Of a stretch of 60,356 nucleotides of DNA, positions 1 to 60,356 are shown piece by piece (the first letter of the stretch is position 1; each line of letters begins with the position of its first letter). Made by a program: the position numbers and the translations under genes. The stretch comes from Spirochaetia bacterium (GTDB taxonomy: Bacteria; Spirochaetota; Spirochaetia; CADAEX01). The notes below the pieces were generated by a model. It made no database searches. It saw only the letters and a program-made list of their open reading frames with translations, and was not told the origin of the DNA. Location of the stretch: positions 1 through 60,356 of the forward strand of contig CAXXHA010000005.1 in NCBI GenBank assembly GCA_963662265.2. The letters are read 5' to 3'.

Positions 1-217
1 CTTAAACAGCGGACTTTCCTATAAATGCAGTACTAAACTGTTTGAAGAAAACAGTTACAACACACGTGATGAGGCCTGGAAGAATATGCCTACTCTTACA
101 GCATGGATGCGATTAAAAACGGAGATATAACATTTTTAGCTGAGGCTAAACAGATAACTACCGTGTTCAAGATTGAAATATCTTTTCAAGAAAAACTTTC
201 TAAAAACCATTTCAAGA

Positions 218-1510
218 TCAGGAGTCCCCTATTTCCTGAAGATCATAATATACCCTTGTCGAAGGCTTGTTTATTTTAATGAGTCGGCTCAGGTCTATTG
301 GTGTTGCTATTATTACTGAATCGCATTCTGTATTGTTTATTGTCTTTTTCAAGATCTTTAAGCTGTTCAAGTCCGTAACCCATTGCAGGCAGAACTTTAC
401 CTGTTTCAGGATATGTTTTAAATACATCCATTATCCTGCCAACTGCATAGTGCCTCGGGTCTACAACAGATAATGCACCGTATTTTCCGGCTGCTACTGT
501 GCCTGCACCGAATCTCATATTTCCGTGTGTCATTGTTGGTCCATCCTCTATTACAAGCACATTTTTACCCCTTATTATATCAGGTTCATCAGCATATACA
601 GGGGAAGCCGCATCTATTACAACAGCTTCCGGGTTAACCTTTGCAATATTGTTTCTGAGTATCTGTATCTGGTCAGAATCTGATGAATCAATTTTGTTAA
701 TAATTACAGCATCAGCGATTCTCAGGGTTATTTCTCCCGGATAGTATGAAATTTCATCTCCTGCCCTGTGCGGATCTGAAACAGTTATCATGAGATCCGG
801 CCTGTAAAAAGGAAAATCATTGTTTCCCCCGTCCCATAGAATAATATCGCATCCGTCGGGATCATTTTCTGCACTTTCCAGTATTTCACCGTAGTCTGTT
901 CCTGCATATATGACAGTATTATTAACAATATGAGGTTCATATTCCTCAATTTCCTCAACAGTGCAGTTGTATTTTTTCCAGATCAGACAGAGCCCTGAAA
1001 CGCTGTACTTTCTGTGTCTTCAGGTTCCCGTACGGCATGGGATGGCGTACTGCGACAACTTTAATGTTCCGGCTGCTGAGTATTTCTATTATTTTTCTTG
1101 ATGTCTGGCTCTTTCCGCATCCAGTTCTTACAGCACCTACAGCAATAACAGGCTTTCTGCTTTTAATCATTGTTTCATTCAGCCCCAGAAGCATGAAGTT
1201 GGCACCTGCTGCTTCAACTTCAGCTCCAATCCTCATAACATGTTTATATGAAACATCGCTGTATGAAAAAACGCAGTCATGGATTTCAAGGGTTTTAATA
1301 AGGTAAGTCAATTCACTTTCACTATAAATCGGAATGCCTGTAGGGTAAAGATCACCGGACAACTCCGGTGGATACTCACGTCCATCTATGTCAGGGATCT
1401 GCGCAGCGGTAAAAGCCTTTACCCTGTAATTACTGTTGTTTCTAAAAAAAAACATTGAAATTATGAAAATCCCTTCCTGCAGCTCCAAGGATAATAACGT
1501 TTCTTGTCAT
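218..1510 (-). pseudogene. Cyclic 2,3-diphosphoglycerate synthetase-like P-loop NTPase, split into several frames
   Basis: Start at 1510 reads MTRNVIILGAAGRDFHNFN; later fragments contain AVRTGCGKSQT (Walker A), RHPMPYG, EDGPTMTHG and ATPIDLSRL. At least 3 frameshifts, possibly sequencing errors. Confidence 0.75.
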
Positions 1511-1583
1511 ATAATAAAAACTCCTCTATTAAAGAATTCTTATTTTAATTATATGATATTATTTTAATGAATTCTAAATATTT

Positions 1584-2247
1584 TCATCTGCAGTAAGGCC
1601 TGTCAAATCTTTTGCGGTATGCCTTGTTTTTTTTCAGGTTCATGTTCCAGTAGAAATTCGTAATCCCGGTTATACTCAGAAGTTTGAAAATAATTATTCT
1701 TGACTTACTAAGCTTATAAGGCTTCCTGATTTCATTATTTATATATTGTGAAAAGACGTAATTCCCCGCATAATGTTCCCCCAGAGCCCTTAACCTTCTG
1801 AAAAGTTTTTCTGTCATTACAGCTGGCATTAATCTGATCCCTTCAGATCCTCCCCTGATAACTGTGCCGGAATACTCAAGATTCATCCGCTTTGTCAGCT
1901 TCTCAAGATATTTTTCAACATAAAGTGAGTGGACAGATTCCGGAAATCCAGACTGTACTATAAAACCGATCTTCCTTGTTTTTTCTGTTTCAAGATTATA
2001 CACCTGTTCAATAAATTCCTTTACTATACCAGGCATTGAATCTGTATAAAGGGGAAAGACAATTATAACATTTTCAGAATCGGAAAAAAGCATTTATTCT
2101 CTCTTCAGACTTGTTTCTTTCAGCAATATTTAAAACCGGCACTTCTTCACTTTTGTGTTTTTTGTATCCTGAAAGAAATTGATCTATAATTACAGCGGAA
2201 TTGCTTTTTTTGTTCCTCGGAGAACCGTTAAATATTGCAAGTTTCAT
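1584..2247 (-). pseudogene. Flavodoxin-fold NAD(P)H-dependent oxidoreductase with one frameshift near 2090
   Basis: ATG at 2247 gives MKLAIFNGSPRNKKSNS; continues in ORF 1584-2093 (FPLYTDSMPG). Overlaps the upstream paralog. Confidence 0.7.
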
Positions 2248-2779
2248 AAACAATCTCCTCTATGCTGCAGAGATCATTGAATTTAAGATAACGAACACGG
2301 CTGTGAAAGTTTACTGCAAACCTGTCATAAATATCTCCTGTAATTTTTATATCTTCGTTATCTGTATCTTTTTCTTTCTCAAGCAGCAGACCGATATCAG
2401 GATATTTATCATAACGTTTTAAATGATGGCATTCACTGTTAATTATCTTTATATAAGGATGAAGAAGCACAATAAGCCGGTCAGTTATTTTTTTGAGAGA
2501 AGAACTTGTAAAACCTGCTATCAGTGGGGATGCGAAAATTACAAAATCAGAATTAATAAAAGATTCGAAGATTTTACCTGCATCATCGTTGATAGCACAC
2601 AGGCCGGGAGTCTTCCACCAGCAGCTCCAGCAACCGGTACAGAAATGAAGATCCATTTTATTCAGATTATAGAGTATACATGAATTATCTTCATTGAGTT
2701 TTAAATTAAGATTTTCAAGATACTCCTGGAATTCACTCTTACCGGGATTCATATCTCCGTTTAAAATTGTTATTTTCAT
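2228..2779 (-). CDS. Iron-sulfur flavoprotein / flavodoxin family protein
   Basis: CxGCxxCW...C..DD motif and FASP. Confidence 0.8.
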   Translation of the reverse strand: MKITILNGDMNPGKSEFQEYLENLNLKLNEDNSCILYNLNKMDLHFCTGCWSCWWKTPGLCAINDDAGKIFESFINSDFVIFASPLIAGFTSSSLKKITDRLIVLLHPYIKIINSECHHLKRYDKYPDIGLLLEKEKDTDNEDIKITGDIYDRFAVNFHSRVRYLKFNDLCSIEEIVYETCNI

Positions 2780-2851
2780 AATTGGACCATTTTATAATTA
2801 TTTTGCAGTTTCATATAAAAATAATATATGTGATATAGAAAAACATTGATG

Positions 2852-4010
2852 TTACAAATAAGCATTTATTCTGTTGAAAATAATACCATGAATATTTATA
2901 AAGCAGTTTACTATATCAGGATCAAACTGTGTTCCTGATCCATCCCTGATTATTTTAAAAGCTTCTTCATGTTTCATTGCTTTTTTGTATGGCCTGTTGC
3001 ATATAAGAGCATCATATACATCTGCTACAGCTACAGTTCTTGCTGAAAGAGGTATTTTAAGGCCTGAAAGTTTATAAGGATAACCTTTTCCGTCCCATCT
3101 CTCATGGTGATGCCTTGCAATTTCAATTGCAAGGTCAAAAATACGGTTTTCTTCTATTTTCGCATGAGCATCTTCAAGTATCCTTGCCCCTTCAGTTGTA
3201 TGTTTTTTAATCTGTTCATATTCCTCTACTGTCAGTCTGTCCGGTTTCAGGAGTATATTGTCCTTGACTCCTATTTTACCGATATCATGCATTGTTGATG
3301 CTATTTTCATATCCCTTATATAAGGCTCTGTAATATAACCGGAATATGAATGTTTTTTCTTTAGTTCGTAAAGGAGAAGTTCAAGAATCAATCCTACCCT
3401 GTCCAGATGGCAGTGAGTATCGTTATCCTTAAGCTCAACTATGTGACCAAGTAATTTCAGTGTAGAGTTGTATGATGCTTTTATTGATCTGTTTTTAAGT
3501 TCCTCGGATTTTTTCAGCAGTTCCAGATTAAATATCTCAAGAATAATAAATAATATAATACATCCGAAAAGTGCAATAAAATACTTGTTATTGAAATAGT
3601 AATTGTACTGCATATCCAGAAAATAAATTAAATAAACAGCAAAAAGCGTAATCAATCCGTAATTGATTATTATTTTCTTCTGCATTGAAAGGGCAGCTAT
3701 CAGAACAGCTGTCAGAATAATAAAATTATGCCTGTACATACCTGGTTTTACGATATTCATGGAAAACTATATATAATATTACAAGCCAGATCATTAAATG
3801 ATTTGCAGTTTTTAATAAACCTTTCCTTGAAGTAATATATACAGCAAATGCGGAAATATTTGCTGCACACATAATAATTTCCACTGCAACCGGATTGTTG
3901 AAAAAAATTAAATGTATAATATTTGCCGATGTAAAAACAAAGAATACTGTTAAATATATTTTAGATGACTGTTTCGCAGCATACATAATAAATTCTAAAG
4001 ACGAATTCAT
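2852..4010 (-). pseudogene. Membrane-anchored HD-GYP phosphodiesterase, frameshift near 3760
   Basis: HDIGK and HHERWDGKGYP motifs; hydrophobic N-terminus split between ORFs 3726-4010 and 2852-3760. Confidence 0.8.
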
Positions 4011-4333
4011 ATATACACTCTCCCTTAAAATATTTTAAATTTTAAAAGTTTAACCAAGTATATTATTAGTATTCTTCCTGACTTAAGAAAAATCAATGTC
4101 TAATGGATATAAAACAGTGTTTTTTACTTTCCAGAGAACTTTACGTTTATTGACATATGTTTTATACAGTTGATTATTATATTTTATAAACACCCATTTA
4201 TGCCCGTTTGATTGCAGCATGTTGCAAAATATCAGCTTGTAACCAAGCTGAAAACGAGTTTATAAACATGAAAACCTCTGACCATTCAAGTTCCATAATA
4301 ATGATGTGAGAATGATCAGATAATTATTAATTA

Positions 4334-5080
4334 TCAGGAAAAATACATCTCATGTGTTTCCCCTGTTCCGTAACCTTCAATATCTTCCGGCTGTATTCCC
4401 CTGCCAGTCAGGGCAGATTCAACAATCCTCCTGTTGAAAGGATGTGTATCGGGAGAACTAAGGAATTCATCAAGAGGTATCCATCTTGCTTCTTCAACTT
4501 CGCCTGAATCCATTTTTATTTCTAAATTCAGAGGTTTCAGCCTGCAGACAAAATAAAAATCAGACTTTCCAAACCTGTAGCCGTGCCAGTGCCTCAGGCA
4601 TGAAAGATACTGGAATTCAGATTTTATTCCCGTTTCTTCAAAAACCTCCCTGCAGACAGCATCCTTGATATGCTCTCCCCTGTTGAGTGTACCTCCGGGA
4701 AGCTTGTAATGCTTTTTAACGTAATTTCTGTATTTTTCAACTACAACAAGGAGGTTGTTATTCTCATCAATCACAACCCCTCCAGCCCCGGCATAATGTG
4801 TTGCGTAAGGCGGTATAAATGATTTAGCAATCAGCATGAGAGTAAGCTCTATATAGGATTTTTCAGCATGATGATATATAAAACCTGACTGGACAGCAGG
4901 GTGAACAAGAAATGATTTTTCTATCGGAACAGATAACCAGACAACTTTGATATTGTCATTTTCAAGTAAACTGATTGTTTCTGCCAGCTTTGATTTAAAA
5001 TCGTTTTCATTGTCAGGAAGAGAATCAGCATTTATTACTGCTCCTCCGAAGTTGTTGAGTTCATATTCAAGTGTATTCAT
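4334..5080 (-). CDS. Nudix hydrolase
   Basis: Nudix box GGTLNRGEHIKDAVCREVFEETG. Confidence 0.9.
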   Translation of the reverse strand: MNTLEYELNNFGGAVINADSLPDNENDFKSKLAETISLLENDNIKVVWLSVPIEKSFLVHPAVQSGFIYHHAEKSYIELTLMLIAKSFIPPYATHYAGAGGVVIDENNNLLVVVEKYRNYVKKHYKLPGGTLNRGEHIKDAVCREVFEETGIKSEFQYLSCLRHWHGYRFGKSDFYFVCRLKPLNLEIKMDSGEVEEARWIPLDEFLSSPDTHPFNRRIVESALTGRGIQPEDIEGYGTGETHEMYFS

Positions 5081-5221
5081 GATGATTAATGCTACATTTT
5101 AATGAAGTTTCATTCAAGAAGTTTAACAGCAATATATTTCACGTAAGATCTTCTGCATTTTAAAACTTGAAAACAGCAGAAAAATATTCTTAAGGATGCA
5201 TATATTAAAACAGAAGACATT

Positions 5222-5257
5222 AAAAAAGCCTTTCTGCCAGCAATAGACAGAAAGGCT
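5222..5257 (-). terminator. Intrinsic terminator after the NCS2 permease
   Basis: agcctttctg...cagaaaggct stem followed by T6 on the minus strand. Confidence 0.8.
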
Positions 5258-5279
5258 CATTATCATATTATGAATAAAA

Positions 5280-6563
5280 CTACATAATATATTTAAGAAG
5301 AAAAAGAATGCCTACAACATAAGTTACAACATGAACTTCTTTTGATCTGCCTGTCAGGACTTTAAGAGCAAGATATGAAAGCATTCCGAACATTATACCT
5401 TCTGCAATACTGTATGCGAGAGGCATCATTATTATAGTAAGGAAAGCTGGTATTGATTCTGTAAAATCCTCAAGTTCCATTTCCTTAATAGGAGAAACCA
5501 TGAAAAGCCCTACAAGGACAAGAACCGGAGCTGTTGCAGCGCCTGGAATCATCAGGAAAAGAGGAGAAAGAAAGAGAGCAACAATAAAGAGCACTGCTGT
5601 TGTAAGGGCTGTAAGTCCTGTCTTGCCCCCTTCAGCAACACCTGAAGCACTTTCCACATAAGTTGTTACAGTACTTGTTCCAAGACATGCACCTGCTGTT
5701 GTACCGATAGCATCGGCAAAGAGAGCTGCCTTTACCTTTGGAATGTTTCCTTTTTCATCCAGAAGTCCTGCTTTTGTAGATACACCGATAAGTGTTCCGA
5801 CTGTATCAAACATATCAACAAACAGGAAAGTAAAAAGAATGACAAGCATGTCGAATGAGAATATCTGGCTGAAATCAAATTTGAACATTATCGGGGCAAG
5901 AGATGGCGGTGCCCAGTTGCCGGATGGCGCAGATGTCAGCCCCATTGGGAATCCGATTATTGTTGTTGCAGCTATTCCAAGGAGTAAGGCTCCCCTTACC
6001 TTGAAAACCAGTAAAATACCTGTAATAACAATACCGATGATAGCAAGAAGAGGTGCTCCTGAAGTAATTTCACCAAGTCCAACCTTGGTTGCTTCGTTAG
6101 CAACAATTATTCCTGAGTTCTGAAGACCTATAAATGCTATAAAAAGACCGATTCCGACAGAAATAGCTTTTTTAATATTTGCAGGTATTGAATTGACTAT
6201 TGCCTCACGAACATTGAAAATCGTAAGAATAAGAAAAATAATACCTTCAATAAAGACAGCAGTAAGAGCCATCTGCCATGAGTATCCCATACTGAGTACT
6301 ACAGCATACGCAAAAAAAGCATTAAGTCCCATTCCCGGTGCCAGGGCGAAAGGGAGGTTTGCCAGCAGAGCCATTACAAGTGTGGCAAGTGCAGATGCTA
6401 TGGCTGTTGCAGTAAATACAGCACCGAAATCCATTCCAGCATCAGAAAGAATAAGCGGATTTACTACAAGAATGTAAGCCATAGTCATAAAAGTAGTAAT
6501 TCCGGCAAGGACTTCTACTCTTACACTTGTACCATGTTCTTTGAGTTTAAAGAATTTTTCCAT
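5280..6563 (-). CDS. NCS2/AzgA-family purine permease
   Basis: AGITTFMTMAYI, APGMGLNAFF, FDTVGT and YVESASG motifs. Confidence 0.92.
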   Translation of the reverse strand: MEKFFKLKEHGTSVRVEVLAGITTFMTMAYILVVNPLILSDAGMDFGAVFTATAIASALATLVMALLANLPFALAPGMGLNAFFAYAVVLSMGYSWQMALTAVFIEGIIFLILTIFNVREAIVNSIPANIKKAISVGIGLFIAFIGLQNSGIIVANEATKVGLGEITSGAPLLAIIGIVITGILLVFKVRGALLLGIAATTIIGFPMGLTSAPSGNWAPPSLAPIMFKFDFSQIFSFDMLVILFTFLFVDMFDTVGTLIGVSTKAGLLDEKGNIPKVKAALFADAIGTTAGACLGTSTVTTYVESASGVAEGGKTGLTALTTAVLFIVALFLSPLFLMIPGAATAPVLVLVGLFMVSPIKEMELEDFTESIPAFLTIIMMPLAYSIAEGIMFGMLSYLALKVLTGRSKEVHVVTYVVGILFLLKYIM

Positions 6564-6693
6564 GTTTTTTATCCTTTTTTAAAGTTTTGATTTATAATTT
6601 TAAACTTGAAATGTACAAAATACAAGTTAGTGTTATCTGCATTTTAAATAAAGTTTTCAGGCTGCGGGGAAAGTTATATGAAGTTGTTAAATT

Positions 6694-7194
6694 TCAAACC
6701 CTGGCAAAAAGAATCATGTAGTTGTGCTTGTATTTTTCAGCACATTTCGGGCAATAGGCATAATGGACAAAATAATCTTTTGCTTTTTTGTTTTCTCCTG
6801 CAAGATACCTGTCCATTTCCTTCATAAATACAGGCACCTTGTTATACGGTCCGTCAAAAACACCTGCCACAAAAGTTCCTGATATAGGATAATTATCAGC
6901 CCCTTCAACATTCTTTGTTACAGAATAGTATATTTCAGATTTAAAAGCTGTAGGGTCATGAAACAGTATAAGCATTTCTGCATCATCTTCCAGATTTGCA
7001 TCAGCCTCATCTGCGAGGTGTATCATTTTAATCATTTTCTTTGAAATCATGGGTATAAACGGGATATGGAAAAATGCGGGAATGCTTTCCCTGATAAAAA
7101 GCTTGTTTTCCCAGTTATATGTTTTTTTGTCCCATTTTTTCGGATTAAAAATTGGACAGCATTCATTTACATCTTTACTCATGTGGACCTCCAT
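6694..7194 (-). CDS. Conserved hypothetical protein, possibly GyrI-like
   Basis: Clean ORF with FDGPY and YAYCPKCA; start may be 7182. Confidence 0.55.
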   Translation of the reverse strand: MEVHMSKDVNECCPIFNPKKWDKKTYNWENKLFIRESIPAFFHIPFIPMISKKMIKMIHLADEADANLEDDAEMLILFHDPTAFKSEIYYSVTKNVEGADNYPISGTFVAGVFDGPYNKVPVFMKEMDRYLAGENKKAKDYFVHYAYCPKCAEKYKHNYMILFARV

Positions 7195-7306
7195 AAATAA
7201 TATACTTTTTTAATTCATTATTAATATTTTAGATGCACATTGGTAATTTTTCAAAAAATGTGTCAAAGTTTTTATCAGAACATGGTTTAAAAAGTATATA
7301 TTTATG

Positions 7307-8842
7307 CTATTTAAGGCCGTGAACCCCTGTACCCAGTATATCAGATGCATTCTTTTTATATTCATAATAAAGTTCGCTGAGTTTCTGTACCTTTTTCATT
7401 ATTTCATCCGGCTTAGTCCCGTCTTTAAAATCACGGATAACCCCGTCATATTTAAGTATTCTTCCCCCTGCGACAACTGTAACTACTTCAGACCCGTCAG
7501 CTGCCCAGATAATATTTTCAACAACATTATCAATCCTTGTCGGAACCAGGTTGGGCCTGCCAAGATCAAGCAGTATGAAATCCGCCTGTTTCCCCGGGGA
7601 AAGCTCTCCCAGGTTTTTTCTTAAAATAGATGCAGGAACAGATGTAATCATTTCAAGAAGTTTTTCAGACTTTAAAAGCGATGCATCCCTGTTAAACGCT
7701 TTCTGGTACTGAGCTGCCGCCCTGGCAGCAGCAATAATATTCTGATTATCTGAAGATCCTGAACCATCAGTGGAAATTGCTACAGGTATCCCCTTTTCAA
7801 TCATTTCAATAACAGGCGGCATTCCGGATCCCAGAATGGTATTTGCAAGAGGATTATGTATTATTTTTGCACCGGTTTCTGCCAGTATTGTAAGATCCTC
7901 ATCTATACAGTTCACCTGGTGGGCAAGCACAGTATTTTCATCCAGAATGCCTATGGAATGAGCATACTGGACAGGACTCATTCCAGGCTCTATTTTTTCC
8001 TTAAACCACGCTGTTGTTTCCGGTTCTTCAGAGCTGTGTATATGAAAAAGTGTGTTGTTTTCCCTTGCCCATTTTTTAAGAGGAACGAGGAGTTTCCTGC
8101 TGTTTGAAAAAAGCTGATCCGGTCCCGGGCAGAATATAGTTTTTTCCAGCCCTTTTAAGGAAGTTGCATCTTCAAGCCTTTTGATTGCATCTTCGGGAGT
8201 ATCCAGAAGCTTTTCATAGTAAAACCTGTCCTGGCTTCCAAGCGCAACAATCATTGAAGTGCCGGCAGCCTCATTTGCCCGGGCAATTTCAGATGCATGA
8301 TACTTACTGTTGTTGCAGTGGTGAACCATGCAAGCTGTAATTCCGTAGTTTATATCGCAGACCCTTGCCATGTAATAGGTAACAAGCTGCGGTGACATTC
8401 CGAGGATCTCATTCAGATCCCTGTCATACTTATTGATATATTCCGTAAATGGATTCACAGCCATATCCAGCCATTCTGTAAGTTTTACATCTTTTGCAAT
8501 ACCGATAATAGGCTGCTCATGATCATGTCCGTGAGCTTTAACAAATCCGGGAAGCATTACAGCGTTGCTGAGTGGAATTTCAAAATCTGCAGATGAACTT
8601 TTCCTTTTATCATAGCCTATGATATTTAATTTTCTGCCGTATTTCCTTATAAGGGACTCCCCTTTTTCCTTTGTAAACTGCCCTGCTTCTAGAATTGTTT
8701 CACCTTTTGTAAGTATGTATCCGTCTTCGATTCTCCTTCCCCTGTCAGGTTCAGACACTGGAATCAGAAACCGGCTTCTGCATAAAATCATATTTTTTTC
8801 AGACATGTATTCCCTTCTTTTGACTGCAACGATGTTATACAA
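7307..8842 (-). CDS. Amidohydrolase-family nucleobase/nucleoside deaminase
   Basis: PGFVKAHGH, HIHSSE, LAH and STDGSGS metal-ligand motifs; near a purine permease. Confidence 0.85.
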   Translation of the reverse strand: MYNIVAVKRREYMSEKNMILCRSRFLIPVSEPDRGRRIEDGYILTKGETILEAGQFTKEKGESLIRKYGRKLNIIGYDKRKSSSADFEIPLSNAVMLPGFVKAHGHDHEQPIIGIAKDVKLTEWLDMAVNPFTEYINKYDRDLNEILGMSPQLVTYYMARVCDINYGITACMVHHCNNSKYHASEIARANEAAGTSMIVALGSQDRFYYEKLLDTPEDAIKRLEDATSLKGLEKTIFCPGPDQLFSNSRKLLVPLKKWARENNTLFHIHSSEEPETTAWFKEKIEPGMSPVQYAHSIGILDENTVLAHQVNCIDEDLTILAETGAKIIHNPLANTILGSGMPPVIEMIEKGIPVAISTDGSGSSDNQNIIAAARAAAQYQKAFNRDASLLKSEKLLEMITSVPASILRKNLGELSPGKQADFILLDLGRPNLVPTRIDNVVENIIWAADGSEVVTVVAGGRILKYDGVIRDFKDGTKPDEIMKKVQKLSELYYEYKKNASDILGTGVHGLK

Positions 8843-8928
8843 ATTGTAAAGTTTTAATAAGCAAAGATCAAAAAAAACATATTAATATATTTGACATTGA
8901 TATTATTTATTCATATTCTTGAATATAT

Positions 8929-9738
8929 ATGAAGATGAAAATAATAATTCTGATATTTGTTACTCTTTTATTAAACAACAGTATCTATGCTGCTGAAATT
9001 ACTCTTCATATACCTATCCTTGCTGAAAATAAACTTCAACATCAGTATTTCCATGAACTCTTAAAAACTGCACTGGAAGAAGATGGGCATAAAGTAGAAC
9101 TGATTACAGAAACACTCCCCCAGAAAAGAATATATTCTTACCTTGATGAAGGCCATATTTCAATCTACTGGCTTCTTAAATCGGAATACAGGGACAGCCA
9201 ATATATACCTGTTGATGGATCTCTAACAGATGGTTTAATTGGTAAAAGAATCCTCTTTATAAGGAAAGAAGACCAGGAAGTATACAGCAGTATAAAAAAT
9301 CTTGAAGATTTCAGAAACCTCAATTCGCTTGGATACCTTGGAAACGGATGGTTTGATGTAAAAGTCTGGAAGGAAAACAAACTCCGATATTATGAGATTT
9401 CCGGTAACTGGCAGAAAATATTCAGTATGGTTCTGCATGGAAGGGAACAAAATTATTTTCCCAGGGGATTAAATGAAATTATTACAGAATCAAAGACTTA
9501 CCCGGAACTGGCGATAGAGAAAAACCTAGTTTTAATCTATGACAGGGATTTCTGCTTTTATTTAAGCAAAACAGGAAAGAATGCCGGAGCAAAATACAGC
9601 GATATAATAACAAAATCACTTAAAAAAGCTTCGAGGAATGGACTTATAGACAAACTGGTTCAGAAATACTGGGGAAATGATTTGAAAGAACTTAATTACA
9701 GTAAAAGAACAAAGATTTATTTAAAAACACCGGAATAA
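8929..9738 (+). CDS. Periplasmic substrate-binding-fold protein
   Basis: Signal peptide, GLIGKR and YFPRG motifs. Confidence 0.65.
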   Translation: MKMKIIILIFVTLLLNNSIYAAEITLHIPILAENKLQHQYFHELLKTALEEDGHKVELITETLPQKRIYSYLDEGHISIYWLLKSEYRDSQYIPVDGSLTDGLIGKRILFIRKEDQEVYSSIKNLEDFRNLNSLGYLGNGWFDVKVWKENKLRYYEISGNWQKIFSMVLHGREQNYFPRGLNEIITESKTYPELAIEKNLVLIYDRDFCFYLSKTGKNAGAKYSDIITKSLKKASRNGLIDKLVQKYWGNDLKELNYSKRTKIYLKTPE

Positions 9739-9751
9739 AGTATCAGAACTT

Positions 9752-10672
9752 TTATTTCAAAGAAAGGCATGACTTTTTAGGTTCATAATTTGCACAGAGA
9801 ATTCCGCTTACAATCAGAACAGCACAGTACAAATGATTTACAGTTATCGGTTCTCCAAGAAAAAAGTACGCAGAAATACCGCTGAAAAGAGGAAGTGTAT
9901 AGTAGATCATTCCTGCTTTTGAAGCTCCTATTTTAATAATAGCCCTGTTCCACATAATAAAGGCAACAAGTGATGCAAGGATCCCTGCATAGAGAATTGA
10001 AACAACTGTTCTTGCATCAAATATAACAGGAGGATTATTCACCCTGTCCATGATAAAAAACGGTAAAAGAAAAACAAGTCCGATAATAAATGTGACTGAC
10101 TGGAGTGATATAATGCTCATTTCTTCAGGTTTACGTCTTATAAGAATGCTGTAAACTGCAAAAGTAACTGATGCAGTTAGCATCCATATATCCCCCACAG
10201 CAAAAGATATTTTAAAAAGGCTGTAAATATCACCACCTGTAATAAGGAGAATTACCCCTGTTATAACCAGAATTATGCCGAAAAACCTGTGCAGAGTTAT
10301 TCTCTCCCTGAACATAAAACGTGAAATAATGACTATAAAAACGGGAAAAGTTATCGATATCAGGGAAAGGTTAATAGCAGTTGTGGTGTGACTCGCATAG
10401 TAGATAAGTGTATTGAATACTGTAATTCCCAGTAAAGATGTGACTGCCAGATAGACAATGTTTTTACGAAGTATTGCTTTCTGCCTTATTATTGTCTTTA
10501 AGGAAAACGGAAGGAAAATAACTGCAGCAACCAGCCACCTTGAAAATGAAAGACTGACAGGAGTCATTGTTTCCGCCATATCCCGGGCAATAATAAAATT
10601 CCCCGACCATATTACTGTTGCGCAGACTGCAAAAAGATAACCTGAAAATGCCCGGGAATTTTTATTTTTCAA
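9752..10672 (-). CDS. DMT/EamA family transporter
   Basis: About 10 TM helices, IWSGNF, two-fold internal repeat. Confidence 0.9.
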   Translation of the reverse strand: MKNKNSRAFSGYLFAVCATVIWSGNFIIARDMAETMTPVSLSFSRWLVAAVIFLPFSLKTIIRQKAILRKNIVYLAVTSLLGITVFNTLIYYASHTTTAINLSLISITFPVFIVIISRFMFRERITLHRFFGIILVITGVILLITGGDIYSLFKISFAVGDIWMLTASVTFAVYSILIRRKPEEMSIISLQSVTFIIGLVFLLPFFIMDRVNNPPVIFDARTVVSILYAGILASLVAFIMWNRAIIKIGASKAGMIYYTLPLFSGISAYFFLGEPITVNHLYCAVLIVSGILCANYEPKKSCLSLK

Positions 10673-10912
10673 TTACAATGCTCCTGATTTCAGAATAGGC
10701 TTTTCAATTTTAACATGAGTTTATTAAATATTTCCTAAAAATTATTTCCTGATATTAAAATAAACAATGACCTGTTATGCGGTAAAAATACTAACCATAA
10801 GTCATACAGGGGAACATGCCCAAGTACGGTTTTTATGTTAAGATTAAACTGAACATTATTAAAATAAATTACTGACTGGACTTAATCCGGTGAAATTGGA
10901 GATAAAAACGCA

Positions 10913-12733
10913 TTGGCAGATAAAAATCAGACAAATAAAGAAGCAAAAAAGATACTCAAAACTGTTTTCGGATACAGTTCTTTTCGCGAAAACCAGGAAG
11001 AAGTCATAACTGCAATAATGTCAGGTAAGGATGTATTTACCTCAATGCCTACAGGCGGAGGTAAGAGTCTCTGCTACCAGATCCCCGGATTGATGTTTGA
11101 CGGGCTGACTGTTGTTATCAGTCCCCTGATTGCACTTATGAAAGACCAGGTTGATGATGCTGTTTCAAAAGGTATTCCTGCAGCTTTTCTGAACAGTACA
11201 CTTAAGAAGGAGGATATTTCAGGAATCTATTCCCGGCTCTACAGGAATGAGATAAAACTGTTATACCTGTCTCCAGAGAGACTTGCAGTTGAAGGATATA
11301 TAGACCACCTGCATGATTTTAAAATTTCCTTCTTTGCGATAGATGAAGCTCACTGCCTTTCCGAGTGGGGGCATGATTTCCGCCCTGATTATCTTTTTCT
11401 GTCCAAAATACGGAATAAATTCCCAGATGTTCCCATGGCTGCATTCACAGCTACAGCAACAAAAAAAGTCCAGGATGATATCATACGTATTTTAAAGTTA
11501 AAGAAACCTCTTACTATCCGCGCATCTTTTGACCGCAAAGAGCTGAATTACCTTGTAAGACCCAAAACAGAAGTGCTTTCGCAGATATCAGCATTCATTA
11601 AAAAATACCCGGAAGAGTCAGGTATTGTGTACCGCATAAGCCGTAAAGATGTTGAGAAAACCGCCTCCCATTTAAAGCAAAGGGGAATTAAAGCGCTCCA
11701 CTATCATGCAGGATTAACCAGGGAGGAGAGAAATAAAAACCAGGAACTTTTCAACAATGATGAAGTTGATGTAATAGTTGCAACAACTGCATTCGGAATG
11801 GGCATAAATAAGAGTAATATACGCTATGTTATACATGGTGATCTTCCTAAGAGCATGGAAGGATATTACCAGGAAACAGGCAGAGCCGGCCGTGACGGCC
11901 TTGATTCAGACTGTGTTCTTTTCTTTAGTAACGGTGATATTGTAAAACAGCAATACTTCATCGACCAGATTGAAGACCAGAAAGAACAGCTTAAATGCAG
12001 GAATAATCTAAACAGCCTTTTACGCTTTGCAACTATTAATGTATGCCGGCGAAAGCAGATTCTGGAATATTTCGGAGAGCCTCATAATGGGAATTGCTGC
12101 AATTGTGATGTATGTAATGATATGACAGAAAAGGTTTTGGCTACTGTGGATGCACAGAAAGTTCTATCTGCTATTGCCAGAACCAACCAGGGATTCGGAA
12201 TCAACCATATTATTGATATTGTATGGGGTGCTGATACAGAAAAGATACGCAGCAAAAACCACCACAATCTCAAGACATTCGGAGTCGGAAAAGACAAGAG
12301 TAAAAAATGGTGGCGCAGTATTATCAATGAATTAATCGGACAGCAGGTAATTTATCAGGATAGTGAAAGGTACAATGTTCTCTGCATTAATAAACTGGGA
12401 CAGAAAATACTTTTCGGAGAAGAGGAATTCTACATAAGTGAAGCTTCTGCTTCAAAAGATGATGACAGCCTTTCAAGAAACGACCTGATCGACAGAGGCG
12501 GATTCAAGGACAAGGCGCTTTTCAAACTTCTTAAAGAAAAAAGAACAGAAATTGCTCATGAAAATATGATACCGCCCTATATTATCTTCTCCGATAAGAC
12601 ACTGAAAGACATGTCGCTTCTGAAACCCAGAAACAGCGATGAGTTCCTTCTTGTCTCAGGGGTCGGAGAAAAGAAGATGGAGGTTTATGGACCTCAATTT
12701 CTTCCTGTTATCAGAGAATATCTGGATGAATGA
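10913..12733 (+). CDS. recQ: ATP-dependent DNA helicase RecQ
   Basis: MPTGGGKSLCYQ, DEAHC, WGHDFRP, QETGRAGRDG, Zn-binding Cys cluster, C-terminal HRDC-like region. Confidence 0.97.
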   Translation: MADKNQTNKEAKKILKTVFGYSSFRENQEEVITAIMSGKDVFTSMPTGGGKSLCYQIPGLMFDGLTVVISPLIALMKDQVDDAVSKGIPAAFLNSTLKKEDISGIYSRLYRNEIKLLYLSPERLAVEGYIDHLHDFKISFFAIDEAHCLSEWGHDFRPDYLFLSKIRNKFPDVPMAAFTATATKKVQDDIIRILKLKKPLTIRASFDRKELNYLVRPKTEVLSQISAFIKKYPEESGIVYRISRKDVEKTASHLKQRGIKALHYHAGLTREERNKNQELFNNDEVDVIVATTAFGMGINKSNIRYVIHGDLPKSMEGYYQETGRAGRDGLDSDCVLFFSNGDIVKQQYFIDQIEDQKEQLKCRNNLNSLLRFATINVCRRKQILEYFGEPHNGNCCNCDVCNDMTEKVLATVDAQKVLSAIARTNQGFGINHIIDIVWGADTEKIRSKNHHNLKTFGVGKDKSKKWWRSIINELIGQQVIYQDSERYNVLCINKLGQKILFGEEEFYISEASASKDDDSLSRNDLIDRGGFKDKALFKLLKEKRTEIAHENMIPPYIIFSDKTLKDMSLLKPRNSDEFLLVSGVGEKKMEVYGPQFLPVIREYLDE

Positions 12734-12839
12734 GTATCTTGACAATACTTATCCGTAATATTCCTTGAAAAATAACTCTTAATTTGAATATATGATGATA
12801 GATTCATTCTTTTCAGTAAACGTATTAAACAGATACCAG

Positions 12840-14735
12840 TTAATTGACAGGCAGTTTTATAATAAAATCAGCCCCTCCTGCAGATGAAGGCTCAACAGAT
12901 ATTTCTCCTCCATGGTATTCCTTGATAATAAAGAAAGAGATTGAAAGCCCCAGCCCGGTACCCTTGCCGGATTCTTTGGTTGTAAAGAAAGGTTCAAATA
13001 TTTTCTTTTTTATTTCTTCTGAAATCCCCTTGCCGTTATCTTCTATGCTTATAACAACAAACCTTTTATTGTTTGAACTGAATATTGATATGATAAATTT
13101 AGGAGAATCTATCTCATCCTGCTCCATTGCCTGCATGCCGTTATTCAGCACATTAAAAAGAACCTGCTGAATTTTGTTTGGATCGCATAAAACTTCTGGG
13201 ACATCTTCATTTACATTTTTTACAATTTCAACTTTTTTATAATATTTATTTGTACTGATCAGTTTCAGAGTCTCGTTAACCAGGAACGGTATTGAATTCA
13301 GGCTTTTCTTTAGGTTTTCCTTGCGTGAAAAATTAAGCATGCTTTCTGTAATTTCATTAATTTTCTTACCTGAACTTATAATGTTATCCAGTAATTTTTC
13401 CGTTTCCTTCTTTTCCGTAAATATTTCAGAATTCTTTAAAAGAATATCAGCTTTTTCATCATGATCCTTATCAGTTGGTATTTCAAAATCAGCAAACTGT
13501 TCTGATAAAAGCTGTGCCGAGCTTAAAATAACAGTTAATGGATTGTTAATTTCATGTGCCATACCTGCCGCAATACCGCCGATTGACATCATCTTTTCAC
13601 TCTGTATCAGCATCTCTTCTATTCTGAGTTTCTGGGTCATATCGCTTGAAACAATAAACGATGCTTTTTTATCCCAGAGTGTAATATCGTATTTACTTGT
13701 TTCTGCAGGAAATACAGTACCATCCTTTTTTCTGTGCAGTTCATATTTTCCGTCTCTTGATTCAGCAGAATATTCACTCCCTGTTTCCAGCAGATCTGAA
13801 TAAATCATACAAGTGAGTTCTTCCCAGGTATATCCGTATATTTTTGTAGCTGCCGTATTGATATCCAGTATACTGCCGCTTTCAGTTTCAAAAATAATAA
13901 TAGCACTGCCTTCCCTCTCAAAAAGTGTTCTATATTTTTCCTCACTCTCTCTGAGTTCTTTAAGAGTGCTGTAAAGCCTTGAGGTCATTTCATTAAAAGA
14001 GGAGGCAAGTTCACCAATTTCATTCCCTTCAGAAACTGCAACTGAAAGGCCTGTAATATTTCCGTTTATTATCTCGGATGTAGCTTCTGTCAGTTTTGTA
14101 ATAGGCCTGGATATTTTTTTTGAAAGGAGAAAACCTATTATTATATAGGAAACAACTATACTAAGGGCTAATATACCGTAGGAAATAACAATTATTATTG
14201 ATTTAATTTTATAGTAATTTATCTCGTTCTGGATGTTTACAGGTATATTATTCAGCAGGACAGTAAGCTGATTATCTATATCTTTTATACCTGTATAAAT
14301 TATTGCAACAACTTCATTATCTTCCCTTGATGACAATATGTTTTTGCTGAGATATTTTTCAAGATGCGGTTTCAGTTCTTCACAACTGTCAATTATGTTT
14401 TCGGCAGTAAAATAATCTGTATTTTCAATATCAATCAGTAATTTAATAGTATTATTGAATTCCCACAAGGTTAATATTTTATGCCGGTCATCCCTGATAC
14501 TGAAATAATTTTCAAGATAGTTTTCAAATTTACTGAAACTGTTGTTTACTTGTACAAACTGGACCATGCTTCTGTTTAACGGAATAATAGTTTCTATAGA
14601 TCTGTTGGTAATAATAAGCCCATAAGTTCCGGTACCCATTACAATAACAGCCAGAAATACAATAATAAGTGATTTTAAGAATATCTCTTTTTTTATGGAT
14701 CCTTTTTTACTATTCAAAGCTATATATTGTTGCAC
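12840..14735 (-). CDS. HAMP-PAS sensor histidine kinase
   Basis: 2 TM helices, HAMP, PAS, AHEINNPL, DNGKG and GTGLGL. Confidence 0.92.
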   Translation of the reverse strand: MQQYIALNSKKGSIKKEIFLKSLIIVFLAVIVMGTGTYGLIITNRSIETIIPLNRSMVQFVQVNNSFSKFENYLENYFSIRDDRHKILTLWEFNNTIKLLIDIENTDYFTAENIIDSCEELKPHLEKYLSKNILSSREDNEVVAIIYTGIKDIDNQLTVLLNNIPVNIQNEINYYKIKSIIIVISYGILALSIVVSYIIIGFLLSKKISRPITKLTEATSEIINGNITGLSVAVSEGNEIGELASSFNEMTSRLYSTLKELRESEEKYRTLFEREGSAIIIFETESGSILDINTAATKIYGYTWEELTCMIYSDLLETGSEYSAESRDGKYELHRKKDGTVFPAETSKYDITLWDKKASFIVSSDMTQKLRIEEMLIQSEKMMSIGGIAAGMAHEINNPLTVILSSAQLLSEQFADFEIPTDKDHDEKADILLKNSEIFTEKKETEKLLDNIISSGKKINEITESMLNFSRKENLKKSLNSIPFLVNETLKLISTNKYYKKVEIVKNVNEDVPEVLCDPNKIQQVLFNVLNNGMQAMEQDEIDSPKFIISIFSSNNKRFVVISIEDNGKGISEEIKKKIFEPFFTTKESGKGTGLGLSISFFIIKEYHGGEISVEPSSAGGADFIIKLPVN

Positions 14736-15699
14736 TCCTTATAATATTATGGTTGAACAGGATATTCAGTTTTTCGGCAATCTCAAGATTAAGATAAATT
14801 TCACCCTCTTTATTATGCGTAACAGGGATATCAGAAACACTTCTTCCATTTATTATTTCAACAGCTTTTTCTGCAACCCAGATACCCTGTTCTGTAGGAA
14901 CAACAACAAGCCCCATTATTGAGCAGTTCATTATTGACTTATTTACAGTACCAATCGGAATTTCAATATTCTGTAAAACAAAATCCGAAGCTTCCTTTTC
15001 ATTCCACTCTTTCATGCTTGTAAGAGTACCGCTGTGAATAAGAATATCTGCTTCCTTCTGTATTTTTAAAAAGGAATCTTTCCATTCACTGAAGTTTTCA
15101 ACAAAATAAGCATTCATATTTATTCCGAGAACATTCAGATAGGCATTTATCTCCTTTCGGGAAGTCAATGTATCATACCCGAGCCATGAAACTTTTTCCC
15201 CGTCCGCATATTCCTTTAAATAATCAATAAGCTGCTCCATCAGTGTAACAGAGATCATTCCTGTTGTATTGGTATAGGGGGCATCATAAGCAGAAACATC
15301 CCAGTCAAGGCCTGCAAATATGACATTAATCTCTGAATCCCTGTAATACTGCATAACAAGATACTTAAAAGCATTGTCGTCAAATGTTATTATAACATCA
15401 GGTTTATATTCTTCAATTTTATTTTTTGCCTCTGTTGCAGCTTTTTTTATAAACTCTTCATCCCTGTTTCTCTGGGTATCCATATAGAAAAAATCATATT
15501 TTATTCCATTTTCTTTCAGGATCTTCTCAATACTTTCATTATGCTCCATTACCCTTCTTGAATCTGAATGGTATGAGTGGATAATTAAAACTTTTTTTTC
15601 CTGATCTGTTTCTTTTTGTGTTTTATCTTTCAGGATCCCTTTTGCACATCCTGAGAACAGCAGCATGGTTATGAGAGTTATTATTGAAAAATATTTCAT
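14710..15699 (-). CDS. ABC-type substrate-binding lipoprotein, overlapping the kinase gene
   Basis: Lipobox FSGC; IIHSYH and PDVIITFDDNA. Confidence 0.75.
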   Translation of the reverse strand: MKYFSIITLITMLLFSGCAKGILKDKTQKETDQEKKVLIIHSYHSDSRRVMEHNESIEKILKENGIKYDFFYMDTQRNRDEEFIKKAATEAKNKIEEYKPDVIITFDDNAFKYLVMQYYRDSEINVIFAGLDWDVSAYDAPYTNTTGMISVTLMEQLIDYLKEYADGEKVSWLGYDTLTSRKEINAYLNVLGINMNAYFVENFSEWKDSFLKIQKEADILIHSGTLTSMKEWNEKEASDFVLQNIEIPIGTVNKSIMNCSIMGLVVVPTEQGIWVAEKAVEIINGRSVSDIPVTHNKEGEIYLNLEIAEKLNILFNHNIIRSATIYSFE

Positions 15700-16061
15700 A
15701 TAAACTCCTTATATTTTAACATAATACATTAGGATTCCCAATACATATTTTTTTTCATATTTTCTAACTATTCCGATATTTTTGCAATTCAAATAAAATG
15801 GCAAAATTGTAATACTGTTTCAGTAAAATCTCTCTGTTTTCCTAACCTATAATTTTATTATTTTTTCATGTCTCATTCAATATTTTTAATCAATAAACAC
15901 AAAATACACTAATCTTTCATATTTCTCCTTATTCATTATTATGTATTGTTTACGTTATTCATCATAATAAATATTTTACTGCTTGACCTCTTGATTATTC
16001 TCTGTATATTAAAAAAAGGAAACATCAATTATTAAGACAGATATTTTCTTACCGGGAGGTT

Positions 16062-17447
16062 ATGATGAAGGTTACAAGTTACGGAGCAGCCCAGATTGTT
16101 ACAGGGTCCTGCCATCTGGTAGAAACAGACGGTCACAGATTCCTTATAGACTGCGGAATGTTCCAGGGAAGCAAGGATCTGAACAGGAGAAACTACGAGC
16201 CGTTCGGTTTCAGCCCCTCTACAGTCGACTTTCTAATACTGACCCACGGCCATATCGACCACTGCGGTCTTCTTCCAAAGCTTGTAAAAAACGGCTTTAA
16301 AGGAAAAATATACACAAGCCCTGCAACTGCAGATCTTCTTCCTGCAATGCTTTCAGATTCAGCATATATCCAGGAAAAGGATACTGAACATGAAAACCGC
16401 CGCCGTCAGCGCAAGGGAGAGGACCCCAGAGAACCTCTTTACACCAGGGATGATATTCCAGATGTTCTTTCAAGGATAACAGAGCTTGATTACGATACAA
16501 GAATTGATATTTCCCCTGATTTCAGCTTCATGCTCCGCGATGCCGGACATATTATAGGATCTGCAATGGTTCAGCTTTTTATCAGGGATAACGGCGATTA
16601 CAGGAATGTTGTCTTTTCAGGAGACCTCGGGCAGTGGGATGTCCCCATTATCGAGGACCCTACCTTTATCAACAGGGCTGATTATGTTTTCATTGAAACA
16701 ACATACGGAGACCGGCTTCACCAGGAGCCAGAGCCAAGAAAAGAGAGCCTTTACCGCCATATAAAGAGTGTATATGAAAGAGGAGGAAAACTCCTTATTC
16801 CAAGCTTTGCACTTGAAAGGACCCAGGAGCTTCTCTATACATTAAGCGAGCTTATAAACGAAAACAGCGATTTTCCCGATATGAATGTCTACCTTGACAG
16901 CCCACTTGCCATAAAGATTACAGAGGTTTTCCACGAGCACCCTGAGATTTACGATGAAGAGGCGCGGGCAAGACTTGATACCCCGTTTCAGTTTCCCCGC
17001 CTCATATGCACACCCACTACAGAGGATTCCATGAAGCTTAACAAGCTGAAAGATCCTGCAATAATCATAGCAGGAAACGGTATGTGTTCTGCCGGAAGGA
17101 TACGTCACCATCTTAAGCACGGAATATGGGATCCCAGGAACACTGTTCTTTTTGTCGGATACCAGGCAGAAGGTACACTTGGGTGGCATCTTCTTAACGG
17201 TAAAAAGGAAGTTAGGATGATGGGAGATACCTTTGCTGTAAAGGCAGAAATAGACAGGATACATGCATTCTCTGCCCATGCAGACAGGGATGAGCTTCTA
17301 AAATGGCTTGATGCCTTTATTGAAAAGCCTGAAAGGGTCCATCTTGTTCACGGCGATAAAAAAGTTATGGAGAAATTTGCAGATACACTTGGAGAAAAGG
17401 GTTTCTCTTCACACATTCAGGTAACGGGAGAAGCTGCAGATCTTTAG
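16062..17447 (+). CDS. MBL-fold beta-CASP ribonuclease
   Basis: THGHIDHCG, AGHIIGS, FSGD, FSAHAD and VHG motifs. Confidence 0.92.
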   Translation: MMKVTSYGAAQIVTGSCHLVETDGHRFLIDCGMFQGSKDLNRRNYEPFGFSPSTVDFLILTHGHIDHCGLLPKLVKNGFKGKIYTSPATADLLPAMLSDSAYIQEKDTEHENRRRQRKGEDPREPLYTRDDIPDVLSRITELDYDTRIDISPDFSFMLRDAGHIIGSAMVQLFIRDNGDYRNVVFSGDLGQWDVPIIEDPTFINRADYVFIETTYGDRLHQEPEPRKESLYRHIKSVYERGGKLLIPSFALERTQELLYTLSELINENSDFPDMNVYLDSPLAIKITEVFHEHPEIYDEEARARLDTPFQFPRLICTPTTEDSMKLNKLKDPAIIIAGNGMCSAGRIRHHLKHGIWDPRNTVLFVGYQAEGTLGWHLLNGKKEVRMMGDTFAVKAEIDRIHAFSAHADRDELLKWLDAFIEKPERVHLVHGDKKVMEKFADTLGEKGFSSHIQVTGEAADL

Positions 17448-17476
17448 ATGTGCCGGATATTAATCCGGCCAGTTTA

Positions 17477-18004
17477 TTAAAGTATTTTTGATTCATTCAG
17501 ACGGCTGATTACTGTGTCTGTCAACTGTTTAAGATCGTTTTCATTTACTTTATAAACTGATGTATCTTTTCTTTCAGGTTTCGGTTCTGAAGGCAAAAGA
17601 TCTGCTATATGCAGATCAATCACTGTAGCAGGTACTTTTCCAACTCTTTTCCTTAGTTCGTTTTCAAGCTTTGGGTTGGGCCCGTCTGCTCCGCCGCTTA
17701 TTGATATAAATGCGTAACTGTCAATATTCTGTTTCAGTTTTTTAATGCAGCCCCTCATGGGAAATGCAACAGAACCAATCCATACAGGGGCAACAAACAA
17801 CGCAAGATCATATTTCCCCTCTTCATCAAGTTGCATAATAATTTCAGGTGTTCTGTTGAAAATCATATCAAATACAGTTGTTGCGATTTTTCTTTCTTTA
17901 GGCTCTGCAATCTTTATGTGTTTCAAAGATAATTTTTCGGCAATGCTTTCTGCAAGCTTTTCATTGTTTCCGGTCAGCGAATAAGAAAAAATAACAGCAC
18001 TCAT
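17477..18004 (-). CDS. Flavodoxin-like protein
   Basis: YSLTGNN and APVW motifs. Confidence 0.7.
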   Translation of the reverse strand: MSAVIFSYSLTGNNEKLAESIAEKLSLKHIKIAEPKERKIATTVFDMIFNRTPEIIMQLDEEGKYDLALFVAPVWIGSVAFPMRGCIKKLKQNIDSYAFISISGGADGPNPKLENELRKRVGKVPATVIDLHIADLLPSEPKPERKDTSVYKVNENDLKQLTDTVISRLNESKIL

Positions 18005-18054
18005 AAAAACCTCTCTTTTAAAATAGTATTTTTTATTCCCTTACCTTGGGGATT

Positions 18055-18534
18055 TTATCTTCTGCTTTGAAATCTCCCTGATATTGATGCTTCCTGAATA
18101 ATGTGTCCTTCCATTTCCCTGATCAGATCTTTCTTTCTGCTTTTTGCAGGTAACTCAAGCCTGCAGTCCAGAATATAAAAATTGAATTTATAGACATGAA
18201 TCCATTTGAAGGGAGGTTTTGGGCCTCTGTAAATGTGCCGCCCGTAAGCTACTCCCTGGATTGCGCCACTTAGAGTATCAACTGTTTTCCCTTTCGGTAT
18301 ACAGGACGGTATATTTTTCATTACAGGGATATTCCAGATCAGCCAGTGATTAAAATCAGGAAACAACGGGTGTGACGAGTCATCCATTGTAATAGCGATG
18401 GTCAGCGCTTTTTCCGATATACCGCTTAATTCGAATTGAGGGGAAACATCTTCACCCCTGCCTGTATTCCTTAACGGTATCCATCCCCCGTCTTCAAAAT
18501 CCGCGCTTTTTACGTTCAGTTTCTGTTCACACAT
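18055..18534 (-). CDS. YbhB/YbcL (PEBP) family protein
   Basis: SP, HWLIWNIP and YRGPKPP..HVY motifs. Confidence 0.88.
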   Translation of the reverse strand: MCEQKLNVKSADFEDGGWIPLRNTGRGEDVSPQFELSGISEKALTIAITMDDSSHPLFPDFNHWLIWNIPVMKNIPSCIPKGKTVDTLSGAIQGVAYGRHIYRGPKPPFKWIHVYKFNFYILDCRLELPAKSRKKDLIREMEGHIIQEASISGRFQSRR

Positions 18535-18738
18535 TTTAACCTGCTCTTTTTTATTAAAGAATATCCGATTTATTCAGAAGACTTATACTGAAAAATTATT
18601 TTTACAAGTGGCGCAATTCAATCCGCAGTATGCAAAATCTTCTTTTTTCATGACTTCTGAATTCATAAAATTATCCTTTTTTAAAATTAAAAGTTTGCTC
18701 TCTTTTTCATATATACAGTATTATATGTATATTTACAT

Positions 18739-19044
18739 ATGTTGCAAATTCAGAAAAATGGAGATTTTCCCCTGGATATAATCTATAAAATATTTACAGA
18801 AAAGATATTTATTATATCTTTTCTTGTGTTTTCTTCTGTAATGACATTGCTTTTTTACAGCTCTCTGCCATTCAAAAAAGCTGAAACCAAAAGAAGAAAA
18901 ACTGTTAAAAGAAAAGTAATTATTGAAGAGAAGCCTTTTAAAGGAACTGATAATCCCGGAAAGCTTATTGTTCCAGAAACAACATACAATACATTAAAAA
19001 AAGAGGGGCTGATCCATTCACCGGAAGAGAATTTTAATAAATAA
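18739..19044 (+). CDS. Hypothetical single-TM protein
   Basis: ORF filling an intergenic gap, one hydrophobic segment. Confidence 0.4.
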   Translation: MLQIQKNGDFPLDIIYKIFTEKIFIISFLVFSSVMTLLFYSSLPFKKAETKRRKTVKRKVIIEEKPFKGTDNPGKLIVPETTYNTLKKEGLIHSPEENFNK

Positions 19045-19051
19045 TATAATC

Positions 19052-20263
19052 TTACTTTACGGCTGTATTTAAGGTTAGAACACCAGGTATATTTCCACCA
19101 TACTGATCAGGGCATTCATAGCCATCCGGTATCTGCTCTGTACCCCATGCTGAGTAAAACATATAATACTTTCCATTAACCAGAATTACTTCAATACCAG
19201 TGAGAAACCCTAAAGACTCATAACTATATTCTTTACTGTATAATATATCACGTGCAGTGTAGTCAGCATTCCAATTAATTCCATCATCTGATGTTGCATG
19301 AAAAAAACCATTTACGGTGTTATAGCTACATGGTACAGTTGCTTTTTCAGCGTCTGTATCGTTGCTGAACCACATTTCGTATTGATGAGTATCTGGATTA
19401 TACAAGACACCTGGCTGCTGACCCGAACCAGTGCCACTTCTTGACAGGCTGCTGAGAGGATTATTATGGTTAGCTATCCATGAAATCCCATCATTAGATA
19501 TTGCATGGCATATGCCAAGTGCAAGGAATGTACCACCTGCTGTTTCGACCATACAGGTGAACCACATATGATATATGCCGTTTTGATAAACAACCTCCGG
19601 ATCAGCAACAATACCTTCTCCATAGTTCCCAGGCAGCCCGTTGCCAAAAAGCGCGGCATCGGGTTCTAAAACCAATCCAGGTTTATTATCTATACCTGGA
19701 CTTATACGATTGAATGAACTTCCATTATCTGAATAAGCCAGTCCAATTTGATAATAAGTATACGTGCCTGGTTTATTTGGAGGAGCATCTATATCCTTGT
19801 TAGCTCCTGAATAATACATAAGATATTTTTTACCTGGCGGTGCAAGCGGATCAGGGTTTTTAATTACTGTTGGTGTTTCGCAATGAGTATAATCCCAGGC
19901 AGCTGAGTTATCTGATTCCTGTAATGCAATAACAGGATCAGACCAGTTTATTCCATCAAGGCTTTCAGAATATTTGATTGTCATGGTTTCATCGCCTGAT
20001 GAAATATCTTTAAGAGTAGAAGAAAACCAGGCTTTCCATTTATTATCTTCAGTATCAAATATGACTGTAGGATCTGCAGGGCCAAAATCAAATATTGTAC
20101 CCTCTATTGAAGGAATAATTAAAGGATTATTTACACATCTTTCCCAATTTTGTGGATTTATTTTGCTGCTTTGCAAGCTTGAGTTCCTGGAAATGTCACA
20201 CATGCAAAATAACAAAAATAATATTATAATAAAAAATAATCCGAATTTTATTGTTATTATCAA
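19052..20263 (-). CDS. Secreted beta-propeller glycoside-hydrolase-like protein
   Basis: Repeated ADPTV/ETPTV/ADPEV/QQPGV blades and S-x-DG-x-x-W boxes. Confidence 0.65.
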   Translation of the reverse strand: MIITIKFGLFFIIILFLLFCMCDISRNSSLQSSKINPQNWERCVNNPLIIPSIEGTIFDFGPADPTVIFDTEDNKWKAWFSSTLKDISSGDETMTIKYSESLDGINWSDPVIALQESDNSAAWDYTHCETPTVIKNPDPLAPPGKKYLMYYSGANKDIDAPPNKPGTYTYYQIGLAYSDNGSSFNRISPGIDNKPGLVLEPDAALFGNGLPGNYGEGIVADPEVVYQNGIYHMWFTCMVETAGGTFLALGICHAISNDGISWIANHNNPLSSLSRSGTGSGQQPGVLYNPDTHQYEMWFSNDTDAEKATVPCSYNTVNGFFHATSDDGINWNADYTARDILYSKEYSYESLGFLTGIEVILVNGKYYMFYSAWGTEQIPDGYECPDQYGGNIPGVLTLNTAVK

Positions 20264-20399
20264 TATAACTCACCTCTAACTAATGTACATATACATATTA
20301 AAAACAAAATAATTTTTTCCAGGTTGATTATACAGTCAATTCCAGTATACCTGACTTTTTTTATATAAGGCGTACAGAGATTGTTGATTTCCTTTGCTT

Positions 20400-21053
20400 T
20401 TAAAGTTCACCATCCCATTCCTTATAGAACTCATCAAGAAATATTTCCATATATTTATGTCTTTGTTCAGCCATTGTTTTTCCAGTATTTGTATTTATTA
20501 GATCTTTAAGTAAAAGAAGTTTTTCATAAAAATGATTGATTGTCGGAGCATTGCTCATCTTATACTCCTCTTTACTCATATTAAGATCAGGTTTAATTTC
20601 AGGATTATATATTTCTCTTCCTTTATGACCGCCGTAATTAAATGTCCTCGCAACTCCTATTGCTCCCATTGCATCCAATCTATCCGCATCCTGAACCACA
20701 TCAAGTTCAGGAGAACTGAAAATTTGAGTATGCTTTCCCCCCTTGAATGATATATTTAAAATGATATTTTCAATATGAACTATCACATCTTCTTCAACAT
20801 CCAATGAACTCAATATTTCCCTTGCTTTACGGGGACCTATTGTTTCATCACCATCATGGAATTTTGAATCCGCTATATCATGCAGCAATGCCCCAAGTTC
20901 AACAACAAACATATCGACATTTTCAGTTTGTGCAATATGCCTGGATAATTTCCAGACACGATAAATATGCCACCAGTCATGACCGCCTTCAGCATCGGAT
21001 AAAACTTCTTTTACGAAATCAATGGTTTTTTTAATTACAGTTTTCTGATCCAT
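20400..21053 (-). CDS. HD-domain phosphohydrolase
   Basis: HDWWHIYRV, LLHD and DADRLDAMGAIG. Confidence 0.9.
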   Translation of the reverse strand: MDQKTVIKKTIDFVKEVLSDAEGGHDWWHIYRVWKLSRHIAQTENVDMFVVELGALLHDIADSKFHDGDETIGPRKAREILSSLDVEEDVIVHIENIILNISFKGGKHTQIFSSPELDVVQDADRLDAMGAIGVARTFNYGGHKGREIYNPEIKPDLNMSKEEYKMSNAPTINHFYEKLLLLKDLINTNTGKTMAEQRHKYMEIFLDEFYKEWDGEL

Positions 21054-21262
21054 ATTGTTTACAGAATAACAGTGTGGCTATTCCAATGCAACGCATATTT
21101 TGCCTTTGCTGGTATCACATTACGATGTTATCCGTAATATAAAATAGATCGATTTATGTGGAGTATCAAAGTTTAAAAAAGATATAACAGGTTTTAAAAG
21201 CTGTTCTGTAAAAACTGAAAACTATATTACAGTAACAATCAGGCTAAGAATAACTTACCTGT

Positions 21263-22084
21263 CTACTTCTCTGATGCAAGCGCAAAACCTTTCATAAAAC
21301 TTTCCTGCATTACGAAAAATACAACAAGAGGCGGAATCATGGTAATCATTACCCCTGCCATTATTACTCCCCAGTTATTCATGGCCTCTGCCTGAATAAG
21401 CATTTTTACTCCGATCTGCACTACCCTCATATTTTTAGAATTGGTAGCCATCAGCGGCCACAGATACTGGTTCCAGATATAGATGAATTCGATTACAGTC
21501 AGTGCTCCGATAGAGTTCTTGGAAAGAGGAATAAGTATATGAAAAAGGAACTTCATCGGATGGCAGCCGTCCATCTTGGCGGCGTCCAGCAGTTCAACAG
21601 GAATAGTCCGGAAACGCTGAACAAACAGGAAGGTACCGGTCGCACTTGCCAGAAATGGAAAGATAAGTCCCAGATAGGTATTTATCCAGCCGAAACTGCT
21701 TACAATACTGAAAAGCGCTACTATTCTGACCGGGATAGGCAGAAGAAGTGTAACAATAACTATGAAAAACAGGATATTTTTCCCTTTGAAATCAAAATAT
21801 GTAAAGGCGAAAGCTGCCAGAAGGCTGAATACTATTTTACCGGCAGTGACGGCTGCCGCAATTATAGCTGAGTTAAGCATCATCCGTCCCAGGCTTACAC
21901 TCTTCCAGGCGGTAACATAGTTGGAAAAATGGGCGGAAGGCAGTATTTTCGGAGGCGATGAGTAGACTTCAACCGGAGTTTGAGTACTGATCACGAAGGA
22001 GAGAATTACGGGAAGACTCACTATAAAGATGCTGATTATGATCAAGATATGCAGTACTGCTGTCTGAAGCTTTGTTCGTTTCAT
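21263..22084 (-). CDS. Carbohydrate/glycerol-3-phosphate ABC permease (UgpE-like)
   Basis: EAA loop ELLDAAKMDG and WNQYLWPL. Confidence 0.85.
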   Translation of the reverse strand: MKRTKLQTAVLHILIIISIFIVSLPVILSFVISTQTPVEVYSSPPKILPSAHFSNYVTAWKSVSLGRMMLNSAIIAAAVTAGKIVFSLLAAFAFTYFDFKGKNILFFIVIVTLLLPIPVRIVALFSIVSSFGWINTYLGLIFPFLASATGTFLFVQRFRTIPVELLDAAKMDGCHPMKFLFHILIPLSKNSIGALTVIEFIYIWNQYLWPLMATNSKNMRVVQIGVKMLIQAEAMNNWGVIMAGVMITMIPPLVVFFVMQESFMKGFALASEK

Positions 22085-22096
22085 TATTCTTTCTCC

Positions 22097-22978
22097 TTAC
22101 TGATAGTAAACTTTACGGCCGGTGGTTCTAAACTGCATCATGGTGAGCAGCACCACTATGGTAAACAGGATAAGACTCTCTGCTGCAGCGTAGCCGGTTT
22201 TGGCATTGACGAAAAAGTCGCGGTAAAGATGGTAGATGAGAATGTTGGTCGAGTTTGCCGGTCCCCCTTCTGTAAGAACATCTATAAGGCCGAAAGACTG
22301 AAAGTATGAATAGATAATATTCATGATGAGAAGGAAAAAAGTTGTTGGCGAAAGCATTGGAAAAGTAATATAGAAAAATCTCTTTACAGTTCCCGCCCCG
22401 TCTATAGTTGCAGATTCAATAGCTTCTCTCTGCACATTCTGAAGCCCTGCAAGGTAAAAAATGATATTGTACCCGAGGTTTTTCCACGTCGCAGCCACTG
22501 TTACGATGATAATAGCAAGTGATCCGTTTGTAAGCCATTCAGGGTTGAGACCTGTTGCTGCCTTGAAAAAATAGTTCATATAACCATTGGCAGGATTGAA
22601 GAGGAAACGGAATATGGCTCCCGATATGGCCGGGGAAAGCGCATATGGCCAGATTAGAAGGGAGCGGTATATCTTGATCCCTTTCACATCCTGATTAAGC
22701 ATCAGGGCAATCATAAGACTGATGCTTAAGCCTGCCAGTACTACTGCGAGTGAGAAAACAACTGAGATAATAAAGCTTTTGATATATACTTCGTTAGTGA
22801 ACAGTTTGTGAAAATTGTAAAAACCCGCAAATATTTTCTTTAAGCCGAAAGGATGTACCTTGTAAAAGCTCAACCGGAATGTCTCGAAAGCGGGATAAAA
22901 AAGAAATACTATCAGGATAACGAATGTGGGCAGCAGCAGTATATACGGCAGCCGCTTATCCCCGAAATAAGACTGCAT
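22097..22978 (-). CDS. ABC permease (UgpA-like)
   Basis: WKNLGYN, ESATIDGA and TFPMLSPTTFF. Confidence 0.85.
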   Translation of the reverse strand: MQSYFGDKRLPYILLLPTFVILIVFLFYPAFETFRLSFYKVHPFGLKKIFAGFYNFHKLFTNEVYIKSFIISVVFSLAVVLAGLSISLMIALMLNQDVKGIKIYRSLLIWPYALSPAISGAIFRFLFNPANGYMNYFFKAATGLNPEWLTNGSLAIIIVTVAATWKNLGYNIIFYLAGLQNVQREAIESATIDGAGTVKRFFYITFPMLSPTTFFLLIMNIIYSYFQSFGLIDVLTEGGPANSTNILIYHLYRDFFVNAKTGYAAAESLILFTIVVLLTMMQFRTTGRKVYYQ

Positions 22979-23006
22979 AATACTTTTCCTTTTTTAATCT
23001 TAATAA

Positions 23007-23029
23007 CGGGCGGTATAAAATGCCGCCCG
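23007..23029 (-). terminator. Intercistronic hairpin after the binding-protein gene (stabiliser or partial terminator)
   Basis: cgggcggta-taaaa-tgccgcccg. Confidence 0.55.
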
Positions 23030-23046
23030 CTTTGAAATAAAAATAA

Positions 23047-24402
23047 TTATTCTATCAGTTCGTTCCACTCAAGTATTGATTCTGTTGTCTTCTGCGCAGC
23101 TTCATCCAGAGCTTCCTGCACAGACATTTCTCCTGCATAAACTTTCTGAATTCCGGTCTCAATAAGTGAACGGGCTTCGGGGAACACCCCCATGAAGGAT
23201 CCTGCTGTATTGAGTGTGTAGGGACTCTCCAGAAGCTGATCAAAGGCGGTACGGAAATTAGGATTTTCTTCAAACCAGCCCTCTTTTTCCAGCTTTTCCA
23301 TCGCAGTCTTTCGCACAGGGAAGTACCCGGTACCTTTATGCCACCTTACCTGCGGCCCGTCACTGGATATGTATTTTACTAGTTTCAGCGCTGCCAGAAG
23401 CTCTTCATCAGGATGATTATTGGTCAGCCAGAGTGTACCTCCGCCGATTGTAACGCCGCCTTTTGCATCTTTAGGTCTGGGTATATAACCGGTTCCCATT
23501 TCCCATCCTTTTTCCTTAAGCAGCCCTGTCAGCTGATTTACATCGGATGTTGAAGACATTACCATTGCAACTTCACCTGAACCGAATGCTGCCCTGTGGT
23601 TAGCCCAACCAGGTCCGACATCAAGAAACAGTCCGTCCTTTTCCATTCCTGTCCACCAATCAAGGATCTGCTTACCTGCCTTGCCGTTGAACAGAGCTTT
23701 TGTGGGATATTTGCCCTTTCTGCCGTTATCATTATTGACGAAAGGAGCATCCATCAAGCAGTGGAACTCCTCAAAGTACCAGCTGTGCAGGTTCCAGGTG
23801 ATTGGTGCTTTCAGCTGCGGAAGTTTATCTTTAAGGATTTTTGAATATTCAATTACTTCAGCAAATGTTTTAGGCGGTTTTTCAGGATCCAGCCCTGCCT
23901 GTTTGAAGTATGTTTTGTTGTAGTACATAAGCGGTGTCGATGAATTGAATGGCATTGAATAATGTTTTCCGTCTATGGTGTAGTAGTTTCTGACAGGCGA
24001 GAAAAAATCGTCCCAGTCTATCGGGTCCCAGTCTTCAATTTCATAGATTGGAGTAACTATACCGCTGTTTGCCATCTGAAGGGTTCCAATTTCGTAGATA
24101 TGAAACACATGCGGAGCATTACCTGCTTTTGAAGCTGCTTTTACCTTGTTAAGTGTGTCGTTGTATGAACCGGTGTATTGTACATCAACGGTGATGTTTG
24201 GATTCTCCTTCATGAAGTCATCGACAATACCCTGGATGAGCTCAATCCTCGCCCCGCCCATGGCATGCCAGAACTGGATCGATACAGGTTTTGTGATTTC
24301 AACCTTTTCAGCTTCCTTTTTAGGAGCCTCCTTTTTACCGCCCGCAAAGAGCGGGAACACAAGTATTACTATGCTGCACAATAAAAGTGTTAATTTTTTC
24401 AT
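23047..24402 (-). CDS. ABC substrate-binding protein (UgpB-like)
   Basis: Signal MKKLTLLL..FAGGKKE, FWHAMGG, PFNSSTP and TGYFP; start taken at ATG 24402. Confidence 0.88.
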   Translation of the reverse strand: MKKLTLLLCSIVILVFPLFAGGKKEAPKKEAEKVEITKPVSIQFWHAMGGARIELIQGIVDDFMKENPNITVDVQYTGSYNDTLNKVKAASKAGNAPHVFHIYEIGTLQMANSGIVTPIYEIEDWDPIDWDDFFSPVRNYYTIDGKHYSMPFNSSTPLMYYNKTYFKQAGLDPEKPPKTFAEVIEYSKILKDKLPQLKAPITWNLHSWYFEEFHCLMDAPFVNNDNGRKGKYPTKALFNGKAGKQILDWWTGMEKDGLFLDVGPGWANHRAAFGSGEVAMVMSSTSDVNQLTGLLKEKGWEMGTGYIPRPKDAKGGVTIGGGTLWLTNNHPDEELLAALKLVKYISSDGPQVRWHKGTGYFPVRKTAMEKLEKEGWFEENPNFRTAFDQLLESPYTLNTAGSFMGVFPEARSLIETGIQKVYAGEMSVQEALDEAAQKTTESILEWNELIE

Positions 24403-24908
24403 ACGTCTTTCCTCCAAAAAAAAATCAACCACAAGCTTATCGTACAAGCTTAAACTAAAAGCTTACCGTAAAAGCTCATAGTATGACCGTTTTATACGGC
24501 CATTGCGGCTTTAAATGCTGCCGCCGGCATTTTTATTTTTCAGGGTTTTTAATGAAATAACAGTTTTTCAGCAATATTGCTCTTGATAAAACACTTTTCA
24601 GGCAGTCCAGCTGTTTTGAGAACATAATATAGGTTCTGATAACTTAAATATTCATTTAAAGAAATACACAATGTCATTTATTTGGATAAAATCATGCGTT
24701 ATTTATTTTTATATCTAAACTCGGTAAAATAATTGTAAAGGCACATGACTACTTTTTATCATTCCCCCTTAATTATTTGAATAAATTAAGTACTATATTA
24801 ATATTTATGACGATTTTATTTGTTTGTCAAATTTTTTATATATGTAGATTATATCTTAGCAAATATATAATTCTGCAGTGTAAAAAAGCCATTGATCAAG
24901 TGAGTAAG

Positions 24909-25874
24909 CTACGCTGCTTTATCCGGCCGTTGAGTTCTTAACGCATCAATTATTTCCCTGCTTGTGGGTAATCGAAGGATTTTTCCGGATGAATCTGATT
25001 TTACAATATCCCTAAGAATCTTCAGTTCAGTACGGTTCAGTACAACCCACTGTTCTCCTGATTCTGCATAAGGATGCTGTTCGTTCATTATTTTATTGAA
25101 ACTGAAATCCCCGTCTTTGTGTTCAATTCCGGGAAAATATTCCTGACGGATTTTGGAAAGACTTTCCTGATTTATTCCGGTTTTTACAAGGAATGCCCAG
25201 CATGTATCTGTAACAGCAAGATATACTCCCGGAAAACTCAGCCTGAACGATATCAATTCAAAATGTTTTACAGTTTCCGGCCGTTTGTACGGAGGGAAAA
25301 AAAGATATTGATCCGATCTGCTTTTCCTGAAAGGGAGCTTATAAGAACTGCGGAGTTCAAAATGATCTTTATCAAAATTATGATTATTTTTACGGTACTC
25401 AAATGCGGCATTACAGAGTTCTTCCCAATCAAGTGATATATTGAAGCTGTTTTCCATAAGACTGTAACGCTTTTCAAACCAGATTATCATTTCTGTGTTA
25501 AAAGGTATCAGAGAAGTGAACTTATCTTTAGAAAATGCATCAATGTACCAGCAGTTATGAGCATCGTAGGATTTGCAAATCATGCTCTGATGTGATACCC
25601 CATGAATAGAACACTTACCTGAGTCGCTGTCTAGAAAACGGCAGTTTCTATTAAGGTATATGATCCACTCTCCTGATCTCTTCAACGCCGGAAAAAATCC
25701 GTTGTAGCATGAAAGCAGGCTCAGGTTTACAAAATCGCTTCGATTCTTCATGTAAAACGGAACAAAAGGAAGGTTCCTGCAGCAGGGACTCCCGTTGCAA
25801 TGAGCACAAGGTGATTCTGACCAGGGATTCTGCCTTACTTCAAGCTTACCCGGCAGGGATATCTTATCTTTCAT
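24909..25874 (-). CDS. YkgJ-like cysteine-cluster protein
   Basis: CxxCxxxxCC...CRFL...CSIH...CKSY. Confidence 0.65.
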   Translation of the reverse strand: MKDKISLPGKLEVRQNPWSESPCAHCNGSPCCRNLPFVPFYMKNRSDFVNLSLLSCYNGFFPALKRSGEWIIYLNRNCRFLDSDSGKCSIHGVSHQSMICKSYDAHNCWYIDAFSKDKFTSLIPFNTEMIIWFEKRYSLMENSFNISLDWEELCNAAFEYRKNNHNFDKDHFELRSSYKLPFRKSRSDQYLFFPPYKRPETVKHFELISFRLSFPGVYLAVTDTCWAFLVKTGINQESLSKIRQEYFPGIEHKDGDFSFNKIMNEQHPYAESGEQWVVLNRTELKILRDIVKSDSSGKILRLPTSREIIDALRTQRPDKAA

Positions 25875-25916
25875 TTTTGTATCTCTCTGTTAAAAAGTTA
25901 TACTCAGGAATAAGCA

Positions 25917-26336
25917 ATGTGTAAAGTATTTTATCTTTTATTCTTATTGGCGGCTGTTTCTCTTGCCGCACAGAACAAAACAGCCCTGATTATAGCCAAC
26001 GGCAATTACAATATATTTTCCAAATCTTCTGATGCATATGCGGTTGTCAGGAATAATGGGTCAACACATCCTGTAGGGAAGAAACAGCCCAACGAACTTG
26101 GCATTCTTGACATGTCAGGTAATGCGGCTGAATGGTGCTGGGACTGGGCACATTCGTATAAAAAAGGCAGCGTGACAGATCCTGCCGGGCCTGCATCGGC
26201 AACTAACCGTATCTACCGGGGCGGTCACTGGGCTTACCAGGGTACATCCTGCAGGATTGCATCCCTGGTTCTTTTCTTCAGACCTAACTATAATATTTTT
26301 ACACTTGGTTTCCGTGTAGTAAGAACTGCGAAGTAG
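25917..26336 (+). pseudogene. Internally deleted SUMF1/FGE-sulfatase-domain gene
   Basis: Signal peptide and caspase-like first strand ALIIANGNY joined directly to FGE C-terminal motifs HPVG..PNELGILDMSGN..EW...RGG.W...GFRVV. Confidence 0.65.
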
Positions 26337-26430
26337 CGCAATTTACTTTATTTAAAAAATTATAATCCTCACTACTCAAAGAATCTCTTGAATAATAACA
26401 TTTTGGCAATTTGAATAAAAACTGTTTACT

Positions 26431-27495
26431 TTATTTCTGCAACTTGTTGATCACACCTATCATAAACCTGAGACCTTTACTCTTATAAGATACATCATTA
26501 AAATTTCCTATCAAATAAGTATCCAGTTCCGGATGGTAAAACATAAACGCCCCTGTTACACCAACACATCCCCAGCAGTTATACTTTTCAGGCATAAGGA
26601 CCGGAATTGTTTTAAACTGCCAGATGCCGTAACCGTAATCTATTCCAAAATATAATTTATCTGAATCATTCTTCATTGTCTCTAAAGTTTCTTTTGAAAC
26701 AATTTGACCTGAAACTAAAGCCTTCATGAATTTAAGTAAATCCTCATTTGTAGCTACAACTCCGCCGCCAGTATAGTCAAGTCCTGCAAAGTTTTTAAAA
26801 TCATTTACTGTTGTCCCGTCAATGCTGAAATTTGCAATTGGATATGTGTTTTCTTTCATGGGATCAGAATAGTGAAGCATGGATGAATTCTCCATTCCAA
26901 GCGGAACAAAAATAAAATCCTTCAATACTTCATGGAATTCTTTACCAGTGATATTTTCAATAATTAAACCTAAAAGGTGATAATTAGTATCTGTATATTT
27001 TATCTTTTTCCCGGGCGGGCAATAAGGTTTTAAATTATTTTTACCCCATATAACAGCTTCACGGGGACTTATCTTAAATTCCCTGTCTTCAAGAATCTTA
27101 TCAAGCAGGGGCCAGAAATTATCATAAAGACCTGATGTTTGTTTTAACAGATGTTTGATTTTTATACTATTTGTATACTCTTCACCCTTGTAAACATGAA
27201 GCTTATTCAGCAATTCGTCATCTAAGAATTTGCTGATGCTGTCTTCAAAGGACAGCTCCCCTTTTTCATATAAGATACTGATTACAGTTGATGTGAATAA
27301 TTTACCAACACTGGCCATATAATTAGGCTGCTGAGGATTTGCAGGCATATCACCGGTTGAACCTTCCGCAATATTCATATGAAAATCCAATTTTTCCGAA
27401 TGAACCAGTAAATAAGCATTCTGAACCTTAGAATCGTTTCGTACCTGTTTTCTGAACATGTCTTCGATTGATTTTTTTATTTCATCTTTTGACAT
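26431..27495 (-). CDS. Serine hydrolase, beta-lactamase-like family
   Basis: SxxK (SVGK), LLKQTSG and YTDTNY. Confidence 0.88.
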   Translation of the reverse strand: MSKDEIKKSIEDMFRKQVRNDSKVQNAYLLVHSEKLDFHMNIAEGSTGDMPANPQQPNYMASVGKLFTSTVISILYEKGELSFEDSISKFLDDELLNKLHVYKGEEYTNSIKIKHLLKQTSGLYDNFWPLLDKILEDREFKISPREAVIWGKNNLKPYCPPGKKIKYTDTNYHLLGLIIENITGKEFHEVLKDFIFVPLGMENSSMLHYSDPMKENTYPIANFSIDGTTVNDFKNFAGLDYTGGGVVATNEDLLKFMKALVSGQIVSKETLETMKNDSDKLYFGIDYGYGIWQFKTIPVLMPEKYNCWGCVGVTGAFMFYHPELDTYLIGNFNDVSYKSKGLRFMIGVINKLQK

Positions 27496-27513
27496 TTCTA
27501 CTTCCTTTCCTGT

Positions 27514-28236
27514 TTAATTCTTCTGTAAATTATTTATTAACTCTTGTGCAAGTTCAATGTTTTCAGTCCAGTTTTCTTTTTTTGCCTTTCTTAGTCCCTT
27601 TTTATAAAGCTTTTTTCCTTTTCCGGAATCTTCTCTCATAATTACCAGGCCCTTTAGTATATCATATAATCCATTATCCTCATTCTGGTTATAAATATTA
27701 TTATATTTAAATAATATTTTATCTGCTTCTTTAATGCGTTTCTGGAATATGTTTATTGCTGCCATATAGAGTAAAAAGAAACCTGCTTTACTGTATTTCA
27801 ATTCATTTGACATGTTATATGCATTTTCATATGATTTTTCAGCTTCTTCGTATTTTTTCAATTTCTGATAGCCCTGTCCCTGATACCAGAACCACCAGCA
27901 GTTGTTTTCACTTTTCTTTTTATCTTTCATGATCCGATCTTGATAAAAATCTATTGCCTTCTGTGTTGAAGTTCCATACAGAAAACACAGATGCATATTT
28001 TCCTCTATCTGATTTTTCATTTCAGCATCTAAAGAGATATTTTCCAGAATTGTTTCAAATTCATGAAGTGCTTTATCGTATTCTTTTAAATAATATAGAC
28101 AGGCAGCTATTGATCTTCTTGCATACAGGTAATCTTTATAAGTTATATTTTTTCTATCAATGTTCTGATAGTATTTTAAAGCAGATTTATACTTTCCCTT
28201 TTTTTCCAGTTTTATAGCTTTCTGTAGATTACCCAC
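27514..28236 (-). CDS. TPR protein
   Basis: TPR-like helical repeats. Confidence 0.7.
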   Translation of the reverse strand: MGNLQKAIKLEKKGKYKSALKYYQNIDRKNITYKDYLYARRSIAACLYYLKEYDKALHEFETILENISLDAEMKNQIEENMHLCFLYGTSTQKAIDFYQDRIMKDKKKSENNCWWFWYQGQGYQKLKKYEEAEKSYENAYNMSNELKYSKAGFFLLYMAAINIFQKRIKEADKILFKYNNIYNQNEDNGLYDILKGLVIMREDSGKGKKLYKKGLRKAKKENWTENIELAQELINNLQKN

Positions 28237-28445
28237 TGATTTTTCCTTTTTTTAAACTTTATTCCTTTGCCCCATTCCCTCTTTTGGCAATTTTGAGCAA
28301 TAATTAAAAATGCTTCTTTCAGTTTATTAATCTGAAAAACCACATATTTATTTCCTTGTGAAAATCAATGGTTAAAATCATGATAAAAAGAAATCCTCTT
28401 ATTGAATTCGTAAATATTTTACAGGCTCTACTTTAAACAAAAACA

Positions 28446-29636
28446 CTATATTATCTTTTTCAGTAGAATTTCTGCAGGCATATAATCTTTTTCAAGACTT
28501 AATACATACTTGAGATCTGAAACTGCTTTTTCTTTATTTCCTGCTTCATAATATATCTCGCCTCTGGCAGTAAGATATTCAAGATTAAATGGATCTTTAT
28601 CAATACATTTTTCAAGATCAATTAAAGCATCATCATATTTTTTATTAACTCTTGAATTCATAGCGAGGTAGTATCTTGCAGAAGTATTTTCTGGATCAAG
28701 TTCTAGCGCTTTATTAAAATCATTTATAGCATTTTCAATTTGACCGCTGCTATAATAAGCCATTCCGCGGTGTACATGAATTATTGTTTTAATATTACTT
28801 CTAATATCTCTATTCAGTATTCTGGTATAGATATTTATTGCTTCATTGTAATTTTCTTTGTTGTGTGCTGTCAGTCCTTTAAGAAGCAGAGTATCAACTG
28901 TTTCGTATGTTTCATATTTATTCTTATCACTGATATTTCTTTTCTCTTCCCGACTATTAGGAGATAATATTATTTTTTGAAAATTCTTACGCCGCTGTTT
29001 AAGCGCTTTATGAAATTCCTTTTGATAATCACGTATTTCCTGAAATGTAATATCAGAAAGAGTCAGGTTTGCATTAAGAGCGGCAAGTTTTCTTTTAAGC
29101 GGTTCATCAAGCGGAGAAAAATCAGATTTGTAAATTATCTCATGTTCTACTTCAGCCCATGCATCCTGCAGAATTGTCCGTACCTGGACTTCACAAACAC
29201 TGCTGTTATTATTATCCCGAAGACTTCCGTGAAGACAGTTTTCAGGTATGCGGACAAGAAAATGTACCGATTCATAACCGAACCTGTGATATGGATAATC
29301 AGATCCTTTGATATCAAATTCATCTACTATGAATGTCTTATTAAGTATTTTTGAGACTTCATCAACATCCTGTAGAAAAGGACAAATAATTCTTATTCCC
29401 AGTATATCTGTAACTTTTATTGTGTCTGTTTTTGAAGCAATACGAAGCATTTTTTTATAAAGACTTTGAAATGATTTTATTCTGATTTTTATAGTATAGT
29501 TTATATTATTTTCCTTCAAAGTTTTATTAACAGCTTCAGAAAGATCTTTAATAGTTTTTTCATAATCTTTTATTTTATCAGTATATAATATTTCGAGATT
29601 TTTTTTGGAAGGCAGAGGATTCTTTACACTAAACAT
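28446..29636 (-). CDS. RelA/SpoT synthetase-domain protein with C-terminal TPRs
   Basis: RIKS, DILGIRI, GYESVH and EVQVRT..QDAWAEVEH followed by TPRs. Confidence 0.88.
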   Translation of the reverse strand: MFSVKNPLPSKKNLEILYTDKIKDYEKTIKDLSEAVNKTLKENNINYTIKIRIKSFQSLYKKMLRIASKTDTIKVTDILGIRIICPFLQDVDEVSKILNKTFIVDEFDIKGSDYPYHRFGYESVHFLVRIPENCLHGSLRDNNNSSVCEVQVRTILQDAWAEVEHEIIYKSDFSPLDEPLKRKLAALNANLTLSDITFQEIRDYQKEFHKALKQRRKNFQKIILSPNSREEKRNISDKNKYETYETVDTLLLKGLTAHNKENYNEAINIYTRILNRDIRSNIKTIIHVHRGMAYYSSGQIENAINDFNKALELDPENTSARYYLAMNSRVNKKYDDALIDLEKCIDKDPFNLEYLTARGEIYYEAGNKEKAVSDLKYVLSLEKDYMPAEILLKKII

Positions 29637-29789
29637 ATTATTTAAATCCTGTTTATTATTGTGATATCAATATTATTATAACAACAAAATGTGAAATCAA
29701 TAAACTCTTTATCATTTTTTCCTATAATATTGCATTTTAAAATATATTATGCATTATTAACAGTAAAGCTTCTTTAATTTGCAGTAAAG

Positions 29790-29949
29790 ATCCATAGTTC
29801 CAGTACGAATTCTTTTCTTTGATCCATAACATAAGCCTCCTTCCAGGGCATTTCTTTCCTCCCTTTTTTATTAAGGGTTTTGGAAAGATTCCTGTAAAAT
29901 TGTTACCCATGTCCTGAAGTTAAATCGTTACCCATGTCCTGGTTGGACA
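29790..29949 (-). mobile_element. IS481-family left-end remnant
   Basis: Minus strand begins TGT; 15-bp direct repeat gttacccatgtcctg at 29902-29916 and 29927-29941; RBS and ATG 29851 encode MPWKEAYVMDQRKEFV, then truncate. Confidence 0.75.
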
Positions 29950-30177
29950 GTTGTATAGCCGGCAAGTAGAAGTCATTCTTTGTATTTCAGGGATCTCCAT
30001 TTTCTTCCATGTTAAATTTCCCTGGATCCTTTCCTTAAATTAATTTACGACATTCCCCGGATTTTTTACTGAAACTATTAAAGATCTAAATCCTTATATT
30101 TAATGAAACTATTCAGAAAAACACAGTTTACATGAAAGTACCATACATATATATTTTTTTTAATAAAATACAGGCAT

Positions 30178-30211
30178 AAAAAAAGCGTGCCTTTCATCAG
30201 ACACGCTTTTT
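30178..30211. terminator. Intrinsic terminator of the sugar ABC operon
   Basis: aaaaagcgtg...cacgcttttt. Confidence 0.8.
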
Positions 30212-30228
30212 ATTATTAAGAAATCAGC

Positions 30229-31155
30229 CTACTGAAAATCAGCAACGTTTTCTTTTGTAATAAGAGTATGTCCTACCATGATTTCAGCAGGAACTTCTTC
30301 GCCGTTTACAAGTTTAACAAGCGCTTCCATTGCAGCAAGACCCTGAGCTTCTGTACTCTGTGATACAGTAGCTGAAAGTCTTCCTTCTGCTACAGCTGCA
30401 AGAGCATCAGCAGTAGCGTCTAATCCGAAAATCTTGATCTGATCGAGTTTCTTTGCATCTTCAACAGCTTTGAGAGCACCCATTGCCATACCGTCATTGT
30501 TAGCTACAATAGCTGAAAGTTCAACACCTGTCTGGAGCCAGTTTTCTGCAAGTTTAAGAGCTTCATCTGTTCTCCAGTTTGCTGACTGTTCATAAACAAC
30601 TTCGATTTCAGGATAATCTTTAAGAACATTGTAGTAACCTTTTGTTCTACCGATCTGTGCGTCTGATCCAAGAGGGCCGAGAAGGAAAGCAATCTTGCCT
30701 TTTCCGCCGATAGCTTTAACAGCATATTTCATTTCAATTTCGCCGCCTTCAACATGCTCAACACCTACGAAAGCTTTTGCAAGTTCCTGGTTTGTAATCC
30801 TCTGGTTAATTGTAACAAGCGGAACACCTGCTTTGTTGGCAGCAGTAACTGCAGGTTTGATTCCGTCTACAGATGCAGGCTCAATAAGGATACCTGCATA
30901 TCCCTGGTTGATAGCTGATTCTACCTGGCTGATCTGTTTTGAAACATCCTGTCCGCCGTCAAAAACTACAAGTTCAACACCGAGTTCTTCAGCAGCAGCT
31001 TTTACTGCATTTGAAAGTGTAATTGTGAATGAATTTGTCATATGACTCATCATTAAAGCATACTTGTCTACATCTGATTCCTTTTTTCCCCCTGCGAAAA
31101 CTGCAGTAGACATAACAAGCATTATTACCAGAACTATAAGAACTACTTTTCTCAT
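30229..31155 (-). CDS. Sugar ABC substrate-binding protein (RbsB-like)
   Basis: Signal peptide, ANNDGMAMGA and GLDA. Confidence 0.9.
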   Translation of the reverse strand: MRKVVLIVLVIMLVMSTAVFAGGKKESDVDKYALMMSHMTNSFTITLSNAVKAAAEELGVELVVFDGGQDVSKQISQVESAINQGYAGILIEPASVDGIKPAVTAANKAGVPLVTINQRITNQELAKAFVGVEHVEGGEIEMKYAVKAIGGKGKIAFLLGPLGSDAQIGRTKGYYNVLKDYPEIEVVYEQSANWRTDEALKLAENWLQTGVELSAIVANNDGMAMGALKAVEDAKKLDQIKIFGLDATADALAAVAEGRLSATVSQSTEAQGLAAMEALVKLVNGEEVPAEIMVGHTLITKENVADFQ

Positions 31156-31217
31156 AAAACTAAACCTCCTGAGTTATGAGTAATATTATAAAAAAACAGC
31201 TATGCTGCTTTTTTTGC

Positions 31218-32210
31218 CTATGTTGTTTTTTCCTTGCCCTTTACATCAAGAAGAACAGCCACAATAATTATTGCCCCTTTGATAACCAGCTGATAATGGG
31301 AAGATACATTAAGTATATCAAGACCGTTTCCGATAACTGCAATCAGAAGTGCTCCGATTACTGTTCCGTACCACTTGCCTGAACCGCCTGACATACTCAC
31401 CCCCCCGATAATTACAGCAGCAATTGCATCCAGCTCATATGACTGACCTGCTGTAGGAATACCTGATACTGTCCGGGAGGCAAGAAGAAGGCCTGCAAAA
31501 CCTGCAAGCATACCTGAAATCATGTAAACCATTATTCTGATTTTTTCCACTTTGATTCCTGAAAATGCTGCAGAGATTTCATTTCCACCGATCGCATAAA
31601 CCCTTCTTCCGAATACTGATTTAGTCAGTATATACGCGCTGAAAATTGTTATGGTGATAAAGTAAACGACAAGGAGCGGAATTGTATCAAAAAGGAAAGC
31701 ACCTGCAATTGCTTCAAACTCATCAGTAACTCCGAATACCGGAGCACCGCCGCTGACAATCAGGGCAGCACCGCGAATTATTGTCATCATACCCAGAGTT
31801 ACAATAAACGGAGGGATCTTTCCGTATGCAATACCTACACCGTTAAACCAGCCGATTAAAAGACCGATCGATACTGCAAGAATAATCGGTACTATCAGCG
31901 GATATTCTCCCGGATGTGCAAAGCTTGCTGCAACAACGCCGGTTAACGCGACTATTGATCCTACAGAAAGGTCGATACCGCCTGAGATAATAACAAACAT
32001 CATTCCCATTGCAAGAATTCCGTTTATAGATGCCTGTTTGAATATATTCATCAGGTTTGCAGGTCTTGCAAAAGCATTAGGCGACAATATCATGAGTATT
32101 GCCAGAATTACTGCAAATACAATAACTATACCCAGCTCCCGCATAAGCTGCCTATTCATAACATTATTCAGTTTCTTCATTTTCATTTCCTCTATTGAAT
32201 TGAGACGCAT
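31218..32210 (-). CDS. Sugar ABC permease (RbsC-like)
   Basis: GGIDLSVG, PPFIVTLG and YELDAIAAVIIGG. Confidence 0.92.
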   Translation of the reverse strand: MRLNSIEEMKMKKLNNVMNRQLMRELGIVIVFAVILAILMILSPNAFARPANLMNIFKQASINGILAMGMMFVIISGGIDLSVGSIVALTGVVAASFAHPGEYPLIVPIILAVSIGLLIGWFNGVGIAYGKIPPFIVTLGMMTIIRGAALIVSGGAPVFGVTDEFEAIAGAFLFDTIPLLVVYFITITIFSAYILTKSVFGRRVYAIGGNEISAAFSGIKVEKIRIMVYMISGMLAGFAGLLLASRTVSGIPTAGQSYELDAIAAVIIGGVSMSGGSGKWYGTVIGALLIAVIGNGLDILNVSSHYQLVIKGAIIIVAVLLDVKGKEKTT

Positions 32211-33693
32211 AGTACATTATTTTTTCCTGGGAAAAATCCTTCCGTTCAAGTGTTCCGGTAATTCTTCCTTCCGCCATAACCAGTATCCGGTCGGCAACAC
32301 CCATTATTTCCTGAATTTCCGATGATATCATCAGAACTGATTTTCCCGATTTAACAAGATCCCCTATAAGAAGATAGATGTCCCGTTTTGCACCTACATC
32401 TATACCACGGGTAGGTTCATCCATAATGATTATTTCAGGCTCAGTAAGAAGCCATTTTGCAATAACAACTTTCTGCTGATTTCCGCCGCTTAAGGAATTT
32501 ACCCTGTTTTTCTTTGATGCAGCTTTTACACCGAACTTGATTATGCTCTCATCAACAACTGCAGATTCTTTCTGATTGTTGATTATTCCGCGCGGAAAAA
32601 GCTGATCAAGTGAAACAATTGTTATGTTGTCTTCTATCGATGCATTAAGATTAAGACCAGTCTGCTTCCTGTCTTCGGTAATAAGAGCTATTTTGTTTGC
32701 AATTGCATCTTCGGTATGGTTTATCTGCACCTCTTTGCCGTTAATGGATAAACTCCCCTTTGCGCTTTTGTGAACTCCGAAGAGCGTTTCAACAAGTTCG
32801 CTTCTTCCGGCTCCAACAAGCCCGGCAATACCAAGTATTTCACCTTTTCTGAGTTCGAAGCTTACATCCTTTACTTTAGGCTCATAGCTGTAATTTTTAA
32901 CTTTCATTACAACATCGCCAATTGCAGCCTCACTTTTAGGAAAGATCTCAGTTAATTCCCGTCCTACCATGAGTTTGATGAGTTTATCCTTATCAAGACT
33001 GGATGCTTTGTCAGTTGCAATATACTGACCGTCACGGAGGACTGTTATTGAATCTGCAATGCTGAAAATTTCCTCCATTTTATGGGAAATATAAATTACA
33101 GCTACACCGTTTTCTTTCAGTCTTCTGATCTGTTCGAAAAGAATATCAACCTCTTTGTCGGTAATTGCAGATGTCGGTTCATCCATTATTACAATTCTGG
33201 CTGATATGGATATTGCCTTGATTATTTCGACAAGTTGTGACTGGGCAACACTTAAGTTCCGCATTAAGGAAGAAGGGCTGATATCGATTCCGATTGAATC
33301 AAACAGCTCCTGTGTTTCCCTGCGCATCTGCTTTCTGTTTACATGGCTGAAGATTCCGCTTGTGCCCTTTTTGATTTCCCGTCCGAGAAATATGTTTTCC
33401 GAAACATCCATATCACGAACAGGGTTAAGTTCCTGATGTATCATGGAAATGCTGTTTTCCATTGCTTCTTTCGGATTACTGTTGACTATTTTTGTGCCGT
33501 TGAGCAGGATTTCTCCCTTGTCGGCAAAGTGAACTCCCATAAGAATATTCATTAAAGTTGATTTACCGGCTCCGTTTTCACCCATCAGGGCATGTACTTC
33601 GCCTGGATAAACAGTAAGCTGTACATTATTCAGGACTTTAACACCTGAAAAACTTTTATCAATATTCTTCATTTCAAGTATCGGAACTGACAC
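32164..33693 (-). CDS. Sugar ABC ATPase (RbsA/MglA-like)
   Basis: GENGAGKST, MDEPT, ISH, LSGGNQQK and DEPTRG. Confidence 0.95.
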   Translation of the reverse strand: MSVPILEMKNIDKSFSGVKVLNNVQLTVYPGEVHALMGENGAGKSTLMNILMGVHFADKGEILLNGTKIVNSNPKEAMENSISMIHQELNPVRDMDVSENIFLGREIKKGTSGIFSHVNRKQMRRETQELFDSIGIDISPSSLMRNLSVAQSQLVEIIKAISISARIVIMDEPTSAITDKEVDILFEQIRRLKENGVAVIYISHKMEEIFSIADSITVLRDGQYIATDKASSLDKDKLIKLMVGRELTEIFPKSEAAIGDVVMKVKNYSYEPKVKDVSFELRKGEILGIAGLVGAGRSELVETLFGVHKSAKGSLSINGKEVQINHTEDAIANKIALITEDRKQTGLNLNASIEDNITIVSLDQLFPRGIINNQKESAVVDESIIKFGVKAASKKNRVNSLSGGNQQKVVIAKWLLTEPEIIIMDEPTRGIDVGAKRDIYLLIGDLVKSGKSVLMISSEIQEIMGVADRILVMAEGRITGTLERKDFSQEKIMYYASQFNRGNENEETE

Positions 33694-33859
33694 TGTGAAA
33701 CCCCTTTTTAGAATAAGTATATTAATATTTTATCAGCTGTATTTTCTGGGCGCAATGAGGCAGATTATAGAATTATGACGGTAGTTTTTGGATTTGTTAT
33801 GCACAGTTTATCATCTGAGTATTGGAAGGATAATTATAATAGCTTGTGTGCTGATTATT

Positions 33860-34813
33860 TCAAGAGTCTTTGTTCCGCTTCTTTATTACAGCTGCATCCA
33901 TATACAGTGCTGCAAGCAGTACCAGCCCTTTGAAGATACTTCTGTAATATTCGCCTACATTGAATACAATCAAAATATCTCCGAGAATTTCAATAACCAC
34001 TACTCCGATTACAATATTTAGTATATGCCCTCTACCGCCGCGAAAACCTATACCTCCAATAGCTGCGGCAGCAAGCAGGTCAAGCTCTATTGCCATGGTT
34101 GCAGTCGGCTGGGCTGAACCGACCCTTGACAGCAGAAGAATTGCTGCGATGCCGTAAAACATACCGGAAAGGCTGTAGACCAGCATTTTCATCCGTACCG
34201 GATTAATACCGCTGTACCCGGCAGTTTTCTCATCAAGACCGATGGCATATATGTATTTTCCAAGGTAGGTCTTTCTTAGAATATAAGTGCCGGTAAGTAT
34301 ACAGCCGAATAGCACCAGTAAGGGCATAGGGATTCCGATAAATGTCTTTTTATCAAACGAGAGAAGGCTGTCAGAAATCCCGTAAACCGGCATTCCGCTG
34401 TTTAGAATATTGGCAGCACCCCTGTAAATAACAGAAAGTGCAGTAGTAATTATAAAGGGATGGATTTTGATTTTAGAACAGATTGTTCCGTTAACAAGTC
34501 CTATGAGAATGCCGCCGAAAATAATAATCAGCGTCATTACTGCAACCGGTAAATGGAAATCTGTAATAAGTATGGCTGCAGCCATTCCCAGCAAAGCAAC
34601 TATTGCTCCTACAGAAAGGTCAATACCCCCGCTTATCAGAACAAACCCCATTCCGATTGCCAGTATTGCTGTTATTGTTGACTGCCGGCAGAGACTGATT
34701 ATGTTATGAAACGAAACAAAATTCGGTATTACTATTCTTAAAAAAAGGAGTTCCAGGACCAGAATTACTAAAAGCAGAGTGAGATTTTTATTTGGAAACT
34801 TTTTAATCTTCAT
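33860..34813 (-). CDS. Second RbsC-like permease
   Basis: GGIDLSVG, HPFIITT and ELDLLAAAAIGG. Confidence 0.88.
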   Translation of the reverse strand: MKIKKFPNKNLTLLLVILVLELLFLRIVIPNFVSFHNIISLCRQSTITAILAIGMGFVLISGGIDLSVGAIVALLGMAAAILITDFHLPVAVMTLIIIFGGILIGLVNGTICSKIKIHPFIITTALSVIYRGAANILNSGMPVYGISDSLLSFDKKTFIGIPMPLLVLFGCILTGTYILRKTYLGKYIYAIGLDEKTAGYSGINPVRMKMLVYSLSGMFYGIAAILLLSRVGSAQPTATMAIELDLLAAAAIGGIGFRGGRGHILNIVIGVVVIEILGDILIVFNVGEYYRSIFKGLVLLAALYMDAAVIKKRNKDS

Positions 34814-34832
34814 CTTAAATTATTCTCCTGAC

Positions 34833-36257
34833 CTATATGCTGCCGATTCTATCGTACTGTAATATCCTGTCGCAAAAGCCGACCAGTTCAGAGATGTCGG
34901 TTGAAATAAAAATTATACCGGCTCCTTTTTTTCTGACTGATTCAATACTAAGATAGATCAGTTCTCTTGACAGCAGGTCGGCAATTCTTACAGGATTTTC
35001 AAGAATAATTATTTTTGCTCCGCTTAAGATTCGCATATGAAGGGCAAGAATAAACTGATAATCCTTATCCAGGAGTCTTGCTGGAAGCCTTAGAAATTCA
35101 TCAGGAATGCCGATTTCAACAGGATATTTTTTTTCAAGATAGTGTTCTGCCGAGGCGGGAATATACCCGTTTTTGGATGCTGTGCGTTTTGCTGCAGAAA
35201 GAGAGATGTTTTGACCGGCTGTCAGATCCTTAAAAAAAAGCTTATCAAAGATTTTCTCAGAGACTATTCCGATGCCTGATTGAATTACATTGTAGTCTTC
35301 GGATAATTCAACAGGTAATCCGTTTACCATTATCCGGCTGACTTCATCCAGGCTGTCACCGCTTAAAAGATCAATCAGTTCGGAAGATCTTTCCTGAAAA
35401 GGATCATATAATCCCAGAATTTCTGCACTCTGAAGCTTTAAATCCAAAAGACCTGAAACTTGAAGCAGACTGCTGCCGGAGGCTGCTTCGCCTTCCTTTT
35501 TAAAACTGAACTTGTCTGCAAACTTTTTTCCGACAACAAGGGCAGCCAGCCGTACGGGATCATAATCAGATTTATGGACAATCCCTGCAAGTTCTCCGTT
35601 TCGGACAACTCCCAACCTGTCAAAAAAAGATAAAAACGGGGCAATTTTATTATAAGTTATAACAAAACTGCATCCTTTTTCCCGGAGAATCCTGATAAAA
35701 CTTAAAATTTCATTGCGTTCTTTTTCACTGCATTGCTCAAGAATCCTGTCAAGAAAAACCAGCCTTGCTCCTTCGATGTAGGCTTTTAAAATACCTATCA
35801 TCCAGTGTACTGAAACAGGTAGGCTGGAAGCCATTGTATCGGGATTTAAACCGGGAAAAAACTCTTTTAAAGTTATTTCAACAAGTTTCTCCCTGTGCCC
35901 GGGATTCCTGAATAAATCAAGGATTCTGCGCTTAAGTGAAATTGACATGTTCTCTGAAATATTAAGGTTTCTGATAAGCCTGTTCCCGGGACGGATAAGA
36001 AAAATTCCCTGCTTTTCCAGCTTAAGCCTTGATAATCTCCGGCCTTCTGTTTCTATAATTCTGCCAGTATAAAATATCTGTCCGCTTTCTATAAGTTCTT
36101 CTCCTGAGAGAACAGGTGCAAGTGTATTTTTACCGGAACCGTTAAGCCCGATTATACCAACAATTTCACTGCTGAAAACCTGCAGCCTGAACCGGTTTAA
36201 TGGAGCCATATTTTTTCTATCAGTGGAAAGGTCCCGGATTCTAAGCAGTTCCTTCAT
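34833..36257 (-). CDS. Degenerate RbsA-like ABC ATPase
   Basis: Two-domain layout and GLNGSGKNT, but Walker B reads FLDR and ILENP and there is no LSGG signature. Confidence 0.75.
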   Translation of the reverse strand: MKELLRIRDLSTDRKNMAPLNRFRLQVFSSEIVGIIGLNGSGKNTLAPVLSGEELIESGQIFYTGRIIETEGRRLSRLKLEKQGIFLIRPGNRLIRNLNISENMSISLKRRILDLFRNPGHREKLVEITLKEFFPGLNPDTMASSLPVSVHWMIGILKAYIEGARLVFLDRILEQCSEKERNEILSFIRILREKGCSFVITYNKIAPFLSFFDRLGVVRNGELAGIVHKSDYDPVRLAALVVGKKFADKFSFKKEGEAASGSSLLQVSGLLDLKLQSAEILGLYDPFQERSSELIDLLSGDSLDEVSRIMVNGLPVELSEDYNVIQSGIGIVSEKIFDKLFFKDLTAGQNISLSAAKRTASKNGYIPASAEHYLEKKYPVEIGIPDEFLRLPARLLDKDYQFILALHMRILSGAKIIILENPVRIADLLSRELIYLSIESVRKKGAGIIFISTDISELVGFCDRILQYDRIGSI

Positions 36258-37261
36258 TGGGATTTACCCTGCCGGGGCAGAAGTATTTCAATCATTGAAC
36301 CAATACCCTCGGTGCTGTACATATGCAGCCCGTAGTCTTCACCGTACATCATTTTTATCCGGCTGTTTACATTTGTCAGTGCTATTCCTATTCCTGCAGA
36401 TTTGTTTTTTTCTGCTTTTATAGTTTTCCAGTCTCTGAATGAGTTGTTTATCTTTTCAATAATATCCGGACCTGCCCCCGCCCCGTCATCACGGATTTCA
36501 ATCAGCATCAGTTTTTCTGTCAGCTGTGTTTTTATGCTTACAAGCCCGCTGTCGAGCTTTGTTTCAAGACCATGATATATAGCATTTTCAACAATCGGCT
36601 GCAGTGTCAGCCTGGGAAGCCTGACTGCAAGTGCATTCTCTTCATCGTCCAAGTCAATTTGAAGTTTAAACCTGTTGTTAAACCTGTACTGCTGAATTTT
36701 AAAATAACTTTTCACATTTATAATTTCACTTTCAAGACTTACTTCATTTTCCCAGTGACTTACACTGTACCTGAATATCTGCGACAATGCCTCTGCCATT
36801 TCTGCAAGTTCCTCAACCCCTTCTGCAAGAGCATGCCCCCTTATACCGTCCAGAACATTATACAGAAAGTGAGGATTTATCTGGCTCTGCAGTGCTTTCA
36901 GCTCAGCCTCATTTTTCAACATATCAGCTGTATATTCCCTGTCAACAGATTCTTTAAGAAGCTCAACCAGCTGTTGAAAATTCATGGCCCCGCTATCCTG
37001 AAGATTGTCATCACCCTTTATAAAAATATCAGCTGCAGTTTCAACAGATTTAAGAGGCTTATAGATATTAAAAAATATCGAGATCAGGCATATAATAAAA
37101 GCTGTGAAAAAAAAGATAAGCAGAATAAAAAACCAAAGCTGATTCATCCCGCTGTAATAAGAAACAAAAAGAAGAGAAATTAAAGCAAATAAAAGTATAA
37201 CTGCTGCAAGGTGATTTTTTAACTGATTTGAAAGAGATTTCTTTCTGCTTTTATCATCCAT
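36254..37261 (-). CDS. LytS/YesM-type histidine kinase without extracellular domain
   Basis: LQSQINPHFLYN, LQPIVENAIYHG and DDGAG; two adjacent TM helices. Confidence 0.92.
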   Translation of the reverse strand: MDDKSRKKSLSNQLKNHLAAVILLFALISLLFVSYYSGMNQLWFFILLIFFFTAFIICLISIFFNIYKPLKSVETAADIFIKGDDNLQDSGAMNFQQLVELLKESVDREYTADMLKNEAELKALQSQINPHFLYNVLDGIRGHALAEGVEELAEMAEALSQIFRYSVSHWENEVSLESEIINVKSYFKIQQYRFNNRFKLQIDLDDEENALAVRLPRLTLQPIVENAIYHGLETKLDSGLVSIKTQLTEKLMLIEIRDDGAGAGPDIIEKINNSFRDWKTIKAEKNKSAGIGIALTNVNSRIKMMYGEDYGLHMYSTEGIGSMIEILLPRQGKSQ

Positions 37262-38882
37262 ATATTTTTCTATACATATTTGGTGTTATTCCAACTGCTT
37301 TAGAAAAGACTTTACTGAAATGACGGACATCTTTATACCCGACTTTATCACTTACTGCATGAATAGTGTCATTGCCTGAGACCAGCAGTTCTTTTGCAGT
37401 ATCCACTCTTTTCTTAAGCAGGTACTCTTTAAAATTTATCCCGGTTTCTTTTTTGAACAGGGTGCTGAAGTATGCCGGGTTTAATCCTGCCTCTTTCGCC
37501 ACAATATTAAGATCAATGTTTTCTGCATAATGAATATCTATATATTCCTTGGCAATTCTTATCGGTCTGTAATCTTTAATACGTTTTGATGAAAATACAG
37601 TATTCAGGACTTTGCTGTGAAGTACTGCAAGGCGGTTAATGAGCTGCTCTGTACTGCCTGCACTGTTCAGGATTATTCTGCTTTCATCATTCAGATAATC
37701 AATTACTTCATCATCAGCCGATATTTGACTAAGATGTCCGCAGGTGATTTCAACAGCTGTATTGAATAATTTAAGGATTGTGTCAGGATTTTTAATACGT
37801 TTTTTCAGTTCTGCCGGTAAAACTGAAGTCAGAAACAATTCCTCCAGACCAGAACAATCTCCTGTATCAACAGTGCTCCTGATCCTCACTTTAAGCTCAT
37901 CAATATTAAAATGCTGCATTTCTTCATCAAGTTCCGGTACAGGATTCTTTTCAATAATCCTGCCGCAGCCCTGTATAATTCTCTCCCGTCTGGCAAATTC
38001 AGCATCTTCATAGCTTATATTAAGTTTTTCTATATCTGAAACCACAGTTCCCGGACAGACTGTAATTCTCCAATTCCCGTATTCGGATGCTTTTTGTGAT
38101 GAAAATTCATACAGATGCTCCAGCTCCTGGAATGAAAGACCTGCAGAATTATTCATATTCAGAATATAAGTCAGTTTAAAATTACCTACTGAGCATAAGA
38201 ATTCATGGCTATGTTTACTTATAAAAGGGGAAAGTGATGTTTCTGTCTTGTGAAGAATTGTATTTACAGCAGATGTGTTTTCAATGACCCAGTCAGTTTC
38301 GCTGTGGTCCAGCTGTAAAATAATAACCTGGTAATAGGATACGGAGAAATCAACAGAGTAGTTATCTTTGAAAAATGAAAGCTCTTTATTTTTAACTCGG
38401 CAGCCCCTGTCAACAATCTCCTTAGCAAGCCTTGATTTGAGGAGCTCCCTGTTCTGTGACAGCTCTCTCTGAATATCATCATCTTTTCTGTTTTTCTGAT
38501 TTATCTTTTTCTTCTTTTCTATTATTTTGACTATGATTTGCTCAAGTTCTTCTTTAGAAACAGGTTTAAGAAGATAATCTTCCGCACCAAACTTGATAGC
38601 GCTTTGAGCATACTCGAAATCACGGTACCCGCTGATAATTATGAAACTTGTATCAGGATAATTTTCTTTGGATTTTTCAATAAGAGTAATGCCGTTATAA
38701 CCGGGCATACGGATATCTGTAATTACAATATCAGGCTGTTCATTCTGAATAAGCTGAAATGCATCAATTCCATTGTAGGCCTTACCAGTTATTTCTATGC
38801 CGTATTCTTCCCACGGGAGGATGTTTTCTATCAACTGGCAAACCCTGTGTTCATCATCTGCAATTATCAGTTTTAGCTTCAT
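37254..38882 (-). CDS. YesN-type response regulator with AraC HTH
   Basis: IADDE, TDIRMP, YLLKP and a C-terminal AraC domain. Confidence 0.93.
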   Translation of the reverse strand: MKLKLIIADDEHRVCQLIENILPWEEYGIEITGKAYNGIDAFQLIQNEQPDIVITDIRMPGYNGITLIEKSKENYPDTSFIIISGYRDFEYAQSAIKFGAEDYLLKPVSKEELEQIIVKIIEKKKKINQKNRKDDDIQRELSQNRELLKSRLAKEIVDRGCRVKNKELSFFKDNYSVDFSVSYYQVIILQLDHSETDWVIENTSAVNTILHKTETSLSPFISKHSHEFLCSVGNFKLTYILNMNNSAGLSFQELEHLYEFSSQKASEYGNWRITVCPGTVVSDIEKLNISYEDAEFARRERIIQGCGRIIEKNPVPELDEEMQHFNIDELKVRIRSTVDTGDCSGLEELFLTSVLPAELKKRIKNPDTILKLFNTAVEITCGHLSQISADDEVIDYLNDESRIILNSAGSTEQLINRLAVLHSKVLNTVFSSKRIKDYRPIRIAKEYIDIHYAENIDLNIVAKEAGLNPAYFSTLFKKETGINFKEYLLKKRVDTAKELLVSGNDTIHAVSDKVGYKDVRHFSKVFSKAVGITPNMYRKIYG

Positions 38883-38942
38883 ATATGTAGATAATTATAC
38901 ACAAAAATTATTTTTTAGAAAGAAAATTTATCAAGATTTAAA

Positions 38943-39090
38943 ATGAAGCAGGAGTTAGTCCATAAAAAAACCTTTGTTGAAATTCCCGCTATATGTCATC
39001 AACTTGATTTAATCGGCCAAGACTATCTCGCTGTTGATGGATGCAAAATACCTTCTAATGCTTCTAAAGAACATTCCGGTAATTTTTCAA
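38943..39090 (+). mobile_element. Short transposase fragment, probably IS1182 family
   Basis: AVDGCKIPSNASKEHSG resembles the first catalytic-Asp region; no ends recognised. Confidence 0.5.
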
Positions 39091-39222
39091 AGTACAAATA
39101 TTTTAGAGAAATCAACAATTTTTTGAGAATCAATATTTTTAAACAGCAGCAAACTCTATACGTGGTAATTTCACTGAAAACTATATTGACACAGAAAATA
39201 ACTTTACCTATCATTTATAATC

Positions 39223-40181
39223 ATGAAAAAAATTATGCTTGGAAAAAGCGGAATTGAGGTAACAGAACTATGTTTCGGGGCCCTCCCAATGGGGCCGCTT
39301 CAGAAAAATATGGAAGATGAAGATGCCGCTTCAGTTCTGGAAAGGTCTCTCAGGGGAGGCGTTAATTTTATCGATACGGCACAGGTTTACTCTACATACA
39401 GGCCGATAAAGATCGCGCTCGACAGGATCGGGAGTGATCTGCCTGCCCCTGTTATTGCCTCCAAGAGCAACGCACAAGAATACAGCAGTATGGAGGATGC
39501 GGTATATGAGGCACTTGAGGCGCTTGGAAGGGATTATATCGATATATTTCATCTTCACGCAGCCCGCGGTGACAGGACTTTATATCAGAAACGCTCCGGA
39601 GCCCTGAAAGCGCTCTGCGACCTGCAGGAAAAGGGAAAAATCCGGGCTAAAGGGGTAAGCGGCCATTCACCTGAGCTTATTTCTTTATCTGCTGATGTAA
39701 ATGAAATTGATATAGTGTTTCCTCTTATTAATTATACTGGTAAGGGAATAATCGGAACACTTGATGAAATGACTCAAGCTATTGCGAAATGCAGCTCTGC
39801 AGGTAAGGGTTTATATCTCATGAAAGTGCTTGCTGGCGGCAATCATGCGGAAAATTACGGGACAGCTATGCAGTATGCCCGCTCTCTCGGCAATTACCCC
39901 ATAGCGCTTGGAATGATAAGTGAAAAAGAGGTTGATTATAACCTGGCCTACTTTAATTCGGAAAAGCCGGAAGAAATTCCTGATCCGGCATTTAAGGACT
40001 TTGATAAAAGATTTCATGTTGTAAAACTGGTGTGCATCGGGTGCGGAAAGTGCATTGAAACCTGCGCTTCGGATGCGGTTGAATTCAGGGAGGGAAAAGC
40101 ATTTATCATGGAGGAAAAGTGTGTGTGATGTGCGGCTACTGCGTTGAAAGCTGCCCTGTTATGGCAATAAGGGCTTTATGA
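39223..40181 (+). CDS. Aldo/keto reductase with C-terminal 2x[4Fe-4S] domain; frameshift in the gtgtgtg run near 40120
   Basis: FIDTAQVY, DIFHLH and CIGCGKCIETC; second cluster motif CGYCVESCP is in another frame ending TGA 40179-40181. Confidence 0.85.
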
Positions 40182-40231
40182 TGAGGTTTTGTATGTATCA
40201 TATTGGCTATTCCCCTGATTTTGTAGACACT

Positions 40232-41041
40232 TTAATCTGATAAAAACTTATCTTCAAAATCAGCAGGGCTTCGCTCTCCTATTTGTCCATCCCGTCTTTT
40301 TGTATTGTAAAACATTTTAATATAATTAAAAATATCTTTTCTTGCCTCCTCTCTGGTTTTATAAATTTTATTCCTGATTCTTTCTCTTTTAAGATTTGAA
40401 AAGAATGATTCAACTACAGAATTATCCCAACAATTACCTCTTCTACTCATGCTAATTTCCAAAGAGTGGGCCTCACAAAAATCCTCCCAATCCTTACTTG
40501 TAAACTGACACCCTTGATCAGAATGGATAAGAACAGACTTTGTAGGTCTTCTTCTTTTTACTGCCATAAACAAAGCATCCATAACAATAATTGCTTTCTG
40601 ATGATTCTTCATCGACCAGCCAACAACTCCTCTGTTAAATAGATCAATTACTACTGCCAGATATAACCAGCCTTCATAAGTTCGGATATATGTTATATCA
40701 GTACACCAAGCTTGATTTGGCTCAGCAACAGAAAATTCTCTATTCAAAGTATTCTTCTGGTAAATTTCTCCAGGAACCCAAGGTACATGATGCCGTTTCC
40801 GTCTGTAAGCACCTTTTATTCCAGCTACTCTCATCAAACGAGCAACCCGATTAACACCGTAGCTATAACCTGCTTCTTTTAGATCCTCATGTATATTTGG
40901 ACTTCCATATACTTGACCGCTTTCTTCCCAGTAAAAACGGATTAGTTCTGTCACTTTTTTATTTTCTATTGTTCTAGGAGATTCTGGTGTTTTTAACCAC
41001 CGATAAAATCCTGATGGATTAACTTTTAATATCCTGCACAT
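40232..41041 (-). CDS. IS3 OrfB DDE transposase
   Basis: WCTDITYI, HSDQG.QF and GNCWDNSVVESFF. Confidence 0.95.
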   Translation of the reverse strand: MCRILKVNPSGFYRWLKTPESPRTIENKKVTELIRFYWEESGQVYGSPNIHEDLKEAGYSYGVNRVARLMRVAGIKGAYRRKRHHVPWVPGEIYQKNTLNREFSVAEPNQAWCTDITYIRTYEGWLYLAVVIDLFNRGVVGWSMKNHQKAIIVMDALFMAVKRRRPTKSVLIHSDQGCQFTSKDWEDFCEAHSLEISMSRRGNCWDNSVVESFFSNLKRERIRNKIYKTREEARKDIFNYIKMFYNTKRRDGQIGERSPADFEDKFLSD

Positions 41042-41088
41042 AGGGCGAATTGGAAACGCTTTTCTGTTGTCCCGAATAAAAGCGTACT

Positions 41089-41376
41089 TTACTGGGACTC
41101 CTTCGCAAAGTACGCTGCGGCCTTTTTTAAGATATCACGCTCCATCTTAAGCTTTCTGATCTCTGCTTTTAATTCTCTGTTTTCCTTTTCTGCTTCTGTT
41201 AATTTTTTCTTTTCTCGAGACTCCCCGGATTTCCACCCGGCCTTTCTAAGCCAGTTATAAAGAGTAACGTCACTTATTCCTGTTGCTTTTGATACTTCAA
41301 GAACACTGTGTTCTTCTTCCATTATTTGCTTTAATATTTCGTCTTTAAATTCTTCTGTGTAGGGACTCTTTGGCAC
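41089..41376 (-). CDS. IS3 OrfA
   Basis: YTEEFK, HTH and ERDILKKAAAYF; A6G -1 frameshift motif at 41122-41128 (minus). Confidence 0.93.
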   Translation of the reverse strand: MPKSPYTEEFKDEILKQIMEEEHSVLEVSKATGISDVTLYNWLRKAGWKSGESREKKKLTEAEKENRELKAEIRKLKMERDILKKAAAYFAKESQ

Positions 41377-41433
41377 TTTAATACTCCTTAGTTTCTAAGT
41401 ATATCAAGTGTCTACAGTTTTGGGGGAATGCCA

Positions 41434-41589
41434 CATTGCGTTTGGATCGAAAATGATTGAACCTTTTGCTGTTTCTGATAGATGAACAAGACCGCTTAAA
41501 TGTAAATGAGTGCTGTTATCTATATTTTGATCGCCAGAACCTGAATTTATAGCTGCTAATGAATTTTCACTAGATTTTGCATAATTCAT
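41434..41589 (-). pseudogene. Cassette ORF truncated by IS3
   Basis: ATG 41589 directly follows the previous stop; the frame runs into the IS3 end. Confidence 0.55.
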
Positions 41590-41591
41590 AA

Positions 41592-41870
41592 TTATTTTTT
41601 ATCACCAGATGTATTTATAACTGATATGGAACCATTTGATGCTGTTGCCTTATTAATTACTACGTTTTTGAAAATATGCGCAATTACGAGAGCTATTAAA
41701 GCCATAAAAATTAATATAAGAAAGAGAATCATTATTACAAATGTTTGATCTGCAGATAGTTGGGAGAAAATATCTAATGTTATCCATTCTTTGTATAGTG
41801 ACCAAAAAACAGCAGCTCCAACAGTCCCTAACCCTCCAATACCAAGTGCCGCTTTAAAGAATTTTTCCAT
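41592..41870 (-). CDS. Small 2-TM hypothetical cassette protein
   Basis: AGGAGG RBS and two hydrophobic segments. Confidence 0.7.
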   Translation of the reverse strand: MEKFFKAALGIGGLGTVGAAVFWSLYKEWITLDIFSQLSADQTFVIMILFLILIFMALIALVIAHIFKNVVINKATASNGSISVINTSGDKK

Positions 41871-41931
41871 AAGTCCTCCTTATATTATTCTATCACCAAT
41901 TGTATATTACTGTATTACTTATTCTTTTTCC

Positions 41932-42030
41932 GTATAACGCCATCTTCAGCTGAATCCGCCAGCAGGCGCGATTGTTGCAAATGCAAGAATCGTGATCTGC
42001 AAGGATGACTGCTGCAAGACTTTGTTCTAA
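41932..42030 (-). repeat. Canonical-geometry attC site (99 bp)
   Basis: Minus: TTAGAAC-5nt-CTTGCAGC...GCTGAAG-5nt-GTTATAC with one extra base in L''; long internal palindrome. Confidence 0.85.
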
Positions 42031-42039
42031 AGATTTCAT

Positions 42040-42919
42040 CTAAGTATATTCTAATTTAAATTTTTCAATAATTTTTTCTTTATTATATCCTTTTGTAACA
42101 TACAAATTTAATTCATCAAAATAATCTGCTAAAGTTTTTTCCTTATGAATTATAATACCACTAGTTGAGATAAATATTTTGATAACATCAGTGGGAATCA
42201 TTGGTGTTTTCTTTAGATGAATAACGAGATTATCTAAATCACTTTCTTTCAAGTTTCTTCTTTCAGAATTTAATATGATAAAATAGAATGATGCAAAAAA
42301 TTCAAGAGCATCTTCTAACTTTAAAATATAAATCACTTTAATGACTTCTAAAAAAGGTAGTATCTTTTCAATATCATCTAGTCCAATATTTAAAAAAACA
42401 AAATATCTTAGGGCAAAAACCCTATCCTTTATACTGAGCTGTTCATATTTTGTAGACATTTTGATTATTTTGTCGATTCTAGCTAATTTTTGCTTTTGAC
42501 TGAGATTATCAATAATAAAATTACTTGCTTGTATCTTTATTGTTTCAACTTCAGATGCAATCTTTATTGAACTTATTATAGATATAATGATTATTGTTGA
42601 AAATAAGAGCAAGAAACTTAAACTCGCAGTTTTAATATCCCAGGATATTGAATATATAGTCAACATTCCAAGTAGCAAAGTTAAAACGGCTTCAGTCACA
42701 CTATCTTTGCTAATATAGATAGAAATAGAGATAATACTCAAAAATATTGATAGAATAAACTGAGCAGAAAAAACCAGATATTCCTATACTTACAAAAATT
42801 ATAAAGGCTAAAAAAAGAATTATAAAAACAAAATTAGGAAAATCCTTATAGAGTTTTGAAAATACTCCTTTGAGGGATTGCCACGATTTACTTAAAGAGC
42901 TATTTATATCATCATTCAT
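42040..42919 (-). pseudogene. Multi-TM hypothetical cassette protein, frameshift near 42740-42770
   Basis: ORFs 42710-42919 and 42040-42741 join into one hydrophobic N-terminus plus helical C-terminus; ATGAATGA coupling to the upstream gene. Confidence 0.6.
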
Positions 42920-43253
42920 ATCTATTCTTCTTTGATTTGATTATTTTAATAACATCATCATGTCTGTTACCTGCAATAATATCTTTTAGTTTTAAATAAT
43001 TAGCTTCTTTATCGTATTGTAGATGAATTCGCCAGCCAGATATTTTATCAATATCAGCTCTATAGATATTTTGTTTAACTCCTTTGACTCTATGTAATCT
43101 AGATACTGGAAATTCTCTGTTTTTATGACATTCATTATCCTCAAGTTCAGCCAGTGTTTCGAATAATCCTAATCTAAAATTATCTTCTTTAAGTACCTTA
43201 TTTGCTTCATGTATAATTCCATATTCATCTAATATTTTTTTAATTTCAGCCAT
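42912..43253 (-). CDS. Hypothetical protein, possibly RelE/ParE fold
   Basis: LHRVKG..IYRADI...WRIHLQY...C-terminal RHD pattern. Confidence 0.5.
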   Translation of the reverse strand: MAEIKKILDEYGIIHEANKVLKEDNFRLGLFETLAELEDNECHKNREFPVSRLHRVKGVKQNIYRADIDKISGWRIHLQYDKEANYLKLKDIIAGNRHDDVIKIIKSKKNRYE

Positions 43254-43617
43254 TATTGACCTCTTTATTCAATTCATATTGATAAATTGACTGTGTAATT
43301 GATCTGAAAGCTTTTTCGAGATTATCATGGTTTACACAACGGTATAGGGTCAAATTTATACTGTCAAAAATTGGATCATTTTCAAATGAAATAATAATTC
43401 TTATATTTTTATCTATTCTGAATACATACATAGTATCTTCAAGTGAATCACCTAAATTGATTTTCTTAAGTTTGTATAGATCTTTATGTATATTAGAGTT
43501 GTTTTTAAGATGCTCAGAAAGATTGTTAATCTTGGCAACAATTTTAGTTTTAGTGACTTTATCTATTTTTTTTATATCAGATTCAAATTTTTTTGTTGAT
43601 TCTATTAAAATATCCAA
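43246..43617 (-). CDS. RelE/ParE-like toxin
   Basis: ILIESTKKFESDIKKID..KIVAKINNL...YVFRIDKNIRII...LYRCVNHD; TTG start with GGAG RBS. Confidence 0.65.
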   Translation of the reverse strand: MDILIESTKKFESDIKKIDKVTKTKIVAKINNLSEHLKNNSNIHKDLYKLKKINLGDSLEDTMYVFRIDKNIRIIISFENDPIFDSINLTLYRCVNHDNLEKAFRSITQSIYQYELNKEVNNG

Positions 43618-43725
43618 TTTTTCTCCTTTTATCGATTAATACCAAATTCTTTAGAACAAATAAAATAACTATAAAACTATATATCTTATGTATAAAGTAT
43701 ATTATACAGCAAAATTTATTTTCTT

Positions 43726-43779
43726 CGCTCGTCGGCCGGAGGTCCGGGCGTCTTACTCTTGGGGGGCATTTACGATAAC
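43726..43779. repeat. Cassette leader repeat with GC-rich hairpin
   Basis: Near-identical to 52281-52334; the hairpin part is also at 48584-48608. Confidence 0.9.
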
Positions 43780-43825
43780 GTATTGAGAATACCCGAAGAT
43801 GTCGGATACTCCAGATATTTAATTA

Positions 43826-43854
43826 ATCATATACCCGCCAGATTTCACACGCAA
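43826..43854 (-). promoter_or_regulatory. attC-embedded sigma70-like promoter motif
   Basis: TTGCGT-N17-TATGAT. Confidence 0.65.
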
Positions 43855-43889
43855 CAATAAAAAGCTCCGACATTTTGGGTGAACGGCAG

Positions 43890-46419
43890 TGGAAATGGCA
43901 AGTCATTTTCCCCACATTTAGGAAATTAAAAAATCCCCCACCTGCAGAAAAAAATTATACCCCCTTTTTCTCCTGAATTCTATATGAATCTCCCTCAAGG
44001 GAGAAAACATGCGCATGATGTAAAAGGCCTATCAAGCATTGCTGTTGTCATGATTTTCATCACCCATCATTTCAGACCACTGATCAAAACCTTTATTTGA
44101 AGTAATTATTACTGACGATCTTTCATAGAGTTCGCTGATAAGATTAAAAAAAAGATTGGCCTCTTTTCTGTCCGATAGGCGTATAGCCTATTTCATCAAT
44201 AATTAGTAACGAAGATCTGAGAATCCTGTTTATTCTGAATGAACTTGATCTCATAGTTTTCCATTGTTTTCAACAGTTTTATTAGTGAAGTTATCCTTTC
44301 AAAACAGACAGTGTATCCGGCTTCAATTGCCTTGTACCCGAGAGCAATTGATAGATGTGTTTTTCCCCAAGGCCGGGAGGTCCAAAGAACATGATATTTT
44401 TCAGATTTATCTATCCACCTGAAAATCCTTGAGATTATTTAACTGTTCTTCCAGTTATCCCTTTTATTCTTGAAAAAATTGAATGTCCTCAAGTTCCTTA
44501 ATTACAGGAAAATGGGCACCTGTAAGATTTCTATGGAAGACGTCTTTCATTTCTGAAATGTACTTCTTCTGTAAGAAGGATGCTTAAAAAATCAAGATGA
44601 GATTATTTTCTCCTTTGTTGCTTTTTCAAGTGCCTCATCAAGATTAACAGATATTCCCTTTAAGCTTTAGACTATCAAGTATTCCTGTACAGTAATCAAA
44701 AACAGCTCATAAAGCACCTCCTAAAAGACTTACAAGTGAGGTGTAGTAACTTAAATCCCTTTTCTTTACTTCTATGTTTTTTATTCTCATGTTTTTACAG
44801 CTTTTATTCCTGTAAGAAGCTGTGGCAGAATATCCGGATAATTTTCAGTTTCACAGCTTCTTACATAAAGATAAGACTCTTCAAAATTCCTTGCAGATAG
44901 TGTTTCCGTTTTTCAATGCATAAATCTGCAGTTTTTTGCTATTAACTTATCATCAGGATTTGAGTTTATGAAAGCATAAAGCTCGCGCTGCTGATCTCTG
45001 TAATACCTGCTGTATTTTTTGTAATTTCTGATCAACATATTGTTTTCCATGAGTTACTGCTAAATCTGTTCTTTAATTTTTTGATAAACTTCATCGGGGC
45101 TTGGAATCATAATTCCTGAAATGATTATGTTTGGTTATTTTTTTTCCCCCTTTATCGGTGAGATTTTGTGCCTGGCAATCTCTTCTCCATCTATTTTGTC
45201 ATAGATAAAAAGGTCTGTATCTGTTTGGTAAAATCCAGACAGTTTTTTTTCTGAACCTGTTAGGGGACAGAGTAAAATGAAGATGAAACACTTATCAATG
45301 ATTTACTATTTTACTTCCCTTGATTCTTTATTTATGATGCTTTCCCTTCTGAAAAATAGACGGCTTTAATTTTTTTAAAATGTGGAATCTCTTTAAGCAA
45401 AGCTTCTTGAGGAATTATTCCAGTTGCCTGGCATATTTTTACCGTTAGCTCTTCTTGAAAAGCCAATTATTTAATGCCTCCTGTATTTGAATCAAAGGAT
45501 GTGAAAATGTCCTTGCTGAAAAGAAAACTGCTTTTGATGAATTTCACAAAGTTTTCGACTTTACCTTTGCTCTCAGGGTCCTGCTTTTCTGCAGACATAC
45601 ATCTTAAACCCCCTGCTCATCCTTGAAGGCTTTTAAATTCTTTTGTATACTTAATATCTCCGCTGTTTTCTTTAACAACCATGACTTTGTCCTGATCAAT
45701 CACGATTTCTTCAGGTACCCCTCCTATTATTTCAAAAGGTATCAAGTAAATGATTTATCACATCTATGGATTTAAACGGCCTCTTCTGTACTGCTGCATA
45801 CTTGAATCTGCTTACAGATAGAATGACTCCAAAGATATATACTTTCTCACCGGTTTCTATTTCAGTTTCTCCGAAATCAAGCTGTAGTTGTTTTCCATGT
45901 GGAAGTTCTTCAACCGGTGTATAGATTCTCTTGTATTCGTAATTATCTACTTCTCCTGTTTTTCTTTAAGAAAATGAGATAATTTCTCAAAGTCCCCTTT
46001 CAGTGCCGGGAAAGTTCTCCATATTTTTCTTCAAGAACATCATAGATTGATGAAGTGTATATTTTTATTGTTATTTAAATTAAAAATATTCAGTATTTCA
46101 TCTTTGAAAGGAGCAAAAATCTTTTCCTTTTCTACACTGTTTATCTGGTATTCAAGATACTCTGCTTCCGACATTTCAAAGTATTTTCTAACTGTTTTTT
46201 CTGTCTCGATTTTTTAATTCTCTGGATATTTTTCCTTTTTGAATATCCTCTATTCTTGAAAAACTCTTATTTTTTGGTACATATTCATAGTAATCATTTG
46301 AGTCATTCCTGGTAGTTTTTGTCGTGATTACATACTAAGGTTTGACTCTTTTTTTTTTCCTATAGGGTGGGGAATTTTATTTTTCCATCCTATAGGGGAT
46401 TTCATGTTTACCATTTCCA
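43890..46419 (-). mobile_element. IS21-family element (2530 bp); istA (~46288-44712) and istB (~44710-43980) heavily frameshifted
   Basis: Ends TGGAAATGG...CCATTTCCA; 6-bp target duplication CGGCAG (43884-43889 and 46420-46425); fragments LQLDFG, PESKGKVENFVKF, GKTHLSIALG and TSNKGFDQW. Confidence 0.9.
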
Positions 46420-46489
46420 CGGCAGTTATTCCCAAGCTTTTACTGCTTATGCCTGAAACCGTGGTATTCTCTGTTATGTTTAGTTCAAA

Positions 46490-47583
46490 ATCTGACATAA
46501 TTAAATTTTTTTCAAAGTACATGGAGGTACTTTGAAATCCCGATTTATATTAAGTCAAATATTTCAACAGAGTATTTTTTTCTCCAAAAAACTCAACAAC
46601 TGTGTCCAATAGCTGTTTTTTACAGCTTTTAAAATATCAATTAATTCATTCTTATCTAGCGAATAATCAATATAAAAATGATTGTATTACACCATGTCTG
46701 TAATTAATAATATCTGAAATCCTTTTTTCAATGAAAGTAATCTTAGAACCAAGTCTTTTCTTTTTTATATAGGATACTTCTTATATCTATATTTTAACCA
46801 ATCTTTATATGCTAGATTTAATTTATCAAGATTTTGAAAGACATATCTAGATGCGATAAAGTCTTCAATAGTTTTCTGATCTCTACTAATTTCAAGTAAT
46901 TCTTGAAAATCTAATTTTTGTTTATAATTTTTTCGATATTCAAGCGCGTTTTTTATCATATTTAATTAAAACTTTAAAAGTCTCCTGAAAGAAATTTTCG
47001 AACATGGATACAGCAAAAGGAAACTAATCCATTATAGAGAACTCTAGAAGGATCATTTCTTTTCATCCATTTCTAAAGTATCATCAAATTTATCGCCAGT
47101 TGGATTTCCATATTGTGCATAATCACCAGGAATTGCTATTTCAAGTTTAGACATATTTTGTGAAATATTTTCATATATCAATGCAATTCCTCTACTTATT
47201 GGTGTTGATTTATCTTTCCATAGAGGAGCATAACGATTGGTTCCATAATCCCCTGTGATTTTTCCCCCATACACATTTACGTGCTGAACGCAAAACGTGA
47301 TTAAGCATTTCTACATCATAATAACTTGCATGATACAGGTTTTCTAACATGAAGTCCCCAACGGCAAGTTGAAAAAAACAATATCGTCATCTTTAAGAGG
47401 GTAGATATCTGCCGATACTCCATCAAATGACTTAAAATCCTCTGTTTCAAACCATGCATAATTTAAAGTTTCTTCTGGCCAATCCCAAAGATGATTGCAT
47501 TTATGAAAATTGAGATTTTCAAGCAACTCTTTTAAATCAGATTTGGTTGCTCTTTCTGGATATAAAGTAAGATCTCTTCCCAT
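46490..47583 (-). pseudogene. Fragmented hypothetical cassette gene(s)
   Basis: Consecutive ORF pieces 47344-47583, 47053-47274 and 46765-46959 within one cassette; 3' limit uncertain. Confidence 0.5.
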
Positions 47584-47648
47584 ATTTCCTTCTTCTTCCG
47601 AGCCAAGGATGGCGAGGTTTGATTACCCTTATTTAGATTTTGAATTGA

Positions 47649-47812
47649 ACATAACGTTTCAGAAATATATGAAGATGCCAGACGATCTCCATATGAAATA
47701 ATCATATACCTGCTTATATATCATCGCAACACAAAAAGTTCTGGCATTTTGGGAAAGTCTGTCTACATTCATTTTTACTACACCAGACTTGATCATATAT
47801 TTCTTGTTACAA
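47649..47812 (-). repeat. Long attC-like site, family A (164 bp)
   Basis: Plus: TAAC-gtttc-agaaatatatga...tcatatatttct-t-GTTA with two internal stems. Confidence 0.9.
47701..47729 (-). promoter_or_regulatory. attC-embedded sigma70-like promoter motif
   Basis: TTGCGA-N17-TATGAT. Confidence 0.65.
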
Positions 47813-47910
47813 GCAGTATTCTCGCAATACCCAAGCCCGTACAGCGGAGCTAGGGCTGGACGTTTATACCATATATAATCTTCTATATCTGTTATAAAAA
47901 AGACATTACT

Positions 47911-48540
47911 TTATGGTAAGAAAGTGAAATATTTCTCCGGAATAGATTTACTATCATAAATCACTCTTGGATTATTTATTTTATTCGTAATAATATCTTC
48001 AATAAATATGATATAAGCTTTTGGAAATATCTTTTCAAATGATTCTGGAAGTTCATTTAATTTATTGTGCCATAAAAGAATAAACTCAATGTCTGTATTT
48101 AGTCCAATTATATTCTCAAAACTCATTAAATTTGAATTTGTGAGTGAGAAGTGTTTCAGTTTTTTATTAGCTGTTAAATCTAATTTCTTAAATAAAAAAT
48201 CATCTCCTTCAATCCAAAGAGACTTTAATTCTGGGAGTAATTTTAAAAAAGAATAATTACTAATTCTTGTAGTAAAGAAATCAAGTCTTTCTAAATTCTT
48301 AAAGTCAGTTAGGAAAGAATAATCGTTGATGTTATTTATCATACTAAAATCAATATGAGTAACTTTATCTATATTCTCTGGAAGTATTTTTATTATTCCT
48401 GTTTTTGAAAATGCTATTTTTCCATCTTTTATAGGTAGAGAAATAGTTTCATTATTATAAGTAATATATTTTATCGAATTTTGTGAGTAAGCTGCAGTCG
48501 AGGTTAATAAAATTGTAATAATTAAAAACACTTTTTTCAT
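47911..48540 (-). CDS. Secreted leucine-rich-repeat protein (cassette)
   Basis: Signal peptide and LxxLxLxxN-type repeats. Confidence 0.75.
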   Translation of the reverse strand: MKKVFLIITILLTSTAAYSQNSIKYITYNNETISLPIKDGKIAFSKTGIIKILPENIDKVTHIDFSMINNINDYSFLTDFKNLERLDFFTTRISNYSFLKLLPELKSLWIEGDDFLFKKLDLTANKKLKHFSLTNSNLMSFENIIGLNTDIEFILLWHNKLNELPESFEKIFPKAYIIFIEDIITNKINNPRVIYDSKSIPEKYFTFLP

Positions 48541-48631
48541 AAGTTAATCCTATTCGTAGCATAATATTATTATTTCATTTCTTCGCCCGTCGGCCGGAGG
48601 TCCGGGCGATCTTCTCTTGCGAGAAAATTGC

Positions 48632-48794
48632 TTGTAACGTTTCAGAAATATATGAAGTTGCCAGGCCGATACATTTAAAATAATCATACACCTGCTGATA
48701 ATACTCCGCAACATAAAACATTCTGGCAATTTGGATGAAGGCTGTTTGCTTTCTTTTTTACTCTCCAGCCTGAATCATATATTTCTTGTTAGCA
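48632..48794 (-). repeat. Long attC-like site, family A (163 bp)
   Basis: Same outer stem and architecture as 47649-47812. Confidence 0.9.
48683..48711 (-). promoter_or_regulatory. attC-embedded sigma70-like promoter motif
   Basis: TTGCGG-N17-TATGAT. Confidence 0.65.
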
Positions 48795-48859
48795 GCAGTT
48801 CGCCCCTCTCTTATCCGGTTCTTTGATATTTCTAAAAATATACAGTAAAAAATATATAA

Positions 48860-49402
48860 TCATATCCTCCCTAATTGTGAATGATACTGATAATAATATT
48901 CATAAAAATCATTTTTACTAATTTCTAATATTTTTTTCCGCATACTTTCTGGATATTTTTCTAGATCCAATCTACCTTCTTCCGTAAAAATTTCAGGATG
49001 TTTGAGCATCTGATATAATGTAAATGCTGCCATAGCTATATTCTGTTCTTCATTAAGCAGTCTTAAACCATAACAAGTAAACATAATATACTTTTCATTA
49101 ACTGATGGATCAAATTCCATATTATCTTGAGAATCTTTGTCAGCATGTTTTAAAAAATTGTATGATTCTTTCAATTTATTAATCCACAATTTTCTATATT
49201 CATCTTTTATTAATAATGAATCATATAATAAATCTCTGCCTTTTTGCTTTGTATTAATATCGTGTACTATTTGGTATGCTGAACAAGTTAGTGTATGAAT
49301 TGCAATCGGATCATCATCCTGAAACCATAGTTTAATAGCTATAGTTATTTGTCTTTTTGCAGCTTCTATTTTAGAAATGTTTATTTTTTCCATTTTTTCC
49401 AC
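48860..49402 (-). CDS. Hypothetical helical protein with HEPN-like motif (cassette)
   Basis: SKIEAAKRQI..AI.LWF...IAIHTL...A and YNFLKHAD. Confidence 0.55.
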   Translation of the reverse strand: MEKMEKINISKIEAAKRQITIAIKLWFQDDDPIAIHTLTCSAYQIVHDINTKQKGRDLLYDSLLIKDEYRKLWINKLKESYNFLKHADKDSQDNMEFDPSVNEKYIMFTCYGLRLLNEEQNIAMAAFTLYQMLKHPEIFTEEGRLDLEKYPESMRKKILEISKNDFYEYYYQYHSQLGRI

Positions 49403-49981
49403 TTCATTTTATTTAAATCTTTCAAAAATAATTGATAATCATTTATAACACTTTCAATATGTTCATAAAATTCATTTAAAACATGTTCACCATGATCTAG
49501 TTTTTTAATTACTTCGACGGGAATGCTTTTTTGTTCCCATCTATTCCATAGTTCAATAAAATTTGTTAATTCTATATACCAGTTTCTGGTTTCTGATAAA
49601 GCTAAACCCATTTTTTCTTTAATTATTTTTTGCATCTCTCGATATTGTGGTAATAAATCATCTGTTAATTGTTTATTATCATAATTTATTATTTTATCAA
49701 ATGGTTCAAAATATTCTTCATGATCAAAAAATGGTTTTACTATGTTTTTCGCATATTTCTTTCCAAGAAATATCAGCAGCTTTACTAATTTTTAAACGTA
49801 ATTCTGATTTTGCTTGTATATCTTTTCTCAATCCTAATAATGGTGAATATAATTCATTTATTTGTTTTTCATAAAAGTCAATTTTTTTTTGAAATACAGC
49901 TTGTCGTACTCCAAAGAAAACTCCAAAAAGACCAGCTAAAAAAGTAAACAATGGAGGAATCAATATTTTAATTATTTCCAT
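49381..49981 (-). pseudogene. Single-TM-anchored hypothetical cassette protein, frameshift near 49725
   Basis: ORFs 49724-49981 and 49381-49635 join across an A6 run. Confidence 0.6.
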
Positions 49982-50043
49982 ATTTTTAACCTCTTATATC
50001 TTATTTCTACTTGATCAGGAGAATATTTCTTGGGGCGAATTGA

Positions 50044-50207
50044 TGCTAACGTTTCAGAAATATATGAAGTTGCCAGACCGCTTCACATATAATAATCATA
50101 CACCTGCTGAAAATACTCAGCAACAGAAAACATTCTGGCAATTTGGATAAAAACTGTTTACTTCCAATTATGCTTCTCCAGTTTTTATCATATATTTCTT
50201 GTTATAT
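50044..50207 (-). repeat. Long attC-like site, family A (164 bp)
   Basis: Same outer stem; inner stems aagttgccaga/tctggcaattt and gataaaaactg/cagtttttatc. Confidence 0.9.
50095..50123 (-). promoter_or_regulatory. attC-embedded sigma70-like promoter motif
   Basis: TTGCTG-N17-TATGAT. Confidence 0.65.
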
Positions 50208-50214
50208 GTTTTTT

Positions 50215-50736
50215 TTATTGGAGTGGCCACGGAAAGATACCCCTTGTAAATGATTTTTGTATTAATTCAATTCCTGAAATAAGTTTTTCTCTGTCTTTTC
50301 CAGATCCATGATATCCAATAATTCTTAGAACATGTTCATCATCAAGTTTGAGATAACATGCTATTATTTCACTCCACATATAAAAATATATATTTATTGT
50401 TTCTAAATCATCTATGATTGTCTTCTTTAATGTATAATCATCAATGTCTGAAAAGCGTTTAATGATAAATGTTTCAAGATTATCCTCAGTCATATTTAAT
50501 ATTGTAAAAGATACTTTTGCTGAATTTGGATTTTGACCACCTTTATCAATATTTATAGCTGGATCAGGTCTGAATAATTGGATAAATTCTGATTTAAAAT
50601 CTTCTCGTGAATTTAGATTCCAATCGTCATAATAGTTGAATGAAAAATAATTATTATAATTATATTGAATGATTTCTTGAGAAAAAACTGAAACAACAAA
50701 TAGTAAATGGAAAATGATAAAAACTTTTACTTTCAT
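50215..50736 (-). CDS. Secreted hypothetical protein (cassette)
   Basis: Signal peptide and GGAG RBS; fills the cassette. Confidence 0.75.
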   Translation of the reverse strand: MKVKVFIIFHLLFVVSVFSQEIIQYNYNNYFSFNYYDDWNLNSREDFKSEFIQLFRPDPAINIDKGGQNPNSAKVSFTILNMTEDNLETFIIKRFSDIDDYTLKKTIIDDLETINIYFYMWSEIIACYLKLDDEHVLRIIGYHGSGKDREKLISGIELIQKSFTRGIFPWPLQ

Positions 50737-50763
50737 AAATTATTATCTCCAATAAAAAATTAC

Positions 50764-50933
50764 ATATAACGTTCTGAGAATACCCGAAGATGTCGGGTCT
50801 TCCACGTATTAAAATAATCATACAACCACCAGTTTCCACCTGCAACATAAAAAGGCCCGACATTTTGGGTGAAAGGCAGTTAAGCCCCAAAATTTTTACT
50901 GCTTATGCCTGAACCGGGTATTCTCTGTTATCG
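50764..50933 (-). repeat. Long attC-like site, family B (170 bp)
   Basis: Plus: TAAC-gttct-gagaatacccg...cgggtattctc-t-GTTA; inner stems gatgtcgggtctt/aaggcccgacatt and aggcagttaagc/gcttatgcct. Confidence 0.9.
50817..50845 (-). promoter_or_regulatory. attC-embedded sigma70-like promoter motif
   Basis: TTGCAG-N17-TATGAT. Confidence 0.65.
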
Positions 50934-51040
50934 GATGTGCCCCCCTCTCTTGTCCAAGCCGTACGACGGAGTCAAGGTCTGGCTTTTTATCTATCTCTCG
51001 ATTATATTTCAAGATAACATTATTTTTAGATAATCTTAGT

Positions 51041-52216
51041 TTAATCTATCTGTTCAATAATTTCTTTTGCATTATCCGTCTCTTTATTACAATTTGGTGA
51101 TTCTATAAGTCTTTTATAAAAATTCTTTACGTCTAAATCACCTAATATATACCATACTTGACTATTTTTATTTCCTATTTCTAATAACATTTCTATTTCT
51201 TTATCTGTCCAATCTTGAATATGTTTAATCTTATCAATAACGGTATGAGTATTCGTAAAACTAAGACTGCTTTCAAGTGCTAAAATACCATTCAATCTTT
51301 CTTTATTTTGTTCTTGAGTCTTTTTATCATATGATTTGTCATTATCAATTTGTTCTAAAATATTTTTTGAATGAAAAACTTCAAGTTGCTCATTGGAAAC
51401 AGTTCTTACAATTATTGCTTTTATTAATTTGTCCAATTCTGAATCTTCAGAATAATCAGCTGGAGAGAAATATTTAATTCTATTTTCCCTCATCATTTTA
51501 TAAACTTTAGTTTTATCCTTTGTTTCAACATTATATACGCCTATTGAATGCCCCCCATAAGAATTAACTAATTTCATACACGGGATATCAGTGTCACTAT
51601 CACCAATATAAATTATATTTCTGAATGGCACTCTAATTTTATCTGATGAAAAGCTATCATTTACACTTTGGTCATTAATATCCAAAACACCTTTTTCTAT
51701 TCTGAATAAAAACTGAGTCTTATTTGTATAATTTATTGCTTGAGCTGGCCACTTTGCAATATCATATTCATCAAAATAAAAAGAACTTGCATATATTTTT
51801 TCAAATTCTTTTGCAACTGATGTTCCTTCAATCATTTCTTTTAAACCAGATGAAATTATATAATGTTCAATTATAACATCGCGTTTAATGCCATAATCTC
51901 TTATTCTTGAGAACCAATCTTCTACTCCAGGGAAAAGAGTAACTTTTTCACCATATTCCCTTAACACTTTTTTTGTTACTGACTGCATCCCTACTGATGT
52001 TTGAAGCATTGTATACATATATGCTAGATTTTGATCCATTTCATTATCAGTAGCAAGCTTATTTGATCTCTCCCAAAAAGTTTTTATATCATATCCAACT
52101 GACTGTATAAATCCTTGAGCTTGCATATCGTCAGGAGAAAGGGTTTTATCAAAATCATAGCAAATCGCTATAACAGGTTTTTCTTCCTTTTTTCTTCTTG
52201 AGAACTGCTCTGACAT
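51041..52216 (-). CDS. HAD-superfamily hydrolase (first cassette)
   Basis: YDFDKT (motif I), IISSG (II), K (III) and IGDSDTD (IV). Confidence 0.85.
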   Translation of the reverse strand: MSEQFSRRKKEEKPVIAICYDFDKTLSPDDMQAQGFIQSVGYDIKTFWERSNKLATDNEMDQNLAYMYTMLQTSVGMQSVTKKVLREYGEKVTLFPGVEDWFSRIRDYGIKRDVIIEHYIISSGLKEMIEGTSVAKEFEKIYASSFYFDEYDIAKWPAQAINYTNKTQFLFRIEKGVLDINDQSVNDSFSSDKIRVPFRNIIYIGDSDTDIPCMKLVNSYGGHSIGVYNVETKDKTKVYKMMRENRIKYFSPADYSEDSELDKLIKAIIVRTVSNEQLEVFHSKNILEQIDNDKSYDKKTQEQNKERLNGILALESSLSFTNTHTVIDKIKHIQDWTDKEIEMLLEIGNKNSQVWYILGDLDVKNFYKRLIESPNCNKETDNAKEIIEQID

Positions 52217-52322
52217 ATCTGTAGATCCTCCTCTTTACTTTTTTGTAGTCTAATTCAATTCATAATCATTATAATCTTATCGCCCGTCGGCCGGAGGTCC
52301 GGGCGATCTTCTCTTGGGGGGC

Positions 52323-52350
52323 ATTTACGATAACTATAATTATATGCACT
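52323..52350 (-). other. Array entry site: attI candidate with dif-like 11-6-11 organisation
   Basis: Minus AGTGCATATAA-TTATAG-TTATCGTAAAT; contains the G|TT of the first cassette; no attC hairpin upstream. Confidence 0.7.
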
Positions 52351-52625
52351 CATCTATTTTTACTCTCTAGGAAATTTTCCTAAAAACTGTACAACTTCTC
52401 TCCTTTACTAGATATCCGGCTGCTGTATAACCCTCATACTCAGCTCAAAAAGCTGTCACTATTGTTCTACTGAAACTGTCTTAACAGTTTCCATGAGTCT
52501 CTAAATCATTATTTCGTGTATTTGTTCTTAATTTTAAAAGTTATATGCATGATCCATTACTATTCTGAAGGAATTATACTGAAAATAATATTTCTCCGAT
52601 AATTTCCGGAAGATTTTACCTGGTC

Positions 52626-53129
52626 CTACACAGCAAGCTTTTCCCACTCTTCCCGTGGAAGTACTTTTTCATCGCTGTTGTAGTCTGTAAACAGTATGCC
52701 GTACAGGTGGTCTATCTCGTGTTGAAAAAGCTCTGACATGTCATCATTGAACACCTTTTTAATCTTGTTTCCCTTCTGGTCAAGGTATTCAACTTTTATT
52801 GACCTGTGCCTGGTTATGTACTTGAAAAATGCGACTTCTGCGCTGAAGCAGCTGTCCCATACCTCAAATGTGTCATCACTCTTTTCAATAATTACCGGGT
52901 TAATCATTACAATTGTTTCATCCCCTCTCTCCATGTAGACAGCTTTTTTAAGCACACCTATCTGGGGAGCTGCAATTGCCCTTCCTATTTTGTATTTTTT
53001 CCGGCAGTAATGGAGTGTGTCTGAAAGGTCTTTTATAAGTGAATCAACATCATCATAGAAGAAATTAATATCCTTGCTTTTCTCTTTGAGAAGCGGATTC
53101 TCAATTGTTAATACATCTTTAATAGCCAT
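52626..53129 (-). CDS. def: Peptide deformylase (variant motifs)
   Basis: GRAIAAPQIG, DSCFS (canonical EGCLS) and QHEIDHLYG. Confidence 0.85.
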   Translation of the reverse strand: MAIKDVLTIENPLLKEKSKDINFFYDDVDSLIKDLSDTLHYCRKKYKIGRAIAAPQIGVLKKAVYMERGDETIVMINPVIIEKSDDTFEVWDSCFSAEVAFFKYITRHRSIKVEYLDQKGNKIKKVFNDDMSELFQHEIDHLYGILFTDYNSDEKVLPREEWEKLAV

Positions 53130-53301
53130 AATTTTTTACCTTTGTGATAACCTATTATAGCATGTAACAAAAAATTATCACACTTTTTATTTTTTCATTA
53201 TTTAGAATACATAATTTTCATTTTTATTTTATTATAAAATGCAATTTAATAATTTACTTGACTTGTAAATACAAATACTCATATAATTTCTTAACAAAAA
53301 A

Positions 53302-55302
53302 ATGAACAGTTTAAAAAGATATTTGCACCTTATTGTTTTACCGATTATCTGCGTCTCTGCAACTGCCCTGCCGCTGTCAGATACAAGTTTTTTAAAGGCT
53401 GAAAAAGGGGTTCTTGATTTAAGTTCCTGGGATTTTCAGAAAGACGGTTCTGTTTCTCTGGGCGGAGAATGGATATATTTTCCTGAACAGAGGATTTATC
53501 CTGAAAACATTAAATACTATAAAACTTCTCATAATTATCATTATATGAATGTTCCCGGATACTGGAACAATATTGAAGTTAATAACAAAAAGCACGGCGG
53601 AATGGGTTTCGGTACTTTGAGCCTTAAAATTATTCTTCCTGAATACAGCAACAATCTGCGGATAATGACCAGCGATTTTCTTACTGCATATGATTTTTAT
53701 GCAGGAAGTGACAAAGTTATTTCTGTAGGTGAATTCGGTAATGACAAGTATTCATCAAAACCTGCTTTCGGGACTTACACAGCTTCAGTAAAAACAGATG
53801 ACAATATACTTGATATCACTGTTCATCTCTCAAACTTCCATCACAGGGACGGCGGAATGTTTGATGTGCCTCTTCTGGGTTCAGACACAAAGATTTGGTA
53901 CCATTTCAGGCTGACTCTTATTTTTAACATAATACTCTTCTCTTCACTTTTTATAATGGGACTTTACAATATTTTCCTTTATCACCTTTACAAGTATTAC
54001 AGGGACCTTCTGTTTTTCGGAACATTCTGTCTTATTTTTGCTGTCAGGGTTCTTACAACGGGAGACGCGTTCGGTTATGTTTTCTTTCCGCAGATAGGAT
54101 GGAATATTTTCAACAAGCTTGAATATATTACTTTCTATCTTTCTGTACCCTGTTTCATAATGTATATTTTCACCAATTCTCCAGATGTTTTTTCAAACAA
54201 ATTTCCTAAAGCCATAATATTTATCAGCCTTCTTTTCACAGTTGCAGTCTATTCAACACCATCATATATATATACACATCTTATATCTTATTATGAAATT
54301 ATGACTGCACTTGCAGGATTGTATATCTTAATAAGGCTTATAAAACTTCACCTGGTTCACAGAAAAAAATCAAAAATAATGTTTACAGGTTTTATTGTAA
54401 TTTATCTTCCCCTTATAAATGATGTACTTTATACACACAATATTACATCAACAGGCTACCTGGTTCCATACGGACTGTTTGCACTTATTTTTATTCAGGG
54501 AGTCATTATAACAAACAGGATTTCCAGGGCTTTTCATACAGTTGCCAGTCAGTCGGATGAGCTTGTTATGATGAACATGGAGCTTCTAGATGAGATAAAC
54601 AAGAGGAAAAACCTTGAAACAAACCTCCGCCAGTCTCATGAAAATGTGGCGCAGTCCCGGTTCGCTATTATTATGGGGCTTGCAAAACTTGCAGAGCACC
54701 GCGACAGCTGTACAGGCGAGCATCTTGAAAGGATACAGGAATACAGCAGGACCCTTGCCATGGAGCTTTCAGGTTTTGATGAATACAGGGATTATATAAC
54801 TGATGAATACATAGACGATATTTACCACTCATCCATTCTTCATGATATCGGCAAGGTTGGTGTTCCAGATTCCATACTTTTAAAAACAGGCAGTCTTACA
54901 GAGGAAGAATTTGAACTTATAAAACAGCATCCTGTTATAGGGGGTAATGCAATTGAAAACCTTGAAAAGCAGATGGATAATTCACTTCTTACCCTTGGAA
55001 GGGAAATTGTCTACCATCATCATGAAAAATGGGATGGTTCCGGTTATCCTTACGGATTAATGGGCAGTAATATTCCACTTTCCGCCCGAATTGTTGCTCT
55101 TGCAGATGTTTACGATGCTCTTACTTCAGAACGGCCCTATAAGAGGGCATATTCGCATGATACGGCACACGAAATAATCATGATGGGAAAAGGTACACAT
55201 TTTGATCCTCTTATTATAGAGGCGTATCAGAAATGCATTGAAAGGTTCAAGATTATAAGGGAAGGCTACAGCAGGGGTCTTGTTTTTTACACCCACCTGT
55301 AG
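53302..55302 (+). CDS. 7TM-DISM sensor with HD-GYP phosphodiesterase domain
   Basis: Extracellular domain, about 7 TM helices, HDIGK and HHEKWDGSGYP. Confidence 0.9.
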   Translation: MNSLKRYLHLIVLPIICVSATALPLSDTSFLKAEKGVLDLSSWDFQKDGSVSLGGEWIYFPEQRIYPENIKYYKTSHNYHYMNVPGYWNNIEVNNKKHGGMGFGTLSLKIILPEYSNNLRIMTSDFLTAYDFYAGSDKVISVGEFGNDKYSSKPAFGTYTASVKTDDNILDITVHLSNFHHRDGGMFDVPLLGSDTKIWYHFRLTLIFNIILFSSLFIMGLYNIFLYHLYKYYRDLLFFGTFCLIFAVRVLTTGDAFGYVFFPQIGWNIFNKLEYITFYLSVPCFIMYIFTNSPDVFSNKFPKAIIFISLLFTVAVYSTPSYIYTHLISYYEIMTALAGLYILIRLIKLHLVHRKKSKIMFTGFIVIYLPLINDVLYTHNITSTGYLVPYGLFALIFIQGVIITNRISRAFHTVASQSDELVMMNMELLDEINKRKNLETNLRQSHENVAQSRFAIIMGLAKLAEHRDSCTGEHLERIQEYSRTLAMELSGFDEYRDYITDEYIDDIYHSSILHDIGKVGVPDSILLKTGSLTEEEFELIKQHPVIGGNAIENLEKQMDNSLLTLGREIVYHHHEKWDGSGYPYGLMGSNIPLSARIVALADVYDALTSERPYKRAYSHDTAHEIIMMGKGTHFDPLIIEAYQKCIERFKIIREGYSRGLVFYTHL

Positions 55303-55340
55303 CACCTTGTTTTGTTATTCAGATTTAAAGAAAGAATCCC

Positions 55341-57200
55341 CTACCTGATAAACATCAGAGACAGCTGAGGTACAAATGTAATAAGAATTACAGCGCACAG
55401 CATAATCAGGAAAAAAGGTATAACCGACATGTAGACATCTTCAAGAGGCATCTTGAACCTGTAGCTTGAAAGGAAAAGGTTAAGCCCAACAGGTGGTGTC
55501 AGGTATCCGAGTTCAAGGTTTGCAAGAAATATTATTCCAAGGTGAACAGGATCTATGTTGTAAAGCTCGCCTAGAGGTGCAATAAGAGGCACAACAACGA
55601 CAATTGCCGAGAATATATCCATTATACAGCCTGTTATGAGAAGCACAATGTTAAGCAATATGAGGAACACAATTTTCGAACTAATCTTGAGCGCAATCCA
55701 TTCGCTTAAGCGTTGAGGTATCATCTCGTCTATCATGTAGAATGACAGAGCTTTGGATACTCCCAGTATTATAAGAATTCCACCGATTACAGGGGCTGAT
55801 TTTTTCGTGATTATATAGAGTTTCTTGAAAGATATATCTTTGTGTACAAATGTCTCTATTATCAAGGTATAGAGAACAGCTATCGATCCTGTCTCTACAA
55901 GAGTTGTAAGGCCTGTAAAGTAGCAGTAGAGAATCACAAACGGCAGAAGAAGCTCCCATACCGATTCTTTTATACTCTTTCCAATAGCCTTAACATCAAT
56001 TTTTGTCCGTTTAAGCTTTTTCCTCTGTGCATATATTATTCCTGCAGCAGAAACAGATGCGACAAGAAGAAATCCAGGCATAAGACCTGCGATAAACATC
56101 TCCTTGATATCCGCGTTTGCAATTATCGCATATAAAATAATCGGAAGACTCGGGGGAAAGAGAAGTCCTATGCTTCCTGATGACGTGAGTATTCCTGTTG
56201 CGAAATTCTTTCCCGCCCCGTAGTTTTCAAGTATTACATAGAGAATTCCGCCAAGTGCAAGTATTGTAACACCAGATGCCCCTGTAAAAGTTGTAAAGAA
56301 AGCGCTTAATACTGTTACTGCTATGAAAATCCCTCCGGGAAACCATCCGAAAGCTGTCCTGAAAAAGTTAATTAGCCTTATTCCTGCCTTGCTTTCAGAA
56401 AGTATGAATCCGGTGAGTGTAAAAAGAGGTATTGCAGGGATCATGTTTCCTGTAAGTACTGTGTATATTTCGTTTACTGCAATCTCTGTATATCCGCCTG
56501 AAACTGTTAGAAGAAGATATGTTATTCCCCCTATTACGATAAATATAGGGGTGCCGAATATGCCAGAAACAATTAGAACTGCGATAAGAGGCTTTAATGC
56601 TATTTCTGAAATCAGAAAAACATAATCAACTATTACGCCAATGAAATAAAAATCAAGGTCCAGGACATCAAGCATGAAATTATATATAGGTATAATGCTT
56701 AAAATAACAGATACAAGGACAACTATAATTGATAGTATTATGTTTCTCTTTCTGAAAAAATCTTTCAGATGATAGAAACACATGAAGAAAAAACCTGCAG
56801 GCAGGATAAATGAAAGATGCCTTGTAAAGAACAGTCCTGTCTTTTCTTCCGCTTCAAATGCAAGAAATGAAAAAGAAATAGAAGCAAAGAAATAACAGGT
56901 AAGAACAATTATTGTGATAATGTCGGAAAATGTTTTTACCTTTTCCTTTGCTTTTTCAGGAAGGTATTTTACACCTGCCTCTATTGCAAGGTGTTTCTTT
57001 TCCTTGACAGCAATTATTCCGCTTATCAGGGAGAGCCAGAGTACTGCCTGCCTCGCATATGCATAGGAACCGGTAACGCCTGTCTTGAATATCAGCCTTG
57101 CCCCTATTTCAAGGACAGGCACTATAAACAGTACTGCAGAGAGAGCATAAACAAGGTAGTAAAAAAACCTTCTGTTAATTCTTTTTATTTCTGTATTCAT
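55341..57200 (-). CDS. Fused DctQ-DctM TRAP transporter membrane subunit
   Basis: AIPLFTLTG, GLLFPPS and GYLTPPVGLNLF. Confidence 0.92.
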   Translation of the reverse strand: MNTEIKRINRRFFYYLVYALSAVLFIVPVLEIGARLIFKTGVTGSYAYARQAVLWLSLISGIIAVKEKKHLAIEAGVKYLPEKAKEKVKTFSDIITIIVLTCYFFASISFSFLAFEAEEKTGLFFTRHLSFILPAGFFFMCFYHLKDFFRKRNIILSIIVVLVSVILSIIPIYNFMLDVLDLDFYFIGVIVDYVFLISEIALKPLIAVLIVSGIFGTPIFIVIGGITYLLLTVSGGYTEIAVNEIYTVLTGNMIPAIPLFTLTGFILSESKAGIRLINFFRTAFGWFPGGIFIAVTVLSAFFTTFTGASGVTILALGGILYVILENYGAGKNFATGILTSSGSIGLLFPPSLPIILYAIIANADIKEMFIAGLMPGFLLVASVSAAGIIYAQRKKLKRTKIDVKAIGKSIKESVWELLLPFVILYCYFTGLTTLVETGSIAVLYTLIIETFVHKDISFKKLYIITKKSAPVIGGILIILGVSKALSFYMIDEMIPQRLSEWIALKISSKIVFLILLNIVLLITGCIMDIFSAIVVVVPLIAPLGELYNIDPVHLGIIFLANLELGYLTPPVGLNLFLSSYRFKMPLEDVYMSVIPFFLIMLCAVILITFVPQLSLMFIR

Positions 57201-58166
57201 TTATATAACTGTTCATCCTCCGGTTCATTTCATCCGAAAGCATCTCTTTGACATAAAGATCTACGCCTGCATGCACTTTTTCTGCCCATAGAGCTGTGTT
57301 TTCAGCTGTCGCTGGAGTTATTATAAGCCCCTGTTCTTTCATTACTTCAATAGCTTCATCCTCGATTTCCTTCATCTTGTCATAGAAATCTTCGAGTACA
57401 TTCTTTGTACCTGCTATCATCTCTTCCTTGTACCTGTCAGGTATTCTCTTCCATGTTTTATTGTTCAGGAATAACCCTGCATAAAGAGGAGTAATAGGCA
57501 TATCATGCATATACGGGGTAAGTTCCGCCATTCCCATTGCAGATGCTGCGTATGGTGTAATATATGTACCTTCAGCCATTCCGCTGTAAAGTCCTGACAT
57601 GAGGTCGGAAGTGAAAGAGGTATTACCTTGAATCCTATCTTTTTCCAGATCTGTATGACTTTTTCATCGCTGTTGTCTACAGCTATTTTTAGCTTTGCAA
57701 GATCCGAAGGAGTCGAAACCCTGCTGGTCGTAAACCATTTAACCCATCCGCTCATTGTCCAGGCTACTGCTGTAAAACCTTTTTTATCGAGAGTATCATT
57801 GAATGAAGGGATAATCCTGTCAAATACATAATCAAACTCATCATCATCTGATATCTTCATAGGAAGGCTCAGAGCAAGAAGATCAGGGTCTATATTTGAC
57901 ATTCCCTGGGAAGTAAGAGCTGCGCCCTGAAGCCTTCCAAGCTTCATCTTCCTGATAATATCCTCTTCATTTCCGATTGAGCCGCCTGTATATATTTTAA
58001 CCTTGATTCTTCCGCTGGAAATTCTGCTCCATTCTGCTGCTATCTCCTTGAGAGTTGTGTCCCAGAGCGATCCCGGAGGAGCCATTGTCCCTATCTTTAT
58101 AACCTGTGAAAATCCGGTAAATGTAAATGCTGTCATAAGCAGCAGGATAAATAATATTTTTTTCAT
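57175..58166 (-). pseudogene. TRAP binding protein (DctP/TatP), frameshift near 57600
   Basis: IKIGTMAPPGSLW and G.IGNE; ORFs 57465-58202 and 57175-57600 join. Confidence 0.85.
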
Positions 58167-58206
58167 ATAATGCCTTATCTCCGTATCTCTATGTTGTATC
58201 AAATTT

Positions 58207-59204
58207 TCAGTCGATCAGAAAATAATCACCCACATTATCTAAAAGCCACTGTGCCTTCTTCTTGAAAATTATATTTTCAAGTTTATTCTCAGGTACTTCA
58301 TTTTCATCTATTGCAAGAGCTTTTTCAAGAACATTTTTAAAATCCTCAACCCCGCTGTGCTCCTCATCATCCTTTTTTGTACATACATTTATTGCATAGG
58401 ATACATATGGTGAAGCTTTTTTTCCTTCGGAAAGCTCTACAGCCTTTTTAAAATGATATTCCGCCTTATCAAGTCCGCCCCCCATACTCTCAGGCAGAGA
58501 AGCATAGTACTGGACAAAAAAATCATGAAAAGCGCCCTGGTTGAAGCTGCTGTCAAGTTCATACCCTTTCTCAATAAGCATAACAGCATTTTTCCTCATC
58601 GGGGCAATATGGGGATCTGTAATATCTATCGATAACGCGCCCATTATACCCATACCGTACCAGTAAAGATCTGTCACATCCTCTTTTTCCAGTTTTTCAG
58701 AGTATTGTTCAAACCTGTTTTCATAAAGAGCCTGCGCAAATCCCTTGTGCCTTATATCAAGAGACCTGAGTGCATATCTGCTGCCCCTGAGGTACATTTT
58801 TTTTGCCCTTTCATACATTGCTGCCTGCTCTTCCCATCTGCTGTAGTCAAGCATTCCCGCGGTGTATGTATATAAATATTTGCATATGTTACAAAACCCT
58901 GCCCCGCAGATGTACAGATGCCGTCATTGTCGGGATCTGAATCAAGCATTACCTCGTAAAGCTTCAATACAAGAGGAAGCGCATCCCCGATCAGCTCAGG
59001 ATCATCATCAGAAGTAAAGACATCCTGGGCACCGTCAAGCGATTTTGTAATCATTCTTGTCGCCATTTTGTTTATAGAACAGGAAACAAAAAGAAATGAA
59101 AATAATGCGGCAACAAGCAGAAACGTATATTTTTTCCCGCCTGTTTTTTTCCTGTTTTTATGTATACTGATTATTGTTTTCTTATTATCTGTTTTTAAAA
59201 TCAT
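58207..59204 (-). pseudogene. TRAP T-component (TatT-like) lipoprotein, frameshift near 58860
   Basis: Lipobox VSC, DDPELIGDALP..LK, RAKKMYLRG and MGG..KA..HF.KA. Confidence 0.8.
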
Positions 59205-59251
59205 ATCTTTTTCCCCTCTATCCCAAGGAATTTAATATTGTAAGATAATTA

Positions 59252-59713
59252 CTACTTATATATTTTTTTCTGAAGTTTTGTAATAACTTTGTCAAAAGTA
59301 TTTGCAAACAACTGTACCTCTTTATTGCTGAAGCTTTTTTCCTCATTTATCTTGAGCCCAGAAACCCTCATTTCAAGCATGAAATTTCTCATAGAAAGCC
59401 TTTCCCCTATATTTTCTTTTGAGAATTCCTCACCCCTGTCATTTATTACATGTATCCCTTTTTCGACAAGGCTTGATGCGAATGGTATATCCCTTGTTAT
59501 TACAAGATCCCCCTCTCTGCAGTTTTCAAATATATATTTATCAGCGCTGTCTGCCCCTGCAGGTACAATCACGCTTTCAACAAACTTGTGTTTTTTTACA
59601 GGAATTTCCCTGTTGGCTGCAAGAACCAGCCTTATTCCCCTCTTTTCAGATGCCTTTGCCACAATATTTCTTATCTGCACCGGGCAGGAATCTGCATCTA
59701 TCCATATTGTCAT
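59252..59713 (-). CDS. YaiI/YqxD (DUF188) family protein
   Basis: IWIDADSCPV, DSAD and DLVITRDIP. Confidence 0.9.
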   Translation of the reverse strand: MTIWIDADSCPVQIRNIVAKASEKRGIRLVLAANREIPVKKHKFVESVIVPAGADSADKYIFENCREGDLVITRDIPFASSLVEKGIHVINDRGEEFSKENIGERLSMRNFMLEMRVSGLKINEEKSFSNKEVQLFANTFDKVITKLQKKIYK

Positions 59714-60356
59714 TCAATTATCCGTCTCTTCATAAGGTACTGTTGCTTTGTAGAATGTTCCTTCGCCGGTTATTGTATATTTACCGGCAGCTGACGGAAG
59801 GACAAAACTATCCCCCCTCATCACTGTTATGCCGCTTTTTGAAGATTCACATTCAACTTCTGCGCTTCCTTCGAAGCATATCAGAATATCTATATTTCTG
59901 TCCTCATCCGAGACATAATTATTCCCCTTATCAACAATAATTTCCGATAAAAGGAATTCCTCAGATTCAGTTGTAAAAATATTTTCACATCCATTCACTT
60001 TTTTATCTGTTTTCCTGATTTCTGTTGTCCTGTACTTGAGTATTTTGTAAAGTTCTTCCCTGTCTACATGCTTTGGAGTTAGTCCCCCGCGGAACACGTT
60101 GTCTGAATTTGCCATCAGCTCAATACCTGTCCCTTCAACATATGCATGAAGCTCTCCCGCAGGTATATAGACAGCTTCACCCTTTTCAAGAACTGAGCAG
60201 TTAAGGTAAAGAGGTGAAAGTATTCCCGCATCGTCAGGGTAGTATTCAGAAAACTTTCTTATGAAATCTGATTCTAATTTATCTTTCAACTCTTCTTTTT
60301 GTGAGTTTTTAAGAGCCTCATCTATCATTTTTCCTGTATCGCTGCAGCTGCATGAC
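59714..60356 (-). CDS. manA: Mannose-6-phosphate isomerase class I, 3' part (runs off the window)
   Basis: YPDDAG, PAGELHAY and ELMANSDNVFRGGLTPKH. Confidence 0.92.
   Translation of the reverse strand, partial: SCSCSDTGKMIDEALKNSQKEELKDKLESDFIRKFSEYYPDDAGILSPLYLNCSVLEKGEAVYIPAGELHAYVEGTGIELMANSDNVFRGGLTPKHVDREELYKILKYRTTEIRKTDKKVNGCENIFTTESEEFLLSEIIVDKGNNYVSDEDRNIDILICFEGSAEVECESSKSGITVMRGDSFVLPSAAGKYTITGEGTFYKATVPYEETDN

Follow-up and report, generated by a model that had tools for sequence, protein, structure and literature searches.

The 60,356-nucleotide window analyzed here contains, at positions 41438-52334, a genuine array of mobile gene cassettes, which confirms the earlier observation on this DNA. 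Approximately 7 cassettes, all in one direction and with their genes on the minus strand, are accompanied by six sites in 10.9 kb, namely one canonical attC and five long sites, one of them split by an insertion sequence, which measure 157-165 nt from TAAC to GTTA on the plus strand, or 163-171 nt with the 7-nt R boxes included (Table 1). By the definition of a CALIN (at least 2 attC sites and no integrase nearby), the array is one, provided that its sites count as attC, because the window carries no recombinase gene: no tyrosine recombinase was found on the 60-kb contig by a TIGR02249 search or by tblastn with both recombinases of the genome. We favor, with a probability of roughly 0.6, the interpretation that the array is a CALIN of a distinct attC-like class, worked in trans by an insert-less IntI-like recombinase encoded on another contig of the same genome (C10). 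The original prediction of an integrase-less array holds for the contig; the genome, however, encodes both a true IntI, on contig C8, and the insert-less recombinase.

Table 1. Features of the cassette array and its surroundings (R1, model for the window's site class; R2, model of the genome's classical attC; S1 to S5, long sites)
Feature	Coordinates	Strand	Details
IS3-family insertion sequence	40204-41437	-	ORFs 41089-41376 and 40232-41041; Pfam HTH_Tnp_1, rve
Last cassette, truncated by the IS3 element	41438-41930	-	ORFs 41592-41870, 41404-41589; no family match
Classical attC	41931-42031	+	Symmetric 5/5 spacer; one bulged base on the plus-strand 3' arm
Cassette region	42032-43775	-	ORFs 42040-42741, 42710-42919, 42912-43253, 43246-43617 (last weakly ParE-like)
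Site S1	43776-43890 (5' part), 46414-46476 (3' part)	+	Window's class; interrupted by IS21-family element
IS21-family element in S1	43891-46413		Compared with genome copies
Cassette	46477-47651	-	Short ORFs 46765-46959, 47053-47274, 47344-47583; no family match
Site S2	47652-47809	+	R1 158.8 bits; fold; scanner (stem 12, spacers 5/1)
Cassette	47810-48634	-	ORF 47911-48540 (weak leucine-rich-repeat match); 5' leader 48583-48637
Site S3	48635-48791	+	R1 159.1 bits; fold; scanner
Cassette	48792-50046	-	ORFs 49724-49981, 49381-49635, 48860-49402 (weak HEPN match)
Site S4	50047-50204	+	R1 153.5 bits; fold; scanner
Cassette	50205-50766	-	ORF 50215-50736; no family match
Site S5	50767-50931	+	R1 187.8 bits; fold; scanner
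First cassette	50770-52333	-	Leader 52280-52334; HAD-like phosphatase ORF 51041-52216 (weak Pfam HAD); includes site S5
attI-like junction, array start	52334-52349	-	Crossover between 52333 and 52334
Peptide deformylase gene (def), context, outside array	52626-53129	-	Pfam Pep_deformylase 124 bits

All of the elements originally described for the five long sites, an R-box pair, a 5/1 spacer, a perfect stem and two hairpins, are present in the sequence, and a direct-repeat search recovered the sites as families. Rfam gave no match in the window at the gathering score and none in 52190-52360 at E values up to 5. Coexistence with one canonical attC was likewise correctly called: this site scores 70.9 bits with R2, can be aligned with 19 sites of C8 and folds at -20.5 kcal/mol on the plus strand versus -14.7 kcal/mol on the minus strand. 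The far end of the array has been removed by the IS3-family element, of which the genome has 4 further full-length copies at 99% identity. The IS21-family copy within S1 contains approximately 56-59 extra single bases compared with 4 other full-length genome copies and short-read contigs; because these bases are missing from the latter, the broken frames of the window copy are probably assembly errors. Evidence for the cassette between S1 and S2 includes pairing of the S2 flank with the S1 core. The conserved 5' leader recurs (43725-43779) at the opening of the cassette region next to the classical attC, and the start of this region, as read from the sequence, is not complementary to the core of the site that follows downstream. 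At the other end, the attI-like junction shares 20 identical nucleotides with C10:163637-163656, and in a four-way alignment its core is similar to the attI region adjoining the C10 recombinase gene and to the array junction at the syntenic position in the sister genome G001. The peptide deformylase gene lies upstream of the array in the same direction, and the same neighbor is present in G001.

One common plus-strand fold was obtained by DNA folding for 4/4 intact window sites and 3/3 copies from C10. In it, the TAAC/GTTA pair is followed by a bulge of 4-5 nt that is confined to the 5' arm, by an uninterrupted stem of 11-12 bp and by a three-way junction from which two hairpins extend. Across 7 sites, alifold yielded a consensus of 34 pairs, 14 of which carry compensatory changes. 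Among 65 sites from 5 genomes, in an alignment that had been fitted to the structure model, 95.1% of the cells pair, versus 36-47% with slid partners, and double changes occur in 28 of the 34 pairs, a number reached by 0/500 shuffles. The structure of the sites is under constraint: as in the R and L boxes of attC, TAAC and GTTA are nearly invariant in the class and the stem pairs show compensatory change. The proposal that the sites form two unrelated families is rejected, since they are homologous, with 76% mean column identity and conserved loop motifs, and only their stems differ. The non-coding strand had been put forward as the folding strand. In favor of this, a nearly invariant G.T pair occurs at two positions, on the plus strand only (59 rows each of the 65-site alignment), whereas by folding energy the plus strand is the more stable one in only 3/7 sites, which speaks against it.

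The sites do depart from the classical design, as originally suggested, but length and branching do not set them apart, given that the class spans 80-171 nt and that the genome's classical attC sites are also branched. Rather, the class is defined by the 5/1 spacer, found in 52/63 of its sites, and by the unbroken stem (ungapped over at least 9 bp in 51/63). In the classical attC of this genome, spacers are symmetric and ungapped pairing extends over no more than 4-6 bp (20/20 sites). Two further attC hallmarks, a spacer unpaired on both arms and extrahelical L-box bases, are present in these classical sites and absent from the window's class, in which the tip is variable and often branched.

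Cassette boundaries and the sharing of cassettes between genomes were observed directly. The 4 nt beside the core pair with the next downstream site at a mean of 3.08/4 positions, with 16/40 perfect, compared to 1.64/4 and 103/3000 perfect for random site pairs. By eye, 4/4 consecutive window pairs as well as the attI-like junction fit cassette-specific core complementarity. Both integron signatures, exchange at G|TT and a cassette start complementary to its own R'' core, were found. Furthermore, the first cassette is 99.5% identical over 1567 nt to positions 13062-14627 of L031, in the main array of G001, and the match stops exactly at the crossover points; the shared backbone of G001 and the source genome is at 96.4% and the other flanks at 70-80%. 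The same cassette is present in runs of two other studies, with 0 differences in 1406 nt (record X4) and 4 in 1405 nt (record X5), and backbone pieces in these runs differ by 3-9%. Cassette content at the G|TT points varies between genomes, so that the observation originally named as refuting, content that never varies at these junctions, does not apply.

The recombinase of C10 is a 266-aa IntI-like tyrosine recombinase without the IntI-specific insert, and it adjoins sites of the window's class. Its TIGR02249 score is 204.9 bits versus the cut-off of 265, and the match falls into two segments that leave out model positions 178-239; the combination that marks integron integrases, PF00589 plus the IntI-specific insert near patch III, was not found in this protein. 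The best fold match of its model is the Vibrio integron integrase VchIntIA on a folded VCR site (2a3v, E 8e-18), which is also the second match by sequence (132.6 bits) and differs in that residues 189-245 of its chain are unmatched in the C10 protein. Across the alignment of the insert-less family, the catalytic R, K, H, R, H and Y are invariant, and the length is constant at 265-266 aa across many metagenomes. In a tree built by a quick search and with IntIs from spirochaetes only, the family forms its own clade beside IntI, with a support of only 82 for the sister position.

The true IntI of the source genome (G000) is encoded on C8, carries both PF00589 and the insert (382.6 bits with TIGR02249) and adjoins a stretch of approximately 60 kb whose attC are classical, with bulged bases and 5/5 spacers. 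R1 found zero sites on C8, R2 found 31-40, all classical, and the R2 matches in this genome lie on C8, C30 and C2 and at the canonical site of the window, with none on C10. Conversely, sites of the window's class lie near the insert-less gene: in G000 (C10), G001, G099 and G028 they are divergent from it and start at a distance of 0.2-0.4 kb, in G064 the distance is 4.6 kb, and G002, G009 and G020 have them 1-1.5 kb downstream of a longer insert-less relative. A true IntI adjoins an array of the classical class in G000, G001, G002 and G064. The pairing of site class with recombinase class is a feature of the genomes themselves, and the two-system arrangement recurs in three related genomes. 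The insert-less system also occurs in other phyla: records labelled Peribacteria, Gammaproteobacteria and Spirochaetes carry the same site design upstream of insert-less relatives.

Among 101 related genomes, which are non-independent, sites of the window's class were detected in 17; R1 and R2 are sequence-specific, and therefore missed sites are expected. A P0001-like (insert-less) gene is present in 15 of these 17 genomes and an IntI over the cut-off in 9; the 8 without one include the complete genome G009, in which IntI is broken by 3 stops. Overall, 27/101 genomes have a P0001-like gene, and a P0001-like match was also obtained in 12 of the 84 genomes in which no sites were detected. Specificity of site type is not absolute: one classical site lies within an array of the window's class in G064, a stretch of approximately 300 kb in G009 carries at least 27 class sites and 8 classical ones among the matches listed, in one orientation, and the G041 array is mixed in site type. 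Because the classes mix in these genomes and in the window, a single enzyme may accept both, or arrays may fuse.

From these data, we infer a mechanism in which the plus strand (the non-coding, 'bottom' strand) would fold into a hairpin and then be cleaved at TAA|C, after the second A, corresponding to G|TT on the coding strand. The acting enzyme would be the 266-aa recombinase of C10, supplied in trans, which has no I2 helix region, the part that holds extrahelical bases in classical integrases; residues 189-245 of VchIntIA reportedly form the pocket for these bases. The 4-nt spacer bulge may provide the asymmetry in place of the classical extrahelical bases, and cassette insertion would take place at two positions, the attI-like core (...AG|TT) that lies downstream of def and the attI adjoining the C10 gene. 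The broader proposition, that insert-less relatives of IntI function as cassette integrases and have a site grammar of their own, with a spacer bulge in the role of the extrahelical bases, and that they operate alongside classical integrons within the same cells and in several phyla, stands in our view at even odds.

A true IntI would be able to act in trans in 9/17 site-bearing genomes, and the sites could be a local dialect of ordinary attC that is recombined in trans by the C8 IntI, the insert-less relative being decayed or re-purposed. This would fit the presence of a true IntI in G000, G001, G002 and G064, the TAAC/GTTA core common to both site classes and the mixing of classes within some arrays. 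We nevertheless consider it unlikely, given that in 4/4 examined genomes IntI has its own adjacent classical array and the other class begins at the insert-less gene, that 8/17 site-bearing genomes have no IntI over the cut-off, and that the insert-less family has conserved its length and catalytic residues. In addition, the sites have no extrahelical bases, which classical IntI reportedly needs. The mixed arrays in the window, G064, G009 and G041 and the shared core triplets could also mean that both recombinases serve both classes, in a single cassette pool of interchangeable designs and no enzyme specificity. This is less probable still, because arrays adjoining each gene are nearly pure: on C8 all sites are classical by R2 and none were found by R1, whereas all 19 sites of the G001 array belong to the other class.

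That the repeats are palindromic and intergenic, and followed in some cases by a conserved leader with promoter-like boxes, would also suit structured intergenic repeats (REP- or MITE-like, or terminators) rather than recombination sites. This seems very improbable in view of the cassette-specific complementarity over consecutive sites, the recurrence of one cassette, identical and delimited precisely by the cores, in the array of another genome, the strict one-way orientation and the start of arrays beside a recombinase gene in several genomes.

The preferred reading, a CALIN worked by the insert-less C10 enzyme, shares with sedentary chromosomal integrons and CALINs (PMC4889954) cassettes that run in one direction, are mostly of unknown function and terminate in an imperfect palindrome with AAC/GTT cores, as well as the G|TT crossover, cassette-specific core complementarity, homogeneous sites per lineage, and arrays that start at an attI beside a divergent tyrosine recombinase, with satellite arrays without one. 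It differs in that the neighboring recombinase has no IntI-defining insert, the spacers are 5/1 rather than roughly 5/5, no extrahelical bases occur in the first 11-12 bp, and the source genome also carries a fully classical integron of the other design. In the field, gain of the I2 insert is regarded as the step that enabled an Xer-like enzyme to act on folded single strands (Escudero et al. 2016, PMC4792948; 2020, PMC7790495), and recombinases without the insert near attC are regarded as not being integrases (Cury et al. 2016, PMC4889954). Our literature search found no published description of such an insert-less cassette system. If the interpretation is correct, the I2 insert would not be required for integron-type cassette capture, the insert-less systems would represent either the long-sought Xer-integron intermediate or a streamlined offshoot, and current integron finders would mislabel such arrays as orphan CALINs or overlook them. 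Tools that demand the insert or a classical site model may underestimate the cassette pools of spirochaetes and candidate-phyla bacteria. The source genome is a natural control, with a classical IntI and bulged sites beside an insert-less relative and spacer-bulge sites; since two enzymes and two site types occur in one organism, enzyme-site co-adaptation is directly testable.

With Xer recombinases (XerA 4a8e, 5hxy; XerD 1a0p), the C10 protein shares the size class, the two-domain build and the absence of an insert; archaeal XerA is its top sequence match (138 bits), with bacterial XerD at only 62 bits. Unlike Xer genes, the C10 recombinase gene heads cassette arrays. A housekeeping Xer/dif role, which would call for a near-universal gene in the clade and one dif site, was rejected, because the C10-type gene is present in only 27/101 related genomes and as many as dozens of sites are arrayed together; C11 of the source genome carries a separate gene that is Xer-like. 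The Treponema chromosomal integrons described by Wu et al. (2013, PMC3607928) resemble the present case in host phylum, chromosomal arrays and variable attC length (63-132 bp), and one species keeps its sites after loss of intI; they differ in having typical R and L boxes, a protruding G and IntI, as opposed to the unbulged sites and insert-less enzyme here. The same source states that, among spirochaetes, integrons are limited to the Treponema clade, which is not borne out by today's genomes, because IntI and classical arrays are found in the related genomes.

The array in the window, as originally predicted, is built on a class of attC-like sites distinct from the classical ones and lacks an integrase: the sites share a conserved, covarying fold, and no tyrosine recombinase was found on C5, the 60,356-base contig that constitutes the window and is one of the 41 contigs of a 3.77-Mb spirochaete assembly (genome G000). 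Almost every ORF between 41438 and 52334 is encoded on the minus strand, with long repeats separating them, and the single canonical attC site expected to coexist with the long ones was confirmed. The near end of the array is an abrupt junction (52333|52334), approximately 290 nt downstream of a co-oriented peptide deformylase gene. The cassette genes showed no or weak family matches (HAD-like, LRR, HEPN-like, ParE-like); chromosomal cassettes commonly carry such genes. The whole window produced no match to Rfam at the gathering score, and an inverted-repeat listing of the window was of no help toward additional sites. Relative to 4 other copies in the genome and to short-read contigs from the likely source sample, the IS21-family copy within S1 (43891-46413) has 56-59 single-base insertions, and the missing long ORFs in this copy are therefore probably an assembly artefact rather than decay.

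Coordinates of sites, insertion elements, leader copies and the classical integron
Feature	Position	Strand and extent	Remark
S1	43776-43890 + 46414-46476	+ strand, TAAC to GTTA	split by IS21-family element
S2	47652-47809	+ strand, TAAC to GTTA	sequence reading
S3	48635-48791	+ strand, TAAC to GTTA	sequence reading
S4	50047-50204	+ strand, TAAC to GTTA	sequence reading
S5	50767-50931	+ strand, TAAC to GTTA	sequence reading
Sixth site, other kind (classical)	41931-42031		within window array
IS3-family element	40204-41437		truncates far end of array
Leader copies	window 43725-43779, 48583-48637, 52280-52334; L009 (locus on contig C10) 4203-4260		18 more in G001 and G002 arrays
Classical sedentary chromosomal integron	C8:14337-78853		loci L046, L047, L048, L010

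All 7 intact copies of the window-type site that were folded (4 in the window and 3 on C10, another contig of G000) share a common + strand DNA fold, in which a TAAC/GTTA helix of 4-5 bp is followed by a 4-5-nt bulge in the 5' arm only, a stem of 11-12 bp without breaks and a three-way junction carrying two hairpins. The two families of sites in the window, initially considered unrelated, turned out to be homologous, with a mean column identity of 76% and main differences that are compensatory (14 of 34 pairs). The proposed genome search with a covariance model built from the sites (R1) yielded 65 sites from five genomes. In the alignment of these sites, which was fitted to R1 itself and hence flatters the pairing figures, 95.1% of the cells are paired, compared with 36-47% when the partners are slid, and double changes occur in 28 of the 34 pairs, a value reached by none of 500 shuffles. 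Length, previously regarded as a hallmark, is not one: because the sites span 80-171 nt, length and branching are variable extras of the class. On the + (non-coding) strand, suggested earlier as the one that folds, two G.T pairs are almost invariant among the 65 sites; minimum free energy, used as a test of strand choice, differed inconsistently between the strands and gave no signal, so that the case for the + strand as the putative folding strand rests on the G.T pairs and analogy.

Between two convergent ORFs and distant from the array, a 35-45-nt stretch at 26392-26436 matches the inner part of S3 and S4 at 82-94% identity; it may be a site relic. Matches of a generic scanner (AAC, spacer, stem, spacer, GTT; background of ~13 chance matches per 60 kb at a stem of 9) at locus L143 were rejected as sites, being unrelated GC-rich hairpins beside an insert-bearing integrase.

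The core-adjacent bases of consecutive sites are complementary at a mean of 3.08 of 4 positions, perfectly so in 16 of 40 cases, compared with a mean of 1.64 and 103 perfect cases among 3000 random site pairs. Such complementarity is classically left by cassettes that were once circles cut at G|TT, and the window-type sites thus appear to be integron-type recombination sites. Over 1567 nt, the first cassette (50770-52333) matches a cassette within the main array of the sister genome G001 at 99.5% identity; the identity stops at both cores, with the left backbone at 96.4% and the right flank at only 70-80%. The G001 array at the same chromosomal place has different content. The same cassette is present in contigs from the runs of two other studies, differing at 0 of 1406 and 4 of 1405 nt, whereas the backbone pieces of these contigs, where compared, differ by 3-9%. 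The runs were compared as contigs, in which rare circles are not visible. Joints in the run contigs were rejected as evidence of excision or empty sites, since most have sides of 20-24 letters and derive from paralogous sites elsewhere in the genome.

The absence of an integrase holds for the contig but not for the genome, which encodes a true IntI and an insert-less relative. TIGR02249 identified one true integron integrase (IntI) in G000, on contig C8, scoring 382.6 bits against a cut-off of 265 and carrying an N-terminal extension of ~90 aa. To its left, a tract of ~60 kb into which IS21 and IS3 copies have inserted holds at least 31 attC sites, each ~104 nt long. These sites follow the classical design, reading ATAAC, 5 unpaired nt, an L stem with two extra bases in the 3' arm, 5 unpaired nt and GTTAT, and their ungapped stems are no longer than 4-6 bp in 20 of 20 sites. 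More sites of the classical class were observed on C30 and C2.

The second recombinase (P0001) is encoded on C10, the only contig of G000 besides C5 on which the R1 search detected window-type sites; there, the sites start 0.26 kb from the divergent recombinase gene. Its 286-aa frame has a true start at Met20, giving a protein of 266 aa, which is 34% identical to the C8 IntI and lacks 43 residues where the IntI-specific insert would be. The protein falls below all curated cut-offs (IntI, 204.9/265; archaeal XerA, 206.1/220; XerC, 155; XerD, 150). Against solved structures, it scored 132.6 bits with the Vibrio integron integrase 2a3v, 138 with XerA and 62 with XerD, its alignment to 2a3v being split into two segments that leave out chain residues 189-245. 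The best structural match of its model (pLDDT 84) was 2a3v. Relatives comprise hundreds of proteins of 265-266 aa, named only 'tyrosine-type recombinase' or XerD, and the catalytic residues are invariant across this insert-less family. Direct repeats of ~16 nt (GCAATACAGACAATT-like) flank the gene in L009, one (1694-1710) directly past the recombinase stop and the other (2628-2645) within the attI region; they could be integrase-binding repeats or a sign that the recombinase gene is a mobile unit.

Among 101 related genomes, which are not independent of each other, 17 contain the window-type sites, and the search for co-occurring recombinases recovered a P0001-like gene in 15 of these 17 and a true IntI in 9. 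In G001, G099 and G028, the sites start beside the insert-less gene; in G064 (Marispirochaeta), the distance is 4.6 kb. True IntI instead adjoins arrays of classical sites in G000, G001, G002 and G064. G002, G009 and G020 carry longer relatives with an N-terminal extension, likewise devoid of the insert, 1-1.5 kb upstream of window-type arrays and co-oriented with them. The same site design was found upstream of insert-less relatives in records labelled Peribacteria, Gammaproteobacteria and Spirochaetes. A quick tree of 41 rows, with IntIs from spirochaetes only, placed 18 IntIs in one clade (support 100) and 17 insert-less proteins in a second (95). These clades are sister groups (82); the longer forms branch just outside them, and Xer proteins are distant, on long branches. 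The genomic context supports well the assignment of the C10-type enzyme to the window-type sites as their candidate recombinase. Apparent internal stops in the insert-less genes of G001 and G099 were dismissed as an effect of an over-long query, both frames being intact from Met.

The two site classes are not always kept apart. Besides the window array, one classical site lies inside a window-type array of G064, and the G041 array is also mixed. In the complete genome G009, the ~300-kb tract C1:1876646-2177518 is a very large mixed array with at least 27 window-type and 8 classical sites among the listed rows, all oriented alike; three stops interrupt the true IntI of this genome. The mixing thus suggests cross-reaction, array fusion or a shared enzyme. 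How the window array came to lie downstream of the deformylase gene (def) can be read in two ways. The 15 nt preceding the crossover at 52334 are similar to the attI region next to the C10 gene, a 20-nt identity spanning the junction, and also to the main attI of G001 and to the junction of the syntenic array in that genome. We read the junction as a putative attI-like docking site served in trans; it could instead be a secondary-site insertion. Between G000 and G001, the deformylase gene (52626-53129; 13076-13631 in the G001 locus L045) shares just 70% identity, compared with 96% for the nearby backbone. The next gene, encoding a 7TM-HD protein (53302-55302), is unmatched at the G001 locus. 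The sequence right of the array may be variable in its own right.

Among earlier reports, Treponema integrons are described with classical sites of 63-132 bp and a protruding G (PMC3607928), Cury et al. 2016 (PMC4889954) did not accept as IntI those recombinases near attC sites that lack the insert (the 50 cases may include spirochaete ones), and Smyshlyaev et al. 2021 (PMC8138268) described the insert as 'not fully conserved' in the integron-like subgroup, yet essential for function. No paper linking insert-less relatives to cassette arrays or giving this site design was found in the literature searched, supplements apart. New here are the presence of both cassette systems side by side in one genome, a site grammar made explicit through measurements of 63 sites, and a cassette common to arrays of different genomes.

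Some cassettes begin, exactly at the crossover, with a leader of ~55 nt, of which 22 copies precede unrelated genes in three genomes. The leader contains a near-invariant GC-rich hairpin of 25 nt with a CCTCC loop; an AT-rich stretch that often bears a TGnTATAAT-like box separates this hairpin from the ORF. The leader region had no match in Rfam at E values up to 5. It may be a portable promoter, insulator or translation-control module.

What the first reader, a model, noticed from the sequence alone, without database searches (positions are those of the whole stretch)
43826..50845. Every long attC-like site carries a promoter motif aimed at the next cassette
Seen: five of five sites contain minus-strand TTGCnn-exactly 17 nt-TATGAT (50817-50845, 50095-50123, 48683-48711, 47701-47729, 43826-43854), preceded by a T-tract and placed in the loop of one branch hairpin. 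The hexamers and spacing are conserved across both families while the spacer and stem sequences diverge. Established: classical arrays rely on a single Pc, with expression fading distally. Inference: each recombination site transcribes its downstream neighbour, making expression largely position-independent and explaining the extra length; hairpin extrusion could gate it.
Basis: partly seen in the sequence, partly recalled or inferred. Interest (0 to 1): 0.88.

Follow-up and report, generated by a model that had tools for sequence, protein, structure and literature searches.

The report
Promoter-like loop built into integron attC sites
A family of long integron recombination sites in uncultured spirochaetes carries, in one unpaired loop, a conserved promoter-like motif pointing at the next gene cassette, so each cassette may switch on its neighbour; no RNA data exist yet to prove it.

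Summary
TTGCnn-17-TATGAT occurs 5 times, all on the minus strand at the stated coordinates (0.35 expected).

**What the sites are.** They are 163-170 nt attC-type sites that fold as three-way junctions. They lie in a cassette array with no integrase in the window.

**Test in homologs.** A probe made only of the branch-2 stem arms retrieved 63 unique attC-like relatives from three genus genomes, other Spirochaetia MAGs and metagenomes.
- 45 of 63 carry TTGnnn-17-TAnnnT pointing downstream, against 0 of 63 on the other strand and about 3 of 63 in shuffled loops.
- Ten more differ at one key base.
- The hexamers differ between families (TATGAT vs TAGAAT), and indels occur on both sides, yet the spacer stays 17.
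- Key σ70 positions change about 5 times less often than spacer columns.

**Extra length.** Short relatives in the same genome keep the stems but have a 4-nt loop.

**Against.**
- No RNA runs are available.
- Only 1 of the 5 sites passes a generic promoter scan, which itself finds no excess in this AT-rich DNA.
- The 17 attC sites of the genome's canonical integron lack the motif.

**Verdict.** Probably a real attC-embedded promoter (about 0.58), unproven. I found no description of this in the papers searched.

The parts
50764..50933 (-). Long attC-like site 1 (family F1, 170 nt): R'' CGATAAC at 50933-50927, R' GTTATAT at 50770-50764; three-way junction
50817..50845 (-). TTGCAG-17-TATGAT in the branch-2 loop, with a T-tract just upstream. 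If it is a promoter, the start would be near 50811-50809. The next ORF starts at 50736.
50044..50207 (-). Long attC-like site 2 (family F2, 164 nt). Motif TTGCTG-17-TATGAT at 50095-50123. The next ORF starts at 49981.
48632..48794 (-). Long attC-like site 3 (F2, 163 nt). Motif TTGCGG-17-TATGAT at 48683-48711. The next ORF (LRR-like, 209 aa) starts at 48540.
47649..47812 (-). Long attC-like site 4 (F2, 164 nt). Motif TTGCGA-17-TATGAT at 47701-47729. This is the only one of the five that passes the generic promoter scan. The next ORF starts at 47583.
43773..43890 (-). 3' part of long attC-like site 5 (F1) with TTGCGT-17-TATGAT at 43826-43854 and R' GTTATCG at 43779-43773. Downstream lies a ParE-like two-gene cassette (43617-42912).
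46421..46479 (-). 5' part of site 5 (R'' and branch 1), separated from its 3' part by the insertion
43891..46420 (-). About 2.5-kb insertion sequence inside site 5, with inverted ends GTGGAAATGG/CCATTTCCAC. I label it IstB-like / IS21-type from a Walker-A stretch read by eye, a recalled motif not scanned against any library. The reading frames are broken in the window. A contig of run X1 differs by 56 single-base gaps and 0 substitutions.
50896..52334 (-). First cassette (HAD-like ORF 52216-51041). It begins exactly at GTTATCG (52334). It is 99.7% identical to a cassette in genome G001, where an F1 attC precedes it.
41932..42030 (-). Short (99 nt) attC-like site without the motif; its outer stem resembles the contig C8 family
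26352..26436 (-). Truncated remnant of an F2 site, cut before the motif region

Best explanation
The five sites are attC-type recombination sites of integron cassettes in a cluster that has no integrase nearby. They belong to a superfamily found in uncultured Spirochaetia. In it, a classical short attC with a small second hairpin has acquired a 56-61-nt terminal loop.

Read on the cassette-sense strand, that loop carries in order:
- a T-tract,
- a -35-like TTGnnn,
- a 17-nt spacer,
- a -10-like TAnnAT,
- about 18-20 nt before the 3' stem arm.

In duplex DNA this would act as a σ70-type promoter of moderate strength. Transcription would start inside the attC about 6-8 nt past the -10. It would run through L'/R' and across the crossover point into the downstream cassette, whose start codon lies 34-160 nt beyond R' in the window.

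Because the attC travels with the upstream cassette, each such cassette would bring a promoter for whatever lies after it. That would allow expression in arrays that lack a platform promoter. Such a transcript would carry only the 3' halves of the attC stems.

Shown: the anatomy, the cassette boundary, and the conservation pattern. Inferred: promoter activity, the start site, and the benefit.
For: **The motif**
1. It is present at the stated places, 5 against 0.35 expected.

**The sites are attC sites**
2. They have R''/R' cores, covarying stems and a three-way fold.
3. Unrelated same-sense ORFs lie between them.
4. One cassette recurs in G001 at 99.7% identity, and the identity begins exactly at the G|TT of R'.

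**Retrieval of relatives used no loop bases**
5. TTGNNN-17-TANNNT is found forward in 45 of 63 sites and reverse in 0 of 63. The chance-hit control gave 2 of 72. Shuffled loops gave mean 3.07, maximum 9, of 63.
6. Family F3, from other MAGs and metagenomes, has different hexamers (TTGTAG/TTGAAG...; TAGAAT/TAAAAT) and a different spacer, yet the same 17-nt spacing and the same place.
7. Indels occur 5' of the -35 (9-12 nt from the arm) and 3' of the -10 (18-20 nt), never in the spacer.
8. Parsimony changes per column on a tree of 54 alignable sites: key positions TTG/TA...T mean 1.67, spacer 8.76, flanks 7.2 and 9.3. Only 3 of 100,000 random six-column sets were as low.
9. A TAnnnT ends 16-20 nt before the 3' arm in 56 of 63 sites (shuffled mean 14.6).

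**Context**
10. Short relatives with the same stems carry a 4-nt loop instead.
11. A forward ORF of at least 50 aa starts within 200 nt of R' in 34 of 38 motif sites that have enough flank.
12. The arrays with these sites lack a canonical integron integrase next to them.
Against: - No RNA run is listed for this DNA, so there is no transcript evidence.
- Match strength is modest. Only 1 of the 5 window sites (47.7k) passes the generic scan (at least 4 of 6 per hexamer, 9 of 12). That scan finds 68 promoter-like sites in 41.5-53.3 kb against 67.2 expected.
- With a weight matrix built from recalled E. coli frequencies, only 27 of 63 exceed the 95th percentile of shuffles.
- Columns outside the hexamers are also conserved: TTGTT in the F3 spacer, GG before the -10, and two bases after it. 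Some other constraint therefore acts too.
- Two mid-size attC sites of the C8 integron have an F3-like spacer but non-promoter hexamers (TTTCAG / AAGAAG).
- Eight of 63 relatives have other loops without a clear motif.
- The sites are related by descent, so the counts are not independent.
- The column test used sites chosen with at most one key mismatch. Four of the 58 loops of 62 nt or less were left out as unalignable.
- The σ70 preferences of this organism are unknown.
Confidence: 0.58

Rival explanations
1. The conserved loop is the binding site of another factor that acts on the recombination site. Candidates are the Xer-like recombinase next to these arrays, or a host protein that recognises the folded single strand. 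On this reading the σ70 likeness is coincidental.
For: - Conserved columns extend beyond the hexamers.
- The arrays adjoin a tyrosine recombinase that lacks the integron-integrase-specific insertion. It might need accessory contacts.
- The loop would be single-stranded in the recombination-competent fold.
Against: - The positions that stay fixed across families are those that matter most for σ70 (TTG; T1, A2, A5, T6 of the -10). Positions 4-6 of the -35 and 3-4 of the -10 drift.
- The fixed 17-nt spacing, the upstream T-tract and the single orientation towards the next ORF all fit a promoter.
- Short relatives in the same arrays have no loop at all, so the loop is not needed for an attC as such.
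Confidence: 0.14
2. There is no function. The motif is inherited sequence in a recently expanded repeat family, and its promoter likeness is what AT-rich DNA gives by chance.
For: - Generic promoter-like matches are as common as in shuffles in this region.
- The sites are homologous, and many are 80-90% identical.
- A homologous-looking loop in two C8 sites lacks the hexamers.
Against: - The spacer and flanks of the same loops have diverged 4-5 times more than the key positions.
- Indels spare the spacer only.
- The motif is found forward in 45 of 63 and reverse in 0 of 63.
- Families with different hexamers keep the σ70 envelope.
Confidence: 0.13
3. The promoter is real, but it is selected for something other than expressing the neighbour. 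It might transcribe across the crossover point to modulate attC folding and excision. It might also read into the cassette's own gene in the excised circle.
For: - The promoter sits inside the site and reads through L'/R'.
- The first ~20 nt of each cassette pair with the ~20 nt before its own R'', which makes sense only in the circular form. The circle therefore seems to be under selection.
Against: - There is no direct evidence.
- A forward ORF with its own ribosome-binding region follows in 34 of 38 cases, which the simpler reading explains.
Confidence: 0.1

Closest known systems
Integron platform promoter Pc, including class 2 Pc2A, which lies inside the attI2 recombination site (review PMC8876359; passages read)
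   Same: A σ70-type promoter that drives otherwise promoterless cassettes. In class 2 it is embedded in a recombination site.
   Different: Pc is one promoter per platform, in intI or attI. Here the motif is in the cassette-borne attC, repeated along the array, and it moves with cassettes. The window has no intI.
Cassette-borne internal promoters (cmlA, qacE/qacI, qnrVC1, toxin-antitoxin cassettes; V. rotiferianus array) (PMC8876359; passages read)
   Same: They make expression independent of distance from Pc.
   Different: Those promoters lie in the 5' UTR or body of the cassette they express. Here the motif is in the recombination site of the upstream cassette and is a conserved part of an attC family.
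Gene-less / ORF-less promoter cassettes of Treponema (PMC6557892) and Vibrionaceae (PMC11014356) (passages read)
   Same: Promoters inside arrays that can drive downstream cassettes. In the Vibrionaceae study, transcription starts were mapped even within the attC of one cassette (F2).
   Different: There the promoter is the content of a dedicated cassette, and the attC start was a single case, discussed with possible spurious transcription. Here it is a conserved module in the attC of ordinary ORF-bearing cassettes across species.
Long attC sites with branched (three-way) terminal structures, such as the Vibrio cholerae repeats
   Same: They are longer than the classical 60-140 nt and have a branched fold beyond the R and L boxes.
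   Different: I know of no conserved promoter in their loops. The branch loop here is 56-61 nt and conserved in sequence, not in pairing.
Small palindromic repeats that bring promoters to neighbouring genes, such as the Correia elements of Neisseria (recalled; not checked here)
   Same: A repeated inverted-repeat element with built-in -35/-10 boxes that can activate the adjacent gene.
   Different: Those are transposon-like repeats, not integron recombination sites.

Membership tests
Integron attC (cassette recombination site) | Inverted core sites R'' (..AAC) and R' (GTT..) at the two ends | tested here: met
   All five sites read xTAACA(G/A)...AACGTTAx on the minus strand.
Integron attC (cassette recombination site) | An imperfect palindrome conserved as structure rather than as sequence | tested here: met
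   28 consensus pairs, 14 with compensatory changes. DNA folds of the bottom strand give z -3.5 and -3.0.
Integron attC (cassette recombination site) | Sites separate unrelated, mostly same-sense ORFs, and a cassette moves as a unit with crossover at G|TT | tested here: met
   ORFs and Pfam hits. The HAD-like cassette is 99.7% identical in G001, with identity starting at 52334 (GTTATCG) and a different upstream neighbour. Only this one cassette was checked this way.
Integron attC (cassette recombination site) | Extrahelical bases that set strand choice | not tested
   Asymmetric unpaired bases are visible near R' but were not compared with any model.
Complete integron | An integron integrase (TIGR02249, with the IntI-specific insertion) and attI next to the array | tested here: not met
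   There is none in the window. The only match above cut-off is on contig C8 (383 bits), next to a different attC family. F1/F2 arrays on C10, G001, G002 and G020 adjoin a Xer-like recombinase without the insertion. The window array is therefore a cluster of attC sites without integrase.
σ70-type promoter | -35-like and -10-like hexamers 17 +/- 1 nt apart | tested here: met
   The hexamers match the recalled consensus at 3-4 of 6 and 5 of 6.
σ70-type promoter | Match stronger than the background sequence gives | tested here: inconclusive
   The generic scan found 68 sites against 67.2 expected, and 1 of the 5 sites passes it. By weight matrix, 27 of 63 forward and 0 of 63 reverse exceed the 95th percentile of shuffles.
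σ70-type promoter | Key bases and spacing under purifying selection in homologs | tested here: met
   with the caveats on relatedness and site choice given in the report.
σ70-type promoter | Transcripts start 5-9 nt downstream, and activity is lost in -10/-35 mutants | not testable with these tools
   No RNA holder is listed.
Cassette-borne internal promoter / ORF-less promoter cassette | The promoter lies in the cassette body or 5' UTR, outside the attC | tested here: not met
   The motif lies between R'' and R', in the branch-2 loop.

The most novel reading that the evidence does not exclude
The loop is a portable promoter module that has colonised the terminal loop of an attC hairpin, and promoter and recombination site exclude each other physically.
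- When the attC is duplex, the promoter drives the downstream cassette.
- When the site extrudes or is single-stranded for recombination, both hexamers are unpaired and the promoter is off.
- Transcription starting inside the site in turn alters how often it folds.

In these spirochaete arrays, cassette expression and cassette shuffling would then be coupled at each site. Cassettes would also stay expressible without any platform promoter, for example after insertion at non-att genomic sites.
Probability: 0.15. Interest if true: 0.9.

Novelty: new variant of a known kind. Interest (0 to 1): 0.72.

Why it matters
The textbook integron has promoterless cassettes read from one platform promoter, and its attC sites serve recombination only. 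Known exceptions put promoters in cassette bodies or in dedicated gene-less cassettes.

A conserved promoter built into the recombination site itself would be a different design. Every such cassette would donate a promoter to its downstream neighbour. Arrays without an integrase or platform promoter would stay expressed. The 5' UTR would also lack the full attC hairpin that is reported to hinder translation.

The idea is directly testable with 5'-end mapping or with reporter fusions of a 170-nt fragment. Natural controls exist, namely short relatives with the same stems and a 4-nt loop.

It would also matter for annotation. attC finders tuned to 60-140 nt may miss sites of this length. That length range is recalled, and no finder was run here.

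Tried and rejected
**Searches that gave nothing**
- Rfam found no family at gathering score in the whole window. At E<=1 in 41.5-53.3 kb there were only three weak, implausible hits.
- RNA evidence: no RNA holder is listed among 11 runs. The one read-laying run therefore used DNA contigs only. The contigs break at the attC sites, and one cassette recurs in runs X4 and X5. That call says nothing on expression.
- Joints across the insertion sequence (43887/8 to 46457) carry 31-33 other letters. They are most simply other attC copies, not an empty site.

**Ideas dropped**
- A conserved small ORF through the loop: rejected by eye. F1 has an ATG before the -35, F2 does not.
- An intrinsic terminator formed by the T-tract: rejected. 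No G+C-rich hairpin directly precedes it, and none of the nine terminator-like sites the scan lists lies at a T-tract.
- An IHF-like site: a match to a recalled consensus fails at one defining base. Not pursued.
- Synteny of the array flanks in G001 and G002 gave no clean empty site.
- The array start (52335-52640) shares only a 20-nt stretch across the crossover with the region beside the C10 recombinase. That is too little to call it an attI.
- Predicted leaders from the putative start to the start codon are not unusually structured (z -1.0 to +0.2). This neither helps nor hurts.

**Tools and literature**
- My crude attC scanner is noisy and symmetric. I used it only to locate sites that I then read. 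One search printed nothing because of a T/U slip, corrected.
- Four paper searches found no description of a conserved attC-embedded promoter. Supplements are closed, so cassette-level start-site tables of PMC11014356 were not seen.
- Rows dropped: L048, L134 and L157 were removed from the 66 R'-bearing probe hits by eye, as coding-like chance hits. They were added to the control set.

Full report
**1. The observation**

The pattern TTGCNN-N17-TATGAT has five matches in the window. Shuffles gave 0.35 on average, and none of 100 reached five.

Read on the minus strand, each match lies in a 163-170-nt element that starts xTAACA(G/A) and ends AACGTTAx. Each element follows one ORF and precedes the next. 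There are two sequence families:
- F1: the sites at 50.8k and 43.8k.
- F2: the sites at 50.1k, 48.7k and 47.7k.

The 43.8k site is the 3' part of an F1 site split by a 2.5-kb insertion sequence. Its 5' part lies at 46479-46421.

An alignment of the eight such sites in the genome shows where the invariant columns cluster:
- the T-tract plus TGTTGC,
- G.T.TA.GATTA.T,
- the two arms of one stem,
- the R' core.

The consensus fold is a three-way junction with an outer R/L stem, branch 1 and branch 2. Fourteen of its 28 pairs show compensatory changes, and the motif sits in the terminal loop of branch 2. The bottom strand folded as DNA gives the same shape (z -3.5 and -3.0).

**2. What the sites are**

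The window is a whole contig (C5) of a 3.77-Mb, 41-contig genome. Records of the two same-genus genomes are labelled Spirochaetia MAGs.

*Integrases.* The window has no integron integrase. The only match above the TIGR02249 cut-off is on contig C8, at 383 bits. That gene heads a classical divergent array of at least 17 attC sites of another family, 72-196 nt long.

*Where the F1/F2 sites occur.* They are found only here and on contig C10. On C10 the array abuts a tyrosine recombinase that lacks the integrase-specific insertion. Its best NCBIfam match is a Xer/integron-integrase model.
- The same pairing of this recombinase with such sites is seen in G001, G002 and G020.
- The copies in G000 and G001 are shorter, and a stop lies inside the match in each.

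*Evidence that the sites are real cassette junctions.* The first cassette of the window (HAD-like ORF) is 99.7% identical over 1,439 nt to a cassette in G001, and the identity begins exactly at GTTATCG (52334). In G001 an F1 attC precedes it. In the window unrelated DNA next to a deformylase-like gene (read by eye, not scanned) precedes it.

I therefore file the sites as attC-type sites in a cluster without integrase. They are not part of a complete integron.

**3. Is the motif more than inherited sequence?**

*How relatives were collected.* To avoid circularity I used a probe made only of the two arms of the branch-2 stem, with 45-75 free bases between them.
- In 61 genomes (G000 and 60 relatives) it hit only G000 (8 sites), the two other genomes of the genus (5 and 6) and one genome of another family (1). 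The backwards control gave no hits.
- All 19 genus sites keep a 17-nt spacer. Fifteen are exact and four differ by one base (TAAGAT, TATCAT, CATGAT, TTACAG).
- A scan of 185,579 species genomes gave 86 stretches. Most are chance hits in unrelated phyla, which I kept as a control. Besides G001/G002 records, attC-like sites came from six MAG records labelled as spirochaetes and two labelled otherwise (uncultured bacterium; Atribacterota).
- A metagenome scan, with ACGT required 11-16 nt after the stem, gave 44 stretches.

*Counts.* After removing duplicates there were 135 stem-loop-stem sequences, and 66 had an R'-like ACGT. I dropped three by eye as coding-like, which left 63 attC-like sites and 72 controls.

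| Test | attC-like sites | Controls / shuffles |
|---|---|---|
| TTGNNN-17-TANNNT, forward | 45 of 63 | 2 of 72 controls; shuffled loops mean 3.07, max 9 |
| TTGNNN-17-TANNNT, reverse | 0 of 63 | 0 of 72 controls |
| One key mismatch at the same place and spacing | 10 more | – |
| TAnnnT ending 16-20 nt before the 3' arm | 56 of 63 | shuffled mean 14.6 |

*A third family.* F3 is the commonest family in the metagenomes. Its hexamers differ (TTGTAG, TTGAAG, TTGCAG; TAGAAT, TAAAAT) and so does its spacer. It has the same T-tract, the same 17 nt and the same distance to the stem.

*Indels.* Loop length runs from 56 to 61 nt. The variation lies 5' of the -35 (9-12 nt) and 3' of the -10 (18-20 nt), never between the hexamers.

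*Substitutions.* On a tree of the 54 alignable sites, mean parsimony changes per column were:
- TTG and T1, A2, T6 of the -10: 1.67
- the other hexamer positions: 7.4
- the spacer: 8.76
- the flanks: 7.2 and 9.3

Only 3 of 100,000 random six-column sets were as low as the key positions.

The positions that drift (4-6 of the -35, 3-4 of the -10) are those that, from general knowledge of σ70 promoters, matter least.

**4. The extra length**

The C10 array also holds 82- and 84-nt sites with the same outer stem and the same branch-2 stem, closed by a 4-nt loop. It further holds a 97-nt site with the F2 outer stem and no large loop.

For this superfamily the long form thus equals the short form plus a loop of about 55 nt, and that loop is the motif-bearing segment.

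The link does not hold beyond the family. The six 191-196-nt sites of the C8 integron have no such motif. None of the 17 C8 sites exceeds the shuffle threshold in the forward direction.

**5. Direction and target**

In the window the next start codon lies 34 to about 160 nt beyond R', and every following ORF is in the same sense. Across all sites with at least 300 nt of flank, 34 of 38 motif-bearing sites have a forward ORF of at least 50 aa starting within 200 nt. Integron arrays are like that anyway, so this result is consistent with the hypothesis but does not discriminate.

A transcript starting past the -10 would contain only the 3' halves of the attC stems. The predicted leaders are not unusually structured.

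**6. What speaks against a promoter**

- There is no expression evidence at all. No RNA run is listed.
- By a generic consensus scan only the 47.7k site qualifies, and that scan finds as many sites in shuffles (68 vs 67.2).
- The case therefore rests on conservation, not on match strength.
- Other loop columns are conserved too.
- Two C8 sites share an F3-like spacer with non-promoter hexamers.
- Eight of the 63 have other loops. Two of these show a TG-extended -10-like box by eye (L052, L158). The rest show nothing clear.
- The sites are kin, so all counts overstate independence.
- The weight matrix used recalled frequencies.

**7. Comparison with the literature**

All of the following rests on passages read, not whole papers.
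- Reviews and primary papers describe Pc in intI or attI, including a class 2 promoter inside attI2.
- They also describe promoters in cassette 5' UTRs and gene-less promoter cassettes in Treponema and Vibrionaceae.
- One cassette had starts mapped within its attC.
- Four full-text searches found no report of a conserved promoter module in an attC family. Supplements could not be opened.

**8. Verdict**

The best reading is an attC-embedded σ70-type promoter aimed at the downstream cassette, at about 0.58. It is a new variant of known kinds, namely integron attC sites and cassette-associated promoters. It is computationally well supported by the pattern of constraint but experimentally untested. 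Gating by extrusion remains speculation.

Noticed in passing
window minus strand 52310-52280, 48612-48583, 43755-43725; also G000 C10 near 165229 and many places in G001/G002 (L013, L018, L024, L029, L094): A conserved G+C-rich hairpin element (core CCCGGACCTCCGGCCG inside a CGCCCG/CGGGCG stem) sits about 20-30 nt after R', at the 5' start of several unrelated cassettes. It would lie in the leader of any transcript from the attC motif. Its loop shows ACCTCC, which recalls an anti-Shine-Dalgarno sequence (recalled). Contig depth peaks there in other runs. No Rfam match.
   Followed up: partly
window minus strand 50985-50957 and 47868-47840: A second copy type of a similar element (GCCC..CTCCG..CGGGC) lies just before R'' of two cassettes.
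   Followed up: no
window cassette ends, e.g. 50770-50749 vs 50222-50201; 50050-50032 vs 48814-48788; 48638-48614 vs 47833-47806: The first ~20 nt of each cassette after G|TT are the reverse complement of the ~20 nt before that same cassette's R''. The R-box pairing thus extends to about 20 bp, but only in the excised circular form. This was read by eye in four cassettes.
   Followed up: partly
window 43980-46408 and 46395-47673: Contigs of the best DNA holder (X1) differ from the window by 56 and 16 single-base gaps with 0 substitutions. The broken frames of the insertion sequence and of the cassette at 46.5-47.6k may therefore be assembly indels rather than real pseudogenes.
   Followed up: no
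G000 C8:61746-77046 (L010 and upstream): A complete classical integron: an integrase of 406 aa (TIGR02249, 382.6 bits) and at least 17 attC sites of one family in four length classes (72-76, 106-112, 119-136, 191-196 nt). The long class has a large AT-rich hairpin without a promoter-like motif.
   Followed up: partly
G000 C10:162743-163603; G001 C1:3280492-3281280; G002 C1:3240131-3241145; G020 C10:186301-187360: A Xer-like tyrosine recombinase lies beside the arrays that hold the long sites. It lacks the integron-integrase-specific insertion; its best model is NF040815, at 205-223 bits. It runs in the same direction as the cassettes in G002 and G020 and diverges from them in G000 and G001. 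The copies in G000 and G001 are shorter, with a stop inside the match.
   Followed up: partly
window 52334-52353 and G000 C10:163637-163656: The 20 nt AATTATAGTTATCGTAAATG spanning the first crossover are identical at the start of the window array and beside the C10 recombinase. In the window a perfect TATAAT lies just upstream. This may be an attI-like core, but the evidence is too short to say.
   Followed up: partly
window minus strand about 46545-46515; L096, L052 upstream of their sites: An AT-rich perfect hairpin with a GTAC core (AAAGTAC..TCC.TGTACTTT) recurs shortly before R'' of several cassettes in different genomes.
   Followed up: no
window 40232-41376 (minus strand): A two-ORF transposase ends the array region. 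Only the second ORF (40232-41041) was scanned; it has rve and HTH_21 domains. Calling it IS3-type is my reading. A similar pair of ORF sizes lies in the C10 array (L009 14651-15795).
   Followed up: no

Follow-up and report, generated by a model that had tools for sequence, protein, structure and literature searches.

We analysed a window of 60,356 nt, which is the complete contig C5 of the Spirochaetia genome G000 (41 contigs, 3.77 Mb). Downstream of the core gene def, which is oriented like the cassettes, lies a 28-base core site. From this entry site an array of five cassettes runs along the minus strand, each closed by a repeat of 155-185 nt, and a last unit follows the final repeat. The coordinates of these features, together with related ones elsewhere in the genome, are collected in Table 1. 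No recombinase gene adjoins the entry site on C5. With our own nhmmer repeat model, as distinct from the covariance model of IntegronFinder, the contig gave six repeat matches; it carries no recombinase match, and this layout fits a CALIN. A promoter scan of 52150-52700 returned 2 promoter-like sites against 1.7 expected, and an Rfam scan of 42000-53500 (E up to 1) gave three chance-level matches, none of them over the repeats or the entry site. Between def and the next core gene the window also holds a gene for a 666-aa 7TM-DISM/HD-domain signalling protein (53302-55302), which is absent from this place in G011, a complete genome of the same genus (3.79 Mb).

Table 1. Features of the entry site, the cassette array and the recombinase genes in genome G000; positions refer to the window unless another contig is named, and a slash between bases marks the junction.
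Feature	Position	Strand	Evidence or remark
attI-like core site	52323..52350	minus	dif-arm score, identity to C10 site, cassette homology edge, conserved island compared with G011
entry-site left arm AGTGCATATAA	52350-52340	minus	
entry-site spacer TTATAG	52339-52334	minus	
entry-site right arm TTATCGTAAAT	52333-52323	minus	first 11 nt of cassette 1
entry-site crossover point	G52334/T52333	minus	
def (peptide deformylase)	52626..53129	minus	PF01327, 124 bits; orthologue adjoins the equivalent G011 site
cassette 1	50770..52333	minus	HAD-like 391-aa ORF 51041-52216; R'' TAAC from 50930, repeat end G50770
cassette 2	50050..50769	minus	173-aa ORF 50215-50736; repeat 50204-50050
cassette 3	48638..50049	minus	small ORFs; repeat 48791-48638
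cassette 4	47655..48637	minus	209-aa ORF 47911-48540 with weak LRR match; repeat 47809-47655; GC-rich hairpin module at start
cassette 5	43779..47654	minus	repeat 46476-43779, interrupted by IS21-like element (~43890-46419)
last unit	40204..43778	minus	after the final repeat; right arm and hairpin as in cassette 1; ends in IS3-family element
GC-rich hairpin module, 4 copies	52280-52308, 48583-48611, 43725-43753; C10 ~165208-165255		window copies given in plus coordinates
266-aa tyrosine recombinase	C10:162746-163543		PF00589; divergent from array of window repeat family
canonical integron integrase	C8:77912-78853		TIGR02249 383.6 bits, cut-off 265; N-terminal extension of roughly 90 aa
XerD-like gene	C11		PF00589
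phage-type integrase	start of C14		PF00589

The G/T junctions on the minus strand lie at 52334/52333 for the entry site and at 50770/50769, 50050/50049, 48638/48637, 47655/47654 and 43779/43778 for the five repeat ends. The repeats open with ...TAAC and close with ...AACG/TT, and their two sequence families, A and B, can be aligned over the full length. Searching all 41 contigs with the window repeat model (nhmmer) gave nine matches, six on C5 and three on C10, and no others. Every definable junction in the window is followed by TT-N6-AAT (6/6), and AAT occupies positions +9..+11 in 16/16 aligned repeats of G000 and G011. An earlier note on this DNA had counted seven of eight cassette starts with the TT-N6-AAT pattern. 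The pattern holds at the six defined junctions, but the start TTCTAAAGAAT near 43660 has no repeat ahead of it and is therefore not counted here as a cassette start. The further proposal, that each insertion renews an XerD-like right arm, agrees with an array in which every cassette brings its own such arm. For the last unit no closing repeat was found after 43779 by nhmmer or by motif search, which counts against the explanation that we favour below.

Several cassettes carry a GC-rich hairpin module about 20 nt past the junction, in which AAGAG-RAAGA precedes a 7-bp GC stem around a CCGG-rich loop. Cassettes of G011 have this module too, and in G063, a Spirochaetota genome from another family, a GC hairpin sits at a comparable position. 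Candidate roles for the module are those of an antisense terminator, a 5' leader and a binding site. Both arrays of this repeat type, on C5 and on C10, accumulate IS elements. The IS21-like element in the fifth repeat (43890-46419) is apparently flanked by a 4-bp TGCC duplication. A contig from the likely source sample differs from it by 0 substitutions and 56 gaps, and an intact copy on C10 is 97.7% identical to it, so that the frameshifts of the window copy are probably assembly indel errors and not decay. The IS3-family element (40204-41437) contains ORFs of 95 and 269 aa (rve, HTH_21) and is 99.2% identical to a copy within the C10 array.

The entry site is a 28-bp Xer-type core with two 11-bp arms around a 6-bp spacer, within the 6-8 bp of dif sites. 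The dif-like sequence described in the earlier note is indeed present on the minus strand. Scored by script against the E. coli dif arms quoted in the note, it matches at 8/11 and 9/11 positions, as stated there. The combined score of 17/22 is reached at 5 positions of G000 and exceeded at 0, on both strands and among ~7.5 million positions. This amounts to ~0.08 such sites expected per 60-kb window, before the location at the array boundary is counted. The likeness to dif is genuine and uncommon, yet not overwhelming alone. The G/TT junction was likewise placed correctly at the border of the spacer and the XerD arm. It falls exactly between G52334 and T52333, where homology with a 99.5%-identical cassette of G011 has its edge at G52334, and a contig from another study backs the same position. 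We conclude that this 28-base dif-like site is a docking site for mobile gene cassettes entering this chromosome.

The consensus fold of 16 repeats contains 31 pairs, 17 of them with compensatory changes. The L stem consists of 12 contiguous pairs, 8 with compensatory changes; its broken cells number 2/192, and an extra base occurs in 2/16 sequences. Beyond the L stem, covariation also marks another stem, and a small hairpin is present as well. One repeat, folded on both strands, gave a better fold than 200/200 shuffles, with z values of -3.4 and -4.1. The R and L boxes are separated by 1 nt on the 5' side and by 5 nt (RAAC-type) on the 3' side, and 6 nt separate the L' stem end from the junction, which equals the spacing of the entry site. 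With cassette ends anchored by nhmmer, we compared the 20 variable bases that open a cassette with the 20 bases just ahead of its closing TAAC. Within a cassette the two proved complementary at 12.5/20 positions on average (n=23), compared with 6.9/20 for non-cognate start and end pairs (n=496); some low cognate values are due to indels or a missed repeat. By direct reading, the AAT after the junction stands in the R stem opposite a partner needing (A or T)GT, which leaves a conserved A.C mismatch. The cassette repeats are thus under selection for intrastrand pairing. They are attC-type imperfect inverted repeats of the order R''-L''...L'-R', with AAC and GTT cores, that fold single-stranded. 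The extrahelical bases in the L box and the spacers of roughly 5 nt on both sides that characterise integron repeats are absent from them.

Six genes of G000 match PF00589. The earlier note had advised listing the genome's tyrosine recombinases and looking for the insertion specific to IntI, and this brought up a canonical integron integrase on C8 and an insert-less enzyme of 266 aa on C10. The integrase on C8 belongs to a canonical integron (L014; C8:70000-89900, about 900-7500 and 7643-8863), in which the integrase gene and an array of at least 7 repeats (~190 nt each) diverge. These repeats form a different family, with TAAC-5 nt-L'' and L'-5 nt-GTTAT, i.e. with 5-nt spacers on both sides. 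A second host Xer gene (C11:30546-31179) is split into two ORFs of 139 and 102 aa in G000 and is intact, with 303 aa, in G011; the split copy is either a pseudogene or an assembly indel.

Among characterised protein families the C10 recombinase scores best with XerA (NF040815; 206.5 bits, cut-off 220), over the full length and with no insertion. The integron integrase model TIGR02249 gives 205.4 bits (cut-off 265) in two stretches, with model positions 178-239 absent, and the scores are lower for XerC (TIGR02224; 155.3 bits, cut-off 335) and XerD (TIGR02225; 150.1 bits, cut-off 330). None of the curated equivalog cut-offs of XerA, XerC and XerD is reached. Among solved structures, Pyrococcus abyssi XerA (4a8e) scores 138 bits, E. 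coli XerD 62 bits and VchIntIA (2a3v) 133 bits. The last match runs in two stretches that skip residues ~189-245 of VchIntIA, and the C-terminal ...SPL tail of the enzyme aligns to the VchIntIA end. In alignment with the C8 integrase both insert segments (31 and 10 residues) are missing and all catalytic residues are kept; the IntI-specific domain near patch III (I2) is absent. By these comparisons the nearest relatives of the C10 enzyme are archaeal XerA and the integron integrases, at much the same distance, and the enzyme has no I2. The best 120 relatives in a large protein collection are nearly all 265-266 aa long. A 50%-identity library contains 1775 clusters at E <= 1e-30, and in the best 150 of these the match runs in essentially one stretch without insertion, many of them with an N-terminal extension.

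An attI-like site, ...ACAGACAATTATAG/TTATCGTAAATG, is located ~90 bp upstream of the C10 recombinase gene. It is followed by an array of window-type repeats that reaches at least 181.7 kb via shorter repeat variants. Twenty consecutive bases spanning the junction are identical in the window site and in C10:163637-163656. The left arms of the two sites match at just 7/11 positions, which counts against our preferred explanation. The G011 orthologue of the recombinase is 82% identical, with ...ACAGATAAATGTAG/TT upstream and 13 repeat matches within 13 kb. At the place that corresponds to the window, G011 keeps def, the next core gene and a gene matching window 37254-38882 in unchanged order. The site adjacent to def reads ATTGCATATAA-AAGAAG-TTATAGGAAAT there and is followed by a cassette and its closing repeat. 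Left arm and junction are conserved at this orthologous place, and the remaining intergenic DNA is unalignable with the window. A typical intI beside the site in relatives, which the earlier note had named as grounds for giving up its idea, was not encountered: the orthologous G011 site has no recombinase, and the recombinase beside the paralogous site is atypical. The array next to def in G011 (L028 5999-15808) contains large ORFs of 341, 728, 421, 148, 421 and 990 aa, which might, by size and position, be defence or restriction-modification genes.

To extend the comparison, we considered 401 sampled genomes of the phylum, 7 of which (G000 included) have a recombinase match at E <= 1e-55. Three of these, G123, G086 and G063, carry orthologues from other families with 51-53% identity, and common to all three is an attI-like site ending ...AG/TTATCGG. 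In G123 the site CGTATAATTGGAG/TTATCGGCAAT is followed by a cassette and a repeat up to the contig end, the G086 contig stops 2 nt past ...TTAATTGGAG/TT, and in G063 the junction ...TTTTGAG/TTATCGGCAAG has three roughly 200-nt repeats further along. An attI adjoining the integrase gene, as in integrons, is therefore found for the C10 copy and also in G011, G123, G086 and G063. The left-arm consensus A-x-T-x-C-R-K-A-Y-A-A, taken from an alignment of five usable rows with the G063 row left out, fits the window arm. Canonical IntI scores above the cut-off in G000, G010, G011 and G063 and was not found above it in the drafts G123 (87% complete) and G086 (95% complete). In addition, each of the three genomes of the genus has genes for canonical IntI and for a XerC/XerD pair. 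In the cultured Spirochaeta isovalerica the related protein P0030 is 65% identical. Distant I2-less homologues stand beside arrays in a Bacillota MAG (L068, 36% identity) and in Christiangramia portivictoriae DSM 23547 (L070, 30%). At L070 the repeats close with ...ACCG/TT-N6-AAT-like sequence, and an attI-like junction follows the recombinase gene. No repeat array was found in the available DNA of the distant loci L066, L067, L069, L071, L072, L073 and L076, although for L066 and L067 the side in question comprises <500 nt; this comparison did not include L074 and L075.

In the recombinase-adjacent array of G011, one of the internal cassettes matches cassette 1, taken from 52334 to its repeat end, with 99.5% identity over 1567 nt. 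The match opens at the junction G, and the def DNA of G000 and G011 is only 70% identical. Cassette 1 thus moves as a unit between arrays, as integron cassettes do, and the exchange was recent. Contigs from public runs add to this picture; being contigs and not reads, they speak for presence and linkage and not for rates. Those of the likely source sample cover 52287-54500 without any difference. The contig from another study, which represents a 98-99%-identical strain, matches the window from 54500 to 52330 with 18 substitutions and 19 gaps and is then unlike it. In that same study cassette 1 was also recovered as a separate 1406-nt contig with 0 differences, and in a further study with 4 differences. 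Short contig 'joints' were not used as evidence of excision, since their sides comprise 20-32 letters within repeats. A diverged copy of the cassette-1 gene (window 51186-52243; 67 differences in 1058 nt) is present on a source-sample contig at ~10x higher depth, which indicates that relatives of this HAD-like cassette gene are abundant in other community members.

GC skew is negative along the entire window, both flanks of the entry site included. In G011 the skew is positive to ~1.35 Mb and negative from ~1.52 Mb, with the cumulative maximum at 1.445-1.475 Mb. The orthologous entry site at ~1.692 Mb is 220-245 kb away from this maximum. The entry site therefore does not lie at the terminus or skew switch where a dif is located, and it is not the chromosomal dif. 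The reading of the site as chromosomal dif, which the earlier note had itself qualified while advising a check of the skew terminus, is not supported by these positions. The host's real dif was not identified by dif-arm scoring, a palindrome screen, or loose-pattern and conserved-island searches in G011 and G000. Scoring of the terminus region against the quoted dif arms gave a candidate at the G011 skew maximum, which was rejected as it lies inside a conserved coding stretch. The palindrome screen of G011, with conservation in G000, yielded no convincing dif. The loose palindrome ATT-N4-ATAA-N6-TTAT-N4-AAT has 16 matches genome-wide at >=13/14, none of them clearly dif, so that cores of this type are no rarity in DNA of such high AT content. 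At the G011 skew maximum (~1,446,200-1,446,245) we observed an intergenic island of ~34-41 nt that is 92.7% conserved with G000 C4 ~4237-4277. It is poorly palindromic and the skew of C4 is noisy, so that it is at best a weak candidate, be it for the host's dif or for a regulatory site.

The resemblance to dif could mean that host XerC and XerD act on the entry site as dif or a dif mimic, in which case the cassettes would be IMEX-like elements captured by housekeeping Xer. The 11-6-11 geometry and the score of 17/22 belong to the top tier of the genome, and the right arms of the cassettes resemble the quoted XerD arm, up to 10/11 by direct reading for TTATGTTCAAT at 47654-47644. A XerC/XerD pair is present, and the searches made identified no better dif candidate. 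The skew on both flanks and the distance of the G011 site from the skew maximum speak against this account, as does the site family itself: the left arm belongs to sites whose paralogues adjoin a dedicated recombinase in five genomes. The second Xer gene of G000 is moreover split, though possibly through an assembly error. Host XerCD as the driver of capture, as the earlier note had proposed, is consequently unlikely. The note had also explained the missing intI by a Xer-like integrase acting in trans. This stands insofar as no integrase adjoins the site and a 266-aa enzyme without I2 exists on C10, and it lacks support where the host Xer proteins are meant. An ordinary CALIN, left behind and still served in trans by the canonical integrase of C8, would make the dif likeness incidental. 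Canonical IntI is present in G000 and both congeners, above the cut-off in G000, and trans-served CALINs are an accepted concept (PMC4889954, PMC9668308). However, the C8 integron has its own repeat family and the window repeat model (nhmmer) matches nothing on C8, whereas the window array has its own conserved entry site, like the sites beside the short recombinase. The drafts G123 and G086, in which canonical IntI was not found, carry the short recombinase together with such a site. We therefore consider an ordinary CALIN of this kind unlikely.

The array might also have arrived by rearrangement, with the 28-mer merely its border and the site an inactive relic or a chance likeness. The 16 loose palindromic cores in the genome and the IS elements within the array are in line with this. 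Conservation of the left arm and junction in G011 amid unalignable intergenic DNA is not, and neither are the near identity of cassette 1 to its G011 copy and the 98-99%-identical strain that differs beyond the junction. Such a relic seems very improbable to us. The explanation that best accounts for the locus, with a probability of about 0.65, is that the entry site represents a second, integrase-less attI of an integron-like system that is served in trans by the dedicated 266-aa recombinase encoded on C10. What is observed of this system comprises its anatomy, a conserved site, recombinase genes linked to arrays, covarying repeats and mobile cassettes; the acting enzyme, the single-stranded substrate and the strand that is cut are inferred.

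If the entry site is such an attI, the double-stranded docking sites of the C10 recombinase would be Xer-type cores in which a 6-bp spacer lies between two 11-bp arms, which would explain why the entry site looks like dif. The short recombinase would bind this double-stranded site as Xer proteins bind dif. The cassette-end repeats (90-185 nt) are predicted to fold single-stranded, with an R stem of ~20 bp and an L stem of 12 bp on either side of a 1x5 asymmetric loop, and with inner hairpins. The folded repeat could then be bound as a mimic of the core, with the R and L stems as its two arms and the 1x5 loop as its centre. Between the folded cassette site and the docking site one strand would be exchanged at G/TT, the border of the spacer and the right arm, so that the fixed left arm stays and a new TTAT-N4-AAT right arm comes with each insertion. 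The product would be resolved by replication, as in integrons and in CTX phage integration. The I2 helix is regarded as enabling recombination of folded single strands (PMC7790495). Here the missing I2 coincides with no visible extrahelical bases in the L stem, and the choice of strand may be taken over by the asymmetric loop and the A.C mismatch. An enzyme without I2 may, however, use double-stranded sites instead. With canonical IntI and XerC/XerD encoded in all three genomes of the genus, another enzyme could also act in trans.

The system shares much with integrons. On C10 the integrase gene is divergent with an attI adjoining, and the arrays are one-directional, with mostly promoterless small cassettes. 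Each cassette is closed by an imperfect inverted repeat with an ...AAC start, a GTT... end, a variable centre and a G/TT junction. The repeats are homogeneous within the species, as in Vibrio arrays, and identical cassettes occur in different arrays. In contrast to integrons, the C10 integrase lacks I2, in the literature a defining feature that attC recombination is held to require. The R box of ~20 bp, with its invariant AAT at +9..+11 and conserved A.C mismatch, also sets the repeats apart, as do the fully paired L stem, in which no extrahelical bases are seen, and the 1x5 loop in place of two spacers of roughly 5 nt. The attI is a dif-like two-arm core, and a second attI stands without integrase. 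Like a CALIN, the window array is a cluster of cassette repeats whose own contig encodes no integrase, the genome having one on another contig; unlike a CALIN, it has a conserved entry site at the orthologous place in two species and repeats of non-canonical geometry.

With Xer/dif and the IMEXs exemplified by CTX phage, the site has in common an 11-6-11 core with the inner ends ...ATAA and TTAT..., an insertion that regenerates a usable site, and folded single-stranded DNA with an unpaired centre that imitates the core. It differs in lying off the terminus, in the dedicated recombinase gene beside its paralogue, in a crossover on the right-arm side and in a cargo of small-cassette arrays instead of phage genomes. 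Archaeal XerA (NF040815; PDB 4a8e, 5hxy) is the characterised family that the enzyme matches best, over its full length and without insertion. The C10 enzyme nevertheless stays below the XerA cut-off, belongs to a bacterial host, is encoded at the head of a cassette array and has the ...SPL tail that aligns to VchIntIA. Gene modules bounded by Xer-type 28-bp sites, as in the likeness seen in the window, are also found as pdif modules on Acinetobacter plasmids. The pdif sites are plain double-stranded XerC/D sites of alternating orientation that are served by the host Xer proteins. They are not known to come with long folding repeats or with a recombinase of their own.

According to PMC4889954, recombinases near attC without the IntI C-terminal profile 'are not IntI', and only four recombinases intermediate between IntI and Xer are mentioned, each with <3 attC sites. 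In PMC7790495 no ancestral I2-less sequence is said to be available, and archaeal IntIs carry the additional domain according to PMC9668308. Our search of the main texts of the literature found no published account in which an I2-less recombinase heads cassette arrays, and none of a dif-like attI. The working term 'Xer-type integron' would denote a widespread I2-less family that captures and shuffles cassettes via folded hairpins and dif-like docking sites, a generalisation for and against which we see the odds as even. Such a system would either preserve in living form the Xer-like state that is thought to have given rise to integrons, or be a parallel invention.

In integron biology the I2 of IntI is viewed as the innovation that enabled recombination of folded single-stranded attC sites, and in current detection tools it is the I2 insertion that defines integrons. 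A recombinase without I2 heads arrays in G000, in G011, in three more Spirochaetota (in G086 the contig ends at the site) and in two distant bacteria, among them the cultured Christiangramia; folding repeats and dif-like docking sites belong to these arrays. If the reading as a Xer-type integron is true, cassettes can be captured without an I2 helix. An active recombinase would make it possible to test directly whether integrons originated from Xer-like systems, and arrays that are now filed as CALINs or missed entirely would gain an explanation. A single recombinase would then feed several docking sites on the chromosome.
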